A DNA stretch of 64,000 nt, from the NCBI GenBank assembly GCA_021731405.1, contig JAKFXN010000003.1, forward strand, positions 108,676 through 172,675, written 5' to 3'. Shown here in pieces: positions 1 through 64,000 of this stretch. The position numbers and the translations under genes were made by a program. The notes below the pieces were generated by a model. It was not told where the DNA came from. It made no database searches and saw nothing but the letters and a program-made list of their open reading frames with translations. Within the stretch, counting starts at the first letter, position 1. Every line of letters starts with the position of its first letter. The stretch is from Candidatus Parcubacteria bacterium. GTDB taxonomy: Bacteria; Patescibacteriota; Minisyncoccia; Phycocordibacterales; UBA918.

Positions 1-155
1 TCTCTTTTGCTGAAAAGACTGGCGTGATAGATGCTAAGATAGCAAAACGGCTTACCAAGTCACTCCAAGAGAAGCTGGATGAGCACCGTGCATATATCGT
101 CGAAAACGGCGACGATCCTATAGATATTACCAACTGGGTATGGCATTCACGCTAA
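1..155 (+). CDS. xfp: 3' end of the phosphoketolase (Xfp) gene; partial, C-terminal 50 aa
   Basis: Frame beginning at nt 3 translates ...FAEKTGVIDAKIAKRLTKSLQEKLDEHRAYIVENGDDPIDITNWVWHSR*, which matches the conserved C-terminus of phosphoketolases. It is followed directly by acetate kinase, the classic xfp–ackA arrangement. Confidence 0.55.
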   Translation, partial: SFAEKTGVIDAKIAKRLTKSLQEKLDEHRAYIVENGDDPIDITNWVWHSR

Positions 156-1309
156 TCATTAATCCTGGCAGTTCCTCAAAAAAGTTTGCTCTGTTTTCCG
201 AGCGAACGTTATTACTTGAAGCGTACGTAGAACGATTGGCTGAAGGATACGAAATGTGTACCACGATTGGGAACGAGCAACAGAAGTGCGACTTACTGAA
301 TCGAGATGAATACGACGGTAGTGTGAGACAGTTTCTCGACACAGCCATTAGTCGCGGCCTGCTCACTGCGTACAGCGACGTCGCTAAAGTAGCCTTGCGA
401 GTAGTTGCTCCTGGCACGTATTTTCAACAGCATCGTCTCATTGATGGGGAATATGTAAGTAAGCTATCAGCTCTCTCTAAGGTTGTGCCACTCCACATCC
501 CACACCTAGAGCAAGAGATAGTAGCGACAGAAAAGATATTACCTCAGGCTAAGTTGATTGGTATCTCCGACAGTGCTTTTCATGCCAGTCTACCAGATGT
601 AACAAGGCGGTATTCAATTCCAGAATATGACGCTGCTCAATTTGATATTTATCACTTCGGATACCACGGGTTATCAGTGGCGTCAGTGTTAGGACGTGCT
701 GCCGTGGTAGCTGATACACCGCTCCATAAAATCATTGTTTGTCATATTGGTAGCGGTGTGAGCGTTACTGCCGTTAAAGATGGCAAGAGTATAGATACAA
801 CTATGGGTTATGCTCCAGGAAGTGGACTGCTTATGGGGACACGAGCGGGAGATTTACCTACCGGAGCACTTTTGTCCCTCATGCAACAAAAGAATCTTAA
901 GCCAGTTGATGCGCTGGTGTATCTACAGACTCAGAGTGGACTCAAGGGCTTGACGGGAGAGTCTGATCTTCGAATCTTGCTCGACCGTCGTTCTCAAGGT
1001 GATCAAAAAGCCACTACCGCTATTGATGTATTTATATATCATCTTCAAAAGGCTATTGGCGGCTACTTGGCTATCCTTGGCGGGGCTGATGCGATTATTC
1101 TCACCGCTACTGCGAGTCAGCGTAGTCCACAATTACGACAGCTTTTACTTGAGCCGCTCGCGCATCTTGGAATAATTTTAGATATAGAAAAAAACGACGC
1201 AATAATTAATCGAGACGCGATCATTAGTGCTGCTGACTCAGCAGTGAAAGTTTTGGTAGTAAAAACGGCTGAAGCAGAAGAAGTTCTTAAAAACAGTGAG
1301 TTATTTTAG
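140..1309 (+). CDS. ackA: acetate/propionate kinase
   Basis: N-terminal LIINPGSSSKKFALF (ASKHA acetate kinase motif). Also HIGSGVSVTAVKDGKSIDTTMGYAPGSGLLMGTRAGDLP. 389 aa. Confidence 0.85.
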   Translation: MAFTLIINPGSSSKKFALFSERTLLLEAYVERLAEGYEMCTTIGNEQQKCDLLNRDEYDGSVRQFLDTAISRGLLTAYSDVAKVALRVVAPGTYFQQHRLIDGEYVSKLSALSKVVPLHIPHLEQEIVATEKILPQAKLIGISDSAFHASLPDVTRRYSIPEYDAAQFDIYHFGYHGLSVASVLGRAAVVADTPLHKIIVCHIGSGVSVTAVKDGKSIDTTMGYAPGSGLLMGTRAGDLPTGALLSLMQQKNLKPVDALVYLQTQSGLKGLTGESDLRILLDRRSQGDQKATTAIDVFIYHLQKAIGGYLAILGGADAIILTATASQRSPQLRQLLLEPLAHLGIILDIEKNDAIINRDAIISAADSAVKVLVVKTAEAEEVLKNSELF

Positions 1310-1357
1310 TAAAGTTTTGTCGTCCTGTCTGTTATAGTTGTAGATAACACGTTCCTC

Positions 1358-2665
1358 TTGTTATTTATGTCTTGGTTTGAAGAAAACAAACAAACACTTA
1401 TCGCTTTAGTAGAAGGGATTATTGTCTTCCTTATTCTTTTTGGGCTCATTGTCGCTGCAGCCACTTTTTATGACTTTTCTCAGACCAACATCCCCGTACT
1501 TACGTTTATCTTAGCGCTTGTCTGTGCCGTCTTTTTGGCCAAAAGTGTCTACGATATCGAAATTGATAAGGTGCGAATCAAAAAGAAGGGTGAACAGCTC
1601 GCCAACAAACTTGTCGCTTCTTCGCAGCAACTCTTTCTTGAGGTGTACAACAACAGCCCGGTCGCCTATTTGATTGTGGGGGAGTATGGAGACATTGTTT
1701 CAGCCAATACGGCCGCAGCTCGGTTGTTTGGGGTGTCTACTGAACATTTGGTAAAGCGAGACTTGTTTAGCTTTATGGAGACAGCCAACGAGGAACATCA
1801 ATCTATCCTCAAACACAAGTTCACTGAGGGAATCACTGTCTCTGATGAAGAGGTGAAGATATCGCGCGAACAAGATTTTTCATGGACCACCTTTTCAATT
1901 TTTCAGTTCTCGTCTACTGATGGAAAAAAACTCACACTGGTGACGTTTGTGGATATTACAAAACAAAAAGAGATTGATATCGCCAAGTCAGAATTCGTTT
2001 CGCTGGCTTCACACCAACTCCGTACCCCTATCTCAGGTATGCGGTGGAGCGCTGAGCTTCTTCTAATGGACGGGGTAGAGTCGCTCACCAAACAACAAAA
2101 ACGCTATATCGACAGACTACTTTCCAGTATTCAGCGTATGAGTGGTCTGGTGGACGATTTCTTGCAAGTATCACGCTTTGAGCTTGGTACGCGCGTGGTA
2201 AAAGAAGAATCGGTGGTACTTCGAGATTTGTTTGATGATGTGGTTGCAGAACAAGTAGAAAAAATATCAGTGAAACATCTGCATATCAATAAAGAATATG
2301 ACGATTCAATCACTCAAATTTCTACTGATCAAGCACTGTTACGAATGATTGTCACCAATTTGTATGTAAATGCCGTAAAGTACTCACGAGTCGGAGGAGA
2401 CGTTACGTTGGCATATCGCAAAAATGGAGAAGAGCTGATTATCGAAGTGCGCGATACGGGAATGGGTATTCCACTTGGTGAACAACCTCGGGTATTTTCA
2501 AAAATATTCCGCGCTTCAAATGCTGTGCGTGAAGTTCCGGATGGTACTGGGCTTGGTCTTTATATTGTTCAGAAAGCAGTCCAGACTCTGCAGGGAAGGG
2601 TAACGTTCTTGTCTGCTGAAAATATGGGCACTACTTTTACCGTAGTGATACCAACTTCGTTGTAG
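1358..2665 (+). CDS. sensor histidine kinase (two TM segments, PAS-like domain, HisKA + HATPase_c)
   Basis: H-box ASHQLRTPISGMRWSAELL. N-box NLYVNAVKYS. G1 VRDTGMGIP. G2 GTGLGLYIVQ. Confidence 0.85.
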   Translation: MLFMSWFEENKQTLIALVEGIIVFLILFGLIVAAATFYDFSQTNIPVLTFILALVCAVFLAKSVYDIEIDKVRIKKKGEQLANKLVASSQQLFLEVYNNSPVAYLIVGEYGDIVSANTAAARLFGVSTEHLVKRDLFSFMETANEEHQSILKHKFTEGITVSDEEVKISREQDFSWTTFSIFQFSSTDGKKLTLVTFVDITKQKEIDIAKSEFVSLASHQLRTPISGMRWSAELLLMDGVESLTKQQKRYIDRLLSSIQRMSGLVDDFLQVSRFELGTRVVKEESVVLRDLFDDVVAEQVEKISVKHLHINKEYDDSITQISTDQALLRMIVTNLYVNAVKYSRVGGDVTLAYRKNGEELIIEVRDTGMGIPLGEQPRVFSKIFRASNAVREVPDGTGLGLYIVQKAVQTLQGRVTFLSAENMGTTFTVVIPTSL

Positions 2666-2667
2666 GG

Positions 2668-3042
2668 TTAACTTGCAAACTCTTGTTCAATTCGAGTCGC
2701 AATGTTTTCGATACCCCAGTGTGATTTGTGGAGGATATCTTCTTCTGGAATATCAATATCAGCTGGTACTGCTTCTGAGGTATCTGACGCTGTGAGAATA
2801 AGTACTCGAGCCGTCTTGCCCCAGCTGTCTGCGCGTAGTTTTCGGTAGACATCGTAGCCTTCAATATCTGGAAGTTTAAGATCAAGGAGAATGAGGTCTG
2901 GCCTTTCAGACAGAGCAAGAGAAAGACCTTCTTCACCGTTGGCACATTTGAGAGCTTGGTAGCCTTTAAAAATAAGCATGTCTTCTAGTGAATCAGCCAG
3001 TTCGGTAGAATCTTCAATAACAAGAATCTTTTTTTGTGTCAT
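2668..3042 (-). CDS. single-domain response regulator (CheY-like receiver)
   Basis: KILVIEDS...LILLDLKLPDIEGYDV...LILTAS receiver motifs. Convergent with the HK gene. Confidence 0.8.
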   Translation of the reverse strand: MTQKKILVIEDSTELADSLEDMLIFKGYQALKCANGEEGLSLALSERPDLILLDLKLPDIEGYDVYRKLRADSWGKTARVLILTASDTSEAVPADIDIPEEDILHKSHWGIENIATRIEQEFAS

Positions 3043-3086
3043 AGGTATCTATTGTAGCGTATTTAAGTAAGGGAATGTAGAGGGCT

Positions 3087-3851
3087 TTAGTCACGAGCGT
3101 CAAGCAAGATACTCAAGTCAGCCGTGTTTACTTTTCCGTCACCATTAAAGTCACCTTTCGGATTATTGGTTGGGAGAAGCAGTAGGAAAATACTCAAGTC
3201 AGCCGTGTTTACTTTTCCGTCGTTTGTAAGGTCTGGGTTCGGGAGAGTGTTGAGGACAACAACTTCCGCGGCTGATTTGGCTTCATGAACAATAATCTTT
3301 TCTGGCTCATTTGCACTGACGGTAAAAAGAGTATCGATGTAGTTTGTTAACACCGCTTCTGTTCCTTTCCCGTCATGCATGAGGATGAGGGTGTCGTTGA
3401 GTACAAGATTTCCGTTTCCAGGGTTTAGCGCAGTGAAGGTGACCGTAAGGAGTGTATCAGTACCAGTAAAGCCGCCTGGTCTTGTGGTGCCGCCAGCAAA
3501 GCTAATAGTACCAGCACCATTTTCGTACCACGGCGCTTCGGCCCAGAGGTCGGCCAAGGAAATGTTGTAGTCGATACTTTCTACCGCCAGCGCCCCTTCA
3601 TTAAAAGTAATTGTTCCCTTAAATGCATTTACAGGAATATCTGATGTCGTCTCAATTTTTACGGTAAAAGTTTCACCTGGAGCACTTACGTATGTGCCAG
3701 ACGTGAGCAGGATAGCAGTCTCTTCAGTTTCGGTTGGAAGGAGGTACATACCCGTGATAGCGAGAATACTCAAAATCACACTTGCGGCAATAGTAGGGGG
3801 GATGATGGTACCAGCGCTTTGTTGGATATTCATACTATATAAGTATGACAT
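3087..3851 (-). CDS. secreted/membrane-anchored protein with two C-terminal dockerin-type Ca-binding repeats
   Basis: N-terminal TM/signal segment. C-terminal DLTNDGKVNTADLSIFL and DFNGDGKVNTADLSILL (dockerin type I repeat pattern D-x-N/D-x-D-G-x-V-N-x-x-D). Confidence 0.55.
   Translation of the reverse strand: MSYLYSMNIQQSAGTIIPPTIAASVILSILAITGMYLLPTETEETAILLTSGTYVSAPGETFTVKIETTSDIPVNAFKGTITFNEGALAVESIDYNISLADLWAEAPWYENGAGTISFAGGTTRPGGFTGTDTLLTVTFTALNPGNGNLVLNDTLILMHDGKGTEAVLTNYIDTLFTVSANEPEKIIVHEAKSAAEVVVLNTLPNPDLTNDGKVNTADLSIFLLLLPTNNPKGDFNGDGKVNTADLSILLDARD
3107..3221. repeat. 33-bp perfect direct repeat, two copies 80 bp apart (ATACTCAAGTCAGCCGTGTTTACTTTTCCGTC)
   Basis: Seen at 3107–3140 and 3187–3221. 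It encodes the two dockerin repeat modules of the gene above. Confidence 0.8.
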
Positions 3852-3899
3852 ATTTTATAAAAAACCACCCCCGTTTGAGGGTGGTGGAAGGGATTTGCC

Positions 3900-4427
3900 T
3901 TAGGCCAGCGACGCTACGCCAGGGAAGCTTTCAGGCACCTTGTTTGAAGCAGGCTTCACAAAGAAACCTTCTTTTTGCGAGTACTTCACGCCAGAGACCG
4001 CGGGTCGGTCGCGCAGCAGTGCTTCGCGATCGACTTCCGTGATATAGCGCAGATACTGCGTGAGCTTCATGGCTTCCAGGTTCTTGATGACCTGTTCTGC
4101 GCCACCTTTGGCAAAAGTCACTTTGGTGGGCGGCAGACGCCAGCCAAATTCGCCACCCGTCAGCACAAGACTTTTCTTGTCACCGACAAGCAAGGTTTTG
4201 CGGTTGGCAGTTGCGTAGGTCTGGAGTGCTTTCATGCACCGCTTGTACTCCTCCTCTAGAGGCGCAGCGGCCAACTCAGCAGCACTTTTGGCTTCTGCCA
4301 CTTCTGCTTCGAGCGTGGTCTTGATGTTTGCGAGCTCGCGCTCACATTCGCCAATCTTGAAGAGAAGGGTATTCACTTCAGCAAGAGAGGCAGGGACAGG
4401 GAAGAAGGGGTTTTTACGTGCAGCCAT
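3900..4427 (-). CDS. gam: phage Mu Gam-like host-nuclease inhibitor (Ku-like) protein
   Basis: Coiled-coil N-terminus, then ...TYATANRKTLLVGDKKSLVLTGGEFGWRLPPTKVTFAKG...KNLEAMKLTQYLRYITEVDREALLRDRPAVSGVKY. This is colinear with Mu Gam (...GWCEANRDELTNGGKVKTANLVTGDVSWRVRPPSVSIRG...ETLERLGLQRFIRTKQEINKEAILLEPKAVAGV). Confidence 0.7.
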   Translation of the reverse strand: MAARKNPFFPVPASLAEVNTLLFKIGECERELANIKTTLEAEVAEAKSAAELAAAPLEEEYKRCMKALQTYATANRKTLLVGDKKSLVLTGGEFGWRLPPTKVTFAKGGAEQVIKNLEAMKLTQYLRYITEVDREALLRDRPAVSGVKYSQKEGFFVKPASNKVPESFPGVASLA

Positions 4428-4538
4428 GATGGCCTCCTTTTGTGGTGGATGAAAAGAACAAAACTATCTACCAGAGAGTTTGTCATAGGTACGAATATTT
4501 GTTATAGTGTCGTCGAATACCGACAACTAATTAAAAGT

Positions 4539-5300
4539 ATGGACACTATTATACAAATGCTTACTGTGCTCGGCCTGCCTTCGCGTTCAAGTGCGGTCTA
4601 TGTTGATCTACTGGCGCACGGCCCCTCTGCTGCGCGTACGATTGCGCTGCGTCTCGGTATCCCACGTTCGTCACTCTACGACCACGTGAAGCCGCTCCTT
4701 GATCTCGCCCTTGTGTCTGAGCTCAAGACAGGTACCAAAGCAGTTTTTGTTGTGGAGGAAATTAGTAACCTCGATCGGTTAGTCGCTAAGCAAGAGCAGT
4801 CGCTCGCCCTGCTTCGCACCGAGTTCACTAAAGCCAAAGCTACTCTGGCTGAAGCGCAGACGTCTCATGCTGAGCCTCGGATAAAATTTGTCGAAGGCAA
4901 AGCGGGTATAGCCGCACTTCTCTTGGAGATGCTCTGGGATACCAAAAGTGAAATCAAAACGGTCTGGCCATACGAGGCGATGCTTAAAGTTTTGTCACCT
5001 GAAGATCTTGAACTTTTCAATCGTAAACGTATTCGCCAAAACATTGCACTCAAGACCATCTGGACTGGACCTCGGCCAGGAAAGCAGCATCTCTGGCGCG
5101 GCGGCGACTTTAAGGTAGAGCGCAAAAGTGCGCCAGCAAAATATCATGCTGATATGGCCTACAACATCTATGGAGACAGAGTGTCTTTCTTTAGTTCAGT
5201 TGGTGAACAGTATGGCTTTGTGGTCCATAGTCGAGACTTCGCAGCTCTCATGTCGGCACAGTTCGCGGCCTTGTGGGAAGTGTCTAAGGAGGGTAAGTAG
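4539..5300 (+). CDS. TrmB-family HTH transcriptional regulator (start chosen at MDTIIQML)
   Basis: N-terminal winged HTH: LTVLGLPSRSSAVYVDLLAHGPSAARTIALRLGIPRSSLYDHVKPLLDLALV. Confidence 0.5.
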   Translation: MDTIIQMLTVLGLPSRSSAVYVDLLAHGPSAARTIALRLGIPRSSLYDHVKPLLDLALVSELKTGTKAVFVVEEISNLDRLVAKQEQSLALLRTEFTKAKATLAEAQTSHAEPRIKFVEGKAGIAALLLEMLWDTKSEIKTVWPYEAMLKVLSPEDLELFNRKRIRQNIALKTIWTGPRPGKQHLWRGGDFKVERKSAPAKYHADMAYNIYGDRVSFFSSVGEQYGFVVHSRDFAALMSAQFAALWEVSKEGK

Positions 5301-5378
5301 AATCAAACATTCGCGCGAGTCTCGCCAAACTAAAAACTGTGTGGTAGATTCCAAGTAGATTTTTACAGGAGAAATCTC

Positions 5379-5741
5379 ATGTCAAACAGTGTTCTTGCTG
5401 ACTTGGTCCCCGCCACCAATCTTGATGTGTCACGCTTGCCGTGGCTACTTGAGTCGAGCCCTGAGAAAGTCATTGTCCGCAACTTGTGGTTCGTCACCGT
5501 ATCTTTGTTGTCTGACTTTGCCAAACCACCATTCGAGGTGGTTGAAGAAGAGGGCTACTTTGTGCTCCATGGTTTTGATGCCAAAAGCTCTTTGCCAGCC
5601 AGCCTGCGTGTTGTGGAGGACGATACGTTCCAGAACATCCTGCAGTATCGCAATGAGCGCTACCAAATGTGGGGCAGTAGCCCGCCCGGCAACATCCTCT
5701 TCTTGCCTGCCCTTCTTGGTCCAGATCTCAAGCTCATATAA
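5379..5741 (+). CDS. hypothetical protein, 120 aa
   Basis: AGGAG RBS 7 nt upstream. Hairpin terminator follows. No recognisable domain. Confidence 0.4.
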   Translation: MSNSVLADLVPATNLDVSRLPWLLESSPEKVIVRNLWFVTVSLLSDFAKPPFEVVEEEGYFVLHGFDAKSSLPASLRVVEDDTFQNILQYRNERYQMWGSSPPGNILFLPALLGPDLKLI

Positions 5742-5747
5742 GAGCAT

Positions 5748-5780
5748 CCTCAAAAGCAACCCTAACAAGGTTGCTTTTTT
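5748..5780 (+). terminator. rho-independent terminator
   Basis: AAAAGCAACCCTAACAAGGTTGCTTTTTTCAAT hairpin followed by a T-run. Confidence 0.6.
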
Positions 5781-5837
5781 CAATAAAAGTAGTCTAATAG
5801 GCAACAGTTCCGTTCCCTCATTTATAGGAGATATGCC

Positions 5838-6539
5838 ATGCGTACCTTTCTGTCTGTTCTTTTCATTTCACTGCTTCTGGGTTGCGCCAGCAAGCCTGCC
5901 AAGCCAAGTCTGGGAATCATCTTGTTTCCCAAAGAAGTCCTCGTGCCAGCGGTCGGTTCCACAACCGTGAAGCAGTTGACTCGTGACGGCAAAACCCGTC
6001 CACCAGAAGTCATGTTCGTCCGCGAGCATTTGGACGGACGTCCCATCTTTTCGGGTAAGGTCTGGAACCACGAAGGCTCCATGGCCGAGACCGCTTCTGG
6101 TGCTGTAGTTTGGACAAGCGATTGCCCAACTCCGCCTGAACTTTTGGAACCTCCGGTGGTTCCCAACAAGTGTGACTGGACGGTCTGCTATCCCCCGAAA
6201 GACGGAACGACCTATCTGCAGACGGTTCGTTTTTACGTTCCACTTCTGGCTTGTGGTGGGCGCGACGGCACACTCTCGGTTACCACAATCGGCACGGTCG
6301 AGATTCCGGTATATGGCAGGGTCGTACACACCGAAGCCAAGCTTTTGGTGCAAGGTTTGCCTGGGGTGACGTGGCAAAGCTACATCAAGCCCGGCTTTGG
6401 CGAGGTGCACGGTAAGTCAGTCAACTGGATGACGGTGTATGAAAATACCCCCAAGCGCCGCAGTGTGGTCTTCAAGAAAAAGCTAGGTGAAACCGGTGGC
6501 TTCGCCATCGCCAAGAGCGAAGAAGTCCCGCAGGATTAA
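5838..6539 (+). CDS. lipoprotein, 233 aa
   Basis: Signal peptide with lipobox LLLGC|AS. AGGAG RBS. Confidence 0.55.
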   Translation: MRTFLSVLFISLLLGCASKPAKPSLGIILFPKEVLVPAVGSTTVKQLTRDGKTRPPEVMFVREHLDGRPIFSGKVWNHEGSMAETASGAVVWTSDCPTPPELLEPPVVPNKCDWTVCYPPKDGTTYLQTVRFYVPLLACGGRDGTLSVTTIGTVEIPVYGRVVHTEAKLLVQGLPGVTWQSYIKPGFGEVHGKSVNWMTVYENTPKRRSVVFKKKLGETGGFAIAKSEEVPQD

Positions 6540-6552
6540 AATGCGGGAAACA

Positions 6553-6585
6553 AAAGAGCGACTCCAAGAGTCGCTCTTTTTCATA
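6553..6585. terminator. bidirectional hairpin terminator
   Basis: AAAAGAGCGACTCCAAGAGTCGCTCTTTTTCAT between convergent genes. Confidence 0.6.
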
Positions 6586-6589
6586 TTTA

Positions 6590-6901
6590 TTAATCAAAGC
6601 TGCGGTGGACGTCTTCAAAGTTCGTGATCCGTCCTTTTTCGTTTACAAGTATTCCTTCTTTTTTATACAGGGTTCGACGCTTCTTTTCGTGTTCATGCGC
6701 GAGCCATACGCGCCCACCAGCGTACACAATCCGGTGCCACGGTATTGCTCGCTGGTTAGGAGCTTTACTCAAGATACTCGAGATGCTCCGCGAAGCCATC
6801 GCTCCACCACCAGCTGCGCGAGCCAAGTCCCCGTAGGTGACTACGGTCCCTTCCGGGATAGACAGCGCGAGCTCGTACACGATTTGCGAGAAAGGGGACA
6901 T
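6590..6901 (-). CDS. alkyltransferase-like protein (ATL; MGMT DNA-binding domain without the active Cys)
   Basis: VTYGDLARAAGGGAMASRSISSILSKAPNQRAIPWHRIV. The canonical PCHRV is replaced by PWHRIV, as in ATL proteins. Start placed at MSPFSQ. Confidence 0.7.
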   Translation of the reverse strand: MSPFSQIVYELALSIPEGTVVTYGDLARAAGGGAMASRSISSILSKAPNQRAIPWHRIVYAGGRVWLAHEHEKKRRTLYKKEGILVNEKGRITNFEDVHRSFD

Positions 6902-6993
6902 AAGGGAAGTATAGCAAAACAAAAACTCTCGCGAGAGAGTTTTTGTAACGTGAAGCAAGTAGGTTGTATATAGAGTCTGTAAACTCTTGCAAA

Positions 6994-7269
6994 TTACTGC
7001 ATCGACACCTTGAGTGACAAATCAAGAGCTTTGGCAATGCGGCTAAGTGTTTGCAGTGAAGGGTTGCTGTCACCTTGTTCAAGGCGAGAAATAACGGGCT
7101 GACGACTACCAATTGCTTCAGCTAGTTCAGTTTGTGACCAGCCACGCTTAATACGCTCTCTTATAATAGTTTTTACTACCTCATATTCTGCTCCAAGTGC
7201 TTCATACTCAGTTTTTACAACTGGGTGCTTGAGGGCCTTGGTTTTAAATTGTTTAAATGCAGTACTCAT
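6994..7269 (-). CDS. higA: XRE-family HTH antitoxin (HigA-like)
   Basis: GWSQTELAEAIGSRQPVISRLEQGDSNPSLQTLSRIAKALDLSLKV, a Cro/C1-type HTH. Directly downstream of the Gp49-like toxin. Confidence 0.7.
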   Translation of the reverse strand: MSTAFKQFKTKALKHPVVKTEYEALGAEYEVVKTIIRERIKRGWSQTELAEAIGSRQPVISRLEQGDSNPSLQTLSRIAKALDLSLKVSMQ

Positions 7270-7295
7270 AAAACAAATATAACTTATAAGTTATA

Positions 7296-7601
7296 TTACC
7301 GCAAGTCTTCTTTTGCAGTACGTGCTCTTGTTAATTCCTTTTCGAGCGTTTTTTGAGTTTTCTTAATACAAACGTGCAACAAAACGGCCTGTTTCTTATG
7401 GAAGCAGTAAAATATTCTAATCTCTCTAGTTCCATGGATGCGTAGTTCAATTAGCCCATCAGACAGGTGTTTACTGTGCGGCATCCCTAATTCGTTACCA
7501 AATTCTTCAAGTAATTCAATAGTACGAATTGCCTTAGCAATTTCTTTTTCATTGAGCGATTCAAGAAATGTTTCAACTGAATCAAGGAGAATAATTTGCA
7601 T
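7296..7601 (-). CDS. higB: HigB/Gp49-like (RelE/ParE superfamily) toxin
   Basis: ELRIHGTREIRIFYCFHKKQAVLLHVCIKKTQKT fits the phage Gp49-like/HigB pattern. Toxin-first order with the XRE partner. Confidence 0.65.
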   Translation of the reverse strand: MQIILLDSVETFLESLNEKEIAKAIRTIELLEEFGNELGMPHSKHLSDGLIELRIHGTREIRIFYCFHKKQAVLLHVCIKKTQKTLEKELTRARTAKEDLR

Positions 7602-7640
7602 GTAATAAGTATAGCAAACAGGGTAACAAACCTATTCGAG

Positions 7641-8153
7641 CTATAATTTCAGAAATTCTTCTATGAATGCTTTTTCGCGCTCGAGTATAAAGTGACCTTC
7701 AAATTTACCCGGAGTATCGTTCTTCATTTTTTCAAGAACTTCTATTGGTTGCATCCATAAAGTCTCGTGACCCTCTTCGATTTCTCCAGCTTCTAGTTGT
7801 CGTTTTCCAATATCACCTATTGCTTTTGCTACAAAACCATAAGAAATCTGAATCAGCTTGTACTTGTTTCGGTATTCGATGGTAACTCCAAGGGGTCTTA
7901 CAATCTCACATTTACAACCGACCTCTTCAAGGACTTCTCGTTTTAGAGCATCTTCTATATTTTCTCCTTGATTAACACCTCCGCCAGGTAGTTTGTGATA
8001 ACTATAGGTTTTGAGATATTGGGTGGACATTTCGCCCTTCTCATTTAGAAGTATTGCGCGGGCAGATTTTCTTAGTTCATATGATTCGCCAAGTTGTTCG
8101 CCCTCATCAGTCAGCCCCATGCTCTTTTCGCTGATTTCTTTGAGTATTTTCAT
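7641..8153 (-). CDS. NUDIX hydrolase
   Basis: Nudix box GGGVNQGENIEDALKREVLEEVG. Confidence 0.75.
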   Translation of the reverse strand: MKILKEISEKSMGLTDEGEQLGESYELRKSARAILLNEKGEMSTQYLKTYSYHKLPGGGVNQGENIEDALKREVLEEVGCKCEIVRPLGVTIEYRNKYKLIQISYGFVAKAIGDIGKRQLEAGEIEEGHETLWMQPIEVLEKMKNDTPGKFEGHFILEREKAFIEEFLKL

Positions 8154-8218
8154 ATGTGGAATTATATCAAAACATGCCTCAATTGAGTGAGGAAGGGTAA
8201 GGTGATACTCTTAAAGAT

Positions 8219-8560
8219 ATGAATCAAGACCTGCAAACACTCCAGGAGCGAATAAAGCAATTTTGTGCAGATCGAGACTGGTCGCAATTTCATGACCCTA
8301 AAAATCTAGCCATTTCGCTGCAACTCGAAGCTTCGGAGGTATTGGAGTTATTTCAGTGGACTAAAGATAACCAGGTCGTCAAAGGTAAAGAAGGGGAGGT
8401 GGCAGATGAACTCGCGGATGTGATGTACTGGCTACTTATGCTCGCAAATCACTACGATATAGATTTGGTTGAGGCGCTTAGTCAGAAGATGGATAAAAAC
8501 GAACAAAAGTATCCTGTTGAAAAGGCTAAGGGCACATCAGCGAAATATACAGATCTATAG
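8219..8560 (+). CDS. MazG-like nucleoside-triphosphate pyrophosphohydrolase (small, all-alpha)
   Basis: EASEVLELFQW...EVADELADVMYWLLMLANHYDIDL is the MazG/YpjD-type EExxE...DxxDV motif pattern. 2-bp gap to the next gene. Confidence 0.7.
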   Translation: MNQDLQTLQERIKQFCADRDWSQFHDPKNLAISLQLEASEVLELFQWTKDNQVVKGKEGEVADELADVMYWLLMLANHYDIDLVEALSQKMDKNEQKYPVEKAKGTSAKYTDL

Positions 8561-8562
8561 AT

Positions 8563-10572
8563 ATGTCAGAGATTAAAACCTTCCCATTTAGTCAACCAGG
8601 AGTTGAACAAATAAGAAACTACAAGTACGGCACTGATTGGCCAGTCGTCTATTTGATTGAAAATGGGAAGGAGCTTTACGTAGGTGAAACAATTAGAGCT
8701 TACGGTCGTACAAGACAGCATTTAGATAATGAAAAGCGAAGACAGCTTAATACGATTCATGTAATTTCTGACGATGAATTTAATAAGTCTGCCACTCTCG
8801 ATACCGAGTCTTCATTGATTGAGTATTTGGTAGCTGATGGGGTATATACTCTTCAAAATGGAAATGGAGGTTTACAAAACCATGATTATTTTGATCGCGA
8901 GCGTTATCAAGGAAAATTTGAATTATTGTGGAAGAAGCTGCAGGACTTAAAGATTGCAAAGAATGATTTGTTACAAATCCGTAACAGTGATCTTTTTAAA
9001 TATTCACCTTATAAAACTCTCACAGACGATCAGTATTTAATTGCTACCCAACTCGTAGAGCATTTTAAAGAGAATAAAAAACAAACATACGTTATTCATG
9101 GAGGTCCTGGAACCGGAAAGACAATACTTGCTACTTTCCTTATTAAAAAGCTAGTTGATGAAGGTAAAAAAGACATTGCCCTAGTCATTGCAATGGTTTC
9201 TCTACGAAAGACACTAAAGAAAGTCTTTCGAGGTATTCCTGGACTCAGTCCAAATATGGTTATTGGACCTAATGAAGCGGTTGATCAAAAATATGACATT
9301 TTAATAGTGGATGAAACTCACCGACTGCACCAAAGAAGAAATATTCCTAATTACGGAACCTTTGATGTTACTAATAAAAAATTAGGTTTAGGAAACGAGG
9401 GAACAGAGCTGGACTGGATTCTCTCCTCAGCAAATCAGGTAGTACTTTTTTATGATCAGCGCCAATCGGTCCGACCTTCTGATATTTCCGCTAAAAAGGT
9501 TTTGGAAACAAACCCGATTAGTTTTGAATTAAAAACACAAATGCGTGTTAAAGGGGGAGAAAATTATCTTCATTTTATAGATAACCTCTTAGAAAATAGC
9601 GCCGACACGAAAGCAAATTTTACTGACTACGAATTTAAGGTCTATGATGATTTGGGGCAAATGGTAAGTGCTATCAAAGAGCAGGAGAAAGCCCATACAC
9701 TCTCACGTATGGTAGCTGGCTATGCTTGGAAGTGGCTATCAAAAAAGAATCCTACCGTACCAGATATTGTTATTGGGGATACAAAGTTGTTTTGGAATAG
9801 TAGAATTCATGACTGGGTGAATTCACCAAATGCCATTAACGAAGTTGGTTGTATACATACTATTCAAGGGTACGATCTAAATTACACTGGTGTAATTATC
9901 GGTCCGGAAATGTCCTACGATCCAATCAAAAAAGTGATTGTGGTTGATAAATCAAAGTACCTTGATTCAAATGGACATAAAGGGGTCACAGATCCAGAAG
10001 AACTCAGGCGTTATGTTATTAATATTTATAAAACATTACTGACTCGCGGCATTCTTGGAACGTACGTTTACATAGTGGACGAAAACTTAAGAAAATATTT
10101 TAAGGAGGTGTTATCTGGAGAAAGTTTAGTAACTCAAGAAGAGGTGTCAGAAGAAGAGGTTACGCCGTCTCCTTATCAGGGAGAAGTGGTAAAGGTTCCA
10201 CTGTATGACTCAATAGGTTGTGGGGAGCTGATGCTCGCTGATTCAGTTAGTGATGAAACTGTCGATGTGCCAGCTTGGCTTATAAAACCCGGTGCAAAGT
10301 ATTTTGCGCTTCACACTCGAGGGGACTCAATGAATCAACTCGCTATTAATGATGGGGACATTATCTTGTGTCAGAAGAACCTGAATGCAACTAGTGGTAA
10401 TGCGGTCGTGCTAATAGGGGACGACGCAACCCTTAAACAGATTAAGGTAGAAAAAGATGGTTTGGTACTTATACCAAAGTCGACCAATCCGGAGCATAAG
10501 ATAAGAAAAGTGACTATTGACGACGACTTCAAGATTCTAGGAGTGTTTGTCTGTAAGATTGATAGAAACTAG
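8563..10572 (+). CDS. GIY-YIG-like + DUF2075 P-loop ATPase fused to a C-terminal LexA-like S24 autopeptidase domain
   Basis: N-terminal WPVVYLIENGKELYVGETIRAYGRTRQHL (GIY-YIG-like). Walker A GGPGTGKT, Walker B ILIVDETH. C-terminal PLYDSIGCGELMLA (cf. LexA PLVGRVAAGEPLLA cleavage region). GDSMN is the catalytic Ser. DATLKQIK is the catalytic Lys. Confidence 0.7.
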   Translation: MSEIKTFPFSQPGVEQIRNYKYGTDWPVVYLIENGKELYVGETIRAYGRTRQHLDNEKRRQLNTIHVISDDEFNKSATLDTESSLIEYLVADGVYTLQNGNGGLQNHDYFDRERYQGKFELLWKKLQDLKIAKNDLLQIRNSDLFKYSPYKTLTDDQYLIATQLVEHFKENKKQTYVIHGGPGTGKTILATFLIKKLVDEGKKDIALVIAMVSLRKTLKKVFRGIPGLSPNMVIGPNEAVDQKYDILIVDETHRLHQRRNIPNYGTFDVTNKKLGLGNEGTELDWILSSANQVVLFYDQRQSVRPSDISAKKVLETNPISFELKTQMRVKGGENYLHFIDNLLENSADTKANFTDYEFKVYDDLGQMVSAIKEQEKAHTLSRMVAGYAWKWLSKKNPTVPDIVIGDTKLFWNSRIHDWVNSPNAINEVGCIHTIQGYDLNYTGVIIGPEMSYDPIKKVIVVDKSKYLDSNGHKGVTDPEELRRYVINIYKTLLTRGILGTYVYIVDENLRKYFKEVLSGESLVTQEEVSEEEVTPSPYQGEVVKVPLYDSIGCGELMLADSVSDETVDVPAWLIKPGAKYFALHTRGDSMNQLAINDGDIILCQKNLNATSGNAVVLIGDDATLKQIKVEKDGLVLIPKSTNPEHKIRKVTIDDDFKILGVFVCKIDRN

Positions 10573-10679
10573 ATGTACGTGGAGTATTAAAATGAGTTAC
10601 GGTTGTCTATATCCCATGCAGGCCTATTTTTGTAGGTCAGCTATTGATCTATTCTGTCTGATCTGGTTAAGTTGTTTGA

Positions 10680-11144
10680 ATGGCATCGGCTCACTCTTAT
10701 AAAATAACCCTTTCCAACAACAAGACTGAAAAGCAAGCGATTGACTACTTATTGTCAATCGATAAACGGTTTTTGCTTCCAACAAAAGAGGGTAGGAAGC
10801 AACTTCTAAACGTTCTCGGTTTAGATAAGAAATACGCGCGCACCTTTGATTTATTTGTTTTGTCCGGTCACACCAGTGATGAGCAAGAAATTACATTCAA
10901 AGATGTTAAAAAAGTTATTTTGATTGAGCTTAAGACAACTCAAAAGTACCTACCAAATAATCCAAAAGGATTTTTCTTCGGAGCGACGCAAAATGAATTT
11001 GATCTAGCAGAGCAACTTGGAGAGCAGTATAAATTTTGTTTCGTCAGTCTTCATCCAGAATCGCTAGGCTATTCCCTTGTGTCGGCAATTGAATTGGAAG
11101 ACAAAGTTATAAATAAGCGAGTACAGTATCAAATAAATCTATAA
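10680..11144 (+). CDS. hypothetical 154-aa protein, possible PD-(D/E)xK nuclease-fold
   Basis: FDLFVLSG...VKKVILIELKTT resembles a D...ExK motif. It lies immediately upstream of the C5-MTase. Confidence 0.3.
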   Translation: MASAHSYKITLSNNKTEKQAIDYLLSIDKRFLLPTKEGRKQLLNVLGLDKKYARTFDLFVLSGHTSDEQEITFKDVKKVILIELKTTQKYLPNNPKGFFFGATQNEFDLAEQLGEQYKFCFVSLHPESLGYSLVSAIELEDKVINKRVQYQINL

Positions 11145-11231
11145 AGTATTTTGGTGCAATTATAGTAGTAAAACTTAAATATCCCAGGAGTGACTATATC
11201 GTGAATTGATAAACCCTGGCATAATAAGAAG

Positions 11232-12482
11232 ATGTTAAAGTCAACAAATAAAAAACCTAGGGTTTTAGATTTATTTGCTGGAGCAGGAGGTCTCTCTGAG
11301 GGCTTTGTCAGAGCTGGCTGTAATATTGTAGGTCATATCGAAATGGATAAAAATGCTTGTGAGACTCTTATCACAAGAATGGTTTACCACGCACTCCTCA
11401 AAAAGGGAAAAATTGATGAATATAAAAAATATGTGCTAGGAGAAGTTACCAGAGAGGAGTTGATTGAAAAATATAAACTACAAAAAGAGCGGGACTCAGT
11501 AATATGTGCATCTATAGGAGTAGATAACTACAGAAATTTAATAGCTACAATCAAAGAGAAACTGGGGGGTAAAAAACTGGACTTAATCATCGGAGGTCCA
11601 CCTTGTCAGGCTTATTCACATATTGGTCGAGCACGTGATAAAAATAAAATGGCTTCTGACGAGCGTAATTTTTTGTATAAATTTTATGTTGAGTTTTTAA
11701 AAGAATTACTGCCAAAAATCTTTGTTTTTGAAAATGTCCCAGGGTTAAAAACTGCTGCAGGCGGCAAGCATCTTGCGGATATGAGGGCGCTAATGTTGGA
11801 GGCTGGATACGAGACGGAATTGAGCGTCCTTAATACTGTAGATTTTGGTGTCCCGCAAAATAGAAAGAGAGTCATCTTGATTGGTTGGAGCAAAGAATCA
11901 AAAATGAAGGAGTACCCAGATTTTGATAAACTTAAGCTGGTTCGTTCGTATGTTGTCTCGGATGTTTTTTCTAACTTACCTAAATTGAAGGCAGATGATG
12001 GATCTTTGCATGTAAGAGATTTTCAGCAAGGTAGTAGTGTCCCAAGCCAGTTGATGATTAGTGACTTTGATATTTTGATGTCGCACATGACTCGGCCGAA
12101 CAACGATCAAGATTTAGAGATATACAGACATGTGGCTCTGGCTAAAAGGAAAGGTGTTGAGCTTAAGTATAATGAGCTACCCAAGGAGCTTAAAACTCAT
12201 AAAAATGAGCACGGTTTTCTAGATAGGTTTAAAGTTGTCGATCCAGCTGCAAAAGGGTCACATACAATAGTCGCTCATATTGGAAAAGACGGTCACCATT
12301 ACATTCATCCTGATGTTAAGCAAAATAGGTCTATTTCAGTGAGAGAGGCTGCCCGCTTGCAAACATTCCCGGATAGTTATAAGTTTGAGGGAGCTCGAAC
12401 TGCTCAGTTTAAACAAATTGGGAACGCTGTTCCGCCTTTATTTTCAACAATGATTGCAAAAGAGCTAATCAAACATCTTTAA
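11232..12482 (+). CDS. dcm: DNA (cytosine-5)-methyltransferase
   Basis: Motif I DLFAGAGGLSEGF. Motif IV GGPPCQAYS. Motif VI ENVPGL. Motif X QIGNAVPP. Confidence 0.9.
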   Translation: MLKSTNKKPRVLDLFAGAGGLSEGFVRAGCNIVGHIEMDKNACETLITRMVYHALLKKGKIDEYKKYVLGEVTREELIEKYKLQKERDSVICASIGVDNYRNLIATIKEKLGGKKLDLIIGGPPCQAYSHIGRARDKNKMASDERNFLYKFYVEFLKELLPKIFVFENVPGLKTAAGGKHLADMRALMLEAGYETELSVLNTVDFGVPQNRKRVILIGWSKESKMKEYPDFDKLKLVRSYVVSDVFSNLPKLKADDGSLHVRDFQQGSSVPSQLMISDFDILMSHMTRPNNDQDLEIYRHVALAKRKGVELKYNELPKELKTHKNEHGFLDRFKVVDPAAKGSHTIVAHIGKDGHHYIHPDVKQNRSISVREAARLQTFPDSYKFEGARTAQFKQIGNAVPPLFSTMIAKELIKHL

Positions 12483-12487
12483 AATAT

Positions 12488-14662
12488 ATGAAGAAAGTAT
12501 TTAAGCCACGAGCCAGACTACTATTACAGTTAGGAAATCAGCTTATAAAAAATGAAAATATAGCTCTAGTTGAATTAATTAAAAACTCTCATGATGCGGA
12601 TGCAAAAGAGTGCAAAATTGAGTTAATCAACATTGATTCTAAAGAGAATGGAGAAATCATCATTAAAGATGACGGCGTTGGTATGTCTCTACAGGTGATT
12701 GAACAGATATGGTTAGAGCCAGGAGCGGACTTTAAAGACCTTGTACTCAAAGGCAAACAATTGCCACTGAACTTGATTTATGCAGCTAAGCGTACTCCAA
12801 TTGGCGAGAAAGGGATTGGTAGGTTTGGTGTACATAAATTAGGTGATGAAGTGGAGCTGGTTACTAAAGACGCAGATTCTGAGAAGGAAATAGTAGTAAA
12901 AATTAACTGGCTGGATTTTCATGATGTCATCTATTTAGAGGATGCAACTTTTGATGTCGCAGAGAGGAAGCCTGTGATTTTTACAGGCAAGCAGACTGGT
13001 ACTGTAATGACTATACGAAAACTACGTACCTCATGGGATAAAACTATGTTTAAGGAACTGATCAGAACTGTTCTGTCGCTCAATACACCTTTTGCAGAAA
13101 AGACTAAAGATAGTTTTTCAGCTACTCTGAATCTTAGTTTAAAGAATAAAGATCAACAGTTAGAGTGGCAAGAAACAATGCTGACAGTCGAACAGGTAAA
13201 AAATTTATCTTTATGGAAAGTAAGATGCACTATCGAAGGTAATAAAATAAAGAAATTTCACTATGAATTTTTACCATATGCTGGAATGGACAAGCTTTCT
13301 AAGAAAGTGGTTACTGAGAAAAATGCTATTTTCACCAAGTATTATAATCAACTAAGAGACAGCAATAATTTACCATTTGATTTGTCATCACATGAGATTG
13401 GTCCGATTGAAGTTGAGCTTTTTCTCTTTTATCTTGGCTCGAAGGTTCTAAAACTAAGCACATCAGATCCTAGGTTGCTTAATGATTTTATGAAAGAGAA
13501 CGGTGGGGTTAGGGTTTATAGGGGAGGAATGCGCGTTTATGACTACGGGGAACCAGAAGATGACTGGCTAAACTTAGATCAGAAGAGAATAAGTAATGTG
13601 GGAGGGAGCATAGGAAATAAGCTTATTCTAGGTTCCATTTCACTAGAAAGACGCAAAAGTCTTGGGCTAATTGAAAAAACAAACAGAGAGGGTTTTGTGG
13701 AGAACGATTCATATAAAGCATTCAAGCAGTCGCTTTTGCAAGTCATTGCCATTGTCAATCATTTGAGAAATATAGATAAGTTACAAATTAAAGAAATATA
13801 TGAAGGATCAGCACAGACTGAGCCAGTTTTGCATGATGTAGATTTATTGAAGGACATAACAACTGAGAAGATCGCAGATTTTTCTGAAGGATTAACTGAA
13901 GAAAAGAAAAATGAGGTCAATAAATTTAGAGATGAAATTATTGAAGGCTTAGAAGTCATCAAAGAACAATATATTAAAAGCCACGATATTCTTATTAAAA
14001 GTGCTGGTGCTGGTTTAAGTCTTGGGGTGGTAATTCATGAAATTGAAAAAAGAATTAAAGAACTCAGAAGAGTGATAGATGTTGTTGATTTTAATGTAAA
14101 GAAGGTAAAAGAAATAGTTTTATCAATTTCTAAATTAGTTGGTAATTATTCTGTGTTACTAAGTAATACCACTAAAGAAAAAGTACAACTTTCTAAAGTG
14201 GTTGAAGATTCAATATATAACTGCTCATTTAGGTTTGAGGCTCATAAAGTTTCTGTATCCCAGCTATATAAAAAGCATAAGTTAGTCAAAATAAATTGTG
14301 CCACAAATATTATTGTTGGAGCTCTTCTCAATATTTTTGATAACTCGCTCTATTGGTTAAATGCTTATGATATTAAAGATAAAAAAATATTGATTGACTT
14401 TAATGACTACAAAGATGAGATTGGAGTCTTGGTGGCAGATAACGGTAAGGGGTTTTTATTATCGGCAGAGGATGCAATTAAACCCTTTATTTCAATGAAA
14501 AATGGAGGTACAGGCTTAGGGTTACACATTGCCGATGAAATGATGAAGATCCATAAAGGGCGCCTTGTAATAAGGAATTTTAAAGAATTTAAATCTTTAC
14601 CTAAGGAGTTTGAGCAAGGTGCCATCGTAGAGTTAATCTTTAAGAAGAATGAAACTAAATGA
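12488..14662 (+). CDS. hybrid GHKL ATPase: N-terminal MORC/HATPase_c_3-like module plus C-terminal histidine-kinase-like core (H-box + HATPase_c)
   Basis: N-terminal: ELIKNSHDADA, DDGVGMS, GEKGIGRFG. C-terminal: GVVIHEIEKRIKEL (H-box-like), LLNIFDNSLYW (N-box), VADNGKGF (G1), GGTGLGLHIADEMM (G2). Confidence 0.6.
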   Translation: MKKVFKPRARLLLQLGNQLIKNENIALVELIKNSHDADAKECKIELINIDSKENGEIIIKDDGVGMSLQVIEQIWLEPGADFKDLVLKGKQLPLNLIYAAKRTPIGEKGIGRFGVHKLGDEVELVTKDADSEKEIVVKINWLDFHDVIYLEDATFDVAERKPVIFTGKQTGTVMTIRKLRTSWDKTMFKELIRTVLSLNTPFAEKTKDSFSATLNLSLKNKDQQLEWQETMLTVEQVKNLSLWKVRCTIEGNKIKKFHYEFLPYAGMDKLSKKVVTEKNAIFTKYYNQLRDSNNLPFDLSSHEIGPIEVELFLFYLGSKVLKLSTSDPRLLNDFMKENGGVRVYRGGMRVYDYGEPEDDWLNLDQKRISNVGGSIGNKLILGSISLERRKSLGLIEKTNREGFVENDSYKAFKQSLLQVIAIVNHLRNIDKLQIKEIYEGSAQTEPVLHDVDLLKDITTEKIADFSEGLTEEKKNEVNKFRDEIIEGLEVIKEQYIKSHDILIKSAGAGLSLGVVIHEIEKRIKELRRVIDVVDFNVKKVKEIVLSISKLVGNYSVLLSNTTKEKVQLSKVVEDSIYNCSFRFEAHKVSVSQLYKKHKLVKINCATNIIVGALLNIFDNSLYWLNAYDIKDKKILIDFNDYKDEIGVLVADNGKGFLLSAEDAIKPFISMKNGGTGLGLHIADEMMKIHKGRLVIRNFKEFKSLPKEFEQGAIVELIFKKNETK

Positions 14663-15881
14663 TTATAGCGATTTTACTAAAGTTGTAATCATTGATGATG
14701 ACTACAATGAAGGTAATGAAGTTCGGAAAGCACTACTCGGTGCGGGTATTTCATCGGCTTTTTTTCATATATCGTCTAGTCAACCTGAACCTAAAGGTCC
14801 TTATAAAAATGTACGCTTAGTATTCTTAGATTTAGACCTAGACCACCTAGGCGTGCAAGAGAACCCAACTCAAGGTGCCTCAATAACATTGGCTACCCTT
14901 TCGAGGGTCGTAGATAAGAGTAGTCATTATGTTTTAGTATTATGGTCTGCAAAAACCACGAGGCCAATAGCTCGTGAGTTTAAGCGTCAACTGAAGAGAA
15001 CAAAAACAGTGGCAAATCCTATAAAAATTATAAGTTTAGGAAAAAATACTTGTAAAAATACCTCAGGAAGTTATAACTTATCAAAAATTAAGAAAGGAAT
15101 TAATTCTGGTTTAGAAAGCCTTCCCGCCTTCTCAGTCTTTTCAGAAGGAGAGAGGATTTTCGGCAATGCAATCGCTAAAACAATGGTCTCAATTTCGAAG
15201 CGACGTAGTGATCAAACTTTGTCAAAAGTTATTAATTCTTTAGCTAAAGCCAGTGCGCCACGTCCACGTGAACTAGTTGCAAATAGTGCTCTACTCAATT
15301 TCAATGGACTCATTGAAGACTCTATAGCTAGAGAAGTCTTAGCTCATGATTTTGGAGATTTACATTCTAAATTAAATGAGGAAGAGCTAAATCCCCGTCA
15401 GTGTGCAGAATTAAATTATCATTTAATTTTTTCGCCCGATAAGGTTTCTGATAGTGGTCAAATTATTTTTTTAAGAAAAAACAAAAAATTTATTAAAGAC
15501 GTTTTTGGTGACGAAATGAATTGTGAAGCATATAAATCAATGAGATGTTTTGTGGTAGAAGTAACACCGATTTGTGGAAGCGCTCAATCTAACGGTCTTC
15601 GCTATGTCATTCAAGGGGTGATTCATCCTCAGTTCAGAAAAGTAAGAACTAGTAAGGATGAAATTCGTGCAACAAATGTGTCAGGCTATACGTTTAAAGA
15701 CAGCTTTATATATAGCGGAAAAATTTGTCGAATGTCTTTTAATTTAAGATCTTATAGTACTGACATAAAGGATGTGGATTCTGGCGTAGTTAGTGAAAAA
15801 CTTCGAGCACATATTGTGATGGACATTCAACATAAAATCGCCTCTTATATTTCTCGTCCTGGACACTCATTGCTTTACTAG
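14649..15881 (+). CDS. receiver (REC)-like domain protein with unknown 280-aa C-terminal domain
   Basis: KVVIIDDDYNEGNE...VRLVFLDLDLD...VLVLWSAKT resembles a CheY-like fold. The start overlaps the previous gene by 14 nt. Confidence 0.4.
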   Translation: MKLNDYSDFTKVVIIDDDYNEGNEVRKALLGAGISSAFFHISSSQPEPKGPYKNVRLVFLDLDLDHLGVQENPTQGASITLATLSRVVDKSSHYVLVLWSAKTTRPIAREFKRQLKRTKTVANPIKIISLGKNTCKNTSGSYNLSKIKKGINSGLESLPAFSVFSEGERIFGNAIAKTMVSISKRRSDQTLSKVINSLAKASAPRPRELVANSALLNFNGLIEDSIAREVLAHDFGDLHSKLNEEELNPRQCAELNYHLIFSPDKVSDSGQIIFLRKNKKFIKDVFGDEMNCEAYKSMRCFVVEVTPICGSAQSNGLRYVIQGVIHPQFRKVRTSKDEIRATNVSGYTFKDSFIYSGKICRMSFNLRSYSTDIKDVDSGVVSEKLRAHIVMDIQHKIASYISRPGHSLLY

Positions 15882-16006
15882 CCATACACCACCTAGCAAT
15901 ATAGACGACATAGAGTGTTTGCTAAAGTCTTTAGAATTAGTCGCGCTGAATTGAAATACGTTAACTAAGGTTAAGTATCACTTATAAGACAGTTTTGTTT
16001 GGAAGT

Positions 16007-16190
16007 GGCGGAATTGGTCACGAATCACTAAGTATATTTATTCACTTCGTTCCAAATCTACTAAGTGTTCTCGACCCCAGCTCGCTCGCCTCCGGCATCG
16101 CTGCGCTCCTCAATTCCCGACGAAAGCAAAGCAGTTTGCTTTCTCCGCTCCACCATATTAAAAAAATCCCCATGAGGGGAATTTTTAATA
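16007..16190 (-). repeat. tRNA/tmRNA-3'-flank element copy (d), core-less, downstream of ssrA
   Basis: Shares left/right arms with copies at 52331, 53937 and 61925. Proximal CGGGAATTGAG is the reverse complement of the tmRNA T-arm. Distal CAATTCCGCC is a direct copy of the tmRNA 3' segment. Confidence 0.6.
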
Positions 16191-16588
16191 TGGTGGAGAT
16201 GGCGGGAATTGAGCCCGCGTCCGAATCAGGTACCACATGGTGCTTCTACAGTGTGTAGTTACTCCTTTGATTTAAAGCTTATGTCTTAAGAAGAAACAAA
16301 ACAACATAAACTCGAGTTGTTACAAGCTTAAACATATGCGACAACGGCGCTTATGCCCAGAGCCTCGTGGCTATTCTACAACCGTGCCGTATGAGGCGTT
16401 TAACACGATCGCATCGATCCGGGTCTAGGCGAATGGTTACGCTAGAGCGGGAGCGAATCCAAACGCGTTAGCGTATGGACTTGGTATTGCTTTGTTTGCA
16501 AATACAGATGGAACCTCTTTACGAATTGATTTCCAGTTTTCGACACTGCACACAATGGGTAGGCTAACCGTCGATGCCTAGCATCCCC
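16191..16588 (-). ncRNA. ssrA: tmRNA (SsrA)
   Basis: 5' GGGGAUGCUAGGCAUCGACGG... and 3' ...GCGGGCUCAAUUCCCGCCAUCUCCACCA form a tRNA-like domain. Tag ORF GCA-AAC-AAA... encodes ANKAIPSPYANAFGFAPALA*. SmpB is adjacent. Confidence 0.85.
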
Positions 16589-16726
16589 AGAAAGCACCGA
16601 AGTGTTTTCTCAGTTGAGTGAATACTCAACTATATGGAGAAAGGGAAGTAACTAAGTACTTCTATGCTTTCTGGGAATATCGTGTACGGGTGATGACGAA
16701 TCAAGGTCCAGATTCTTTCGTGGTTG

Positions 16727-17173
16727 TTATTGACTCTTCAAGATGCGGTCAATTTCGCGTTTATTGTCTCGGTCTTTAAGCGTTTGGCGCTTATCAGCTT
16801 GTTTTTTACCGCGAGCAAGCGCGATACCGAGCTTGATAGTACGTTTATTATTATACCACTTTAAAGCCACTATTGTCAACCCTTGCTTCTCGCTTCCAGT
16901 CTCCAGCTCATCGAGCTGTTTTCGGCTTAAAAGCAGCTTTCTGGCTCGTTCTGGGTCGTAGCTTTTTGGGGTATTGGCAACTTGGAAAGCGGTTACTGAA
17001 GCATTCACTAAAAAGGCTTCTCCACCACGAATAATGACATAAGCGCCATTTAAGCTGGCTTTTCCAGCCCGAATGGCCTTTACTTCGTAGCCATGCAAAA
17101 CAACCCCCGCTTCGTATTGTTCGAGGAATTCGTAGTCAAAGTACGCTTTTTTGTTTTGGATGTAATCAGCCAT
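16727..17173 (-). CDS. smpB: SsrA-binding protein SmpB
   Basis: YFDYEFLEQYEAGVVLHGYEVKAIRAGKASLNGAYVII. Adjacent to ssrA. Confidence 0.9.
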   Translation of the reverse strand: MADYIQNKKAYFDYEFLEQYEAGVVLHGYEVKAIRAGKASLNGAYVIIRGGEAFLVNASVTAFQVANTPKSYDPERARKLLLSRKQLDELETGSEKQGLTIVALKWYNNKRTIKLGIALARGKKQADKRQTLKDRDNKREIDRILKSQ

Positions 17174-17302
17174 ATAAAGTATGACGTTCTAACTATAGAT
17201 GGTATTACAACTTAGAGCAATTGGGCTTTTTTGGACAGTCTGTGGGCGTAGGGCGGTTTGCTCGTAAAGTGTGTTTTTTTCTGTATAATGCACCGTACTA
17301 TG

Positions 17303-19399
17303 TCAAATTTAGAAAACGAAAAGAAGCCAGAGAATAACGAAGAAAAACCAACTTCGGAAGTGCCTTCAACTGAGTCTACACCAGCACCTGAAGCTGAGAA
17401 AAAGGCACCTGAGCCTAAGAAAGCTCATAGTCATAATCCACTGCCGCGTTTGCGCGAGGTGGGGCACAATATGCCGATTGGTCCAGGCAACTTCTGGAAC
17501 AATATGCTTTCAACGGTACTCCTCTTGGTGCTGGTTATGATGGCGTTTAGTTACCTGACTGAATCAAAGGTGCAGCCAGAAGAACTTTCTATCTCTCAGG
17601 TGGTTACACAGGTGCAGGCTGGGGAAGTGAAGGAGATTGTCGTGCGTGGTAGTGTGCTTGAAATTAACTATAACGACGAGACTCGTGTGCGGGGTGAAGC
17701 AAAGAGAGAAACAGACGCTTCTGTTTCTGAGTCGCTTTCAAACTTTGGTGTGACTACCGAGCAGCTAGCTGCTATCGAGATTGATGTGCAGCGAGAGACT
17801 GGCTTTGCGTATTGGTTTGGACAATTTGCACCATTCCTTTTCCCGTTACTCTTTTTGATCCTGATTGTTTGGTTTTTCACTCGTTCAGTGAAAGGAGCAG
17901 GTATGCAAGCGCTCAACTTTGGTTCGAGTAAGGCTCGGATGATTGATCCAAATGACACTGCTCAAAAAGTGACCTTTAAAGATGTGGCTGGAGCAAAAGA
18001 AGCGAAGCAAGAACTGGAAGAGATTGTAGACTTCCTCAAGAACCCAAAGAAGTTTTTGGATATTGGAGCGGAGATTCCTAAGGGTGTGATGATGATGGGT
18101 GCGCCAGGTACTGGAAAGACACTGCTTGCACGAGCGGTAGCAGGGGAGGCGGGAGTGCCATTCTTCTCAATCTCTGGTTCTGAGTTCGTAGAAATGTTTG
18201 TGGGTGTGGGTGCGTCTCGAGTACGTGATCTGTTCTCAATGGCGAAGAAAGCTGCACCAGCTATCATCTTCGTTGATGAAATTGATGCGGTGGGACGAGT
18301 GCGTGGTACGGGAGTGGGCGGAGGAAACGATGAGCGAGAGCAAACTCTCAACCAGATCTTGGTTGAGATGGATGGCTTTGAGCCAAATGCCAAAGTGATT
18401 GTGATGGCTGCCACCAACCGTCCTGATGTGCTCGACCCAGCTCTCCTACGCCCTGGTCGTTTTGACCGTCGGGTGACTATCGACCTGCCTGACCGCAAAG
18501 ACCGCGAAGATATCCTTAAGGTACATGCTCGCAAGAAGCCACTGCAGGATGATGTGAACCTAGAGATTATTGCGATGCGTACCCCAGGTTTCTCGGGTGC
18601 TGACCTTGCTTCTTTGATGAACGAAGCGGCTATCTTGGCTGCGCGTGAACTTCGAAAGAAAGTGGGACAGTTTGATATTATTCGCTCAATTGAAAAGGTG
18701 ATGCTCGGTCCAGAACGAAAGAGTCATGTGCTCTCAGGTCGGGAACGACTGATTACCGCGTACCACGAAGTTGGACACGCGCTTGTGGCTTCGGTGCTTC
18801 CGTATGCAGACCCGGTACAAAAGATTTCGGTTATCTCACGAGGGAGAGCAGCGGGGTATACCCTTAAGCTTCCTGACGAAGATCGACGGATGCACACGAA
18901 GAAAGAATTCCTTGATGACATTGCGATGACCCTTGGTGGATACGTAACTGAAGAGATGGTGTTTGGTGACCTTTCAACCGGGCCAAGTAACGATCTGCAG
19001 GTGGTAGCAAACCTCGCTCGCGATATGGTGACGAAGTACGGTATGAGTGCGCTTGGTCCTGTCGCTCTTGAAGGTACAGGGGGACGAATGATTGGTGGAG
19101 GAGTTAGTGAAGACCGTGGCTACTCACCACAAATCGCCAAAGCGATTGATGACGAGGTATCTCGGATTATTCAAGAAGGAAAAGATCGAGCTAAAGAAAT
19201 TCTCACCAAGTACCGACCGGCGCTTGATGTGATCTCTAAGCGACTAGCAGAAGTGGAGACACTCGAACGAGAAGAGTACGAAGCGCTCTTGAAGCGAGAA
19301 GGGGTGGAGATTCAGGATGCCTTTAAGAAGCAACGAGAAGAAGACGCGAAGCTTGGCGATCCAAGTAAGTTGCTTGAGTCTGGAAGTGTTTTGGTCTAA
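17303..19399 (+). CDS. ftsH: ATP-dependent zinc metalloprotease FtsH
   Basis: [22 protein letters not shown], second region of homology, HEVGHAL zinc motif. Start placed at MSNLENEKK after a TATAAT box; the ORF extends to 17258. Confidence 0.9.
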
Positions 19400-19408
19400 G
19401 TACCACTA

Positions 19409-19446
19409 AAAACAACCCGAAGCCTTTGGCTTCGGGTTGTTTTTAG
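19409..19446. terminator. bidirectional terminator
   Basis: AAAAACAACCCGAAGCCTTTGGCTTCGGGTTGTTTTT. Confidence 0.7.
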
Positions 19447-19447
19447 T

Positions 19448-20185
19448 TTAGAGTGGTCGCAAGATTTCCTCTTGTACTATTAGTCCGTCTTCCATATGAA
19501 GGACACGGTTTGCTCCAAGCGCATATTCGCGTTCGTGGGTGACCATCACTACGGTCTGGCTGGTCGTGCGGTTGAGGTTGCTTAAGAGTTCGATAATTTG
19601 TTTGCTTGAGACAGTGTCGAGGTTGGCGGTTGGTTCATCAGCAAAGATAATCTTAGGAGTACTCGCAATCGCTCTAGCAATTGCGATACGCTGCTGTTCG
19701 CCGCCAGAGAGTTCAGCTGGGAGGTTTTGGTATTTGCCGGCGAGTCCCACATCATCAATCGCTCGATCTGCTTTGGCAGAGGCGTCTTGCCAGAGTTCAC
19801 CACGCATCAAAAGCGGCATCATCACATTTTCTCTAGCTGAGAGGTCAGGCACAAGGGCGTAGTCTTGAAACACATAACCAAGGGTATTCAAACGAAATGA
19901 GGTACGTTCTTTTTCAGATAGGGCAATTACGTCTGTACCATCCACAAAGAGTTGACCACTACTTGGGGTATCGAGTACTGAGAGCTGATACATAAGCGTT
20001 GATTTTCCTGCGCCCGACTTTCCCATGATGGCCACGAACTCTCCTTGCTGTACCGTTACGTCTACACCACGAAGTACATGGGTAATGAGTGGTTCTTTAC
20101 CAAAGGTACGATGCAGGTTTGTGGCTTGAATAATAGACATATTATTTCCTACCAAGGATAGCATTAAGTGTGTTTTGCTTGGCAA
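19448..20185 (-). CDS. ABC transporter ATP-binding protein (MacB/LolD/FtsE-like)
   Basis: GKSGAGKSTLM, LSGGEQQRIAIARA, IFADEPT. Confidence 0.85.
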   Translation of the reverse strand: MPSKTHLMLSLVGNNMSIIQATNLHRTFGKEPLITHVLRGVDVTVQQGEFVAIMGKSGAGKSTLMYQLSVLDTPSSGQLFVDGTDVIALSEKERTSFRLNTLGYVFQDYALVPDLSARENVMMPLLMRGELWQDASAKADRAIDDVGLAGKYQNLPAELSGGEQQRIAIARAIASTPKIIFADEPTANLDTVSSKQIIELLSNLNRTTSQTVVMVTHEREYALGANRVLHMEDGLIVQEEILRPL

Positions 20186-21389
20186 TCATCCAGGCAGGTA
20201 CAAAGCCAGCAATCAGAGTAATCACAAAGAGAATTATAAATTTATAGAACGTTTGTTCTGGATCAGCCGAGAGAATACCGTCACTAAACGGAAATTGAAT
20301 AGGATTTTTATCAAAGTACGGCACAAGCACTCCGTAGGTCAGAAAGGCCCCAAGGAACGAACCGGTCAGGGCATAGAACGCCGCTTGGGCTACATAGGCT
20401 ATCTCAATCACTTCTCGTTCAATCCCAATCCCTTTGAGGATACCAATGTGTCGCCGTCGTGACAGGGCATTGATGAAAATAATAATAAAGATAGTGATAG
20501 AGGCAACGACGATACCAATTGAACCGATGAAAGTTCCCAGTACATTGAAAGTATTTTTGATATCAATCAAAAACTTAGGGAGGTTTTCTTCGAAGGTGAG
20601 TATCTTAGCGTATTGATCAAGACCACTCGCTTTCATTGAAGCCACTATCTCAGCGTTATCCTCGGGATTGCCTGTGCGGATGACTATCTGGTCAGCGTTA
20701 CGATCAAGGCGATTGAAGAGGCGACGAAACTCTCGTTCCGGAATATACGTAGTGAGGTTTACCTCATCCACTTTAGACTGAACAATCCCTTTGACGGTGA
20801 ATTCTTTTGAGATATCTCCAATGGTGAGGCGAACCGTGTCGCCCGGATGAACATTGGCGACACTTTCAAATACGTCACCAAACTGCTGTGCATACTCTTC
20901 AATGTAGTAGACACCAATCAAAATAAACCCCTCCTCTTCGGGGTTTAAGTATTCGCCTTCAATGACAAGGTCTTCCAGTCCAGTCATTTCGTCCTCTTGT
21001 ATTGGATTAATACCAGTAACGCGTACCGCTGCGACATCTCGCGTATTTTGAAGGTTGCGGCGTTCTTTGTAGTTTGCTTCCAAGGTTGCCGCTCCTGAAA
21101 ACCGTACGGAATAGGTATCAATTTCCGGGTAGGCTTCTATTTCTCGAATAAAAGATCCTGTCTCAAGGATATTGTCTTCTTCATCGAGTTCGGTAATAAC
21201 AATGTCACCAAGGGCACTTTCACGAACTGCTTTTTCAGCTCCTTCAATGAGACCAACTAAAATACCCGACACTGCAATAAGATTGAGGAAGGTGAGCATC
21301 ATCACAAAAATGATGAGAGAGGTTGTCCAAATACTGGCGCGCTGTATTTGGCGTAGTCCTAACAGCAGTCCGATACGAAGACTACGCAT
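20142..21389 (-). CDS. ABC transporter permease (FtsX/MacB-type, 4 TM + periplasmic domain)
   Basis: FtsX-like topology. Overlaps the ATPase gene. Confidence 0.7.
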   Translation of the reverse strand: MRSLRIGLLLGLRQIQRASIWTTSLIIFVMMLTFLNLIAVSGILVGLIEGAEKAVRESALGDIVITELDEEDNILETGSFIREIEAYPEIDTYSVRFSGAATLEANYKERRNLQNTRDVAAVRVTGINPIQEDEMTGLEDLVIEGEYLNPEEEGFILIGVYYIEEYAQQFGDVFESVANVHPGDTVRLTIGDISKEFTVKGIVQSKVDEVNLTTYIPEREFRRLFNRLDRNADQIVIRTGNPEDNAEIVASMKASGLDQYAKILTFEENLPKFLIDIKNTFNVLGTFIGSIGIVVASITIFIIIFINALSRRRHIGILKGIGIEREVIEIAYVAQAAFYALTGSFLGAFLTYGVLVPYFDKNPIQFPFSDGILSADPEQTFYKFIILFVITLIAGFVPAWMIAKQNTLNAILGRK

Positions 21390-21392
21390 ACC

Positions 21393-22916
21393 TTATGGAG
21401 CGACAACAACACTTCCTTCAGAGAGACCGCTAATCTCTAAGAAGCTATCATTACCAATAAACAACACTTCCACTGTCGTCGTTGCAAATTTGTTGCCATT
21501 TTGCAGCAAGACAACACTGTTTCCGGCTGTGTCAGTAGTCACAAATCGTTTTGGGATACGAAGTACATCCGTTTTTTGTTCAGTAATAATATCAATATCA
21601 GCATTAAGTCCTGCTCGTAGCCAGTCTGGAGAATTGTCTAGTTCGATAGTAACTTCAAAGTACGCAACTCCGTCTATCTGAATAGCTATAGGCGACACAT
21701 ATACAACAGTTCCTTCTTGTCTGTCACTACTTCTGGCGTCAAAGACAGCAATTACTTTTTGGTCAACAGCTATTTTTGTGATGTCGATTTCTGGTACACG
21801 CGCTTTGAGTGAGAAGGCATCTTTAGAAAGCAGGGTGATCACTGGCGCACTTTGCGCAGTCTCACCTTTGGTTATTGATACGTCTGTGATACTTCCTGCA
21901 AAAGGTGCCACGATAGACCGGTCAGCAATGCGGGCGTCTATAGCTGCAATACGAGCTTTGGCTTGGGTGACAGCGGCACTCACTTCAGTAACTTCTTCGT
22001 TGCGGGCTGGGGCGGTGGTGAGAGAGTTTTGATTTTCAGCCGCTTTTACAGCATCCTTGGCAGCCGCAATTGCATTGTCAGCTTGAGTCATGGCCAAGAT
22101 GTACGCATTCCGTAACGAAGTGTATGACTCACTTCGAGTGTTGGGTACTTCTATTAACCACTCTGAATTGTGGTAGGTGCTCCCTGGCGTCAAAAGGAGA
22201 TAGAGCCCACAATTCCCAAATGGTGCCGGCTGGTCGAAGCTGGCAAGAGCGATACCTTCCTCTGCTTCTGTGTATGAAAATGAGTAGCCAGATTTTGCAC
22301 TTGAGCTAAAAACTTTAATTGCGTACGTGTCTTGGTCTTCACAGCGGTACGTGCCACTTACTATTGGGGGAACACTTTCTTCATTTGGGTCTACCGCTTC
22401 AGCACTGAGTCCAGTTGAAAGGAGAGCAATCCGTGCGTTCTCAACCTTTTGTTCTTCTTCACTCGTTACACGGTCGAGATTTTCTTTGGCGTTTTGCAAG
22501 GTGGTGTTAGCAAGTGTCACGGTCTCTGCTCGAGGTCCGGCGACTGTCTTTGCATAAGATGCGTTCGCTGCCTCCAGTGCGGCCACTGCTTCCGAACGCT
22601 CTGCCACCAGCTGTGTTGAGGCAAGAGTAGCTAAGAGATCACCTTCTTCAACTTCTGAACCCTCAGTTACTAAGATATCAGTCACAATACCAGTGGCTGG
22701 AAAAGCCAAGTCGGCGCTTTGTTTGGCTTCAACAAAACCTGAAATCGAGACCATTTCTTGTACTGTGCCTCGTTCAACTGTTGCTGTTACATATTCGGGT
22801 GTTCGAGAACTTTGTGTGCTGTAGAGAGCAAACAGCGCCAGTCCGATAAGAACAATACTAAGAAAAACGTATTTAATTGGTACACCTAAGAACGACATTA
22901 CTATGAAGTATATCAT
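21393..22916 (-). CDS. HlyD/MacA-family periplasmic adaptor (membrane fusion protein) with a large inserted domain
   Basis: N-terminal TM, biotin-lipoyl-like hairpin regions, coiled-coil. Operon with the ABC genes. Confidence 0.6.
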   Translation of the reverse strand: MIYFIVMSFLGVPIKYVFLSIVLIGLALFALYSTQSSRTPEYVTATVERGTVQEMVSISGFVEAKQSADLAFPATGIVTDILVTEGSEVEEGDLLATLASTQLVAERSEAVAALEAANASYAKTVAGPRAETVTLANTTLQNAKENLDRVTSEEEQKVENARIALLSTGLSAEAVDPNEESVPPIVSGTYRCEDQDTYAIKVFSSSAKSGYSFSYTEAEEGIALASFDQPAPFGNCGLYLLLTPGSTYHNSEWLIEVPNTRSESYTSLRNAYILAMTQADNAIAAAKDAVKAAENQNSLTTAPARNEEVTEVSAAVTQAKARIAAIDARIADRSIVAPFAGSITDVSITKGETAQSAPVITLLSKDAFSLKARVPEIDITKIAVDQKVIAVFDARSSDRQEGTVVYVSPIAIQIDGVAYFEVTIELDNSPDWLRAGLNADIDIITEQKTDVLRIPKRFVTTDTAGNSVVLLQNGNKFATTTVEVLFIGNDSFLEISGLSEGSVVVAP

Positions 22917-22990
22917 TCAGGTAGTGCGCAAAGTGCGCGTGTTTCACAGCTCGGTCGGACTTTATGTTCAAGATTCAATATTTTGTCCAT

Positions 22991-23136
22991 CCACTTGGAC
23001 TCGAATCTTACAGATTCCTGTCCACTCATATGTCTCTTTTGTTCACTCCGTTCCAAAAGATACTATATGAGTCTTGCGAAATGGGTCCCATCCCATTTCT
23101 CACCAAGGACCACAGATTATATGAAATTCAAAACAA
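22991..23136 (-). repeat. tRNA-3'-flank element copy (a): duplicated tRNA-Ile 3' half interrupted by the ~95-nt core (23006–23103)
   Basis: In tRNA orientation: CTGTGGTCCTTGG-[core GTGAGAAATGGG...CTGTAAGA]-TTCGAGTCCAAGTGGATGG. The tRNA itself has ...CGGTCCTTGGTTCGAATCCAAGAGGACGG. Confidence 0.6.
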
Positions 23137-23138
23137 AG

Positions 23139-23212
23139 TCCGTCCTCTTGGATTCGAACCAAGGACCGCAGAGGTATAAGCTCTGTGCTCTAACCAACTG
23201 AGCTAAGGACGG
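23139..23212 (-). tRNA. tRNA-Ile, anticodon UAU (loop CUUAUAC)
   Basis: Manual fold. Acceptor CCGTCCT/AGGACGG, D GCTC-AGTTGGTTA-GAGC, anticodon stem CAGAG/CTCTG, T GGTTCGAATCC. No CCA encoded. Confidence 0.65.
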
Positions 23213-23427
23213 ACTTTATTTTTAATGTTCATTTCTTAAGCTGTGCTCTAATCAACTCCTATTGCTTCGTAAACATCAGCAATTCGCTTCGCGATCGGGA
23301 AAAATATGAAACCGTTCATATTTTTCAGCTCGGGCGGAGTGTCGAAACTATACCGTATTTGGAGCTTGCAGACAACGAAAAAAGGGGCGGCCGTAAGGCC
23401 GCCCCTGTTCTTCTTCTTTTCCCTTCC

Positions 23428-24057
23428 TTACATCTGAACCACAATGTCCTTCAGGTCCTTCCGAACTTTCTTGTATGCTTGTGTAGCATCTTCTGGTGAA
23501 CGATATCCAACCGCGAGTAATACGGTAGCATGTAGATTAAGTGCTTTGAGACCAAGTACTTCATCAAAAGCATTCGAGTCAAAACCCTCCATCGGACTGT
23601 TGTCTACACCTTTCTCTGCGGCCGCTACCATCATGGTGCCAAGCGCAATGTACGCCTGCTTTTGAGCCCAGACAAGACGATCTGCTTCAGTAAGACTCGT
23701 GAGGTGCCCGACCATCATGTCTTTGTAGCCATCAACAGAACCAGCGGGAAGCCCACGAGTAGTTTCGATACGACTGGTGTATTCTGCGATGTACGCAGCG
23801 TCTACATCAGTGCGAGCAGCTAGTACGAAGAGAGCGGCATTTCCTCCCACGTGCCCCTGATTGTATGCTTTACCCATAAGGACTTCCTTTTTTGCAGCGT
23901 CAGTCACTACTACGATTTGAAATGGTTGGAGGCCATAGGAAGTCGCGGCTAAGTTTCCTGTCTCAAGAATGTATTCTAAATCTGCGGCTGCAAGTTCCTT
24001 ACTCACGTCAAACTTTTTTGTAGCGTAACGCCACTCTAACCAATTTTTTGTATGCAT
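23428..24057 (-). CDS. NAD(P)H nitroreductase family protein
   Basis: WEWRYATKKFD...nitroreductase fold motifs. Start placed at MHTKNWLEW. Confidence 0.7.
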   Translation of the reverse strand: MHTKNWLEWRYATKKFDVSKELAAADLEYILETGNLAATSYGLQPFQIVVVTDAAKKEVLMGKAYNQGHVGGNAALFVLAARTDVDAAYIAEYTSRIETTRGLPAGSVDGYKDMMVGHLTSLTEADRLVWAQKQAYIALGTMMVAAAEKGVDNSPMEGFDSNAFDEVLGLKALNLHATVLLAVGYRSPEDATQAYKKVRKDLKDIVVQM

Positions 24058-24150
24058 AGGGCAGCAGTATACGTGTATGTGCGACCATGGGGTAGACGGT
24101 ATAACATGGGCATAAGCGTAGTGACATTGTAATGACAATGTCATATACTG

Positions 24151-24405
24151 TTGCCTATGGCCAAAAATAAACAAACAACACTCCAAATTCGAATTGACGA
24201 ACAAACAAAAGATCAAGCTAAGCAGATTTTAGGCGAGCTTGGTCTTGATATGTCGAGTGCAATAAAGCTCTTTTTAAAAAATATTATTATTACCGAATCA
24301 GTTCCACTTGAACTACGAAGTGAAAAGGGTATGTTGGCAGAACGAAAGTGTGAGCTCCTGCGAGATGTTGCTCTTGAATCAGCGAAAGCGCGTCAGACAA
24401 AATAA
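24151..24405 (+). CDS. RelB/DinJ-family antitoxin, apparently orphan
   Basis: LQIRIDEQTKDQAKQILGELGLDMSSAIKLFLKNII is a DinJ-like RHH. No recognisable toxin partner downstream. Confidence 0.6.
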   Translation: MPMAKNKQTTLQIRIDEQTKDQAKQILGELGLDMSSAIKLFLKNIIITESVPLELRSEKGMLAERKCELLRDVALESAKARQTK

Positions 24406-24933
24406 AAAATCCCCCGGCAATTGCTTGCTGGGGGACTGGATGATAGCTGAGTGCTTTTAACGGAATTCATCCGCATAGTGTATGGCGCGCGATACCTATG
24501 CTATCCCGTGGCGGATTGTATGTCCGCCCGTATCAACTGTACCAGGTCATGGGACATGTCCTTTCAGGACGTTCGGTGCGTCGCGATTGCGACAAACAGA
24601 AGAGCGATGCTCGGAGCCGGCCGCCGTTCAGGAATTGGCGCGCAGGTCCAGGCAGGAGGTCTTGGCCGAGGGAGAGGTTTTCACGGTGCTCATGTAGCTG
24701 GTGAAGGGGGGATCGTGATGATGCATGGCATCTCCTTCTGTGGGTTGAAAGAACAGGACATGTCTTAGCGCGCGGGCTCGCGGCGCAACAAGTGCGGCTG
24801 CGAGCTAGCTCGAACATCGAGCGCGCTTTGACATGATTACTATAGCATACTAAGAGATATTGTCAAGTAATCAAATATGTGGTCTTTTAAATCATTAGCC
24901 CTGCGAACTTTGTTCGCAGGGCTAATGATTTCC

Positions 24934-27120
24934 TTATTCCATGTGGAGGTTTTTGCTCAAGGTTTGTATCTTCTCAGCGATTTTTGGATATTTTTTGAGC
25001 TCGCTATCGGCTGCGATAAGCGCTTGTGCTTCTTTACGGGCCGCCTCTACCATTTTGATGTTCTTGATAGCTTCCATACCAAGGTCAGTGAGTCCCCACT
25101 GCTTCATACCGTAGAGTTCGCCACTGCCGCGCAAGGTAAGGTCGTACTCAGCCAGCTCAAAACCATTTTTTGCTTCAGTCAGGGCCTTGAGCCGCTCGAG
25201 TGTCTTGCCGCTTTTGCCAGTGGTGTCTTTGGTGGTCACGGCAAAGCAGTACGCTTGATGTGTACCGCGTACTACTCGACCGCGTAGCTGATGGAGCTGT
25301 GCGAGACCAAACCGCTCCGCTCCTTCAATGATGATGTTGGTAGCATTGGGGACGTTTACACCGACTTCTACTACTGAAGTAGCAACCAGAATATCAATCT
25401 CGTGACTGAGGAACTTGAGCATCACTGTATCTTTTTCTTTTGGTGTCATCTTGCTGTGGAGAATATCGATACGCGCATTTTTGAAGACGAGCTTCTTGAG
25501 TCGCTCCGCTTCTTGCTTCACTGACTTGAGCTGGAGGGCGTTTTCTTTGCTTGGGTCCGGTTCTTCAATCCGCGGGCAGATGACGTAGGCTTGTCGACCA
25601 GCGGCCAATTCTTCACGGACATGTGCGTACACTTCCTCCATGTGGCTTGGCGTATAAATTTTGGTGATGATGGGCTTGCGGCCTTTTGGCATTTCATCAA
25701 GCAGTGAAATATCCAAGTCTCCATACACGGTAAGGGCCAGGGTACGCGGGATAGGAGTAGCGGTCATTGAAAGTAAGTGCGGCATACGCGTATCTTTTTT
25801 GGCGAGGGCCCGTCTTTGGTTGGTACCAAAACGGTGCTGTTCGTCGATAATGACGTGAGCAAGGTGTTTAAATTCAACCGACTTATAGATGAGTGCGTGC
25901 GTACCAATAAGAATAGGTATCTCGCCGTTTTTTACCCACTTGAGTAATTGAGCTTTAGAAATCGGAGTAGGCTTCTCAGGATTACTTTTTGACGGAAACT
26001 TCATACAGCCACTACCGGTCACCAGTCCAATCTGAATCGGCAGGTGTTTGAAATACTGAATAAAACTTTCGAAGTGTTGCTTCGCTAAAATTTCCGTTGG
26101 TGCCATGTATGCTACCTGCAAGTTTCCAAACTGGAGTTTGCTCGCTAAGCCTTCTGGTGGGCGAGAGGTGGCAACAGCATAAGCAGTGGTGGCGGCAACT
26201 GCGGTCTTACCACTACCGACGTCTCCTTCGAGGAGTCGAGACATGGGGTGTTTGCCACCGAAGTCTGTGAGAATGTCTGCGATAGATTTCTTTTGAGCAT
26301 TGGTGAGCGGAAAGGGAAAACGTTCAGTAAAGGCTTCAATATGTTTTTTGTCAGTCACTACTACGTAGCTTGAAGTCACACTTATCTGTGCGCGTTCTTT
26401 AGCTTTGGCGGTCTGAATATAAAATACCTCTTCAAAGGCAAAGCGCTTGCGAGCACTCTCTGCATGCTCGGCTTTTTTGGGAATGTGTATCCACTGCAGC
26501 GCAGTCTTGAGGATTGGGAGGTTGTATCGTTTTAATACTTCTTCAGGGATAGGATCTCCTAGTACATCAAGGATGCCCGCAGCAAAACATTTTTGGACCG
26601 TGTGAAAAAACCACTTTGAAGTCACACCTTTAGTCTCCCTGTAGACCGGGTAGATAGTCTCGTCGAGACTCTCGGTGTTATTAAAAATTGAATCGTGACG
26701 GTCGATAGGGAGGCTATCAAGCTTTTCCACCTCTGGATTGGTGAGATAGAGTTTGCCTTCAGTCCCACCGACTTTTCCCGCCACTTTTACATACATGCCA
26801 TCAGTCATCATTTTGGCGATGTATGGTTGATTGAACCACATGATTTTTATGCGAGCTGTGCCGTCCTCCACCCAACCTTCAGAAATAGGCACCTTACTTT
26901 TCCAAGACTTTCGCGTATTGAGTCCGCCAATTTGTCCAAAGACAATAGCGTCTTGCCCTTTCACCAAAGAACCAACTGATTGAATAGAAGAAATATCTTC
27001 GTAGCGTTGTGGCAGGTGCAGGAGGAGTTGTTGTATGGTTGCAATACCAAGGCGCTTAAGCGCTTTTTTGTGAGGTTCATCAAGACGAAAGTGAGTAGTC
27101 AGAAGGTCAGTAGGGAGCAT
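24934..27120 (-). CDS. recG: ATP-dependent DNA helicase RecG
   Basis: Wedge domain, DVGSGKTAVAAT, DEQHRFG, helicase motifs. ORF extends to 27168. Confidence 0.9.
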   Translation of the reverse strand: MLPTDLLTTHFRLDEPHKKALKRLGIATIQQLLLHLPQRYEDISSIQSVGSLVKGQDAIVFGQIGGLNTRKSWKSKVPISEGWVEDGTARIKIMWFNQPYIAKMMTDGMYVKVAGKVGGTEGKLYLTNPEVEKLDSLPIDRHDSIFNNTESLDETIYPVYRETKGVTSKWFFHTVQKCFAAGILDVLGDPIPEEVLKRYNLPILKTALQWIHIPKKAEHAESARKRFAFEEVFYIQTAKAKERAQISVTSSYVVVTDKKHIEAFTERFPFPLTNAQKKSIADILTDFGGKHPMSRLLEGDVGSGKTAVAATTAYAVATSRPPEGLASKLQFGNLQVAYMAPTEILAKQHFESFIQYFKHLPIQIGLVTGSGCMKFPSKSNPEKPTPISKAQLLKWVKNGEIPILIGTHALIYKSVEFKHLAHVIIDEQHRFGTNQRRALAKKDTRMPHLLSMTATPIPRTLALTVYGDLDISLLDEMPKGRKPIITKIYTPSHMEEVYAHVREELAAGRQAYVICPRIEEPDPSKENALQLKSVKQEAERLKKLVFKNARIDILHSKMTPKEKDTVMLKFLSHEIDILVATSVVEVGVNVPNATNIIIEGAERFGLAQLHQLRGRVVRGTHQAYCFAVTTKDTTGKSGKTLERLKALTEAKNGFELAEYDLTLRGSGELYGMKQWGLTDLGMEAIKNIKMVEAARKEAQALIAADSELKKYPKIAEKIQTLSKNLHME

Positions 27121-27394
27121 GGTGTAATCATAACAGACTAATGAAGGGGAGAAAAAACAGCTTGACACTCTTTATAAAAAGAGTAGGATTTTTGTATCGG
27201 CAATGGAGCCGATGTACATTTGACCACGTGACGTTTGTTATGTGGTTTGGGGATTAGCCTCTGAGTAGTGCAACGGCACGACTGAAACAGGGCCGGACCC
27301 GCAACAGGCTCGCTGACGCGATGATTCCTGGACTTTGTTCTTCTGGTCATCCGACCTTTGTTCTTCTTTTTGTTCTTTATTCTCGATCTGATTT

Positions 27395-27428
27395 TTTTGA
27401 AAACCGCACATATTTTATGTGCGGTTTT
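27395..27428. terminator. hairpin terminator
   Basis: GAAAACCGCACATATTTTATGTGCGGTTTTTTG. Confidence 0.6.
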
Positions 27429-27453
27429 TTGTATGTATAGGGAGCAAAACATT

Positions 27454-27482
27454 GACTTTTACATAAAAATGTGCTAATATAT
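27454..27482 (+). promoter_or_regulatory. sigma70-like promoter (TTGACT-17-TAATAT)
   Basis: Consensus -35/-10 with 17-bp spacer. AGGAG RBS 50 nt downstream. Confidence 0.5.
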
Positions 27483-27537
27483 AAAGAGCTATAAGACGGG
27501 TGTCTTGTGGCAATAACAGCTCTTTTAGGAGATATGC

Positions 27538-27873
27538 ATGTGCACTGTTTGGATTGTTTCGCCCCATGGCATCCGCGCCGTCGATCCCGCCGCTCTCGAG
27601 CCCAAAGCTCGCATCGAGCGAGCCTGGAACTGGGCTGCGGAAATCACGCGCAGCAAGCCCGCAGTCAAGACGCCGAAGCCTGCCGTCATGTTGCGGCCAG
27701 CTTCGGCACCCGCTCCACTCCAGTACGGAGGGAATCTGCTGAAGTCGAAGTCCTATGACTACTCGAGCAAGGACGATAGCCGCGACCATTACCGGATGCG
27801 CTGCAACCAATCGAATGACCGCAACAAGACCTGCGGTCTCCGCAAGCGCCGGTTGCAGGTCGAGCGCTGGTAA
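27538..27873 (+). CDS. hypothetical small basic protein (111 aa) in a ~60% GC segment
   Basis: Promoter plus AGGAG RBS 6 nt upstream. Overlapping alternative ORFs exist, so coding status is uncertain. Confidence 0.3.
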   Translation: MCTVWIVSPHGIRAVDPAALEPKARIERAWNWAAEITRSKPAVKTPKPAVMLRPASAPAPLQYGGNLLKSKSYDYSSKDDSRDHYRMRCNQSNDRNKTCGLRKRRLQVERW

Positions 27874-27996
27874 GTACTGACCATGCCCCACGAAGCCCGA
27901 TGGAAAAAGAACTTTTGTTTTCTTTCCGTCGGGCTTTTTATATTTAGTCACTCTGGCGTATACTATTCTTTCACTTATACATTTAGTACCTTATTT

Positions 27997-29184
27997 ATGC
28001 CTCAGAAAAAAGTTGTTGCTACCAAAAAAGTATCTAAGAAAACTCCAAAAAAAGACTATGGCAAGATGGCCATGGCGCTCCATAAAAAACTAAAAGGGAA
28101 ACTAGAGGTGGTTTCAAAGGGAAGGCTTTTAACTCGTGATGACTGGAGTACGATGTACAGTCCAGGGGTGGGGGCTGTTTCAAGTCATCTGGCAAAGCAT
28201 CCAAAAGACGCACGTGAATACACCATGAAGAGAAACTCTGTCGCGGTCATTAGTGACGGCTCTGCAGTGCTTGGTCTTGGTAACATCGGTCCGATTGCTG
28301 CACTGCCAGTTATGGAGGGTAAGTGTGCAATTCTGAAAGAAATGGCCAACATCGACGGTTTTCCAATTGTGCTTGATGTGCATGATGTAGAGGGAATAGT
28401 GTCTGCCGTGAAAGCGATAGCTCCAACGTTTGGTGCTATTAACCTAGAAGACATTGCGGCTCCGCTTTGTTTTGAAATTGAAGAACGTCTTAAAGCGGAA
28501 CTCTCTATCCCGGTGATGCATGATGATCAACACGGTACGGCAATGGTGGTTTTGGCGGGACTGATTAATGCTGCCAAGGTGGTGAAAAAAGAATTTACCT
28601 CACTTAAGGTGGTGGTCATAGGAGCTGGGGCGGCTGGACGAGCAGTGACACTCCTTCTCTTGAAGGCAGGTATTTCAAATATTATTGTGACCGATAGCAA
28701 GGGAATTATTTATAAAGGCAGAAAAGATTTGGCAGGATACAAAAAGAAACTAGCAGAAACAACTAACCCAGAAACACGACAAGGAGATGTACTGACTGCG
28801 GTGACTGGGGCGGATGTGGTGATTGGAGTATCGGGTCCAGGTACTATTGCTAAAGTGCACGTAGCAGCGATGGCACCAAAAGCGGTGGTGTTTGCGCTTG
28901 CAAACCCTGTACCAGAAATAATGCCTGAAGATGCAAAGCAAGCGGGAGCAGTAGTGATAGCAACTGGTCGCTCTGACTATCCTAATCAAATCAATAACTC
29001 CCTCGCGTTCCCGGGAGTATTTAAAGGTGCGCTCGATAGAGGAGTGAATCATATTACCGACGAGATGAAACTCGCAGTGGCAAAGAAGCTGGCAGGGTTA
29101 ATCAAGAAGCCAACAGCAGACATGGTGATACCTCCGGTCATGACGCCAGGCTTAGTAAAGGCGGTCGCCAGTGTGATTAAGTAG
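27997..29184 (+). CDS. maeB: NAD(P)-dependent malic enzyme (short MaeB-type)
   Basis: YSPGVGAVSSHL, GSAVLGLGNIGPIAALPVMEGKCAILKEMANID, Rossmann GAGAAGRAV. Alternative start at 28069; 27997 gives a Lys-rich N-terminal extension. Confidence 0.85.
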   Translation: MPQKKVVATKKVSKKTPKKDYGKMAMALHKKLKGKLEVVSKGRLLTRDDWSTMYSPGVGAVSSHLAKHPKDAREYTMKRNSVAVISDGSAVLGLGNIGPIAALPVMEGKCAILKEMANIDGFPIVLDVHDVEGIVSAVKAIAPTFGAINLEDIAAPLCFEIEERLKAELSIPVMHDDQHGTAMVVLAGLINAAKVVKKEFTSLKVVVIGAGAAGRAVTLLLLKAGISNIIVTDSKGIIYKGRKDLAGYKKKLAETTNPETRQGDVLTAVTGADVVIGVSGPGTIAKVHVAAMAPKAVVFALANPVPEIMPEDAKQAGAVVIATGRSDYPNQINNSLAFPGVFKGALDRGVNHITDEMKLAVAKKLAGLIKKPTADMVIPPVMTPGLVKAVASVIK

Positions 29185-29198
29185 AAAAGGGAAGAAAA

Positions 29199-29237
29199 TA
29201 AAAGCCCCAAAATGCCTTGCATTTTGGGGCTTTTATC
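29199..29237 (+). terminator. rho-independent terminator
   Basis: AAAAGCCCCAAAATGCCTTGCATTTTGGGGCTTTTAT. Confidence 0.7.
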
Positions 29238-29320
29238 GTTATTTTACAGCGTAAATGCTGTACAAAACACAAAAAGTATGCTATAGTAGTAGCTAGTACA
29301 ACTTCCAAGAAAGGTATTCT

Positions 29321-29653
29321 ATGGAAACCGTTCCTTCAGAAGAAAGATATCTCCCGCCCTCTGTCCGCAGTGCAAAAGCTCGAAAAGACCGTGCTGAACT
29401 CAGGCGTCTCGGTTTGCGCGGGAACGAAGTCAAGAGAGAGCTTAATGCCTGGCGAAAACTCCAGGGTGTGCTCCCCCTCAAACCAAAACGGCCGAAGCGG
29501 CCGTACAAACCACTCAGTGCCGAGCAGAAGGCAAGTCAGGCCGAGACCCGCTACCTCAACCAGTTGCGTCGAAGCGAGTTGGTCGCAATCGCTCTGGCGG
29601 ATGCTGAACAACACGCTGAGTCCAACCGTATTGGTTGGGCAGAGGAAGAGTGA
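29321..29653 (+). CDS. hypothetical basic protein (110 aa), ~56% GC
   Basis: ORF with weak RBS, bounded by terminators. No domain recognised. Confidence 0.35.
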   Translation: METVPSEERYLPPSVRSAKARKDRAELRRLGLRGNEVKRELNAWRKLQGVLPLKPKRPKRPYKPLSAEQKASQAETRYLNQLRRSELVAIALADAEQHAESNRIGWAEEE

Positions 29654-29757
29654 TTTCACTCTTCCGCCTAGGACACATGTCCTAGGTTTTCTTTTTTTAT
29701 ATTTGGGTATACAGTTAATAAGGATTCTTTTGTTCAACCGCCATTTAGGAGGTCGCT

Positions 29758-29940
29758 ATGGCACTCGTGCAAGTCGCACTCAAAACAACTCCGTTTCGTC
29801 AGACTGTCCAGCGCTTGCCTAGCAAGCGCGGACGTCAAGCGGGGAAACTCCTCATCTCGCAAGAGCTGAACACGCTCGAAGCCAATTTCGGCAGGATCCC
29901 AACGCGGGAACCGGCACCGTTCCAGCTCTACAACATGTGA
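29758..29940 (+). CDS. hypothetical small protein (60 aa)
   Basis: Strong AGGAGG RBS 6 nt upstream. Confidence 0.4.
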   Translation: MALVQVALKTTPFRQTVQRLPSKRGRQAGKLLISQELNTLEANFGRIPTREPAPFQLYNM

Positions 29941-30067
29941 ACCCTGGCCCAATGTTACTTTGTAACATTGGGCCTTCTTCATATCAAATGCATATTGACA
30001 TTATGGTATTTAGTTGTATTGTTTTGACTGGCGTTCTTGCCAGAAACAATATCCAAGGAGTTCTTTG

Positions 30068-30439
30068 ATGACACAAGCAAATGATGGTATGTCCACCATT
30101 GCGATTTTGCCGCACCAGTTTGCGGTGGCTGCTCTGGTCGGACCCATTGATGCGACCAAAGAAGAAGCGGGTGACCTGCTTTTGATTTTGGGGGAGCGCG
30201 GCTTTTTGGCGCAATTTCCCAGCTTTCACATCCGGGTACTGCCGAGGGTCCGAAAGACGGCGCATGGTTACGAAGATGCACTGGATCAACCTCTCGATCA
30301 CTACATCGTGGGCGCTGTTCCGACATCACGCCTCACACGTGCTCGTCGCGAGCTCGGCGTTGCTCTCAAACGAGCGACGGGGAGGTCTGCGTACTTCTCG
30401 AAGATCCCGCGGCCGATGCTGCAGCTCGTGAAAACTTGA
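30068..30439 (+). CDS. hypothetical protein (124 aa)
   Basis: AAGGAG RBS. Hairpin terminator at ~30461–30490. Confidence 0.4.
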   Translation: MTQANDGMSTIAILPHQFAVAALVGPIDATKEEAGDLLLILGERGFLAQFPSFHIRVLPRVRKTAHGYEDALDQPLDHYIVGAVPTSRLTRARRELGVALKRATGRSAYFSKIPRPMLQLVKT

Positions 30440-30574
30440 ACCAACTGCACCCGTGTTCAAAAGTCCAACTACGGTTGGGCTTTTTCTTTTTCCCCACAAA
30501 CACTTGTCAGTTTTGAAAAGCTATACTACACTGATTTGGTAGATAGAGTTACTTAATTAAATAAACGTACATAC

Positions 30575-31447
30575 ATGGAACCAATCGCACTCGCGTTCCT
30601 TGTGACCCTCGGGGCCGGCCTAGCAACAGGTATCGGGAGCCTCTTGGCGTTCACGAGAACCAAACCAAGTGACAAATTTTTAGCATTCATGCTCGGGCTT
30701 TCAGCCGGAGTGATGATATACGTCTCACTCGTTGAGATTTTCCAAAAAGCAGTAGTGAGTCTAACTGCCGCTTTTGGTGATTCAGGCCAAGGATATCTTT
30801 GGGCAACAGTTGGCTTTTTTGGCGGCTTTATTGTCATTGCTATTATCGACAAAATCTTCGGTCATTTCCACGATCATGGTGAAGAAGATACCGTGACACA
30901 CAATCATGCTCATCATGAACACCACGACGATGCGCACGACGTAGACATTGCCGGCATGGTCTCAGAGATGGATGCTTCAGAAGAAAAAGAGAGAAGGGGC
31001 TTAATGCGAATGGGACTTTTTACGGCGATGGCAATTGCTATCCATAATTTCCCCGAAGGTCTAGCTACCTTTATGGCAACCATTCAGCAGCCTTCACTCG
31101 GTATTGCCTTTGCTGTCGCTATTGCTATTCACAATATTCCAGAAGGAGTAGCAGTATCAATTCCAATCTATCGCGCCACTGGAAGTAAGGTCAAAGCCTT
31201 CTGGTACTCCTTTGCTTCTGGTCTCGCTGAGCCTGTCGGAGCGCTCCTCGGATTTTATCTTCTCAGTCAATTCATTAACGAATATTTCTTCGGAGTTATC
31301 TTTGCGGGTGTAGCTGGTGTAATGGTCTACATTTCACTTGATGAACTTCTTCCAACTGCTAAGCGCTATGACCACCATCTTCCAATCATGGGAGTGTTTG
31401 TGGGCATGGCGATTATGGCAGCCAGCCTCGTACTCTTTGTGGTGTAG
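30575..31447 (+). CDS. zupT: ZIP-family zinc transporter ZupT
   Basis: His-rich loop HFHDHGEEDTVTHNHAHHEHHDDAHD. ZIP signature AIAIHNIPEGVA (present twice). Confidence 0.85.
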   Translation: MEPIALAFLVTLGAGLATGIGSLLAFTRTKPSDKFLAFMLGLSAGVMIYVSLVEIFQKAVVSLTAAFGDSGQGYLWATVGFFGGFIVIAIIDKIFGHFHDHGEEDTVTHNHAHHEHHDDAHDVDIAGMVSEMDASEEKERRGLMRMGLFTAMAIAIHNFPEGLATFMATIQQPSLGIAFAVAIAIHNIPEGVAVSIPIYRATGSKVKAFWYSFASGLAEPVGALLGFYLLSQFINEYFFGVIFAGVAGVMVYISLDELLPTAKRYDHHLPIMGVFVGMAIMAASLVLFVV

Positions 31448-31530
31448 TCTGTTACGATTTTGCGCTTAGTTCGTTAGTTAGTAGGTAAGGAGTATATTTC
31501 TCTTACTTTAGTCTTAAAATATTCTAACTT

Positions 31531-32280
31531 ATGAATAAAGAATCTGTACTGTATACCGCTATCGGTATCGTGTTTATCCTCCTCATGTTTTGGCTCATGA
31601 AGCCAGAGGCAGAGGTGACACCAAACCAAGTGGCGGGAGAAGAAAACATTCCGACAAAAGATGCGGTGACTTATACCTCTCCACATACCGGAGAATCTCT
31701 CTCAGTTACTTTTAGTGATGAGAAAGCTGTCTTGCACAGTGAGACGTACAATGACGTAGAGATGGCACAAGTTGAGGCTGCCTCTGGTGCTCGCTATGTA
31801 AACGTAGAGCGCGGAGTCTCACTTTGGAACAAAGGGCAAGAAGTGTCAGTCTATCAAGACGATGTCGTGACGTTTCAGGGTCAGACGGAAGCTTCGATAG
31901 GTAACCCAAACCCCGGTGAAGTAGAGGTGCTTGAAGCCGCCCTCACGAGCAATGCCTGGCTCTGGAAAGAGACACAGATGAATGACGATACGATAATCAC
32001 TCCGAAAAAAGCTGATGCATTTAAACTTACGTTTAGTGCTGATGGACGAGTTAGCGGGACCACTGATTGTAATGGCTTTGGCGGAAGCTATGACGTTACT
32101 GATGGTGTGCTTACCATGAGTGAGTTTATGATGACGATGATGTACTGCGACGGATCACAAGAAATGGAATTCCAAAAAATGTTGTCCGAACCAGTCACCT
32201 TTATGTTTACCGATGCTGGAGAGTTGGTGTTGATGCTGCCACAGAATAGTGGCTCAGTTATCTTTACCCCAGTATTCTAA
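31531..32280 (+). CDS. membrane-anchored META/HslJ-like domain protein
   Basis: N-terminal TM. C-terminal GVLTMSEFMMTMMYCDGSQEMEFQKMLSEP resembles a META domain. Confidence 0.45.
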   Translation: MNKESVLYTAIGIVFILLMFWLMKPEAEVTPNQVAGEENIPTKDAVTYTSPHTGESLSVTFSDEKAVLHSETYNDVEMAQVEAASGARYVNVERGVSLWNKGQEVSVYQDDVVTFQGQTEASIGNPNPGEVEVLEAALTSNAWLWKETQMNDDTIITPKKADAFKLTFSADGRVSGTTDCNGFGGSYDVTDGVLTMSEFMMTMMYCDGSQEMEFQKMLSEPVTFMFTDAGELVLMLPQNSGSVIFTPVF

Positions 32281-32288
32281 ATGATGAA

Positions 32289-32325
32289 ATAAAAAACACC
32301 CCGTACGGGGTGTTTTTTATTTGTG
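32289..32325 (+). terminator. rho-independent terminator
   Basis: AAAAAACACCCCGTACGGGGTGTTTTTTATTTG. Confidence 0.7.
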
Positions 32326-32865
32326 CTACTTTCGTCTAAGGTTGAGGTAGAGGACTATCAGGAAGGCAAAGGTGATGGCAGAGAGGAGTGGGAAAGTGAC
32401 AAAGCCAAACTGATCGATAACTTTAAGGGCGCAGTCACCACTCCCATCAGCGAGACAGGGTAAGATTCCATCAGCCGAAACTTCTCGAGGTAGCATTTGA
32501 TAAATGTATTGATACACAGCCACCACAAAACCAAATATCGATAGTCCAATGCTATAGAGTGGGAAGTAGACACTCTCTTTGGTTTTGAAAGCCATGAGTG
32601 CAAACAGGGCTTGTGGGTAAAGCGCAATCCGTTGGAGCCAGCAGAGTGAACAGGGAATAAACCCGAAGTACTCTGAATACAAAAGTGAGATAGCGACACT
32701 TCCAACCGTGAGGGCTGGGATGATAAACCAAACAAATTTTTGGACGAAGCGACGGTAGTACTTACTTTGGTAGCAGAAGTAGTCGACGTAAAGGCCGACA
32801 GTTAGCGCGAGGAGAGCCAAGCCGCCGAGGGCAAAAAGATAATTTAAAGTGAAGAGCAAAGACAT
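32326..32865 (-). CDS. DsbB/BdbC-family disulfide bond formation protein
   Basis: 4 TM segments with FIPCSLCWLQRI (CxxC in the first periplasmic loop) and a second Cys pair, CLADGSGDC. Start placed at MSLLFTL because the upstream part of the ORF overlaps a tRNA. Confidence 0.65.
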   Translation of the reverse strand: MSLLFTLNYLFALGGLALLALTVGLYVDYFCYQSKYYRRFVQKFVWFIIPALTVGSVAISLLYSEYFGFIPCSLCWLQRIALYPQALFALMAFKTKESVYFPLYSIGLSIFGFVVAVYQYIYQMLPREVSADGILPCLADGSGDCALKVIDQFGFVTFPLLSAITFAFLIVLYLNLRRK

Positions 32866-32882
32866 ATTGTTTTTTAACTTAG

Positions 32883-32969
32883 CGGAGGATGTGGGATTCG
32901 AACCCACGAGAAGTTTAACCCTCTGGCGGTTTAGTAAACCGCTGCCTTCAGCCACTCGGCCAATCCTCC
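32883..32969 (-). tRNA. class-II (long variable arm) tRNA, Ser-like (G73), anticodon loop UUACUAA (anticodon ACU by standard numbering)
   Basis: Manual fold. Acceptor GGAGGAT/ATCCTCC, D GCC-GAGTGGCTGAA-GGC, anticodon stem GCGGT/ACCGC, 18-nt variable arm, T GTGGG-TTCGAAT-CCCAC. Confidence 0.55.
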
Positions 32970-33103
32970 GTAGCCACTTTTGTGGTGGCGACATTATAGA
33001 CTGTAATCTCGTAGTTGCAAACTCCTGTTCATATTCTTGGGCTTTGCTATACTCCAAAGTAGAGGTTCCTTCATATATCTGTAACTCAACTCGGGAGAAC
33101 GCT

Positions 33104-33916
33104 ATGCGTACTTTTAGTGACTATCTTTTGTTTGGGAGTGTACCCTTGCCTTGGTGGGGGTATCTCATCTACACATTGGTGATGACCCATATCACGATTG
33201 TGACTGTGACGGTGTACTATCACCGTGCTAAAGCGCATCGTGCGCTTGAACTACATCCTGGTCTTGAACATCCCTTTCGTTTCTGGGGTTGGCTCACGAC
33301 TGGCATGAGTGTAAAAGAATGGACAGCCATTCACCGCTACCATCATGCGAAAGATGATGGTCCTGAGGATCCGCATAGTCCATGGGTACATGGTATCTGG
33401 TTCGTATTGTTTGCTGGAGTGATCTTGTATTACAAGGCAGCCAAACGACCAGAGGTCATGATGCACTGTCGGGATATCGCTGATGATTGGATTGAAACAA
33501 ATCTGTATGGCAATCGGCGTAAAAGTCGGCGCTTTTACGGGGTCGGACTCATGCTCATCATTGACCTAGTGCTGTTCGGGTTTGTGGGCCTTGCTATCTG
33601 GGTGGTACAGATGCTCTGGATTCCGTTTTGGGCAGCTGGAGTCATCAATGGTATTGGTCACTGGCCACTTTTCAAATATTTCCTAGGGTATCGAAACGAA
33701 GAGACCACGGATAAATCTTCCAACATCGTTCCTTGGGGAATCTGGATCGGTGGTGAAGAGTTACACAACAACCATCATATGTATCCGAAGTCGGCAAAGT
33801 TGTCGGTGAAGTGGTATGAGTTTGATCTCGGGTGGTTGTACATCCGCTTGTTTGAAATGGTGGGTTTGGCGAGAGTTAAATACATCCATGACCAAAATGT
33901 CCAGAAGGTGGCATAG
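33104..33916 (+). CDS. acyl-lipid/acyl-CoA delta-9 fatty acid desaturase
   Basis: His boxes HRAKAH, HRYHHAKDD, HNNHH. Multiple TM segments. Confidence 0.8.
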   Translation: MRTFSDYLLFGSVPLPWWGYLIYTLVMTHITIVTVTVYYHRAKAHRALELHPGLEHPFRFWGWLTTGMSVKEWTAIHRYHHAKDDGPEDPHSPWVHGIWFVLFAGVILYYKAAKRPEVMMHCRDIADDWIETNLYGNRRKSRRFYGVGLMLIIDLVLFGFVGLAIWVVQMLWIPFWAAGVINGIGHWPLFKYFLGYRNEETTDKSSNIVPWGIWIGGEELHNNHHMYPKSAKLSVKWYEFDLGWLYIRLFEMVGLARVKYIHDQNVQKVA

Positions 33917-33956
33917 GACAGAACAAAAGGCCGGGAAATTTATTTCCCGGCCTTTT

Positions 33957-34427
33957 CTACGTGAATTTTGTTTCCGCGTAGGTGAAGTCTTCAACAATCG
34001 AACCGTCTTCGTTAAAGTAGACGTCAGCATCAATAGTGTGACCTTGTAAAACAAGAGGGAACCACAAGGCATCAGCTACCCACATCTTTTCGGCAGGGAG
34101 AGAGTTGATAGGGTACCAGGTTGGTGTACCCATCTCTTCGGTAGCGCTTGGTTCTCCTTGCCATGCCTTCAGTGTATACACATGACACTCAAACTTAAGG
34201 ATATTGGAAAAGTAAAATCTAATAAGACCGACTTGAACCAAGTCTTCTGGTTCAGCACTGAGAGCAGACTCTTCAAATAGCTCTCGCACCGCAGCGGCTG
34301 CGGGGGTTTCGTTTTCAAGTACTTTTCCGCCGTAGCCATTTATTTTACCAGCACCAAAACCAATAAGTTTTTCTGATAGTAAGACAGAGTCATTTTTAAG
34401 ACAAAGACAAAGGGTGGTTGTTTTCAT
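33957..34427 (-). CDS. NUDIX hydrolase (MutT-like)
   Basis: Nudix box GKVLENETPAAAAVRELFEESAL. Confidence 0.7.
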   Translation of the reverse strand: MKTTTLCLCLKNDSVLLSEKLIGFGAGKINGYGGKVLENETPAAAAVRELFEESALSAEPEDLVQVGLIRFYFSNILKFECHVYTLKAWQGEPSATEEMGTPTWYPINSLPAEKMWVADALWFPLVLQGHTIDADVYFNEDGSIVEDFTYAETKFT

Positions 34428-34479
34428 TATGGAGTATCTTAATGAAAATAGTACTCCACATGAGGCTGTTTGTGTAGGT

Positions 34480-35034
34480 TTACACTCGTGACTCTAAAGA
34501 GGCGTTTTTGAATAGAAGGCCTGATCCCACTAAAAGTACGACAAAGAATCCGTTAAGCATAAGTACGGAGAGTACGCCAAATAGTTCATTTTCCGTACTT
34601 ATACTTGGTCGGTTGATAACAAGTGCTGTAATTGGAATGAGTGCTAATGCGAAGGCAGAGAAGAATAATGTACGAGCCAGTGCGTCTGTATTAAAGCGAG
34701 ACCAGATAGCTCCAATAAAAAGTATCATTGGCACTAGAAAATACAGCAGGTTTATCGGGTTGTTTTCATTTCCAATAATGCCGACTGCAAGGTTTATCCA
34801 GGTAAGAACAAGGCAAGTTCCTACTGCTAGTGCCGCTGCCCCCTTAAAAGCCAAAGAACCAGCTCTGCTGGCAAAAAACTCATAGGTAATACCAGCAACA
34901 AACAAAAGTATACCCATGGCAATAAAATCAAAAAAGGTCCAGTTCACTTCGCTTGTAAACTGCATAGCTATAAGGGGGATGAGTAAGATGGAGAGGGTAA
35001 TTAGGGCTGGTCTAAGAATATTTTTTGTTTTCAT
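34480..35034 (-). CDS. hypothetical polytopic membrane protein
   Basis: 6 predicted TM helices. No motif recognised. Confidence 0.4.
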   Translation of the reverse strand: MKTKNILRPALITLSILLIPLIAMQFTSEVNWTFFDFIAMGILLFVAGITYEFFASRAGSLAFKGAAALAVGTCLVLTWINLAVGIIGNENNPINLLYFLVPMILFIGAIWSRFNTDALARTLFFSAFALALIPITALVINRPSISTENELFGVLSVLMLNGFFVVLLVGSGLLFKNASLESRV

Positions 35035-35120
35035 ATAAAAGTTTTGTTATATATATATTTAAACTAGGGTAAATGGGGGAAGGTTGCAGGGAGAGGAATT
35101 TCTCGGCTTGTATAACAAGG

Positions 35121-35301
35121 AGACGAGAGGATTCGTCCTGACGGTCACTAAGCTATTTTATTTCGTTCCACTCATAAAATAGCAAGTGCCGCGGGACACG
35201 ACTCGCCGACCCAAAGGGTCCCCCGGCTCCGTCGTTCGAATCCTCTCTTCTCGCGCTCGTGCAAACAAAAACAACCCTGAACGGGTTGTCTTTGGCACTC
35301 G
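35121..35301 (-). repeat. tRNA-3'-flank element copy (f) downstream of tRNA-Ser(GCU)
   Basis: Proximal 27-nt inverted copy of the tRNA-Ser 3' end (GAGAAGAGAGGATTCGAACGACGG). Conserved GAGTGGAACGAA...CTTAGTGAC arm. Distal direct copy GACGAATCCTCTCGTCTCC. Confidence 0.6.
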
Positions 35302-35386
35302 CGGAGAAGAGAGGATTCGAACCTCCGGGGGCGTGAACCCCACTTCCTTAGCAAGGAAGCACGATAGACCACTCTGACACTTCTCC
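35302..35386 (-). tRNA. tRNA-Ser, anticodon GCU
   Basis: Acceptor GGAGAAG/CTTCTCC, anticodon stem-loop CTTCC-TTGCTAA-GGAAG, long variable arm, T GGAGG-TTCGAAT-CCTCT, G73. The D-arm is non-canonical in my manual fold. Confidence 0.65.
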
Positions 35387-35463
35387 ATAATTATGTTCCT
35401 AAGCCACGTTGTAGCCAAGTGGCATCAAGATAGCATATTTTAGCCTGCTAAGAAAAGATGGCT

Positions 35464-36072
35464 TTAGTGGGCTATGGCAACCCCTATAATTTCATGAGTA
35501 GTACCAAAAGCCTCGGTTAGGGTAGCGAGTGCTTCTTCTAACGTCGCTCCGGTGGTTGTGACGTCATCCACCACCACAATTTTGGTGTATCTTTGTATAT
35601 CGCTGTACTTTTCAACTGAAAAGATACCTCTCACATTTTCTAAGCGCTCTTTTCTTGGGAGGGAAGTTTGCGGTTTGGTATCAACCGTTCTTTTTAGTAG
35701 TGGGTACGTTTGTCCTAAAGCCGTGTTGGCATGTTCCAATATCCTCTGTACTTGATTGTACCCGCGGTCTTGGGCACGTTCTTTTGAAAGGGGGATGGGT
35801 ACAAAAAGTGTTTCAGAGTTTGCTTCTTTGCTACACCATTCATGGAAAAGTGCACCTAATAGTACCGCGGCTTTCTTGGAGTCGTGGAATTTGTTGGCGG
35901 TGATAGCTGCTTTTATGTATGGTTCGTCGTAGTTGCTGAGTGCGGTTATTTTCCCAACCATTTTCGGCTGTAGCAGTCGCAAAAACCGCTCTCGCGTTAC
36001 CGCTCGTAGGAGCGCAATACTTTTATGAGGAGGGAACAAACTGTCAAAGATATAAGTGAAGATATCCAGCAT
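35464..36072 (-). CDS. comFC: ComF-family phosphoribosyltransferase (competence protein ComFC-like)
   Basis: PRTase motif IVVVDDVTTTGATL. Adjacent to the T4P/competence cluster. Confidence 0.65.
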   Translation of the reverse strand: MLDIFTYIFDSLFPPHKSIALLRAVTRERFLRLLQPKMVGKITALSNYDEPYIKAAITANKFHDSKKAAVLLGALFHEWCSKEANSETLFVPIPLSKERAQDRGYNQVQRILEHANTALGQTYPLLKRTVDTKPQTSLPRKERLENVRGIFSVEKYSDIQRYTKIVVVDDVTTTGATLEEALATLTEAFGTTHEIIGVAIAH

Positions 36073-36122
36073 TACCTCTAGTATACGGTAGAGACGTGAT
36101 AGAATAATTTCAATACCTAGAT

Positions 36123-37202
36123 ATGAAATCATTTAGTACTCTCTTTTCTGGCCTAAAAAGTAAAGGTGCAGCTGCTAACCGTGTGGTTGGTATTGATATC
36201 GGGTCTTCTTCTATTAAGGTAGTGGAAGTGCAAGAGCGAGATGGAGTATTGACGCTTACCACCTATGGTGAACTTCAGCTTGGTCCCTATGCTGAACAAG
36301 AGATTGGACAGTCGGTTGTTCTTGACTCAAAGAAAGAGCAACAAGCGCTCGTGGATGTGATTCGTGAGTCGGCGGTAAAAGCCACTAACGCTGTCTTTGC
36401 GATGCCTCTAGCCTCAAGCTTTGTGACCACTATAAACTTCACCGCTGATATAAAAGAAGATATTTCCTCACGCGTGCGGGTGGAGGCTAGAAAATACATT
36501 CCTGTACCAATTGGCGAAGTGACACTCGACTGGGCGGAGATTGACTCAGTTGCAAATAAGGCCGAGAACCGTCGCGATGTTTTGGTGGCCGCAATTCAAA
36601 ATGAAGCTCTGAATCGATTTCGGGTGCTGATGCAGTTTGTGAACCTCAAAGAGCCACCAACTGAGATTGAGTGTTTTAGTGCTTTGCGTGGAGTATATAA
36701 GGAAGAAGAGACCAGTATTGCACTCATTGATATGGGGGCTGTCTCAACCAAGCTTTACATTGCTCAAAATGGACTTCTTCAGCACATGCATCGAGTACGA
36801 GCCGGTGGAGCTATTGCTACCAAGCGGATTGCGAGCACTCTTGAACTAACCTTTGAAGAAGCAGAAATAACTAAGCGCAACGCTAAAAAAGAAGATCCAA
36901 ATTTCCATGATGTAAAACGTGCGCACCACAGCTGTTACGACCGAGCGCTTCAAGAATTTAGACAAGTGATTCGTGAACACGAAGAAAAAACAGAGACAAA
37001 AATTGATACCGTATATCTCACTGGAGGGGGATCCCTCTTTCCGACCACTAAGCTTCTCCTGGAAGAGACACTCCAGAAAAAAGTTTCTTACGTCAACTCT
37101 TTTAATAAATTAGCCTATCCAGCTTTTATGGAAGACATGATTGCAGAACTTGCTCCAACTTTCCATGTGGCGCTCGGGTCTGCACTCCGAAACTTCGAAT
37201 AA
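36123..37202 (+). CDS. pilM: type IV pilus assembly protein PilM (actin-like ATPase)
   Basis: VVGIDIGSSSIKVVEV, actin-fold motifs. Confidence 0.85.
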   Translation: MKSFSTLFSGLKSKGAAANRVVGIDIGSSSIKVVEVQERDGVLTLTTYGELQLGPYAEQEIGQSVVLDSKKEQQALVDVIRESAVKATNAVFAMPLASSFVTTINFTADIKEDISSRVRVEARKYIPVPIGEVTLDWAEIDSVANKAENRRDVLVAAIQNEALNRFRVLMQFVNLKEPPTEIECFSALRGVYKEEETSIALIDMGAVSTKLYIAQNGLLQHMHRVRAGGAIATKRIASTLELTFEEAEITKRNAKKEDPNFHDVKRAHHSCYDRALQEFRQVIREHEEKTETKIDTVYLTGGGSLFPTTKLLLEETLQKKVSYVNSFNKLAYPAFMEDMIAELAPTFHVALGSALRNFE

Positions 37203-37252
37203 AGTTACTCCACAGGCGGGGTTCGTTTTACATGTAAAAAGAACGTATACTT

Positions 37253-37969
37253 TTGTATATGCCTGGTTCCTCGAATACGTCGTTTATTCCAAAAAGAAAT
37301 CCCGCTCAAAAAGAGCGGCAGGGAGCAAAACGTCAAGTGTTTGTTGGTACCTTTATTATACGTATTCTTTTCTTCGCCTCCCTCCTTGCTGCCGCTGGAG
37401 TGTTTATCTACGAGATGCAGCTTAAGAAAAATGTAGAGAATGAAATCCTTGCGCTTGATGCCGCTATCGGGACATTCAATGAAGCAGAGATGCAGCGGAT
37501 TTTGCAAGCAGATGCACGCCTCAAGCAAGCAGACGGTCGTTTTCAAAGTGCTGCTTCTATGACCGCTCTCCTTCGAGCACTTGAACGCGCAACGGTTGGT
37601 TCAATCCAGATTAGTCAGCTCGCTCTTGAGCGAATTAGTAGTAATAGCTACGACGTTGAAGCAGACATGAAGACAGAAACATTTGATTCTGTACTCTTTC
37701 AACGCTCACTACTCGAAGAGAGTGGCACCTTCGCAGTTTCAGAAATTAAAGATCTCGTAGTGCAGACGCTGCCACCAAATAGTGCCTTGTATGATATTGA
37801 AGTAGATCCAGAACAAACTGACACGGGGGTCTCATTTAAGGCAATTCTCTCTGTCGCAACAGATGATGTACCTCATGGAGTGGTGGAAGCGGCTGTACCC
37901 GTGGTGGTCCCTGTTACTGAAGCTGCCACTTCAACCGAGGCTACTTCAGTTAATACCGATACTATATGA
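37253..37969 (+). CDS. pilN: PilN-like pilus assembly protein
   Basis: Single N-terminal TM plus coiled coil. Position between pilM and pilO. Confidence 0.5.
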   Translation: MYMPGSSNTSFIPKRNPAQKERQGAKRQVFVGTFIIRILFFASLLAAAGVFIYEMQLKKNVENEILALDAAIGTFNEAEMQRILQADARLKQADGRFQSAASMTALLRALERATVGSIQISQLALERISSNSYDVEADMKTETFDSVLFQRSLLEESGTFAVSEIKDLVVQTLPPNSALYDIEVDPEQTDTGVSFKAILSVATDDVPHGVVEAAVPVVVPVTEAATSTEATSVNTDTI

Positions 37970-38520
37970 TTTTCAATTCTTTTGTCACCCAGATTGGCAT
38001 GTTGATACTTGGTGTCGGTATCATTTTTACCTATGTGCAACCAACTTTCGCTGAAATTGGTACGATGCAAACAACCATTGCTCAGTACCAAGAAGAGCAG
38101 CGCAAGGTAAATGAAGTAAATGCCCAGCTCGCTCGACTCGTGGACGAAGTGAACATCATTACGTCGAGCGACATGCGCGCACTCATGACCTATCTACCTG
38201 ACGAAGTTGATCATGTGGCAGTGTCTCGAGATATTTTTATAATGGCAGAGCTAGCTGAAGTGTATTTGGAGGATGTCACGTACGACGGAGTATTGGTAGA
38301 TGCGCTCGGGTCTGAAGCGGGAGCGGAACTTATGCCAACGCAACACGCCTTCTCAACCAGTATTTCAGGAACATACGATCAAATTAAGACTTTCCTACAG
38401 ATGCTTGAACAAAACAACTACCCGCTTGATATTAAGGAGCTCACCATGGTCGGTACAGAGACAGGTATCATTAGTACCAATCTGCTCATTATTACCTATT
38501 CATATACAACAACAATATGA
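37966..38520 (+). CDS. pilO: PilO-like pilus assembly protein
   Basis: N-terminal TM plus coiled coil. Synteny. Confidence 0.5.
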   Translation: MIFNSFVTQIGMLILGVGIIFTYVQPTFAEIGTMQTTIAQYQEEQRKVNEVNAQLARLVDEVNIITSSDMRALMTYLPDEVDHVAVSRDIFIMAELAEVYLEDVTYDGVLVDALGSEAGAELMPTQHAFSTSISGTYDQIKTFLQMLEQNNYPLDIKELTMVGTETGIISTNLLIITYSYTTTI

Positions 38521-38825
38521 GTCCAACCATGAAAAACATTGTCGTCCCGCTTCTGGCGGTCACACTCGCGTACGCAGCGTATGTCTTTTTTATTCAAGGG
38601 GACACTACGCTTGATGACGGAGCGACTCTCACTGATGACGTGCTTTTAAGAACACAAGTATTTATTGAAAGACGAGCTTTGCTCGACACAGTATCAATAG
38701 ACGTGGCTCTTTTTGAAGACCCTGTCTTTCGCTCATACCGAAGTTTCTCTGATGCTGTAGAAAGCGAACCCTTTGGACGTACTAATCCTTTTGGGAGAAC
38801 TGGTATTCCAGAAAGCGGACAATAA
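38517..38825 (+). CDS. small membrane protein (PilP-position)
   Basis: N-terminal TM. Overlapping start. Synteny only. Confidence 0.3.
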   Translation: MSPTMKNIVVPLLAVTLAYAAYVFFIQGDTTLDDGATLTDDVLLRTQVFIERRALLDTVSIDVALFEDPVFRSYRSFSDAVESEPFGRTNPFGRTGIPESGQ

Positions 38826-38840
38826 ATCATCTAGGTATCT

Positions 38841-40670
38841 ATGAACCCACTAGAGATATTACTGGAACGCGGGGAAGTGACAGATTCTTTTGCCCGTCAG
38901 GTAGAGGAAAAACTCCAAGAGACAAATCAGTCACTTGAGGCCACTCTCCTTGAGCTTGGTATAGCTCCCGACACGGTGCGGGCAGTGTTTGCTGAATACT
39001 ATCAAGTCCCATCTTTTATTATCCCTGAAGGATTTTCTATTCCTGAGGAAATACTCACTTATGTTCCAGAAGAGTCTGCTATTCACTATCGCCTCATTCC
39101 ACTCAAGATAGAGGAGGAAGTATTGCTGGTCGGAGTTAATGATCCAGAAAATCTGCAGATTCGCGAAGTTTTGAACTTTGTTAGTACTAAATATGATATT
39201 GCTTACAAGTTTGTCTTCATGCTTGATGCTGACATCAAGAAAGCCCATGAATTTTATTCAAACCTCAAAGGTGAAGTTACCGACGCGCTTACCTCACTTG
39301 AAGGAGAGCTCAATGCTGAAATTGCAGCTGGTGTAGAGGAGGCTTCACCAGAAGACAAGAAGACGATGGAGCACATCGAAGAAGACGCCCCTGTTACCAA
39401 GATTGTGGCGACTATTTTGCGCTACGCGGTTGATGGCAGTGCTTCTGACATTCACGTTGAACCAACTGAGAAAAAAATTGTGGTTCGTTTTCGTGTGGAT
39501 GGCGAACTCACCACCTCACTTGAGCTCCCAAAAAATGTGCACATGGCGGTAGTGGCGCGTATTAAGATTCTTTCTTCTATGCGCCTTGATGAAAAACGAA
39601 AGCCGCAAGACGGTCGTTTTTCCGCAACGTTTGATGGTCGCAAAATCGACTTCCGTGTTTCGGTTTTGCCTACCTCACATGGTGAGAAGGTTGTAATGCG
39701 TATTCTTGATAATGAACGTGGTGTACGTACACTTGAAGATGTAGGTATTTCAGAGCATCTACTAAAAATTGTACGCAAAGCAATTAAAGAGCCGTACGGC
39801 ATCATTCTCATTTCTGGTCCAACCGGTTCTGGAAAATCTACGACACTCTACTCCATGCTTTCGGAGGTGGACAGATTTACTAAAAACGTACTTTCGCTCG
39901 AAGACCCAGTTGAATACAACATTGAAGGAGTGAGTCAGTCACAGGTGCGGCCAGAGATTGGCTACACGTTTGCCAACGGCTTACGCGCTGCACTTCGTCA
40001 GGACCCCGACATTATTATGGTGGGAGAAATTCGTGACAAGGAGACGGCTCAGTTGGCCATTCAAGCTGCGCTTACTGGTCACTTGGTGCTTTCTACTATT
40101 CACACCAACAACGCAATTGGTGTAGTGCCACGTCTTATCGATATGGGTGTGGATCCATATTTGATTGCGCCGACATTGAAGCTTGCTATTGCCCAGCGTT
40201 TGGCAAAGCGTATTTGTGACGAGGGAGGGGAAGAGGAGGCTGTGAGTAAAAGTACTCAAGTGATGATTGATGATAGCCTCAAGACCTTACCTCAAAAATA
40301 TCATAAGTTTATTCCTACAAACAAAACAATTGTTCATCCAAAACCAAGTCCAACCTGCGCGACTGGACTTAAGGGTCGAGTGGCGGTGATGGAGGTACTT
40401 GAGGTAAACGATGAGATTCAAGATCTTATTCTCCATAATGCTTCAGAAGATCAAATGTTCCAGACTGCCCGCAAGAACGGCTTCATGACCATGAAGGAAG
40501 ATGCCATCATCAAGGCTCTCGAGCACAAGATTCCGTACGCAGAGATGAACGCTTTTGGTACTAAGATTGGTGTTGATACTGCTACAGATGATCAGCTGCC
40601 TGTCGATAACCAAGTCGCGGAGTTTTCTAATACCGCTATAATGGACATTAATGAAGATATTGCTAGTTGA
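38841..40670 (+). CDS. pilB: type IV pilus assembly ATPase PilB (GspE family)
   Basis: N-terminal GSPII_E_N domain. Walker A ISGPTGSGKSTTL. Asp/His boxes. Confidence 0.9.
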   Translation: MNPLEILLERGEVTDSFARQVEEKLQETNQSLEATLLELGIAPDTVRAVFAEYYQVPSFIIPEGFSIPEEILTYVPEESAIHYRLIPLKIEEEVLLVGVNDPENLQIREVLNFVSTKYDIAYKFVFMLDADIKKAHEFYSNLKGEVTDALTSLEGELNAEIAAGVEEASPEDKKTMEHIEEDAPVTKIVATILRYAVDGSASDIHVEPTEKKIVVRFRVDGELTTSLELPKNVHMAVVARIKILSSMRLDEKRKPQDGRFSATFDGRKIDFRVSVLPTSHGEKVVMRILDNERGVRTLEDVGISEHLLKIVRKAIKEPYGIILISGPTGSGKSTTLYSMLSEVDRFTKNVLSLEDPVEYNIEGVSQSQVRPEIGYTFANGLRAALRQDPDIIMVGEIRDKETAQLAIQAALTGHLVLSTIHTNNAIGVVPRLIDMGVDPYLIAPTLKLAIAQRLAKRICDEGGEEEAVSKSTQVMIDDSLKTLPQKYHKFIPTNKTIVHPKPSPTCATGLKGRVAVMEVLEVNDEIQDLILHNASEDQMFQTARKNGFMTMKEDAIIKALEHKIPYAEMNAFGTKIGVDTATDDQLPVDNQVAEFSNTAIMDINEDIAS

Positions 40671-41031
40671 TGACGATAGTTTTCTCCGTGACATGTACAC
40701 GACTAAGTTCGTAGACCATGGACATGAGGTAGATGTGTCAGACGGAAGTGCGAGTGTGCTCTCAAAATTACAGCAAGGTCTCAAGTACGACTTAGCTATT
40801 CTCGATATGGTGATGCCAGGGACTTCAGGTGTAGAGCTGCTCACTATGATACGAACACAATTTCCTGAGCAGATTGGTTGCTGCATCTTTTTATCAAACC
40901 AAGGACAAGAAGAAGATATTAGGGAAGCAACCGAAGCGGGAGCGGTAGGGTACATCGTTAAAGCGGAGTCTATTCCAAGTGAAGTAGTGAAGAAGGTGGA
41001 AGATATTATGAAAAAATGTAAGGCAAAATAG
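40651..41031 (+). CDS. single-domain response regulator (PilH/CheY-like)
   Basis: KILLVDDDSFLRDMY...LAILDMVMPGTSGVELL. Confidence 0.8.
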   Translation: MKILLVDDDSFLRDMYTTKFVDHGHEVDVSDGSASVLSKLQQGLKYDLAILDMVMPGTSGVELLTMIRTQFPEQIGCCIFLSNQGQEEDIREATEAGAVGYIVKAESIPSEVVKKVEDIMKKCKAK

Positions 41032-41033
41032 GT

Positions 41034-42101
41034 ATGTCAGTAGATTATAAAAAAGAACTGCAGGCCCTCATTGATTTGCTCTTGGCTGAAAAAGCTTCAG
41101 ACATGCACTTTTCGGTGAATTCTCACCCGCTCATTCGAGTTTCTGGCACGCTTATTCCGCTCGTCAAAAAACCCATCCTTACCGAAGCTGATGTGGCCGC
41201 ATTTGCAAAAGTGCTCATGCGTCCTGACCAGTTCGAACGTCTCGCTAAACACGAGGAGGTAGACTTTTCATTTGAAAATACGCAGTCAGTGCGCTTTCGT
41301 GGAAACGCCTTTTTTCAGCGTGGCAAGATGGCTGTCGCGCTCCGTCTTATTCCAAATGTAATACGTACTTTTGAAGAGCTCAACCTTCCGCCAATTCTCG
41401 AGAGCTTTACCCAACGCCCGCAAGGTTTCTTCTTGTGTGTAGGTCCTGTGGGACAAGGTAAGTCAACTACCCTAGCGGCGATGGTAAACCATATCAATCG
41501 CAATCGTGCTGAGCATATCGTGACCATTGAAGATCCAATTGAATATGTATATGTAGAAGAGAAATCACTTATCGACCAACGAGAAGTGGGCTTGGATACT
41601 GATAGTTTCCAGACTGCGCTCAATGCTGCCTTCAGACAGGACGTGGACGTTATCTTGGTGGGAGAAATGCGTAACGCTGAGACTATTGCCACTGCCGTGA
41701 CGGCCGCCGAAACAGGTCACCTCGTATACTCAACTCTTCACACCAACGACGCAGCTCAGACCATCAATCGTATCATTGATAGTTTCCCTGGAGATCAACA
41801 GTCACAGATTCGTGTTCAGCTATCGAGTTCACTCATTGCTATCTTTTCACAACGTCTTATTCCGCACATTACTGGAGGAATGGTGCCTGCGTATGAACTC
41901 CTTATCAATAACACGGCAGTGTCAAACCTTATACGTGAAAATCGCATTCATGAGATTCCATCAATCATTGAGATTGGGCTCGATCAGGGTATGATTGATA
42001 TGAACCGCTCACTGGCGCGGTTGGTACAAAATGGTGACATCACTGTAGAGAACGCCTTCACCTATTCAACCAACCCTAAAGGCCTTGAACGACTAATATA
42101 A
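41034..42101 (+). CDS. pilT: twitching motility/retraction ATPase PilT
   Basis: GPVGQGKSTTLAAMVNHIN. PilT-size GspE ATPase. Confidence 0.9.
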   Translation: MSVDYKKELQALIDLLLAEKASDMHFSVNSHPLIRVSGTLIPLVKKPILTEADVAAFAKVLMRPDQFERLAKHEEVDFSFENTQSVRFRGNAFFQRGKMAVALRLIPNVIRTFEELNLPPILESFTQRPQGFFLCVGPVGQGKSTTLAAMVNHINRNRAEHIVTIEDPIEYVYVEEKSLIDQREVGLDTDSFQTALNAAFRQDVDVILVGEMRNAETIATAVTAAETGHLVYSTLHTNDAAQTINRIIDSFPGDQQSQIRVQLSSSLIAIFSQRLIPHITGGMVPAYELLINNTAVSNLIRENRIHEIPSIIEIGLDQGMIDMNRSLARLVQNGDITVENAFTYSTNPKGLERLI

Positions 42102-42107
42102 TTTTTT

Positions 42108-43325
42108 ATGCTCTTTAACTACGTTGCACTCGATACAACCAATATCCAGCGAGAGGGAACGGTTGAGGCCGTGACTATTGACGCGGCTATTTCAGCGGTG
42201 CAAAAACGTGGTTATACGGTTATCTCTATTGATCCAGCTGATGAAGGAGGCGGACTCCAGTCTCTTTTGAAATTTGAGTTTACCTTCATGAACTCAATAT
42301 CCAACAAAGATATTGTGATTCTCTCGCGGCAGATATCGACCCTCTTTCAAGCGCACGTGTCACCCCTTCGTATTTTCCGTCTGCTTTCAGCTGAGGTAGG
42401 GAACGTAAAGCTACAAACAGTGATGAATAAAATAGTGGAAGATCTGCAAGGAGGCAGCTCTATCTCTCGGGCACTCTCATTTCACCCAGAAGTATTTTCG
42501 TCTTTTTATGTAAACCTGGTTCGTTCTGGGGAAGAGTCGGGATCTCTCGAAAAATCATTTGCGTATTTGGCTGACTACTTGGACCGCTCATACGAAATTA
42601 TTTCAAAAGCCCGAAACGCTCTCGTGTACCCAGCTTTCGTGGTCTCCATCTTTATTGGTGTGATGGGACTCATGCTTACACTTGTGATTCCAAACATTGC
42701 GAGTATCTTGACTGACTCCGGACAAGAGCTTCCTATCTACACCAAAATTGTTATTGGTATATCTGACATCCTCGTTAACTACATAGGATTTATCTTACTC
42801 GCTATTGCAGGAGGAGCGGTTGGTTTCTACCGATTTAAAAAGACTGAAGTGGGGCAACGTACGATTGATGAGTTTATGATATCAATTCCGTACCTTGGCG
42901 ACTTGCAGCGCAAGCTTCTCTTGACTCGCATCTGTGACAACCTCGCTACTATGCTCGGTAGTGGTATTTCAATGGTACAGGCACTTGAAGTAACTGGGGA
43001 AGTGGTGGACAACATGGTCTATAAAGAAATTATCCAAGCAGCACTATCTGAAGTGAAAGGAGGTCGTTCATTTGCTGATGCAATTGCTGAGTATCCAGAA
43101 ATTCCAGGCGTACTTACCCAGATGGTGAAGGTGGGAGAAGAAACAGGTAGTTTGGCCGAAATCCTCACTACTTTGGCAAACTTCTATCGTCGCGAAGTAA
43201 ATAATGCAGTGGATACCCTTATTGGCCTGATTGAACCGATAATGATTGTGCTCCTCGGTCTTGGTGTGGGTACACTCCTCGCTTCTGTCTTGATGCCAAT
43301 CTATAACCTCACCAACAGCTTCTAG
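42108..43325 (+). CDS. pilC: type IV pilus platform protein PilC (GspF family)
   Basis: Two GspF repeats. Polytopic. Confidence 0.85.
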   Translation: MLFNYVALDTTNIQREGTVEAVTIDAAISAVQKRGYTVISIDPADEGGGLQSLLKFEFTFMNSISNKDIVILSRQISTLFQAHVSPLRIFRLLSAEVGNVKLQTVMNKIVEDLQGGSSISRALSFHPEVFSSFYVNLVRSGEESGSLEKSFAYLADYLDRSYEIISKARNALVYPAFVVSIFIGVMGLMLTLVIPNIASILTDSGQELPIYTKIVIGISDILVNYIGFILLAIAGGAVGFYRFKKTEVGQRTIDEFMISIPYLGDLQRKLLLTRICDNLATMLGSGISMVQALEVTGEVVDNMVYKEIIQAALSEVKGGRSFADAIAEYPEIPGVLTQMVKVGEETGSLAEILTTLANFYRREVNNAVDTLIGLIEPIMIVLLGLGVGTLLASVLMPIYNLTNSF

Positions 43326-43473
43326 TTTGTCCACAGACCAAGAAAAGACGCCGCTATAAACTCGTATAATAGATATAACTACGTACAACGTAGGAAAGGC
43401 TCAAAAGGTATTCAGATACGCAGCTGATATCTGAATTCAGTCTGAGCAGTATTAATAAAAAAATTACAAATCT

Positions 43474-43977
43474 ATGAAACAATCAATGCTCACCCGTGGA
43501 TTTACGCTCATCGAGCTCCTCGTGGTTATTGCCATCATCGGTATTTTGGCGGCAGTAGTTATCGGTTCACTCAACGATGCACGTAGTGGTGGCCAGGACG
43601 CTTCAATCAAGCAGTCTGTAGCCAACATTCGTTCACAAGCAGAGCTCTTCTATAACGGAAACGGGTACACCTATCGTGTGGATGCTACAACAAACGTTTG
43701 TACAAACACTCAAGTGGACTCACTCCTTAGTGCTGCCGTAGACGTAGTAAACGGTACAGACTATGCTTCTGCCACACACGGTGTATCAACATATGTTGCT
43801 CTTAACACACTTACTGGTGCAGCTTCTGGTCGAACAGCAGCTTGTCACGCTGATGAGACACGATACCTTGCTGTAGCTCCGCTCGCTAGTATCGCTCAAT
43901 TCTGGTGTGTAGATAGTACTGGTGTATCAGCTCAGGTTGCAACAGCTCCAGCTTCAGGAGACTATACTTGTAACTAA
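43474..43977 (+). CDS. type IV major pilin
   Basis: Class III signal [26 protein letters not shown] (G|FTLIE). Confidence 0.8.
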   Translation: MKQSMLTRGFTLIELLVVIAIIGILAAVVIGSLNDARSGGQDASIKQSVANIRSQAELFYNGNGYTYRVDATTNVCTNTQVDSLLSAAVDVVNGTDYASATHGVSTYVALNTLTGAASGRTAACHADETRYLAVAPLASIAQFWCVDSTGVSAQVATAPASGDYTCN

Positions 43978-44002
43978 GCTTTAGGTAGAAGAAATGATAA
44001 AC

Positions 44003-44030
44003 AAAAAACGCCTTCGGGCGTTTTTTGTTT
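44003..44030 (+). terminator. rho-independent terminator
   Basis: AAAAAACGCCTTCGGGCGTTTTTTGTTT. Confidence 0.7.
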
Positions 44031-44067
44031 ATAGTGAATAAAAGCGAAATATCCGTATCGTATAATT

Positions 44068-44490
44068 ATGGTAATGAAAACATCTTCTGGATTTACGCTC
44101 ATCGAGCTCCTCGTGGTTATTGCCATCATCGGTATTCTCGCCTCAGTGGTTATTGGGTCACTCAATGATGCACGTGACAGTGGACTTGACGCTAAGATTA
44201 AAAGTGAGATGTCTGCACTTTCTAAGCGAGCGGCCGTAGAGGAGTCTGCCTCCTTCACCTTTGATGCGGTTTGCGGATCAAACAGTGTTACTCAGTCGCC
44301 ACAGATTATCGCTATCATTACCGCTATTGAGATGTTCTCAACTGGTCCAGTTATATGTAACAGCGACACGTATGCATACGCCGCATCGGTACCACTTGAG
44401 ACCGACTATTGGTGTGTTGACAGTGAAGGTGTGGCAGGGGTGTTTGCCACTCCACTTAGTACCAGTACCCCAACATTTAGTTGTTCGTAA
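44068..44490 (+). CDS. type IV pilin (second copy)
   Basis: [24 protein letters not shown]. Confidence 0.8.
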
Positions 44491-44538
44491 TTAACCACTC
44501 GTTCAAATACTGTCGAGCCCGAGTGATATACTAAGTGT

Positions 44539-45375
44539 ATGCAATACCTCGTAGGTGAATTTGGAATATCTTTTGTAGTTGTTGTCGCCTTTCTATTTGG
44601 TGTAATTATCGGCAGTTTTCTCAATGTATACATCTATCGTTTCCACACGGGTAAGTCTTTGATGGGGAGTTCACATTGTCTTTCTTGTGGTACTGATCTA
44701 AAACCCTACGAGCTCGTGCCACTTTTTTCATACCTCGCCTTATTTGGAAGATGTAGGACTTGTCGTTCATATATTCCTAATCGCTATTTCTTAGTGGAGC
44801 TATTGACCGGTCTGTTGTTTATGGGGGTGGCACTGACCGCTATAGATGTCATTTCTATGCTTCATACCCTCTTTATTGTGTCTGTGCTCGTCGTAATAGC
44901 TGTCTATGACATATACCACATGATTATCCCAGATGAGCTGGTGACAGCGCTTTTAGGAGGAGTCATTTCAAATCAGCTGTATCTACATATTACTGGTGTG
45001 CCGATGTCTGTCTTTTGGTGGAATATTTTTGCAGCGCTTTTGGGCTCTCTTTTCTTCTTAGTTTTATGGCGCGTTTCAAAGGGGACATGGATTGGTTTTG
45101 GTGATGTAAAACTGATTATCCCACTTGGACTCTCGGTGGGGTACACTTCCATGTTTTCGATGGTGGTACTGTCGTTTTGGATAGGGGCTATAGTCGGAGT
45201 ACTTGTTCTTCTTATTCAAAAAGTGCACCACCAGAGTCAGCCACACTTTAAGTTTCTCCCCACACCACTCACCATGAAGAGCGCCGTACCTTTTGCGCCG
45301 TTTTTGATTCTAGGCTACTTGGCAATACTCTTTTTTGACATTGATGTAATTGCTCTTTTAAGTTATGCCCCATAA
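44539..45375 (+). CDS. pilD: prepilin peptidase PilD (A24)
   Basis: CLSCGTDL...CRTCRS zinc-binding CxxC pairs. Polytopic with catalytic Asp regions. Confidence 0.85.
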   Translation: MQYLVGEFGISFVVVVAFLFGVIIGSFLNVYIYRFHTGKSLMGSSHCLSCGTDLKPYELVPLFSYLALFGRCRTCRSYIPNRYFLVELLTGLLFMGVALTAIDVISMLHTLFIVSVLVVIAVYDIYHMIIPDELVTALLGGVISNQLYLHITGVPMSVFWWNIFAALLGSLFFLVLWRVSKGTWIGFGDVKLIIPLGLSVGYTSMFSMVVLSFWIGAIVGVLVLLIQKVHHQSQPHFKFLPTPLTMKSAVPFAPFLILGYLAILFFDIDVIALLSYAP

Positions 45376-45955
45376 TAATCCAACACAAAATAATACCGAG
45401 CAAGGTTTTGGACTCGTTGAGCTTCTGGTGAGTATTAGTATTGTAGTCTTGGTGACGAGCATTATTATGGCGCGTCATGGTAGCCATAATGGAGCAGTGC
45501 TCCTTCGTTCTGAAGCCTATGACGTGGCGCTCAAGGCGCGTGAGGTGCAGCTCTCCGCAGTGAGCGCAGTTGGAGATGCTGGCGATTATCGTAATGTGTT
45601 TGGTCTTTACTTTGATACGGCAACAGGAGGCTTTTATCGTACGTTTCGTGATGCTGATGGTGATTTTTATTACGACACGGGAGAAGAAGTGGGAGCTAGA
45701 AATAATCTTGATCAGCGATTTGAGATTGATGAGATACGGCTTATTGATGGAGGAGTTCCTACGACACCAACCTCACTCTCGATTGTGTTTGAACGACCAA
45801 ATTTTGACGCCCGCTTCTACACTTCAAGTGGCCTGGTTGCTTCTTCTGTTAATGCTGTGCAGTTGGTGGTGAGACTACGTGGTACCACTGGTACAGGAGT
45901 GGGGGAGATGCGTCTAGTTGAGATTTCAAGAACCGGCCAAATCACAGTACAATAA
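45365..45955 (+). CDS. minor pilin/pseudopilin (FimT/GspH-like)
   Basis: QGFGLVELLVSISIVVLV prepilin signal. Confidence 0.6.
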   Translation: MPHNNPTQNNTEQGFGLVELLVSISIVVLVTSIIMARHGSHNGAVLLRSEAYDVALKAREVQLSAVSAVGDAGDYRNVFGLYFDTATGGFYRTFRDADGDFYYDTGEEVGARNNLDQRFEIDEIRLIDGGVPTTPTSLSIVFERPNFDARFYTSSGLVASSVNAVQLVVRLRGTTGTGVGEMRLVEISRTGQITVQ

Positions 45956-46628
45956 TATGAACATGCTCCTCAACAAACAAACTAATCAACGTGGCTTCAC
46001 GCTCATTGAAATGATTGTTTCTTTGGGAGTATTTTCAGTGGTGGTTACTACTGCTGTAGGAGCGATGCTGGTACTCATTGCTACCAACCAGCAGCTTCAG
46101 GCTGAACAAAGTGTCATGACCAATCTCGCATTTGCCCTTGATACTATGACGCGCGAAATGCGCACGGGCTACAACTACTACTGCGACAGTCAACCAAATT
46201 ATTCTGCTGGCGGACCAAACAACATCTTTGATGATGCGAACGATCATGAAAGTCTCTTAGGAACAAATACAGCTGATTGCGCAACAGGACGTCCTACTGG
46301 CCGACAGCTGCAAGGAGTGTCCTTCTACGAGGGGGGAGATAGTCTTACCGGCGCAACTGGAGCACGGCGTATTCTTTATTTTTTTGATGAGGATGCCAAT
46401 ACTATCTATCGTCGCGTAGGAAACGACCCTAAGCAGGCAATAGTGTCTTCTGGTCTCGTGGTCCAGGATGCTCAGTTTTATGTGACCGGTAGTAATCCTT
46501 TAAGTGTGGGATCAGATACCGAACAACCAAGTATCACCATCTATATTGAAGCACAAGAAAAGGACGATCCAACAGCTAAGACTTATTACTTACAGACGAC
46601 AGTAGTACAACGCATTTTGGACTTATGA
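45918..46628 (+). CDS. minor pilin (PilW-like)
   Basis: RGFTLIEMIVSLGVFSVVV. Confidence 0.6.
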   Translation: MRFQEPAKSQYNNMNMLLNKQTNQRGFTLIEMIVSLGVFSVVVTTAVGAMLVLIATNQQLQAEQSVMTNLAFALDTMTREMRTGYNYYCDSQPNYSAGGPNNIFDDANDHESLLGTNTADCATGRPTGRQLQGVSFYEGGDSLTGATGARRILYFFDEDANTIYRRVGNDPKQAIVSSGLVVQDAQFYVTGSNPLSVGSDTEQPSITIYIEAQEKDDPTAKTYYLQTTVVQRILDL

Positions 46629-47165
46629 TGTATTTTCAAAAAAAAGAAAGCGGATTTTCTTTGGTGGAGACACTGGTAGCTATTTCTATTCTCCTCATTG
46701 TGATTGTTGGCCCAATGACTATTTCTATGCGTACTGCCAAGAGCTCGAGTTTTGCGAGTGAGCAGATCCAGGCGTTCTTTTTGGCACAAGAAGGGGTTGA
46801 ATTTTTACATAAGCATAGTTACGACTACTATGTGCGGCATTTTAGTGGTTCGGTGACTGACCCGTGGGGACAGACTTCAGACCCTACAGGAGCCTACGCT
46901 AATTGTTTTTCTTCTTCTGGGTGTGGTGTAGAGTGGAGTACTACAGCAGGTGCTTTACGGTTACCCATTTCTTGCGCGACGGTAAGTAATTGTTTGATGT
47001 ACCGTAGTAGCGGCACGGGGCGAAGTCACTTTACTCATATTGCAGCTGGTAATACGGCCACTGTCTTTACACGACGACTTTATTTCTCTGAGCACATACC
47101 GAGCACCCAAGTTCGTGTTCGTTCGGTGGTGACGTGGCGAACGGGCTCTTTGGTAGCTGAGCAAC

Positions 47166-49813
<2,648 letters not shown>

Positions 49814-49842
49814 TACGGAGGGAAATGATATGATGCAAATCT

Positions 49843-50142
49843 ATGAATAAAGAAGAGGTTGTACACCTAGGAAAACTTGCCCGCATCGAGCTTACGCAAA
49901 CAGAAATCGATACTTTCACTGAGGAAATGTCAGCTATTTTATCGTACGTAAGTGCGGTCAAAGATATTGCTGGCGAAATAAGTACTGGCGAACCAAAACC
50001 AGGTGCTCGCTTCAACGTGTTTCGCCCAGATGAAGTGACTAACGAGGCAGATGAATATACGGCAGACCTTCTGGCGGAAATGCCAAAGACCGAAGGACGT
50101 TTTATGGTGGTTAAAAAGATTTTAAATACCGATACGGAGTAA
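49843..50142 (+). CDS. gatC: Asp/Glu-tRNA amidotransferase subunit C
   Basis: Size and position before gatA. GatC-like sequence. Confidence 0.75.
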   Translation: MNKEEVVHLGKLARIELTQTEIDTFTEEMSAILSYVSAVKDIAGEISTGEPKPGARFNVFRPDEVTNEADEYTADLLAEMPKTEGRFMVVKKILNTDTE

Positions 50143-50144
50143 AC

Positions 50145-51560
50145 ATGAGTACTATCGCAGAATTACGAAGACAGTTTATTGCTGGTGAGCGTACGCCACT
50201 TGAAGTTTTTGACGAAGCGCTAGCAATCATTAAAGAAAAAAACGCAGACATTAATGCGTTTTTAGAAGTATATGAAGATGCTCGTAGTGAGGCTGAAGTA
50301 GCTACGAAGCGTTACCAGACTGAAAAAGAAAACACCCCACCACTTCTTGGTATTCCACTGGCTATCAAAAATAATATTCTTATTAAGGGAAGAAAAGCGA
50401 CTGCCGCGTCTAAGATTCTCGAAAACTATACTGCCACCTACGACTCAACTGTTATTGCGCGTCTGAAAATGGCTGGAGCTATCTTTGTGGGAGCAACTAA
50501 CATGGATGAATTTGCGATGGGAGGTTCAACTGAGAACTCCGCTTTTGGAGTGACCAAAAATCCACTTGATACGAAACGAGTACCAGGAGGTTCGTCTGGA
50601 GGCTCTGCCGCTGCTGTGGCAATGGGTGTTGTGCCGGCTGCGATGGGAACAGATACTGGAGGTTCTATTCGGCAACCTGCGAGCTTCTGTGGGTTGGTTG
50701 GTTTTAAGCCTACCTATGGTGCAGTGTCTCGTTTTGGACTGATTGCAATGGGATCTTCACTCGACCAAGCGGGCCCACTCACCAATACCGTAGCTGACGC
50801 TGAACTTCTGCATGGGGTCATTAGTGGGGTAGATTCACATGACGCAACTACCATCACTGAGGACACGTACGTGAGTCGACCACTTAAGGAAACATACACG
50901 TTTGGCATTCCGCGAAAGTTTTTGGCTGACGGCATTGATCCGGACGTACTTGAGACTTTTAATGCTCACGTCGATTCACTTAAGGCGCAAGGACACACGA
51001 TTGTTGATATTGATTTACCAATCTTTGAAAAAGGTCTAGCAGCGTACTATATCGTGATGCCTGCTGAGGTGTCTTCAAACCTAGCTCGCTTTGATGGTAT
51101 GCGGTACGGGCTCTCTGTAGAAGGAGATACCTTACTCGACGTGTATCAAAAAACCCGGGCCCAAGGTTTTGGAAAAGAAGTAAAACGGCGTATTTTGCTC
51201 GGTACCTATGTATTGTCTTCAGGTTATTATGATGCCTATTACGGTAAGGCAGAGCTCGTTCGTACCAAAATGCGCGCAGAACTTACTGAGACATTCAAAC
51301 AAGTTGATTTTATTGTTATCCCAACCGCACCAACACCTGCTTTCAAGATAGGTGAACAGGAAGACCCCTTGGCAATGTATCGACAAGATATTTTTACGGT
51401 GCCGGTGAATTTAACAGGCGTGCCGACACTGGCATTCCCCATGGGAACAGTAACAAGAGAGGGTGTGAGTCTTCCAGTTGGGGTACAATATATAGCACCA
51501 CATGGTGAAGATGCTCGTTTGTTTTCTATCGGTAAAAAAGTATACGACGAGCGACCATAA
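50145..51560 (+). CDS. gatA: Glu-tRNA(Gln) amidotransferase subunit A
   Basis: Amidase signature GGSSGGSAAAVA. Ser-cisSer-Lys triad region. Confidence 0.9.
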   Translation: MSTIAELRRQFIAGERTPLEVFDEALAIIKEKNADINAFLEVYEDARSEAEVATKRYQTEKENTPPLLGIPLAIKNNILIKGRKATAASKILENYTATYDSTVIARLKMAGAIFVGATNMDEFAMGGSTENSAFGVTKNPLDTKRVPGGSSGGSAAAVAMGVVPAAMGTDTGGSIRQPASFCGLVGFKPTYGAVSRFGLIAMGSSLDQAGPLTNTVADAELLHGVISGVDSHDATTITEDTYVSRPLKETYTFGIPRKFLADGIDPDVLETFNAHVDSLKAQGHTIVDIDLPIFEKGLAAYYIVMPAEVSSNLARFDGMRYGLSVEGDTLLDVYQKTRAQGFGKEVKRRILLGTYVLSSGYYDAYYGKAELVRTKMRAELTETFKQVDFIVIPTAPTPAFKIGEQEDPLAMYRQDIFTVPVNLTGVPTLAFPMGTVTREGVSLPVGVQYIAPHGEDARLFSIGKKVYDERP

Positions 51561-51572
51561 GCTGGTCTTATA

Positions 51573-52208
51573 ATGGATCCAATTGTTTCAGCTGAATATT
51601 CAAGTATTGCCACGACAGTTAGTCTTACTACTGACGGAGCTGGTATTTTTGGTAATATTTTTGAAACAGCTTTTGATAGCGCTAATGCATCTTCTTTCTT
51701 TACACTTGATAGCATTCTCTCACTCTTAAATACTATTTGGCTTGTCTACGTTGTTTTTGCGTACATACTTTGTATTTTAATGTTAGTTCTGTACGTGTAC
51801 GCATCTGCAGGCAAAAAGCAGCTCCAAGATTTAGATGATGAAGCACGTGAACAACGTGAACGACTCTATGAAGAGCACTTTAAAGGAATTCCTAAAAATA
51901 GTCGGATTGAAGACATGTTGACCCACAGCGCATCTGACAGTCCAAATGATTGGAAATTAGCAATTATTGAAGCTGACATAATCTTGGACGAAATCCTGAA
52001 AGAAGCAGGGTACTTAGGAGCAACTCTTGGTGATCGACTAAAAAGTATTTCTCCCACTCAGCTGCAATCTCTTGATGATGCTTGGCAGGCCCATAAAGTG
52101 CGTAACCAAATCGCCCATGCTGGCTCAGATTTTGTTTTGACTCGGAAGTTGGCTGAAGACACTATTAAGCAATATCGGCGCGTGTTTTACGAACTTGGGG
52201 TGCGCTAG
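51573..52208 (+). CDS. hypothetical membrane protein (one TM)
   Basis: No recognised domain. Confidence 0.4.
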   Translation: MDPIVSAEYSSIATTVSLTTDGAGIFGNIFETAFDSANASSFFTLDSILSLLNTIWLVYVVFAYILCILMLVLYVYASAGKKQLQDLDDEAREQRERLYEEHFKGIPKNSRIEDMLTHSASDSPNDWKLAIIEADIILDEILKEAGYLGATLGDRLKSISPTQLQSLDDAWQAHKVRNQIAHAGSDFVLTRKLAEDTIKQYRRVFYELGVR

Positions 52209-52261
52209 TAAGTTGCAATTATGTCAAAAATGAGGTACTTTCTTGTGTACCGAAGTATATA

Positions 52262-52330
52262 GCGGGTTAGAGGAGAGGTACCTCGGGAGGCTCATAACCT
52301 CCAGACTCCGGTTCGATTCCGGAACCCGCA
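52262..52330 (+). tRNA. tRNA-Met (CAU), elongator-type
   Basis: Anticodon stem-loop GGAGG-CTCATAA-CCTCC. T-arm TCCGG-TTCGATT-CCGGA. Acceptor GCGGGTT/AACCCGC. Exact ends ±2 nt. Confidence 0.7.
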
Positions 52331-52620
52331 ACAAAATAACAAAACCAGCACCCTAGGTGCTGGTTTTGTTATTTTGTCAGGGTTCACAGAGCCAACTGCT
52401 TGGCTCTGGTCGGGATCGAACAACCGCAGCGATGCCGTAGGCGAGCGAGGTGGGTGAGAAATGGGACGGGACCCATTTCGCAAGGCTCATATAGTATCTT
52501 TTGAACGAAGTGAGAAAAGAGACATATGAGTGGACAGAATCTGTAAGATTCGAGAACACTTAGTAGATTTGGAGTGGAACGAACAAATATACTTAGTGAT
52601 TCGTGACTCATTCCGGAACC
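52331..52620 (+). repeat. tRNA-3'-flank element copy (b) with nested core (52454–52548)
   Basis: Terminator hairpin, then GTCGGGATCGAACAACCGCAGCGATGCCGTAGGCGAGCGAGGTGG. Then core GTGAGAAATGGGACGGGACCCATTTCGCAAGG...CTGTAAGA. Then TTCGAGAACACTTAGTAGATTTGGAGTGGAACGAACAAATATACTTAGTGATTCGTGAC. Then direct copy TCATTCCGGAACC of the tRNA-Met 3' segment. Confidence 0.7.
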
Positions 52621-52874
52621 ACTTGTCCCTCAATTTTCCATTGCCCGCCTGTTCGCAGAGAAGTACAATTAACCTATGAGTAAAAATCATTCTGGACGAC
52701 CATTAAACGTGAATCATCATATGGGCAAAACGGCACCGCTGGGTAAGCACATGCAACCGCGTCGGGTCGCTTCACGGATGGAAGGTGCCCCTCGAAACGA
52801 ACAACGGAAAGCGGGAAAAGGTAAGTAGGTTATAAGTTGAGCTTGTTCTCAATCTCTTGTATATTGCTTGTATT

Positions 52875-53576
52875 ATGCAATGCGTTATTTTAGCTGCAGG
52901 AAAAGGAACCCGCTTGCGCCCACTCACTGAACACACCCCAAAGCCTCTTGTGAAGGTGGCTGGCAAGCCCTTATTGGAACATATTGTCGAAGCACTTCCG
53001 AGTTCTGTAGACGAAATTATTTTAGTGACTGGTTATTTAGAACAACAGATTAAAGATTACTGTGGTTCAGAATTTCACGGCAAAAAAGTTACGTACGTAA
53101 CACAAGTTGAGCAGAAGGGTACCGCGCACGCGTTGTGGCTCTGTAAGGACCTATTAAAGGGAAGATTCCTTTTTATGTTTGCTGACGACCTTCATGGCCC
53201 AAACGACATCGCTCGCGCTACTTCCTACGTACGCTCTATGCTTACACTGACTACCAACACACCAGAGAAGTTTGGTATTGTGGTCCGTCATCCTGATGGG
53301 ACACTGGCTCAGATTATAGAGAAGCCAGAACATCCACCATCAAACCTAGCCTCAACTGGAGTGATGGTGCTTGATGATAATATCTTTAAGTACGACCCAT
53401 ACGCCAAAGAAACAAAGGGAGAGTACTACCTTACCGACGTGATTCAGGAATATGCTAAAGAGTATCCAATTGCGGTAGTGGAACAGTCTCTTTGGATTCC
53501 TATTGGGTACCCAGAAGACATAGCAAAAGCCGAAGAAATCTTGGCTGCGAACATTGATTCTCGGCCTAAAATGTAG
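52875..53576 (+). CDS. sugar-phosphate nucleotidyltransferase (NTP_transferase; G1P thymidylyl/uridylyl-transferase-like)
   Basis: VILAAGKGTRLRPLTEHTPKPLVKVAGKPLLEHIVEAL. Confidence 0.8.
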   Translation: MQCVILAAGKGTRLRPLTEHTPKPLVKVAGKPLLEHIVEALPSSVDEIILVTGYLEQQIKDYCGSEFHGKKVTYVTQVEQKGTAHALWLCKDLLKGRFLFMFADDLHGPNDIARATSYVRSMLTLTTNTPEKFGIVVRHPDGTLAQIIEKPEHPPSNLASTGVMVLDDNIFKYDPYAKETKGEYYLTDVIQEYAKEYPIAVVEQSLWIPIGYPEDIAKAEEILAANIDSRPKM

Positions 53577-53614
53577 TATCTTTTTGCAACTGTCATCTAG
53601 GCAGTAATACGTCT

Positions 53615-53688
53615 GTCGACGTAGCTCAGTTGGTTAGAGCGTAGCACTCATAAAGCTAAGGTCGGAGGATCGTTCCCTCCCGTCGACA
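53615..53688 (+). tRNA. tRNA with CAU anticodon (Met or Ile2/lysidine), unusual T-loop AUCGUUC
   Basis: Acceptor GTCGACG/CGTCGAC, D GCTC-AGTTGGTTA-GAGC, anticodon loop CTCATAA, T GGAGG-ATCGTTC-CCTCC. Confidence 0.65.
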
Positions 53689-53794
53689 CAAAGAAAATGC
53701 CTTGGCTTTTTCTGGCCTGAGATATTGCCCTTTTTTACGAAAGTGTATATACTCTTGCCACCAGTCTCAGAAATGGCATTGGAACCGCATAACT

Positions 53795-53868
53795 GCGGTG
53801 GTAGCTCAACTGGTTAGAGCACCCGCCTGTCACGCGGGAGGTTGCGGGTTCGAGTCCCGTCTACCGCG
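53795..53868 (+). tRNA. tRNA-Asp (GUC)
   Basis: Acceptor GCGGTGG/CTACCGC, anticodon stem-loop CCCGC-CTGTCAC-GCGGG, T GCGGG-TTCGAGT-CCCGT, G73. Confidence 0.85.
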
Positions 53869-53936
53869 CACAATAAAGAATCGGCGAAAGCCGATTTTTT
53901 TGTGCGCGGTAGAAGAAAAGTGCTCGGGCACTTTTC

Positions 53937-54148
53937 GTCGGGACTCGAAAACCGCAGCGATGCCGTAGGCGAGCGAGGTGGGTGAGAAATGGGACGGGAC
54001 CCATTTCGCAAGGCTCATATAGTATCTTTTGAACGAAGTGAGAAAAGAGACATATGAGTGGACAGAATCTGTAAGATTCGAGAACACTTAGTAGATTTGG
54101 AGTGAAACGAACAAATATACTTAGTGATTCGTGACCGAGTCCCGTCTA
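53937..54148 (+). repeat. tRNA-3'-flank element copy (c) with nested core (53982–54076)
   Basis: Inverted acceptor copy TGTGCGCGGTAGA, a hairpin, then inverted T-arm CGTCGGGACTCGAA. Conserved arms plus core. Distal direct copy CGAGTCCCGTCTA of tRNA-Asp. Confidence 0.7.
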
Positions 54149-54179
54149 AAAAATCTAAATTTCTGTTATAGTACAAGCC

Positions 54180-55676
54180 ATGAAATCACCACTCGTTATT
54201 TATTGGTCTCGACGCGATTTTCGCTTGGCTGATAATCCAGCTCTTTTAGCTGCGCTTCTGCATAGCAAAAAAGAAAATATACCCTTCCTTCCTATTTTTA
54301 TCTTGGAGGATTATATGACAGAAGGAAATCCAATTCATCAGTTTGGTCTGCCTTCACGCTGGTTTTTGTCTCGAGCCTTACCTGACTTTGCTTCTCAGTT
54401 CAAAGACTTTGTTATTTATAAAGGCAAGGCGGTCGTAACTCTCAAAGCAATAGCTGAACACGTTGATGTGACTGTCTATGTAAATGATGATGTGTATGTA
54501 GATTTTTATACGCAGGTTGAGAAACTGCAAGCAGCAGGTATTACTGTCCACGTGTCTGAGGATGCTCTTTCTGTACCAAAAGACACTCGTTCTCAAGAAG
54601 GAAAATTATATAGCGTCTTTACTCCCTTTAAGAAAAATGTCTGGGTAAAATTTGTATCCACCAAAGTGCAAAAGAAAGCTGAAGTGACAGATGTGTTGAC
54701 TCTCACCAGAGCAGAGCGTCAGCTTTTGCCAAAAGAAGTTGTCGCGACGACAGAAGCACTTGAAGTAGAGTTTAGGAAAAGTCGCTTACTACAAGCAGGG
54801 AAGCATATAATCGACCTAGACACACTTACTGCTGCTCCAGAGTTCCAAGATTGGTATATCAGTGAAGCAGAAGCGCTAGAGCGTTTTAAAGGGTACTTAC
54901 AAAGCGGTGATCTTGATGGCTATAGAAAAAACCGTGATTCACTTGAGCTCGATGCTGTTGGGGCAGGAAAGACTTCCAAAATGAGTCTGGCCTTGGCGTG
55001 GGGTTTAGTATCTTCACGAACGCTCGTCTCACTTATTCAAAGACATTTTGAAGAATCATTTGATAATCCATTTTCTTCTAGGGTAAGTGAAGGAGCCCTT
55101 ACCTACATCTCTGAACTTATCTGGCGGGAGTTTTATCGCTACCAATTGTTTCACCATCCTGAGCTTATGGACACTGAGTTTCAGGAACGATTCCGAGGCA
55201 CTATTGCCTGGGTGGAGGACAAAACAGCCGAGGCTCGATTCATTGCTTGGATAAAAGGCGAAACAGGCTACCCGGTAGTTGATGCAGCGATGAAACAAAT
55301 CGCTGAAACAGGATGGATGCATAACCGTTCGCGGATGGTTGTGGCTAGTATATTAACTAAAAACTTAGGTGTTGATTGGCGCTGGGGGCAAGAATATTTT
55401 AGAGCGGCCCTCATTGATTTGGATGAAGCTTCTAATAATGGTGGCTGGCAGTGGGGTGCTTCAGTCGGAGCTGATCCAAAACCAATTCGTATTTTTAACC
55501 CTGAGCTCCAAGCCAAAAATTACGATGCTTCTGGTGCGTATCAAAAACGATGGTTAGAGTCAGACAAAAACTTCTCACTCTTAGCCCCAAGTGTGCCGAT
55601 TGTGGAGCATAAGACTGCTCGAGAAGAGGCGCTAAAACGGTACGGTCTTTCTAAAGAAGAACCAAGAGATTATTAG
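54180..55676 (+). CDS. phrB: deoxyribodipyrimidine photolyase/cryptochrome family protein
   Basis: N-terminal photolyase domain. FAD-binding WREFY, GWMHNRSRMVVASIL, DLDEASNNGGWQW. Confidence 0.85.
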   Translation: MKSPLVIYWSRRDFRLADNPALLAALLHSKKENIPFLPIFILEDYMTEGNPIHQFGLPSRWFLSRALPDFASQFKDFVIYKGKAVVTLKAIAEHVDVTVYVNDDVYVDFYTQVEKLQAAGITVHVSEDALSVPKDTRSQEGKLYSVFTPFKKNVWVKFVSTKVQKKAEVTDVLTLTRAERQLLPKEVVATTEALEVEFRKSRLLQAGKHIIDLDTLTAAPEFQDWYISEAEALERFKGYLQSGDLDGYRKNRDSLELDAVGAGKTSKMSLALAWGLVSSRTLVSLIQRHFEESFDNPFSSRVSEGALTYISELIWREFYRYQLFHHPELMDTEFQERFRGTIAWVEDKTAEARFIAWIKGETGYPVVDAAMKQIAETGWMHNRSRMVVASILTKNLGVDWRWGQEYFRAALIDLDEASNNGGWQWGASVGADPKPIRIFNPELQAKNYDASGAYQKRWLESDKNFSLLAPSVPIVEHKTAREEALKRYGLSKEEPRDY

Positions 55677-56255
55677 GAAATAAAAAAGGGCGGTTCCCAT
55701 GGGAACCGCCCGGTATCAGAGGCTCAGTACTCTTGTCGCAACAATGTTTTATTGCGGCATAATCCGTTTGGATTAAGTTTCCTCATTCGGACATCTTTGG
55801 ATTGTGGCTTGTGTGGCTAGCTAACCCAAAGCTTATCGCAGCCTACCGCGTCCTTCATCGAGTCTAAGCATGAACCACATCCTGATTCGGAGCAATGACA
55901 CTAGCGTCTCATTTCTGATACCTCCGGCAGACCTCGCGATCTACCTTCACGGGCGTACAGAACGGTCACTGACAGAATGTGGTCATTTGTATCATAAGGC
56001 ATTCTTTCTTAATTGCAAGTAAGTATAAAATCTGAAAAGGTTTTGTTTTTATAGTTGAATTCTGCTAGGATGTGGACGCACGAGGAGTTAGAAATGCTTG
56101 TGCAGTTGCCAATGTATGAAAATCATACATTGTCTGCTCTCGAACAAAATGTGGACCATCACATTTGGTTTTGTCACAAATCACTTTTCCTTGAGCGAGC
56201 TCAAAAAAGTAATTTGTTCCAAAACCCAAAGCGCTTCACGCTTTGCTTCTCATTT

Positions 56256-56328
56256 GCCAATGTAGCTCAGCTGGTAGAGCAACGCCATGGTAAGGCGTAG
56301 GTCTCCGGTTCGATTCCGGACATTGGCT
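56256..56328 (+). tRNA. tRNA-Thr (GGU)
   Basis: Acceptor GCCAATG/CATTGGC, anticodon stem-loop ACGCC-ATGGTAA-GGCGT, T TCCGG-TTCGATT-CCGGA. Terminator follows. Confidence 0.85.
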
Positions 56329-56629
56329 CAAATAAAAAATCCCCAGGTGGGGATTTTTTTGTTTCTAGCCGCGTTCAACGCTTTTTGCTACGGTATTTTG
56401 AAGCATGCCGCTTCGCAGCTTTCTTCGGCGGCTTGCCACCAGCAGAAACTTTCATGACTGGTGCTTGTCCACCTCGAAAGGTGGTATAGACAAAGCTCAG
56501 GATTTGACGTTGAGTCAAAATCTGACCTGTCTGATTGCAGCGATACCTCCCACGACTGAGAGGTGTGAACGTCAGCGATTTTGTGAACGAGTGCATGACA
56601 CACCTCCTTGGTTAAGTAAAAAACCGTTT

Positions 56630-56803
56630 CTAAGCAGCTTTTTTACGCCTGCTTAATTTGCGACGTTTGAACACCTGGGTGTTTTGCGGTCCCCAATTTT
56701 CCTTTTGGGGAGAACCGCGTCGAGCTTTTTTCGTGCAGTAGTGACCAATACATTGTTTGTATTTGCCGTCTCTGTCATAGAAAATCTGGGTGCGATATTT
56801 CAT
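56630..56803 (-). CDS. small basic protein (57 aa), unknown
   Basis: MKYRTQIFYDRDGKYKQCIGHYCTKKARRGSPQKENWGPQNTQVFKRRKLSRRKKAA. GGAAAGG RBS 6 nt upstream. Not in the supplied ORF track (<60 aa). Confidence 0.4.
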   Translation of the reverse strand: MKYRTQIFYDRDGKYKQCIGHYCTKKARRGSPQKENWGPQNTQVFKRRKLSRRKKAA

Positions 56804-57111
56804 CGGTTACCTTTCCGTGGAGTTGTGAGGAACGAATCTCTCTAGCTCACTTATACACTCGTTTTAGGTCCTAGTCAAAGCTTTTTAATTTTGTGCTATA
56901 GTACAAAAGTGTCATCGTACACAGCCGTTGCTGCAAGCAACTTTTGTTCTTTAAACTGCACATTTCAACTTTCCAATCACATTACCAGTGTGTTTGGTGG
57001 GGTAGGTGACAAAAATCGCCAACCTGGAGCATGCTCCAAAAAAGCCCGGTCACCAGACTGGGCTTTTTTCTTAATAAACACCCCTCTTTATATTTGCTAT
57101 ACTAGATACTC

Positions 57112-57987
57112 ATGGATACTGAGTCACAATCCCGCATAGAAGCAATCGAAGCCCTGATGCTCCAGTCTGACTTTTGGAACGAACCTCAGAAAGCTCAAGC
57201 GCTTATAAAAGAACTACAAACCCTTAAGGATTCAGCTGACGGAAAAGGAAAGTATGACCGCAACAACGCGGTTCTTTCGGTAGTTGCGGGGGCTGGTGGA
57301 GACGATGCTGAAGACTTTGCTCGTATGTTGGTAGAAATGTATCAAAAGTACTGCGAAAATCGTGGTTGGTCTTTTGTTGTCATTGATAGCAATCGAAACG
57401 ATCAAAATGGCTACCGAAATATCACTATCGAAATTGCTGGTAAAGAAGCATATGGCACACTCCGGCATGAGTCTGGGGTACATCGTCTTGTTCGTATTTC
57501 TCCATTCAACAGTAACGGCAAAAGACAAACTTCTTTTGTGCTCATAGAAGTGTCACCAAGTATTGATGACCAAAGTGCAGTAGCTCTTTCGGAAGATGAA
57601 CTTGAAATTAGCTTTGCTCGGGCGGGTGGTGCGGGTGGTCAAAATGTCAACAAGCGGGAGACAGCGGTACGTATCACACATAAGCCAACAAATATTTCAG
57701 TTCATGTCGCGACCGAGCGTTCCCAGCTTCAAAACCGCGAACTCGGAATGAAACTTTTGGCAGGAAAAATTTATTCTTTCAACGAAGCGCAGCGTGAGCG
57801 AGAGCTCCAAGGTCTCTCGGTTGAGAAGACACTTAAAATTGAATGGGGAAGTCAGATTCGTTCGTACGTTCTTCATCCATACCAGCTGGTAAAAGATCAC
57901 CGAAATAATCTCGAGGTGCGGGACGTATATAAAGTATTAAATGGTGATATTGAGCCGTTTATAGCTGCTTTAAAGTCGGGAAGTTAA
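57112..57987 (+). CDS. prfB: peptide chain release factor 2 (N-terminally short, no frameshift site)
   Basis: SPF tripeptide (RISPFNS), GGQ motif ([11 protein letters not shown]), [19 protein letters not shown] box 9 nt before the ATG and no SD. Confidence 0.85.
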
Positions 57988-58005
57988 CGTGCTATACTAA
58001 AACTT

Positions 58006-58689
58006 ATGATTTACTTTGATAATGTTTCTAAGCTCTACAACGACGGTCGGTCGGCAGCGCTCCAAGAAGTAACGTTTCAAGTAGCCCCAAAAGAATTTGT
58101 CTCAATTGTTGGACATTCTGGTGCGGGAAAAACTACACTCCTCAAAATGATTATTGCTGAAGATAAGCCAAGTCATGGACAGGTCTTTTTTGAGTCACTT
58201 GATATTCACCAAATCCCTCGCACTAAGCTTCCACATTACCGTCGCAAAATTGGTACCGTGTTCCAAGACTTCAAGCTCCTCCCTAACAAGACTGCGTACG
58301 AAAACATTGCCTTTGCTATGGAAGCAAACGGACGTACTGACGAAGAGATACTAGAAAATGTTCCCCAAGCGCTCGCGCTCGTGGACCTCGATGATAAAGC
58401 TTGGAATTTCCCCAATGAACTTTCTGGAGGAGAGAAGCAACGTGTTGCGATTGCGCGGGCAATTGTAAATCAACCAGACATCATTGTGGCTGATGAACCA
58501 ACTGGAAACTTGGATCCGATTGCTACTTATGAAGTAGTTCAGATTCTCCGCAAAATTAACGACCTTGGCACGACAGTCATCATGACTACCCATAATAAGG
58601 GTGTCATTGATGAGCTTGGCCGCCGAGTTATTACTATGGACGAAGGACGAATTGTTCGTGATGATGCTACTGGTAAGTACGCTCTTTAA
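58006..58689 (+). CDS. ftsE: cell-division ABC ATPase FtsE
   Basis: GHSGAGKTTLLKMI, LSGGEKQRVAIARA. Followed by ftsX. Confidence 0.85.
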   Translation: MIYFDNVSKLYNDGRSAALQEVTFQVAPKEFVSIVGHSGAGKTTLLKMIIAEDKPSHGQVFFESLDIHQIPRTKLPHYRRKIGTVFQDFKLLPNKTAYENIAFAMEANGRTDEEILENVPQALALVDLDDKAWNFPNELSGGEKQRVAIARAIVNQPDIIVADEPTGNLDPIATYEVVQILRKINDLGTTVIMTTHNKGVIDELGRRVITMDEGRIVRDDATGKYAL

Positions 58690-58695
58690 TTTATA

Positions 58696-59628
58696 TTGTT
58701 AGTGATTATGATGACTGGTATTAGAAGAATTATGCGGGCGGGGTTTGTGGGCTTTTGGCGTAATGCGTATGTGTCTTTAGCCTCTGTCTTTGTTATTACT
58801 GTGGCGCTATTTGTGATTGGTTCGACAATGTTTATTGACCAGCTACTTACCACTTCACTATCCACTCTGCAGCAAAAAGTAGACATCAATGTGTACTTTG
58901 TACCGTCAGCTTCACAAGATGATATTGATGCGATACGAACTGCGGTTGGCGCGTTGCCTGACGTGGCAACTGTCACATATACCTCTCGTGAAGAAGCGCT
59001 TGAAGAATACCGCGCCCGTAATCAAAACGATGAGATTGCTATGCAAGCGCTCGCAGAGCTCGACGATAACCCACTTGGTGCCAATCTAGCTATTCAAGCC
59101 CGTGAGACTTCTCAGTACGAAAGTATCGCTCGCTTCCTCGAAGAGAAGCGAGAACTTGCAGCGCAGCAGACTCCGGTTATTGATGAGATCAACTACGCTC
59201 GCAACAAAGAATCAATTGATACTTTGACTGCAATTATTGGTGCGGTAGAGCAAGCCAGCTTTGCGGTGATGATTGTGCTTATTGTGGCCGCCGTCTTAAT
59301 TACCTTTAATACCATCCGTCTCGCTATCTATACTGCTCGTGAAGAAATCTCCATCATGCGCTTGGTGGGTGCAAGCAATATGTTCATTCGTGGGCCATTT
59401 ATGCTCCAAGGAGTGATGTATGGGTTTGTGGCTGGGGTATTTTCATTGCTTATTTTCTACCCAATTCTCGTATGGCTTGGACCACTCACTGAATCGTTCT
59501 TTGAGTTCAATCTCTTTACTTACTTTGTCTCAAACTTCAGCTATATCTTTGCCGTCTTGATTGGTATTGGAGTAGTGCTCGGCTTAGTTTCGAGTTTACT
59601 CGCTGTTGCTCGTTATCTCCGAGTGTAG
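58696..59628 (+). CDS. ftsX: cell-division permease FtsX
   Basis: 4-TM FtsX topology with a large periplasmic loop. Synteny with ftsE. Confidence 0.75.
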   Translation: MLVIMMTGIRRIMRAGFVGFWRNAYVSLASVFVITVALFVIGSTMFIDQLLTTSLSTLQQKVDINVYFVPSASQDDIDAIRTAVGALPDVATVTYTSREEALEEYRARNQNDEIAMQALAELDDNPLGANLAIQARETSQYESIARFLEEKRELAAQQTPVIDEINYARNKESIDTLTAIIGAVEQASFAVMIVLIVAAVLITFNTIRLAIYTAREEISIMRLVGASNMFIRGPFMLQGVMYGFVAGVFSLLIFYPILVWLGPLTESFFEFNLFTYFVSNFSYIFAVLIGIGVVLGLVSSLLAVARYLRV

Positions 59629-59662
59629 TCCTCACCCGTTGAAGCTGCTCTGATTCTCTTTC

Positions 59663-61753
59663 ATGAAATTCCTGTACCCACTCTTCGCGACTACTATCTT
59701 CCTCAGTTCGTTTTTGCTGTTTCAGGTACAACCGCTTATTGGGAAACATATTTTACCGTTTTACGGTGGTAGTTCTGCTGTGTGGGTGACCGCCATGTTT
59801 TTCTTCATGGTGGCGCTGGCTGTCGGGTACATCTACGCACTTCTTCTTTCAAAACTTCGTCCGCTCTATCAAGGAGCGGTACATGGCTTAGTAGTTCTGG
59901 CTACGAGTGCTTCACTCTATACGCACTCGACCGTGTGGCCGTCAGCCATTACTCCTGAGGTAAGTGATATCACCATTTCATTCACCGACCCAGTGGTGGC
60001 GGTTTTTTTGACACTCCTCCTTACTATTGGATTACCGTTTGCGCTCTTGTCATCCACCAGCTCTTTACTCCAATTGTGGTATGGAGAGCTTTCAGGGAAA
60101 GAGCCTTTTTCTTTATACAGTATTTCAAACATAGGTTCGCTTTTGGGTCTCCTCAGTTACCCAATACTATTTGAACCGTTTCTTACGACCTACACCCAAG
60201 GCTGGTTGTGGAGTATTGGAGTATTTTTCTACGCACTCCTTCTACTAGCTGTTATTTGCGTCTTTGTGTTTGGTACAAAAAGCGCTGCTACTCTTCCGCT
60301 TGTGGCGCAAGCAGAAGCCGTCGTTTCTAAAGTGTCACCACGCACATTCTTTACCTGGCTTCTCATTGCCGCTGTTCCGGTGATGGTGCTGCTAGCTGGT
60401 ACAAGCTTCATGACGGTTGCTATTGCCCCTGTACCGTTTTTGTGGGTAGGTCCACTCGCACTCTACCTTCTTAGTTTTATCTTTACCTTTAGAGAGGGAG
60501 GTCGTCCCCCGATGTGGGCAAATGAGGTGTTTGTGGTCTTAGCTTCCATTCTCACCCTCTTCTTGGTGGTCACTGCTGAGCCGCGTGTGTTTGTCACCAT
60601 TGCAGTCACTCATCTCGCGCTTTTTGCTATTTCACACTGGTGTCACGAACACCTCTACGCTATGCGCCCAGAGGCAAAGCAAGTAACACTTTTTTATGTG
60701 GCACTCTCACTCGGTGGGATTGTTGGTAGTCTTATTATTAAAATTACCAGTTCGTACATACTGGTAATGCCAATTGAGCTCCTGGTTATTTTGGTTGGTA
60801 GTGTGGCGTTTATTTCCCTGCAGTGGTTTGTCGCTGATGCGGGGTATATACCGCTCGCAAATAAGACACAGCTGCGGATTATCGCGGTGACGGTGCTTAG
60901 TCTTGTACTCGCAAGTAGTGTGATGTATATATCGGTCAAACAAAGTAACATGATAGCAGCGGAACGAAACTTTTTTGGCTACAAAGCGGTAGTAGATAAC
61001 ACCGACAATGATCCTCCTATCTGGTCAATGCAACACGGCCTCACCAATCACGGCTATCAAGTCCGTGAGGACGGAAAGCCTCTCGTCTTACCAGTCTCGT
61101 ACTATGGAGAGAGTTCAGGCATTGGAAAAGCGTTTAGTTACGTGCGTGCGAGCGGAAAAGCTCAGCCACGGATTGTGGTAGCTGGCCTTGGGTCAGGCGG
61201 ACTCTCTGCCTACTGCGAACCACAAGATGACTTTACCTTTATTGAAATTGACGAGGAGGTAGTGTCGTTGGCGCGCGAACATTTCACCTACCTTGCTTCG
61301 TGCCCAAATCACACAATGGTGGTAAATGACGGAAGACTTGCACTTGAAGCTGAGCGCCTAGCAGGGAACACCAGACCGTATGACCTCATCATTCTTGATG
61401 CCTATGCGGATGATATGATGCCAGTCCACTTGATGACCATGGAAGCGATAGAGACATACAAAGCGCTTTTGGCGAAGGATGGTATTTTGGCGGTCCACAT
61501 CTCTAGTCGTTACCTCAACCTTGTTCCAGTACTCAAAGCCTTGGCTTTAGAGACTGGTTTGGCCGCACGACACTTTTACGATGAGAAACCGGAGAGTAGC
61601 CTTTCGACACCGTCACACTGGGTACTTTTAAGTCCACAAGAAAGTACTCTCCAGAAAGAAGTTTTTTCGGTAATGAAGACTTTTGATGAGGATGTAGAAC
61701 CCCTTTTGTGGACCGATACCTATAGTGCGCTCCTGCCTATCATCCGTTTTTAG
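59663..61753 (+). CDS. membrane-fused polyamine aminopropyltransferase (spermidine synthase-like)
   Basis: ~11 N-terminal TM helices. C-terminal class-I MTase-like fold: VVAGLGSGGLSAYCEP...ILDAYADD, typical of fused spermidine synthases. Confidence 0.65.
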   Translation: MKFLYPLFATTIFLSSFLLFQVQPLIGKHILPFYGGSSAVWVTAMFFFMVALAVGYIYALLLSKLRPLYQGAVHGLVVLATSASLYTHSTVWPSAITPEVSDITISFTDPVVAVFLTLLLTIGLPFALLSSTSSLLQLWYGELSGKEPFSLYSISNIGSLLGLLSYPILFEPFLTTYTQGWLWSIGVFFYALLLLAVICVFVFGTKSAATLPLVAQAEAVVSKVSPRTFFTWLLIAAVPVMVLLAGTSFMTVAIAPVPFLWVGPLALYLLSFIFTFREGGRPPMWANEVFVVLASILTLFLVVTAEPRVFVTIAVTHLALFAISHWCHEHLYAMRPEAKQVTLFYVALSLGGIVGSLIIKITSSYILVMPIELLVILVGSVAFISLQWFVADAGYIPLANKTQLRIIAVTVLSLVLASSVMYISVKQSNMIAAERNFFGYKAVVDNTDNDPPIWSMQHGLTNHGYQVREDGKPLVLPVSYYGESSGIGKAFSYVRASGKAQPRIVVAGLGSGGLSAYCEPQDDFTFIEIDEEVVSLAREHFTYLASCPNHTMVVNDGRLALEAERLAGNTRPYDLIILDAYADDMMPVHLMTMEAIETYKALLAKDGILAVHISSRYLNLVPVLKALALETGLAARHFYDEKPESSLSTPSHWVLLSPQESTLQKEVFSVMKTFDEDVEPLLWTDTYSALLPIIRF

Positions 61754-61853
61754 GGTAGAGCAGGGAAGCTCAAAAGAGCTGAAAATAAATAAATAATATG
61801 CTATGGTATACGGCACGTTTGCAGCAACGTACCAAGCAGCAAACAAAGTATAT

Positions 61854-61924
61854 TGCCCGATCGTCTAATGGTAGGACACATGGTTTTGGTCCATGGTATC
61901 GAGGTTCGAGTCCTTGTCGGGCAG
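61854..61924 (+). tRNA. tRNA-Gln (UUG)
   Basis: Acceptor TGCCCGA/TCGGGCA, 3-bp D-stem, anticodon stem-loop CATGG-TTTTGGT-CCATG, T CGAGG-TTCGAGT-CCTTG, G73. Confidence 0.8.
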
Positions 61925-62103
61925 CGAGTAAAGAAAACACCCGTATGGGTGTTTTCTTATATACGAGCTGCCCGAAGCAAGTGACTAAATGTCACTTGCG
62001 GCAAGGACTCGAAAAGCTTTTGAGTATATTTTGGAGTGGAGCGAACAAAATATTCAAAAGGTATACTGGTCATGTAATGACCGAGATTCCTTGTCGGGCA
62101 GCG
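61925..62103 (+). repeat. tRNA-3'-flank element copy (e), reduced form
   Basis: Terminator. Inverted acceptor copy GCTGCCCGA plus a hairpin. Inverted T-arm GGCAAGGACTCGAA. ATTTTGGAGTGGAGCGAACAAAATAT. Distal direct copy CGAGATTCCTTGTCGGGCAGCG of the tRNA-Gln 3' end. Confidence 0.65.
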
Positions 62104-62252
62104 ATGAACGGAAATATTGAAACACCTCTTTTGCGTCTCTCGTTCACTTGTCGGTAAGCAAACACAAATCAACCTGTTAAGGGTATTTTGTTTTCACAAA
62201 AAAACCCGCGATCGAAATCGCGAGTAGGGGTGGTGTATGTAGAAGCTGGTGG

Positions 62253-62465
62253 TCAAGAGCTCTTCTTGGGAGATTCAGGCCTCGACATCTCATCGAATGT
62301 AGCCCCCAACAAAGTGAGAAGCGTCCCGATGGCCAGCAGGTACTTGGCTGCCAGTACCCAGTTGGCAAAATCCTCGACCGACATGCTGACATCACCGGCC
62401 AAGTACAGTGCGCCAAAGGGTAGTCCGCACGCCGTCAGAATTATGAGAATACCGAGGTACATCAT
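62253..62465 (-). CDS. small membrane protein, hypothetical
   Basis: Two TM helices. Terminator downstream (62200–62235). Confidence 0.35.
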   Translation of the reverse strand: MMYLGILIILTACGLPFGALYLAGDVSMSVEDFANWVLAAKYLLAIGTLLTLLGATFDEMSRPESPKKSS

Positions 62466-62613
62466 GTTGAAATCTCCAGGTTGGTGAGTTGATCCTTTAT
62501 TATTATACATGTAATCAGACAAATGTCAAGTATATACACAAATACAACAAAAGGACCCTTGTAGAAATTTCTCTATTTTCTGTGATAATTTTTGTCATTT
62601 AAGGTGGTAATAT

Positions 62614-63177
62614 GTGAATATGAAAAAACTTATTATGTGGAATGTGGTGACACTTGACGGTCGGTTTGAGGGGGCGGAGCCATGGGATTTATCTTTTCAC
62701 GAACTTGTGTGGGGACCAGAGATGGAAGCTTTGAGTCTTGAGCAGCTAGAGGAAGCGAGTATGTTGGTGTTTGGAGAAAATACCTATAAGGGCATGGCCG
62801 AATATTGGCCGAAGGCAGAAGCGACTGACCCAACAGTGACGCCGCTTATGAACAACATACCAAAAATTGTCTGTTCAAAAACACGTGAGACAGCTGAGTG
62901 GAATAATACTACTGTAGTTCATGATGGTGTTACTGAAATAAAGCGTCTTAAAGAGGAAGAGGGTGGACCACTGTTTGTTTTTGGTAGCGGTATACTTTCG
63001 GATTCGCTCATGAAAGCGGGGCTGTTTGATGAGGTACGTCTCTGTGTCGCCCCAACTATTTTAGGAAAAGGCAGACATTTATTTGCTGATACAAACACAC
63101 CGCGTAATTTTGAACTGCTTGAAGCCAAACCACTTTCAAACGGTGGCGTGATACTGAGGTATAAAGTTCTGCTATAA
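62614..63177 (+). CDS. RibD_C/dihydrofolate-reductase-like family protein
   Basis: MWNVVTLDGRFEG...FVFGSGILSDSLMKAGLFDEVRLCVAPTILGKG. Confidence 0.7.
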   Translation: MNMKKLIMWNVVTLDGRFEGAEPWDLSFHELVWGPEMEALSLEQLEEASMLVFGENTYKGMAEYWPKAEATDPTVTPLMNNIPKIVCSKTRETAEWNNTTVVHDGVTEIKRLKEEEGGPLFVFGSGILSDSLMKAGLFDEVRLCVAPTILGKGRHLFADTNTPRNFELLEAKPLSNGGVILRYKVLL

Positions 63178-63209
63178 TTTTTAGGTAGCAACGTTTAACC
63201 ATATTTTTT

Positions 63210-63659
63210 ATGCTTACAACAATAGTACTTATCTTAGCGGGAGTCGTTCTGTCGATAGTCATAGGGACACTTTGGTATATGCCAAACACTCCGACAGGGA
63301 AGCTTCATATGAAGTATCTTGGATTCGATAAACTTTCTCCTGAGGAACAAAAGCAAAAGATTGAAGAGGCTAAGCCAACGATGCCGAAAATTTATGCTGG
63401 ACAGATGCTGCTTTCGCTCCTTACCTCAGTGGCGGTGGTGTTTATTGTCAGTACCAGCCTTAAGAACGGAGTGACCTTTATGATGGCGGTTGGATTTTTG
63501 CTTCTTAACTGGATGTGTTTTGTGGTCCCAACAGTTGGTATGCAGATTCTGTGGGGGAACTGTGACCGAAACCTTGCTTGGAAGAAATTCTTTTCAGATA
63601 GTCTAAACATCCTTGTCACTATTTTGGCAATTGCTGGAATGGTGAACTTGTTTGTATAG
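63210..63659 (+). CDS. hypothetical membrane protein (4 TM)
   Basis: No motif recognised. Terminator at 63679–63708. Confidence 0.4.
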   Translation: MLTTIVLILAGVVLSIVIGTLWYMPNTPTGKLHMKYLGFDKLSPEEQKQKIEEAKPTMPKIYAGQMLLSLLTSVAVVFIVSTSLKNGVTFMMAVGFLLLNWMCFVVPTVGMQILWGNCDRNLAWKKFFSDSLNILVTILAIAGMVNLFV

Positions 63660-63758
63660 GTTCAAACGTGCCTCTCACAAAAAACACAGCTACGAAGCTG
63701 TGTTTTTTTGTTGGCTCAAGTTTGTGAATCATTATCTTAGTTTTGTTATACTGAAAAT

Positions 63759-64000
63759 ATGAACAAAGATATAGAGTCTTATAACAAAGAGCAGCTTGCT
63801 TCAGATACGGAAATTTGTGTTCATTTGATGGACCTTATCAATAGCAATTTAACAGAGGCGCAGAGTAAGATTTGGCACGCTCACCCTGTTTGGTTTTTAG
63901 ATGGTAATCCGATTGTTGGCTATAGTAAATTGAAGGACAGTGTTAGGTTGCTGTTTTGGAGCGGTCAGAGCTTTGATGAACCAGGTCTAAGATCAGAAGG
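63759..64000 (+). CDS. partial CDS, DUF1801 (YdhG-like) family candidate; runs off the window
   Basis: MNKDIESYNKEQLASDTEICVHLMDLINSNLTEAQSKIWHAHPVWFLDGNPIVGYS... A TATACT box lies 7 nt upstream, so the transcript looks leaderless. Confidence 0.35.
   Translation, partial: MNKDIESYNKEQLASDTEICVHLMDLINSNLTEAQSKIWHAHPVWFLDGNPIVGYSKLKDSVRLLFWSGQSFDEPGLRSE

What the first reader, a model, noticed from the sequence alone, without database searches (positions are those of the whole stretch)
52262..52620. Unannotated element family inserted at the 3' ends of tRNA/tmRNA genes (six copies in this window)
Six loci carry a related non-coding element immediately downstream of a tRNA-type gene, in the same orientation: tmRNA (16007–16190), tRNA-Ile (22991–23136), tRNA-Ser(GCU) (35121–35301), tRNA-Met (52331–52620), tRNA-Asp (53937–54148) and tRNA-Gln (61925–62103).

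The layout in the tRNA-Ser, tRNA-Asp and tRNA-Gln copies is: tRNA, a hairpin terminator, an inverted copy of the host tRNA's own 3' half, then conserved arms, and finally a direct partial duplication of the host tRNA's T-loop-to-acceptor segment. The tmRNA copy has the same order but carries only the inverted T-arm and no hairpin; the tRNA-Met copy differs again (see the caveat below). The inverted 3'-half copy has an acceptor part and a T-arm part that differ by host. The acceptor part is TGTGCGCGGTAGA for Asp and GCTGCCCGA for Gln. The T-arm part is CGGGACTCGAA for Asp, CAAGGACTCGAA for Gln and CGGGAATTGAG for tmRNA; for Ser it is a 27-nt GAGAAGAGAGGATTCGAACGACGG. The conserved arms are ...AACCGCAGCGATGCCGTAGGCGAGCGAGGTGG...ATTTGGAGTGGAACGAACAAATATACTTAGTGATTCGTGAC. 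The distal direct copies are CGAGTCCCGTCTA (Asp), TCATTCCGGAACC (Met), CGAGATTCCTTGTCGGGCAGCG (Gln), GACGAATCCTCTCGTCTCC (Ser) and CAATTCCGCC (tmRNA).

A direct repeat that starts in the T-loop is the footprint expected of site-specific recombinase integration at GGTTCGANTCC. No integrase gene lies inside any copy (each is 150–290 bp). I therefore read them as miniature, non-autonomous (CIME/MITE-like) integrative elements or their scars. The proximal inverted tRNA-half copy is unusual and is not explained by classic tRNA-island models. One caveat: in the tRNA-Met copy the proximal sequence (CGGGATCGAACAACCGC) is only a weak inverted match to the host T-arm, so the inverted-copy feature is not uniform.
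Basis: seen in the sequence. Interest (0 to 1): 0.85.

Follow-up and report, generated by a model that had tools for sequence, protein, structure and literature searches.

The report
Structured cassettes stacked behind tRNA genes
Six of the nine tRNA-type genes in this Saccharibacteria window are followed by small non-coding cassettes, each combining a hairpin made from an inverted copy of the gene's own 3' end with a conserved folded core; the family is found across Patescibacteria (CPR), differs between near-identical strains, and matched nothing in Rfam or in my literature searches.

Summary
Each locus reads:
- tRNA or tmRNA 3' end (X);
- terminator hairpin;
- inverted copy of X, usually split by a conserved hairpin (H0);
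- a structured core;
- a direct copy of X (X') that starts in the T-loop.

There are two core families. B is about 95-110 nt and A about 55-95 nt; A sits nested inside B at tRNA-Met and tRNA-Asp.

**Structure.** Both cores show strong covariation. For B, 98% of cells pair and 20 of 21 pairs carry compensatory changes. G.T outnumbers A.C 65 to 4, so the tRNA-sense strand is the one that folds.

**Association.** A model of core B found 83 copies in 539 kb of Patescibacteria DNA. All 83 lie behind a tRNA-type 3' end. It found none in 576 kb of viral DNA. Rfam, the phage collection and the plasmid collection gave nothing.

**Turnover.** Related strains differ by whole cassettes, by swapped cores and by tandem copy number. 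Empty sites exist.

**Best reading (0.42).** These are non-autonomous cassette arrays that recombine at the repeated tRNA 3' end. The hairpin and core would be cis signals for machinery encoded elsewhere. No recombinase was found, and I could not decide whether the folded form is RNA or single-stranded DNA.

The parts
52261..52332 (+). tRNA-Met (CAU), host gene of the focal cassette. Its last ~21 nt (52312-52332) are the attachment sequence X.
   Evidence: ARAGORN; Rfam tRNA 55.5 bits
52333..52376 (+). Terminator-like hairpin, a 21-bp-arm palindrome with A and T tracts. It forms the tip of the large hairpin.
   Evidence: Sequence; coordinates
52377..52418 (+). Degenerate inverted acceptor copy (52377-52385), H0 hairpin (52386-52409) and inverted T-arm copy (52410-52418). 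The T-arm copy is closer to the Asp version than to tRNA-Met.
   Evidence: boundary of identity with the Asp copy
52419..52607 (+). Composite core: B 5' part (52419-52455), nested A module (52456-52549), B 3' part (52550-52607).
   Evidence: 99.5% identical to 53950-54135; model R1 63.8 bits
52608..52620 (+). X': direct partial copy of the tRNA-Met T-loop and acceptor segment (TCATTCCGGAACC).
53795..53869 (+). tRNA-Asp (GUC), host gene.
53872..53947 (+). Terminator (53872-53901), exact inverted acceptor copy including 3 trailer nt (53902-53913), H0 (53914-53938) and exact inverted T-arm copy (53939-53947).
   Evidence: 53846-53950 folds at -48.3 kcal/mol, z -12.7
53948..54135 (+). Composite core: B 5' part (53948-53983), nested A module (53984-54077), B 3' part (54078-54135).
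54136..54148 (+). X': direct copy CGAGTCCCGTCTA, starting at C56 of the T-loop.
16000..16189 (-). Cassette behind the tmRNA gene (16191-16588): terminator 16157-16189, inverted acceptor copy 16148-16156, H0 16120-16147, inverted T-arm copy 16109-16119, B core without A 16017-16108, degenerate X' 16000-16016.
   Evidence: R1 95.3 bits; hairpin -41.5 kcal/mol, z -10.7
35119..35293 (-). Cassette behind tRNA-Ser(GCU) (35301-35386): terminator 35263-35293, contiguous inverted copy with no H0 35237-35255, B core (subtype 2) 35136-35236, X' 35119-35135.
   Evidence: R1 82.5 bits; hairpin -38 kcal/mol, z -8.9
61930..62104 (+). Cassette behind tRNA-Gln (61854-61925): terminator 61930-61958, inverted acceptor copy 61967-61975, H0 61976-62001, inverted T-arm copy 62002-62011, A-type core 62012-62081, X' 62082-62104.
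   Evidence: hairpin -47.7 kcal/mol, z -13.5
22985..23113 (-). Cassette remnant behind tRNA-Ile(UAU) (23138-23212): left flank 23102-23113, A module 23005-23101, X' 22985-23004. It has no terminator hairpin and no H0.

Best explanation
These are non-autonomous DNA cassettes that pile up in arrays behind tRNA and tmRNA genes and use the gene's own 3' end (X) as their recombination repeat.

**Cassette make-up.** One cassette is [X - terminator hairpin - inverted copy of X (often split by the H0 hairpin about 10-12 nt from its end) - structured core]. The next X copy closes it.

**Shown**
- The architecture, in the window and in dozens of other loci.
- The folded cores, with covariation on the tRNA-sense strand.
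- The exclusive link to tRNA-type 3' ends.
- Gain or loss of whole cassettes between strains.
- Stacking of cassettes.
- Core swapping and gene conversion between loci.

**Suggested by a few loci only.** Cassettes nearest the tRNA tend to have the best-preserved X copies, as if new ones enter next to the tRNA.

**Inferred**
- A cassette leaves by recombination between two X copies, as a small circle, and enters by the reverse reaction, or by homologous recombination after DNA uptake.
- In single-stranded form, X and its inverted copy fold into a hairpin that presents the attachment sequence as a duplex. This is what the CTX phage attachment site and integron attC sites do.
- The conserved H0 and core are the structure that an enzyme encoded elsewhere recognises.

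The enzyme is unknown, and so is the way a core lineage becomes fitted to a new tRNA.
For: **Architecture**
- Seen in all six window loci.
- Parsed automatically in 35 further loci.

**The hairpin X-terminator-inverted X**
- Folds at -38 to -48 kcal/mol, z -9 to -13.5, with H0 as a side branch.

**Cassette polymorphism**
- L121 equals L112 plus one complete 182-nt tRNA-proximal cassette, which has its own terminator, its own H0 and a B core. L112 has a further distal cassette.
- L136/L137 equal L134 plus one unit flanked by a 35-nt direct repeat.
- L143 and L144, 99.5% identical over 5.5 kb, have different hairpin tips and different cores around an identical inverted copy and H0.
- One versus three tandem units in L104/L107 versus L106.
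- Empty site at L031 tRNA-Asp.
- Hairpin-core-hairpin arrangements in L076, L080, L110 and L101.

**Cores are constrained and spread across lineages**
- 83 B cores in 539 kb, all behind tRNA-type 3' ends.
- Window core segments are 91-97% identical to copies in MAGs labelled Kaiserbacteria, Nomurabacteria and Paceibacteria, where they sit behind different tRNAs.
- Covariation.
- G.T 65 versus A.C 4.

**Other**
- Short-read contigs break at the repeat.
- No sigma-70-like promoter lies inside the elements. Each core lies behind a terminator.
Against: - No integrase, transposase, HUH enzyme or reverse transcriptase was found among 40 window ORFs. The cassettes themselves are non-coding and hold no conserved ORF. 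I did not screen the genes next to related arrays, so the machinery is hypothetical.
- No circular or single-stranded intermediate has been observed.
- A cassette fitted to one tRNA cannot enter another tRNA at X without breaking it, so retargeting needs an extra step that I cannot demonstrate.
- Every polymorphism seen could also arise by ordinary homologous recombination between strains.
- A conserved fold of about 100 nt, with invariant unpaired nucleotides, is more than known hairpin recombination sites require and looks like a functional RNA.
- The Asp/Met identity covers only the core and the inverted T-arm copy, not the whole cassette.
Confidence: 0.42

Rival explanations
1. The cores are genes for a family of structured non-coding RNAs, made by read-through from the strong tRNA promoter. 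The inverted and direct copies of the tRNA 3' end form a closing helix that imitates the acceptor and T-stem stack, with H0 standing in for the D and anticodon arms. tRNA-processing enzymes would then cut the RNA out or mark it. Alternatively, the inverted copy acts as a two-part antisense guide to the tRNA 3' half.
For: - Strong covariation and a G.T versus A.C asymmetry on the tRNA-sense strand.
- Invariant unpaired nucleotides.
- A conserved apical motif of tandem G.A, two covarying pairs and a GNA triloop.
- Same orientation as the tRNA in every case.
- H0 lies a near-constant 9-12 nt upstream of the core, flanked by host-specific segments, like a guide scaffold.
- Conservation across deep lineages.
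Against: - Every core lies behind a strong terminator-like hairpin, and no promoter-like site lies inside the element.
- The direct copy X' often decays without compensating change in the inverted copy, for example at window Asp, tmRNA and Met and in L110. The tRNA-like closing helix is therefore not maintained.
- Turnover between near-identical strains and patchy presence at orthologous tRNAs do not fit a housekeeping RNA.
- GNA triloops closed by C-G are a hallmark of stable DNA mini-hairpins (PMC13037366), not of RNA.
- No Rfam family matches.
Confidence: 0.2
2. The cassettes are selfish repeats with no dedicated enzyme. They spread and are reshuffled by host homologous recombination, gene conversion and replication template-switching. 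These processes would use the tRNA 3' end copies and the near-universal T-loop sequence (GGTTCGANTCC and its complement) on either side of each core as homology. Very stable hairpins would stall forks and promote such events, as proposed for REP/BIME-like repeats.
For: - Both core junctions fall in T-loop-derived sequence shared by all tRNAs.
- The Asp-to-Met conversion tract has arbitrary ends.
- Tandem unit expansions in L054, L106 and L146.
- Duplications after the core start at X and end at variable points.
- One junction skips the terminator between short TTAG repeats.
- No recombinase was found.
- The window encodes type IV pilus genes, which I know are used for DNA uptake in other bacteria.
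Against: - Passive repeats should not keep a covarying fold of about 100 nt at 91-97% identity across Patescibacteria classes.
- This model does not explain H0 sitting at a fixed place inside the inverted copy.
- It does not explain how the first inverted copy arises. Simple snap-back copying is excluded for the duplicated blocks, because they are direct copies with identical asymmetric loops.
Confidence: 0.2
3. The inverted copy is a read-through safeguard. If RNA polymerase passes the terminator, the inverted copy pairs with the tRNA 3' half and makes a 40-60-bp double-stranded RNA. RNase III would cut it, insulating the downstream gene from the strong tRNA promoter.
For: - The inverted copy is usually an exact complement of the functional 3' end, trailer nucleotides included, while X' decays.
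- The pairing extends the terminator stem without a break.
- Promoter-like sites for downstream genes start right after the elements.
Against: - It gives no role to the conserved cores, to H0 or to X'.
- It does not explain stacking, nesting or strain-level turnover.
- Many tRNAs in the same genomes manage without it.
Confidence: 0.07
4. The elements are ordinary conserved tRNA trailers, and the tRNA matches are chance.
For: None beyond their position next to tRNA genes.
Against: - Presence/absence polymorphism at orthologous tRNAs.
- Enrichment over shuffled controls.
- 83 of 83 cores lie behind tRNA-type 3' ends, against 0 hits in 576 kb of viral DNA.
Confidence: 0.01

Closest known systems
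Integron gene cassettes and their attC sites
   Same: - Arrays of small units next to a fixed site, with single-cassette gain and loss.
- Each unit carries an imperfect hairpin recombination site whose structure, not sequence, is conserved.
- The folded strand is specific.
   Different: - The cargo is a folded non-coding core, not a gene.
- The hairpin arms are copies of the neighbouring tRNA's 3' end and therefore differ by locus.
- The fixed site is a tRNA gene rather than attI.
- No IntI-type integrase was seen, and the GTTRRRY core site is not met.
CTX-phage-type elements that integrate as folded single-stranded DNA (IMEX, using XerCD at dif)
   Same: - An inverted pair of attachment-site copies about 100 nt apart lies at one junction.
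- It can fold so that a single strand mimics the duplex target.
- The element depends on a host recombinase.
   Different: - The target is a tRNA or tmRNA 3' end, not dif.
- The whole element is 150-300 nt with no genes.
- Single-stranded circles are hypothetical here.
tRNA-targeting genomic islands and their integrase-less remnants (CIMEs)
   Same: - A direct repeat of the tRNA 3' end, from the T-loop or from the extreme 3' end, flanks the insert.
- tmRNA is also a target.
- The functional 3' end is restored.
- Tandem accretion occurs.
   Different: - No integrase is present.
- The insert is 150-300 nt.
- The same core family serves at least 15 tRNA types.
- It has an obligatory inverted copy of the attachment sequence and a covarying core.
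REP / BIME / REPIN repeats (mobilised by RAYT transposases)
   Same: - Extragenic and located after genes.
- Alternating-orientation repeats are separated by two kinds of linker.
- They are hairpin-forming and overlap terminators.
- They occur in many copies in small intergenic spaces.
   Different: - The alternating repeat is locus-specific tRNA sequence, not a genome-wide consensus.
- The linkers (the cores) are the conserved part.
- The tie to tRNA genes is strict.
- RAYT was not tested.
E. coli tyrT locus (178-bp repeats each ending in the last 19 nt of tRNA-Tyr; rtT RNA). Recalled from my own knowledge.
   Same: Direct copies of a tRNA 3' end are repeated downstream of the tRNA gene, with a small RNA processed from the region.
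   Different: A single locus in one lineage, with no inverted copy, no shared core family and no cassette turnover.
Programmable guide scaffolds: IS110 bridge RNAs and TIGR-Tas RNAs (PMC12045711)
   Same: - Conserved hairpins are interleaved with short target-specific segments.
- TIGR systems are common in Patescibacteria.
- Together, the element's inverted copy and X' match both strands of the target.
   Different: - No adjacent Nop-domain or IS110 gene was found.
- No box C/D pattern was recognised.
- The two target-matching segments cover the same stretch and are complementary to each other.
- Units are 150-300 nt, not 36 nt.

Membership tests
tRNA-integrating genomic island / CIME | The insert is flanked by a direct repeat of the tRNA 3' end, and the functional tRNA is kept. 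| tested here: met
   X and X' in all six window loci and in 35 parsed loci.
tRNA-integrating genomic island / CIME | A tyrosine or serine integrase lies in the element, or a cognate one is identifiable in the genome. | tested here: not met
   The cassettes hold no conserved ORF. Pfam found none in 40 window ORFs. The rest of the genome was not available.
tRNA-integrating genomic island / CIME | Each element lineage is specific for one tRNA gene. | tested here: not met
   B cores lie behind at least 15 tRNA types plus tmRNA. Near-identical cores lie at Asp and Met.
MITE | Terminal inverted repeats are conserved between copies, with a short fixed-length target-site duplication. | tested here: not met
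   The inverted repeats are copies of the local tRNA and differ at every locus. The duplications range from 13 to about 95 nt.
IS200/IS605-derived palindrome-associated elements | Subterminal hairpins, no flanking repeats, and insertion 3' of a fixed tetra- or pentanucleotide. | tested here: not met
   The flanks are long inverted and direct copies of host sequence. The junction is at C56 in many cases but in the trailer in others. The TnpA gene was not tested.
Integron attC | An imperfect hairpin with R/L boxes (RYYYAAC...GTTRRRY) and extrahelical bases, plus an IntI integrase. | tested here: not met
   A hairpin is present, but its arms are tRNA sequence. I saw no consensus core site. No integrase was found in the window.
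Folded single-stranded attachment site (CTX-type) | Inverted attachment-site copies fold into a duplex mimic of the target. | tested here: met
   X pairs with its inverted copy over 20-25 bp. The whole hairpin scores z -9 to -13.5.
Folded single-stranded attachment site (CTX-type) | A single-stranded circular intermediate recombined by a host recombinase. | not testable with these tools
   This needs detection of circles or junctions in cells and an enzyme assay.
REP / BIME / REPIN | A genome-wide consensus palindrome in alternating orientation, with a RAYT gene. | tested here: inconclusive
   Alternating orientation of X copies is seen, but X is locus-specific. RAYT was not searched genome-wide.
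Any Rfam family (tRNA-like, YrlA, T-box, ribozymes, HEARO and others) | The score reaches the family's gathering threshold. | tested here: not met
   Only tRNA and tmRNA pass. In the permissive scan of 52200-54300 the best other hits are far below threshold, for example YrlA at 17.6 against 69 bits, and that hit overlaps the tRNA.
TIGR-Tas / IS110 bridge RNA | Tandem non-overlapping guides flanked by box C/D motifs, next to a Nop-domain or IS110 gene. | tested here: not met
   The architecture differs from the description in PMC12045711. No such gene appears among 40 window ORFs.
Structured nucleic-acid motif (generic) | Covariation supports a conserved secondary structure on one strand. | tested here: met
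   B core: 98.1% of cells paired against 70% in shuffles, 20 of 21 pairs with double changes, slid controls 32-50%, G.T 65 versus A.C 4. A core: 17 of 19 pairs compensatory. Caveat: alignment A2 is fitted to the model.

The most novel reading that the evidence does not exclude
The cassettes belong to an unrecognised recombination system spread across Patescibacteria. In this reading, tiny gene-less modules are inserted at and removed from tRNA and tmRNA genes by an enzyme encoded elsewhere. The enzyme would read a conserved scaffold (H0 plus core A or B) whose interleaved arms of about 10-25 nt are matched to the target tRNA 3' end. That amounts to a structure- or guide-directed hybrid of an integron and a bridge-RNA system, acting either through folded single-stranded DNA or through the cassette's own transcript.
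Probability: 0.2. Interest if true: 0.9.

Novelty: new variant of a known kind. Interest (0 to 1): 0.8.

Why it matters
Patescibacteria have some of the smallest and most streamlined bacterial genomes. Even so, about 40% of the tRNA loci sampled here carry one or more of these cassettes.

- **If the cassettes are mobile:** they are a new way of exploiting tRNA genes. The modules have no genes, copy the target's own end into a hairpin, and imply a recombination activity not yet identified in this phylum. A scaffold with exchangeable target-matching arms would also interest tool builders.
- **If the cores are RNAs:** they are two new, widespread structured RNA families tied to tRNA expression.

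Two practical consequences hold on either reading. The repeats break short-read assemblies at tRNA genes. They also vary between strains that are more than 99% identical, which makes them useful strain markers.

Tried and rejected
- **Known RNA family.** Rfam at gathering thresholds over the whole window and a permissive scan of 52200-54300 found only tRNA and tmRNA.
- **Phage or plasmid origin.**
  - Three pattern scans of viral contigs gave only chance-level hits. One set lies inside a phage ORF.
  - The B-core model found nothing in the 68 loci (576 kb) from the second and third scans.
  - BLAST of the tmRNA core against the phage and plasmid collections found nothing.
- **Primer-binding site for a mature tRNA (retroelement-like).** Rejected. 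The inverted copy matches genomic trailer nucleotides (Asp ...GCGCAC), not an added CCA.
- **Snap-back (fold-back) copying as the source of the duplicated blocks after the core.** Rejected. The blocks are direct copies with identical asymmetric loops.
- **Simple insertion into a T-loop with a short duplication (MITE-like).** Rejected. The left flank is the reverse complement of the T-arm 3' half, not its 5' half.
- **Group I tRNA introns of Patescibacteria (PMC13011429).** These sit in the anticodon loop and are unrelated. Intron-containing tRNAs merely explain some cores that have no ARAGORN tRNA upstream.
- **TIGR-Tas arrays.** The architecture is different.
- **Search for an autonomous copy.** The only long-range repeat of a tRNA 3' end is in L042, 2.3 kb away. 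Its ORFs gave no hint of a recombinase on reading, and I did not scan them against Pfam.
- **Strain comparison through the photolyase gene.** The only contigs found break at the repeat.
- **Literature.** Six searches found no description of these elements.
Full report
**1. What is in the window**

ARAGORN and Rfam find nine tRNA-type genes. Six are followed on the same strand by a related non-coding element: tmRNA, tRNA-Ile(UAU), tRNA-Ser(GCU), tRNA-Met at 52261, tRNA-Asp and tRNA-Gln. The other three are not: the other tRNA-Ser, tRNA-Met at 53615 (which lies 105 nt upstream of tRNA-Asp) and tRNA-Thr.

BLAST within the window shows the following:
- Asp 53950-54135 and Met 52422-52607 are 99.5% identical over 186 nt.
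- An inner module recurs behind tRNA-Ile at 93%.
- The tmRNA copy carries the outer sequence without the inner module, at 86-92%.

Pfam and synteny identify the window as Saccharibacteria. It has type IV pilus genes, SmpB beside tmRNA, RecG and LigA. It is collinear, at about 70% nucleotide identity, with contigs labelled Saccharibacteria.

**2. Anatomy**

Read in the direction of the tRNA, a full unit has five parts.
1. The gene's 3' end, X.
2. A terminator-like hairpin with an A tract before it and a T tract after it.
3. An exact or near-exact reverse complement of X. It is usually split at the acceptor/T-stem boundary by a hairpin, H0, whose base is conserved (AGCAAG...CTTGCG) and whose loop region is often GCAAACTGCTTTGC.
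4. A conserved core.
5. A direct copy of X (X') that begins in the T-loop, most often at C56.

The inverted copy includes trailer nucleotides of the gene. At Asp it complements ...GCGCAC, not ...GCGCCA, so it was copied from DNA or from a precursor, not from mature tRNA.

X, the terminator and the inverted copy together fold into a three-way hairpin of -38 to -48 kcal/mol, with z scores of -9 to -13.5 against shuffles. The terminator is at the tip and H0 is a side branch.

- The tmRNA copy has all of these parts.
- The weak inverted copy at tRNA-Met is closer to the Asp version. The near-identical Asp/Met tract covers only this inverted T-arm copy and the core, which points to gene conversion between loci 1.5 kb apart.

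**3. The cores are folded**

A pattern taken from the outer core found 64 loci in one-genome-per-species contigs. About 30 are Patescibacteria: Saccharibacteria, Paceibacteria, Kaiser-, Nomura- and Yonathbacteria.

*Core B.* An alignment of 25 B cores gives these helices:
- P2, which closes a variable hairpin.
- P3 (GGTCGCGAA / TTYGTGACC), which encloses P4.
- P4, a long hairpin with a symmetric CUUAG/CUUAG internal motif. Its apex has tandem G.A, two covarying pairs and a GNA triloop (GAGUGAAACGAA, or the variant GAACGAAGUGA).

A covariance model built from this alignment found 83 cores in 539 kb. On that alignment:
- 98.1% of cells pair, against 70% in column shuffles and 32-50% when partners are slid by 1-3 columns.
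- 20 of 21 pairs show changes on both sides.
- G.T pairs outnumber A.C 65 to 4, so the tRNA-sense strand is the folded one.

This alignment is fitted to the model, which inflates pairing somewhat. The independent MAFFT/RNAalifold result agrees, with 15 of 21 pairs compensatory.

*Core A.* The inner module is a second family. It has a long two-part hairpin and then a 5-bp hairpin with a UGUAA loop whose 3' strand abuts C56 of X'. Seventeen of 19 pairs are compensatory in 22 sequences.

A occurs alone (Gln and Ile in the window, and many other loci) or nested in P3 of B after GGT (Asp, Met, L021, L054).

No Rfam family matches.

**4. The association with tRNA genes held for every core found**

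Of the 83 B cores, 70 have an ARAGORN tRNA or tmRNA gene ending within 700 nt upstream on the same strand. The median distance is 81 nt, and 14 tRNA types plus tmRNA are involved.

The other 13 lie behind one of the following:
- intron-containing tRNAs;
- a tmRNA that ARAGORN missed;
- tRNAs cut by a contig end;
- recognisable tRNA 3'-end remnants.

In 197 non-redundant tRNA loci, 77 carry an inverted and/or direct copy of their own 3' end within 400 nt.

The same model finds nothing in 576 kb of viral contigs. BLAST finds nothing in the phage or plasmid collections.

**5. The units behave as cassettes**

Eighty syntenic loci from metagenomes give comparisons between strains.

- **L121 vs L112.** The tRNA-Asp genes are identical. 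L121 equals L112 plus one complete 182-nt unit next to the tRNA, with its own terminator, its own H0 and a B core. L112 has a further distal unit.
- **L134 vs L136/L137.** These are 96.5% identical. They share 164 nt through tRNA-Asp, terminator, H0 and inverted copy. L136/L137 then have an extra B core, X', and a second identical 35-nt H0-plus-inverted-copy block before the shared older core.
- **L143 vs L144.** These are 99.5% identical over 5.5 kb. They have different hairpin tips and different cores around an identical inverted copy and H0.
- **L104/L107 vs L106.** One versus three tandem units.
- **L031.** Its tRNA-Asp is an empty site: tRNA, terminator, promoter, gene.
- **L076, L080, L110, L101.** After the core, X' is followed by an exact direct copy of the terminator, or of the whole hairpin. 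Arrays therefore read tRNA 5' part-(hairpin-core)n-hairpin remnant.

Units nearer the tRNA tend to have better-preserved X copies.

Within a genome H0 differs between loci, while cores are shared. Across genomes the H0 consensus recurs behind many different tRNAs.

**6. How it most likely works**

*Shown:* the architecture, the folded cores, the strand, the strict link to tRNA-type 3' ends, cassette gain and loss, stacking, and conversion between loci.

*Inferred:* a cassette [X-terminator-inverted X with H0-core] is excised by recombination between two X copies and inserted by the reverse reaction, or transferred by homologous recombination after DNA uptake.

The inverted copy then has a reason to exist. 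In a single strand it lets X be presented as a duplex hairpin, as in the CTX phage attachment site and integron attC. H0 and the core would be what a trans-acting enzyme recognises.

Points that favour action as DNA:
- Each core sits behind a terminator and has no promoter-like site of its own.
- X' decays without compensation.
- The apical motif contains the GNA triloop known for unusually stable DNA mini-hairpins (PMC13037366).

I give this model 0.42, for these reasons:
- No recombinase was found in 40 window ORFs.
- No intermediate has been observed.
- Retargeting a core lineage to a new tRNA is unexplained.
- A conserved fold of about 100 nt looks more like a functional RNA than like a recombination site.

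**7. Rivals**

- **(a) A family of structured RNAs made by read-through, with a tRNA-like closing helix or a two-part antisense arm: 0.20.** It is supported by the covariation and by the guide-like interleaving of conserved and target-specific segments. It is weakened by the terminators, the decay of X' and the turnover between strains.
- **(b) Enzyme-free selfish repeats that spread through T-loop microhomology, gene conversion and template switching: 0.20.** It explains the junctions and the variable duplications, but not the conserved fold or H0.
- **(c) A read-through safeguard that creates double-stranded RNA for RNase III: 0.07.** It gives no role to the cores.
- **(d) Ordinary trailers or chance: 0.01.** This is refuted.

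**8. Comparison with known systems, and verdict**

The elements share single features with several known systems:
- tRNA-integrating islands and their remnants (direct repeat of the tRNA 3' end);
- integron cassettes (arrays with hairpin sites);
- CTX-type folded attachment sites (inverted site copies);
- REP/BIME (alternating repeats with two kinds of linker);
- guide scaffolds (conserved hairpins interleaved with target-specific arms).

They fail defining features of each, as set out in the membership table. I found no description of them in six literature searches.

I class the finding as a new variant of known kinds (integrative cassettes and structured repeats). There is a real chance, about 0.2, that it is a distinct structure- or guide-directed recombination system. 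Interest is 0.8.

Noticed in passing
window 32882-32969 (-) and 23138-23212 (-): ARAGORN assigns unusual anticodons. One tRNA-Ser has ACU (A at position 34), in addition to the normal tRNA-Ser(GCU) 2.3 kb away. One tRNA-Ile has UAU. Both score well as tRNAs in Rfam.
   Followed up: no
window 3900-4427, 8563-10572 and 11232-15881, next to the tmRNA cassette: A possible defence or mobile region: a Mu Gam-like protein, a Schlafen-type helicase fused to an S24 peptidase, and a C5 cytosine methylase followed by a 724-aa HATPase_c protein and a 410-aa ORF with no Pfam match.
   Followed up: partly
L002-L064, contigs of Clostridiales MAG CABSKZ01 (for example L064 4691-4717): A repeat found at many contig ends joins an extended -10 promoter (TGGTATAAT) to a hairpin with the same apical motif and flanks as P4 of the B core (ACTTAGTGAATCC-GAGTGAAGCGAA-GGATGAGCTTAGTGAG). 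It lies upstream of different genes. The hairpin module may therefore be used outside Patescibacteria.
   Followed up: partly
L088 1847-2000; L136 3780-3870; L041 and L022 intergenic regions: Small hairpins with loops of the form GAGCGNAGCGA (containing the GCGAAGC-type mini-hairpin) occur nested inside core loops and free in intergenic DNA, as if they were an even smaller repeat family.
   Followed up: no
L072, L080, L084, L089 and others, compared with window 52261-52332: The tRNA-Met upstream of the nucleotidyltransferase gene points away from that gene in many related genomes but towards it in the window. The tRNA and its cassette have therefore been inverted between lineages. Orphan tRNA-Met 3'-end fragments followed by cores (L150, L006 at 329, L079) may be by-products.
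   Followed up: no
L042 1254-3900: A 2.3-kb segment is flanked by direct repeats of the tRNA-Glu 3' end and trailer. It holds three ORFs (194, 255 and 121 aa) with no obvious recombinase, and a B-type cassette follows it.
   Followed up: partly
L087 ~1790-2070, L088 ~2020-2300, L082 ~5100-5400, L044 ~7700-7990: The tRNA-Met, tRNA-Asp and one other tRNA upstream of these cassettes appear to carry group I introns and are missed by ARAGORN. This agrees with the report of anticodon-loop introns in Patescibacteria (PMC13011429).
   Followed up: partly
L021 and L033 (contigs of a MAG labelled Acidimicrobiales, JBLIMJ01): These contigs carry typical B and A cassettes behind tRNA-Phe and tRNA-Trp. They may be Patescibacteria contigs binned into an actinobacterial MAG, possibly an epibiont binned with its host.
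   Followed up: no
L070, L071 (Logan contigs, SRR10388053 and SRR10388054): Contigs encoding a photolyase identical to the window's end 71 nt upstream of the gene, at the edge of the Asp cassette. The repeats therefore fragment short-read assemblies.
   Followed up: yes
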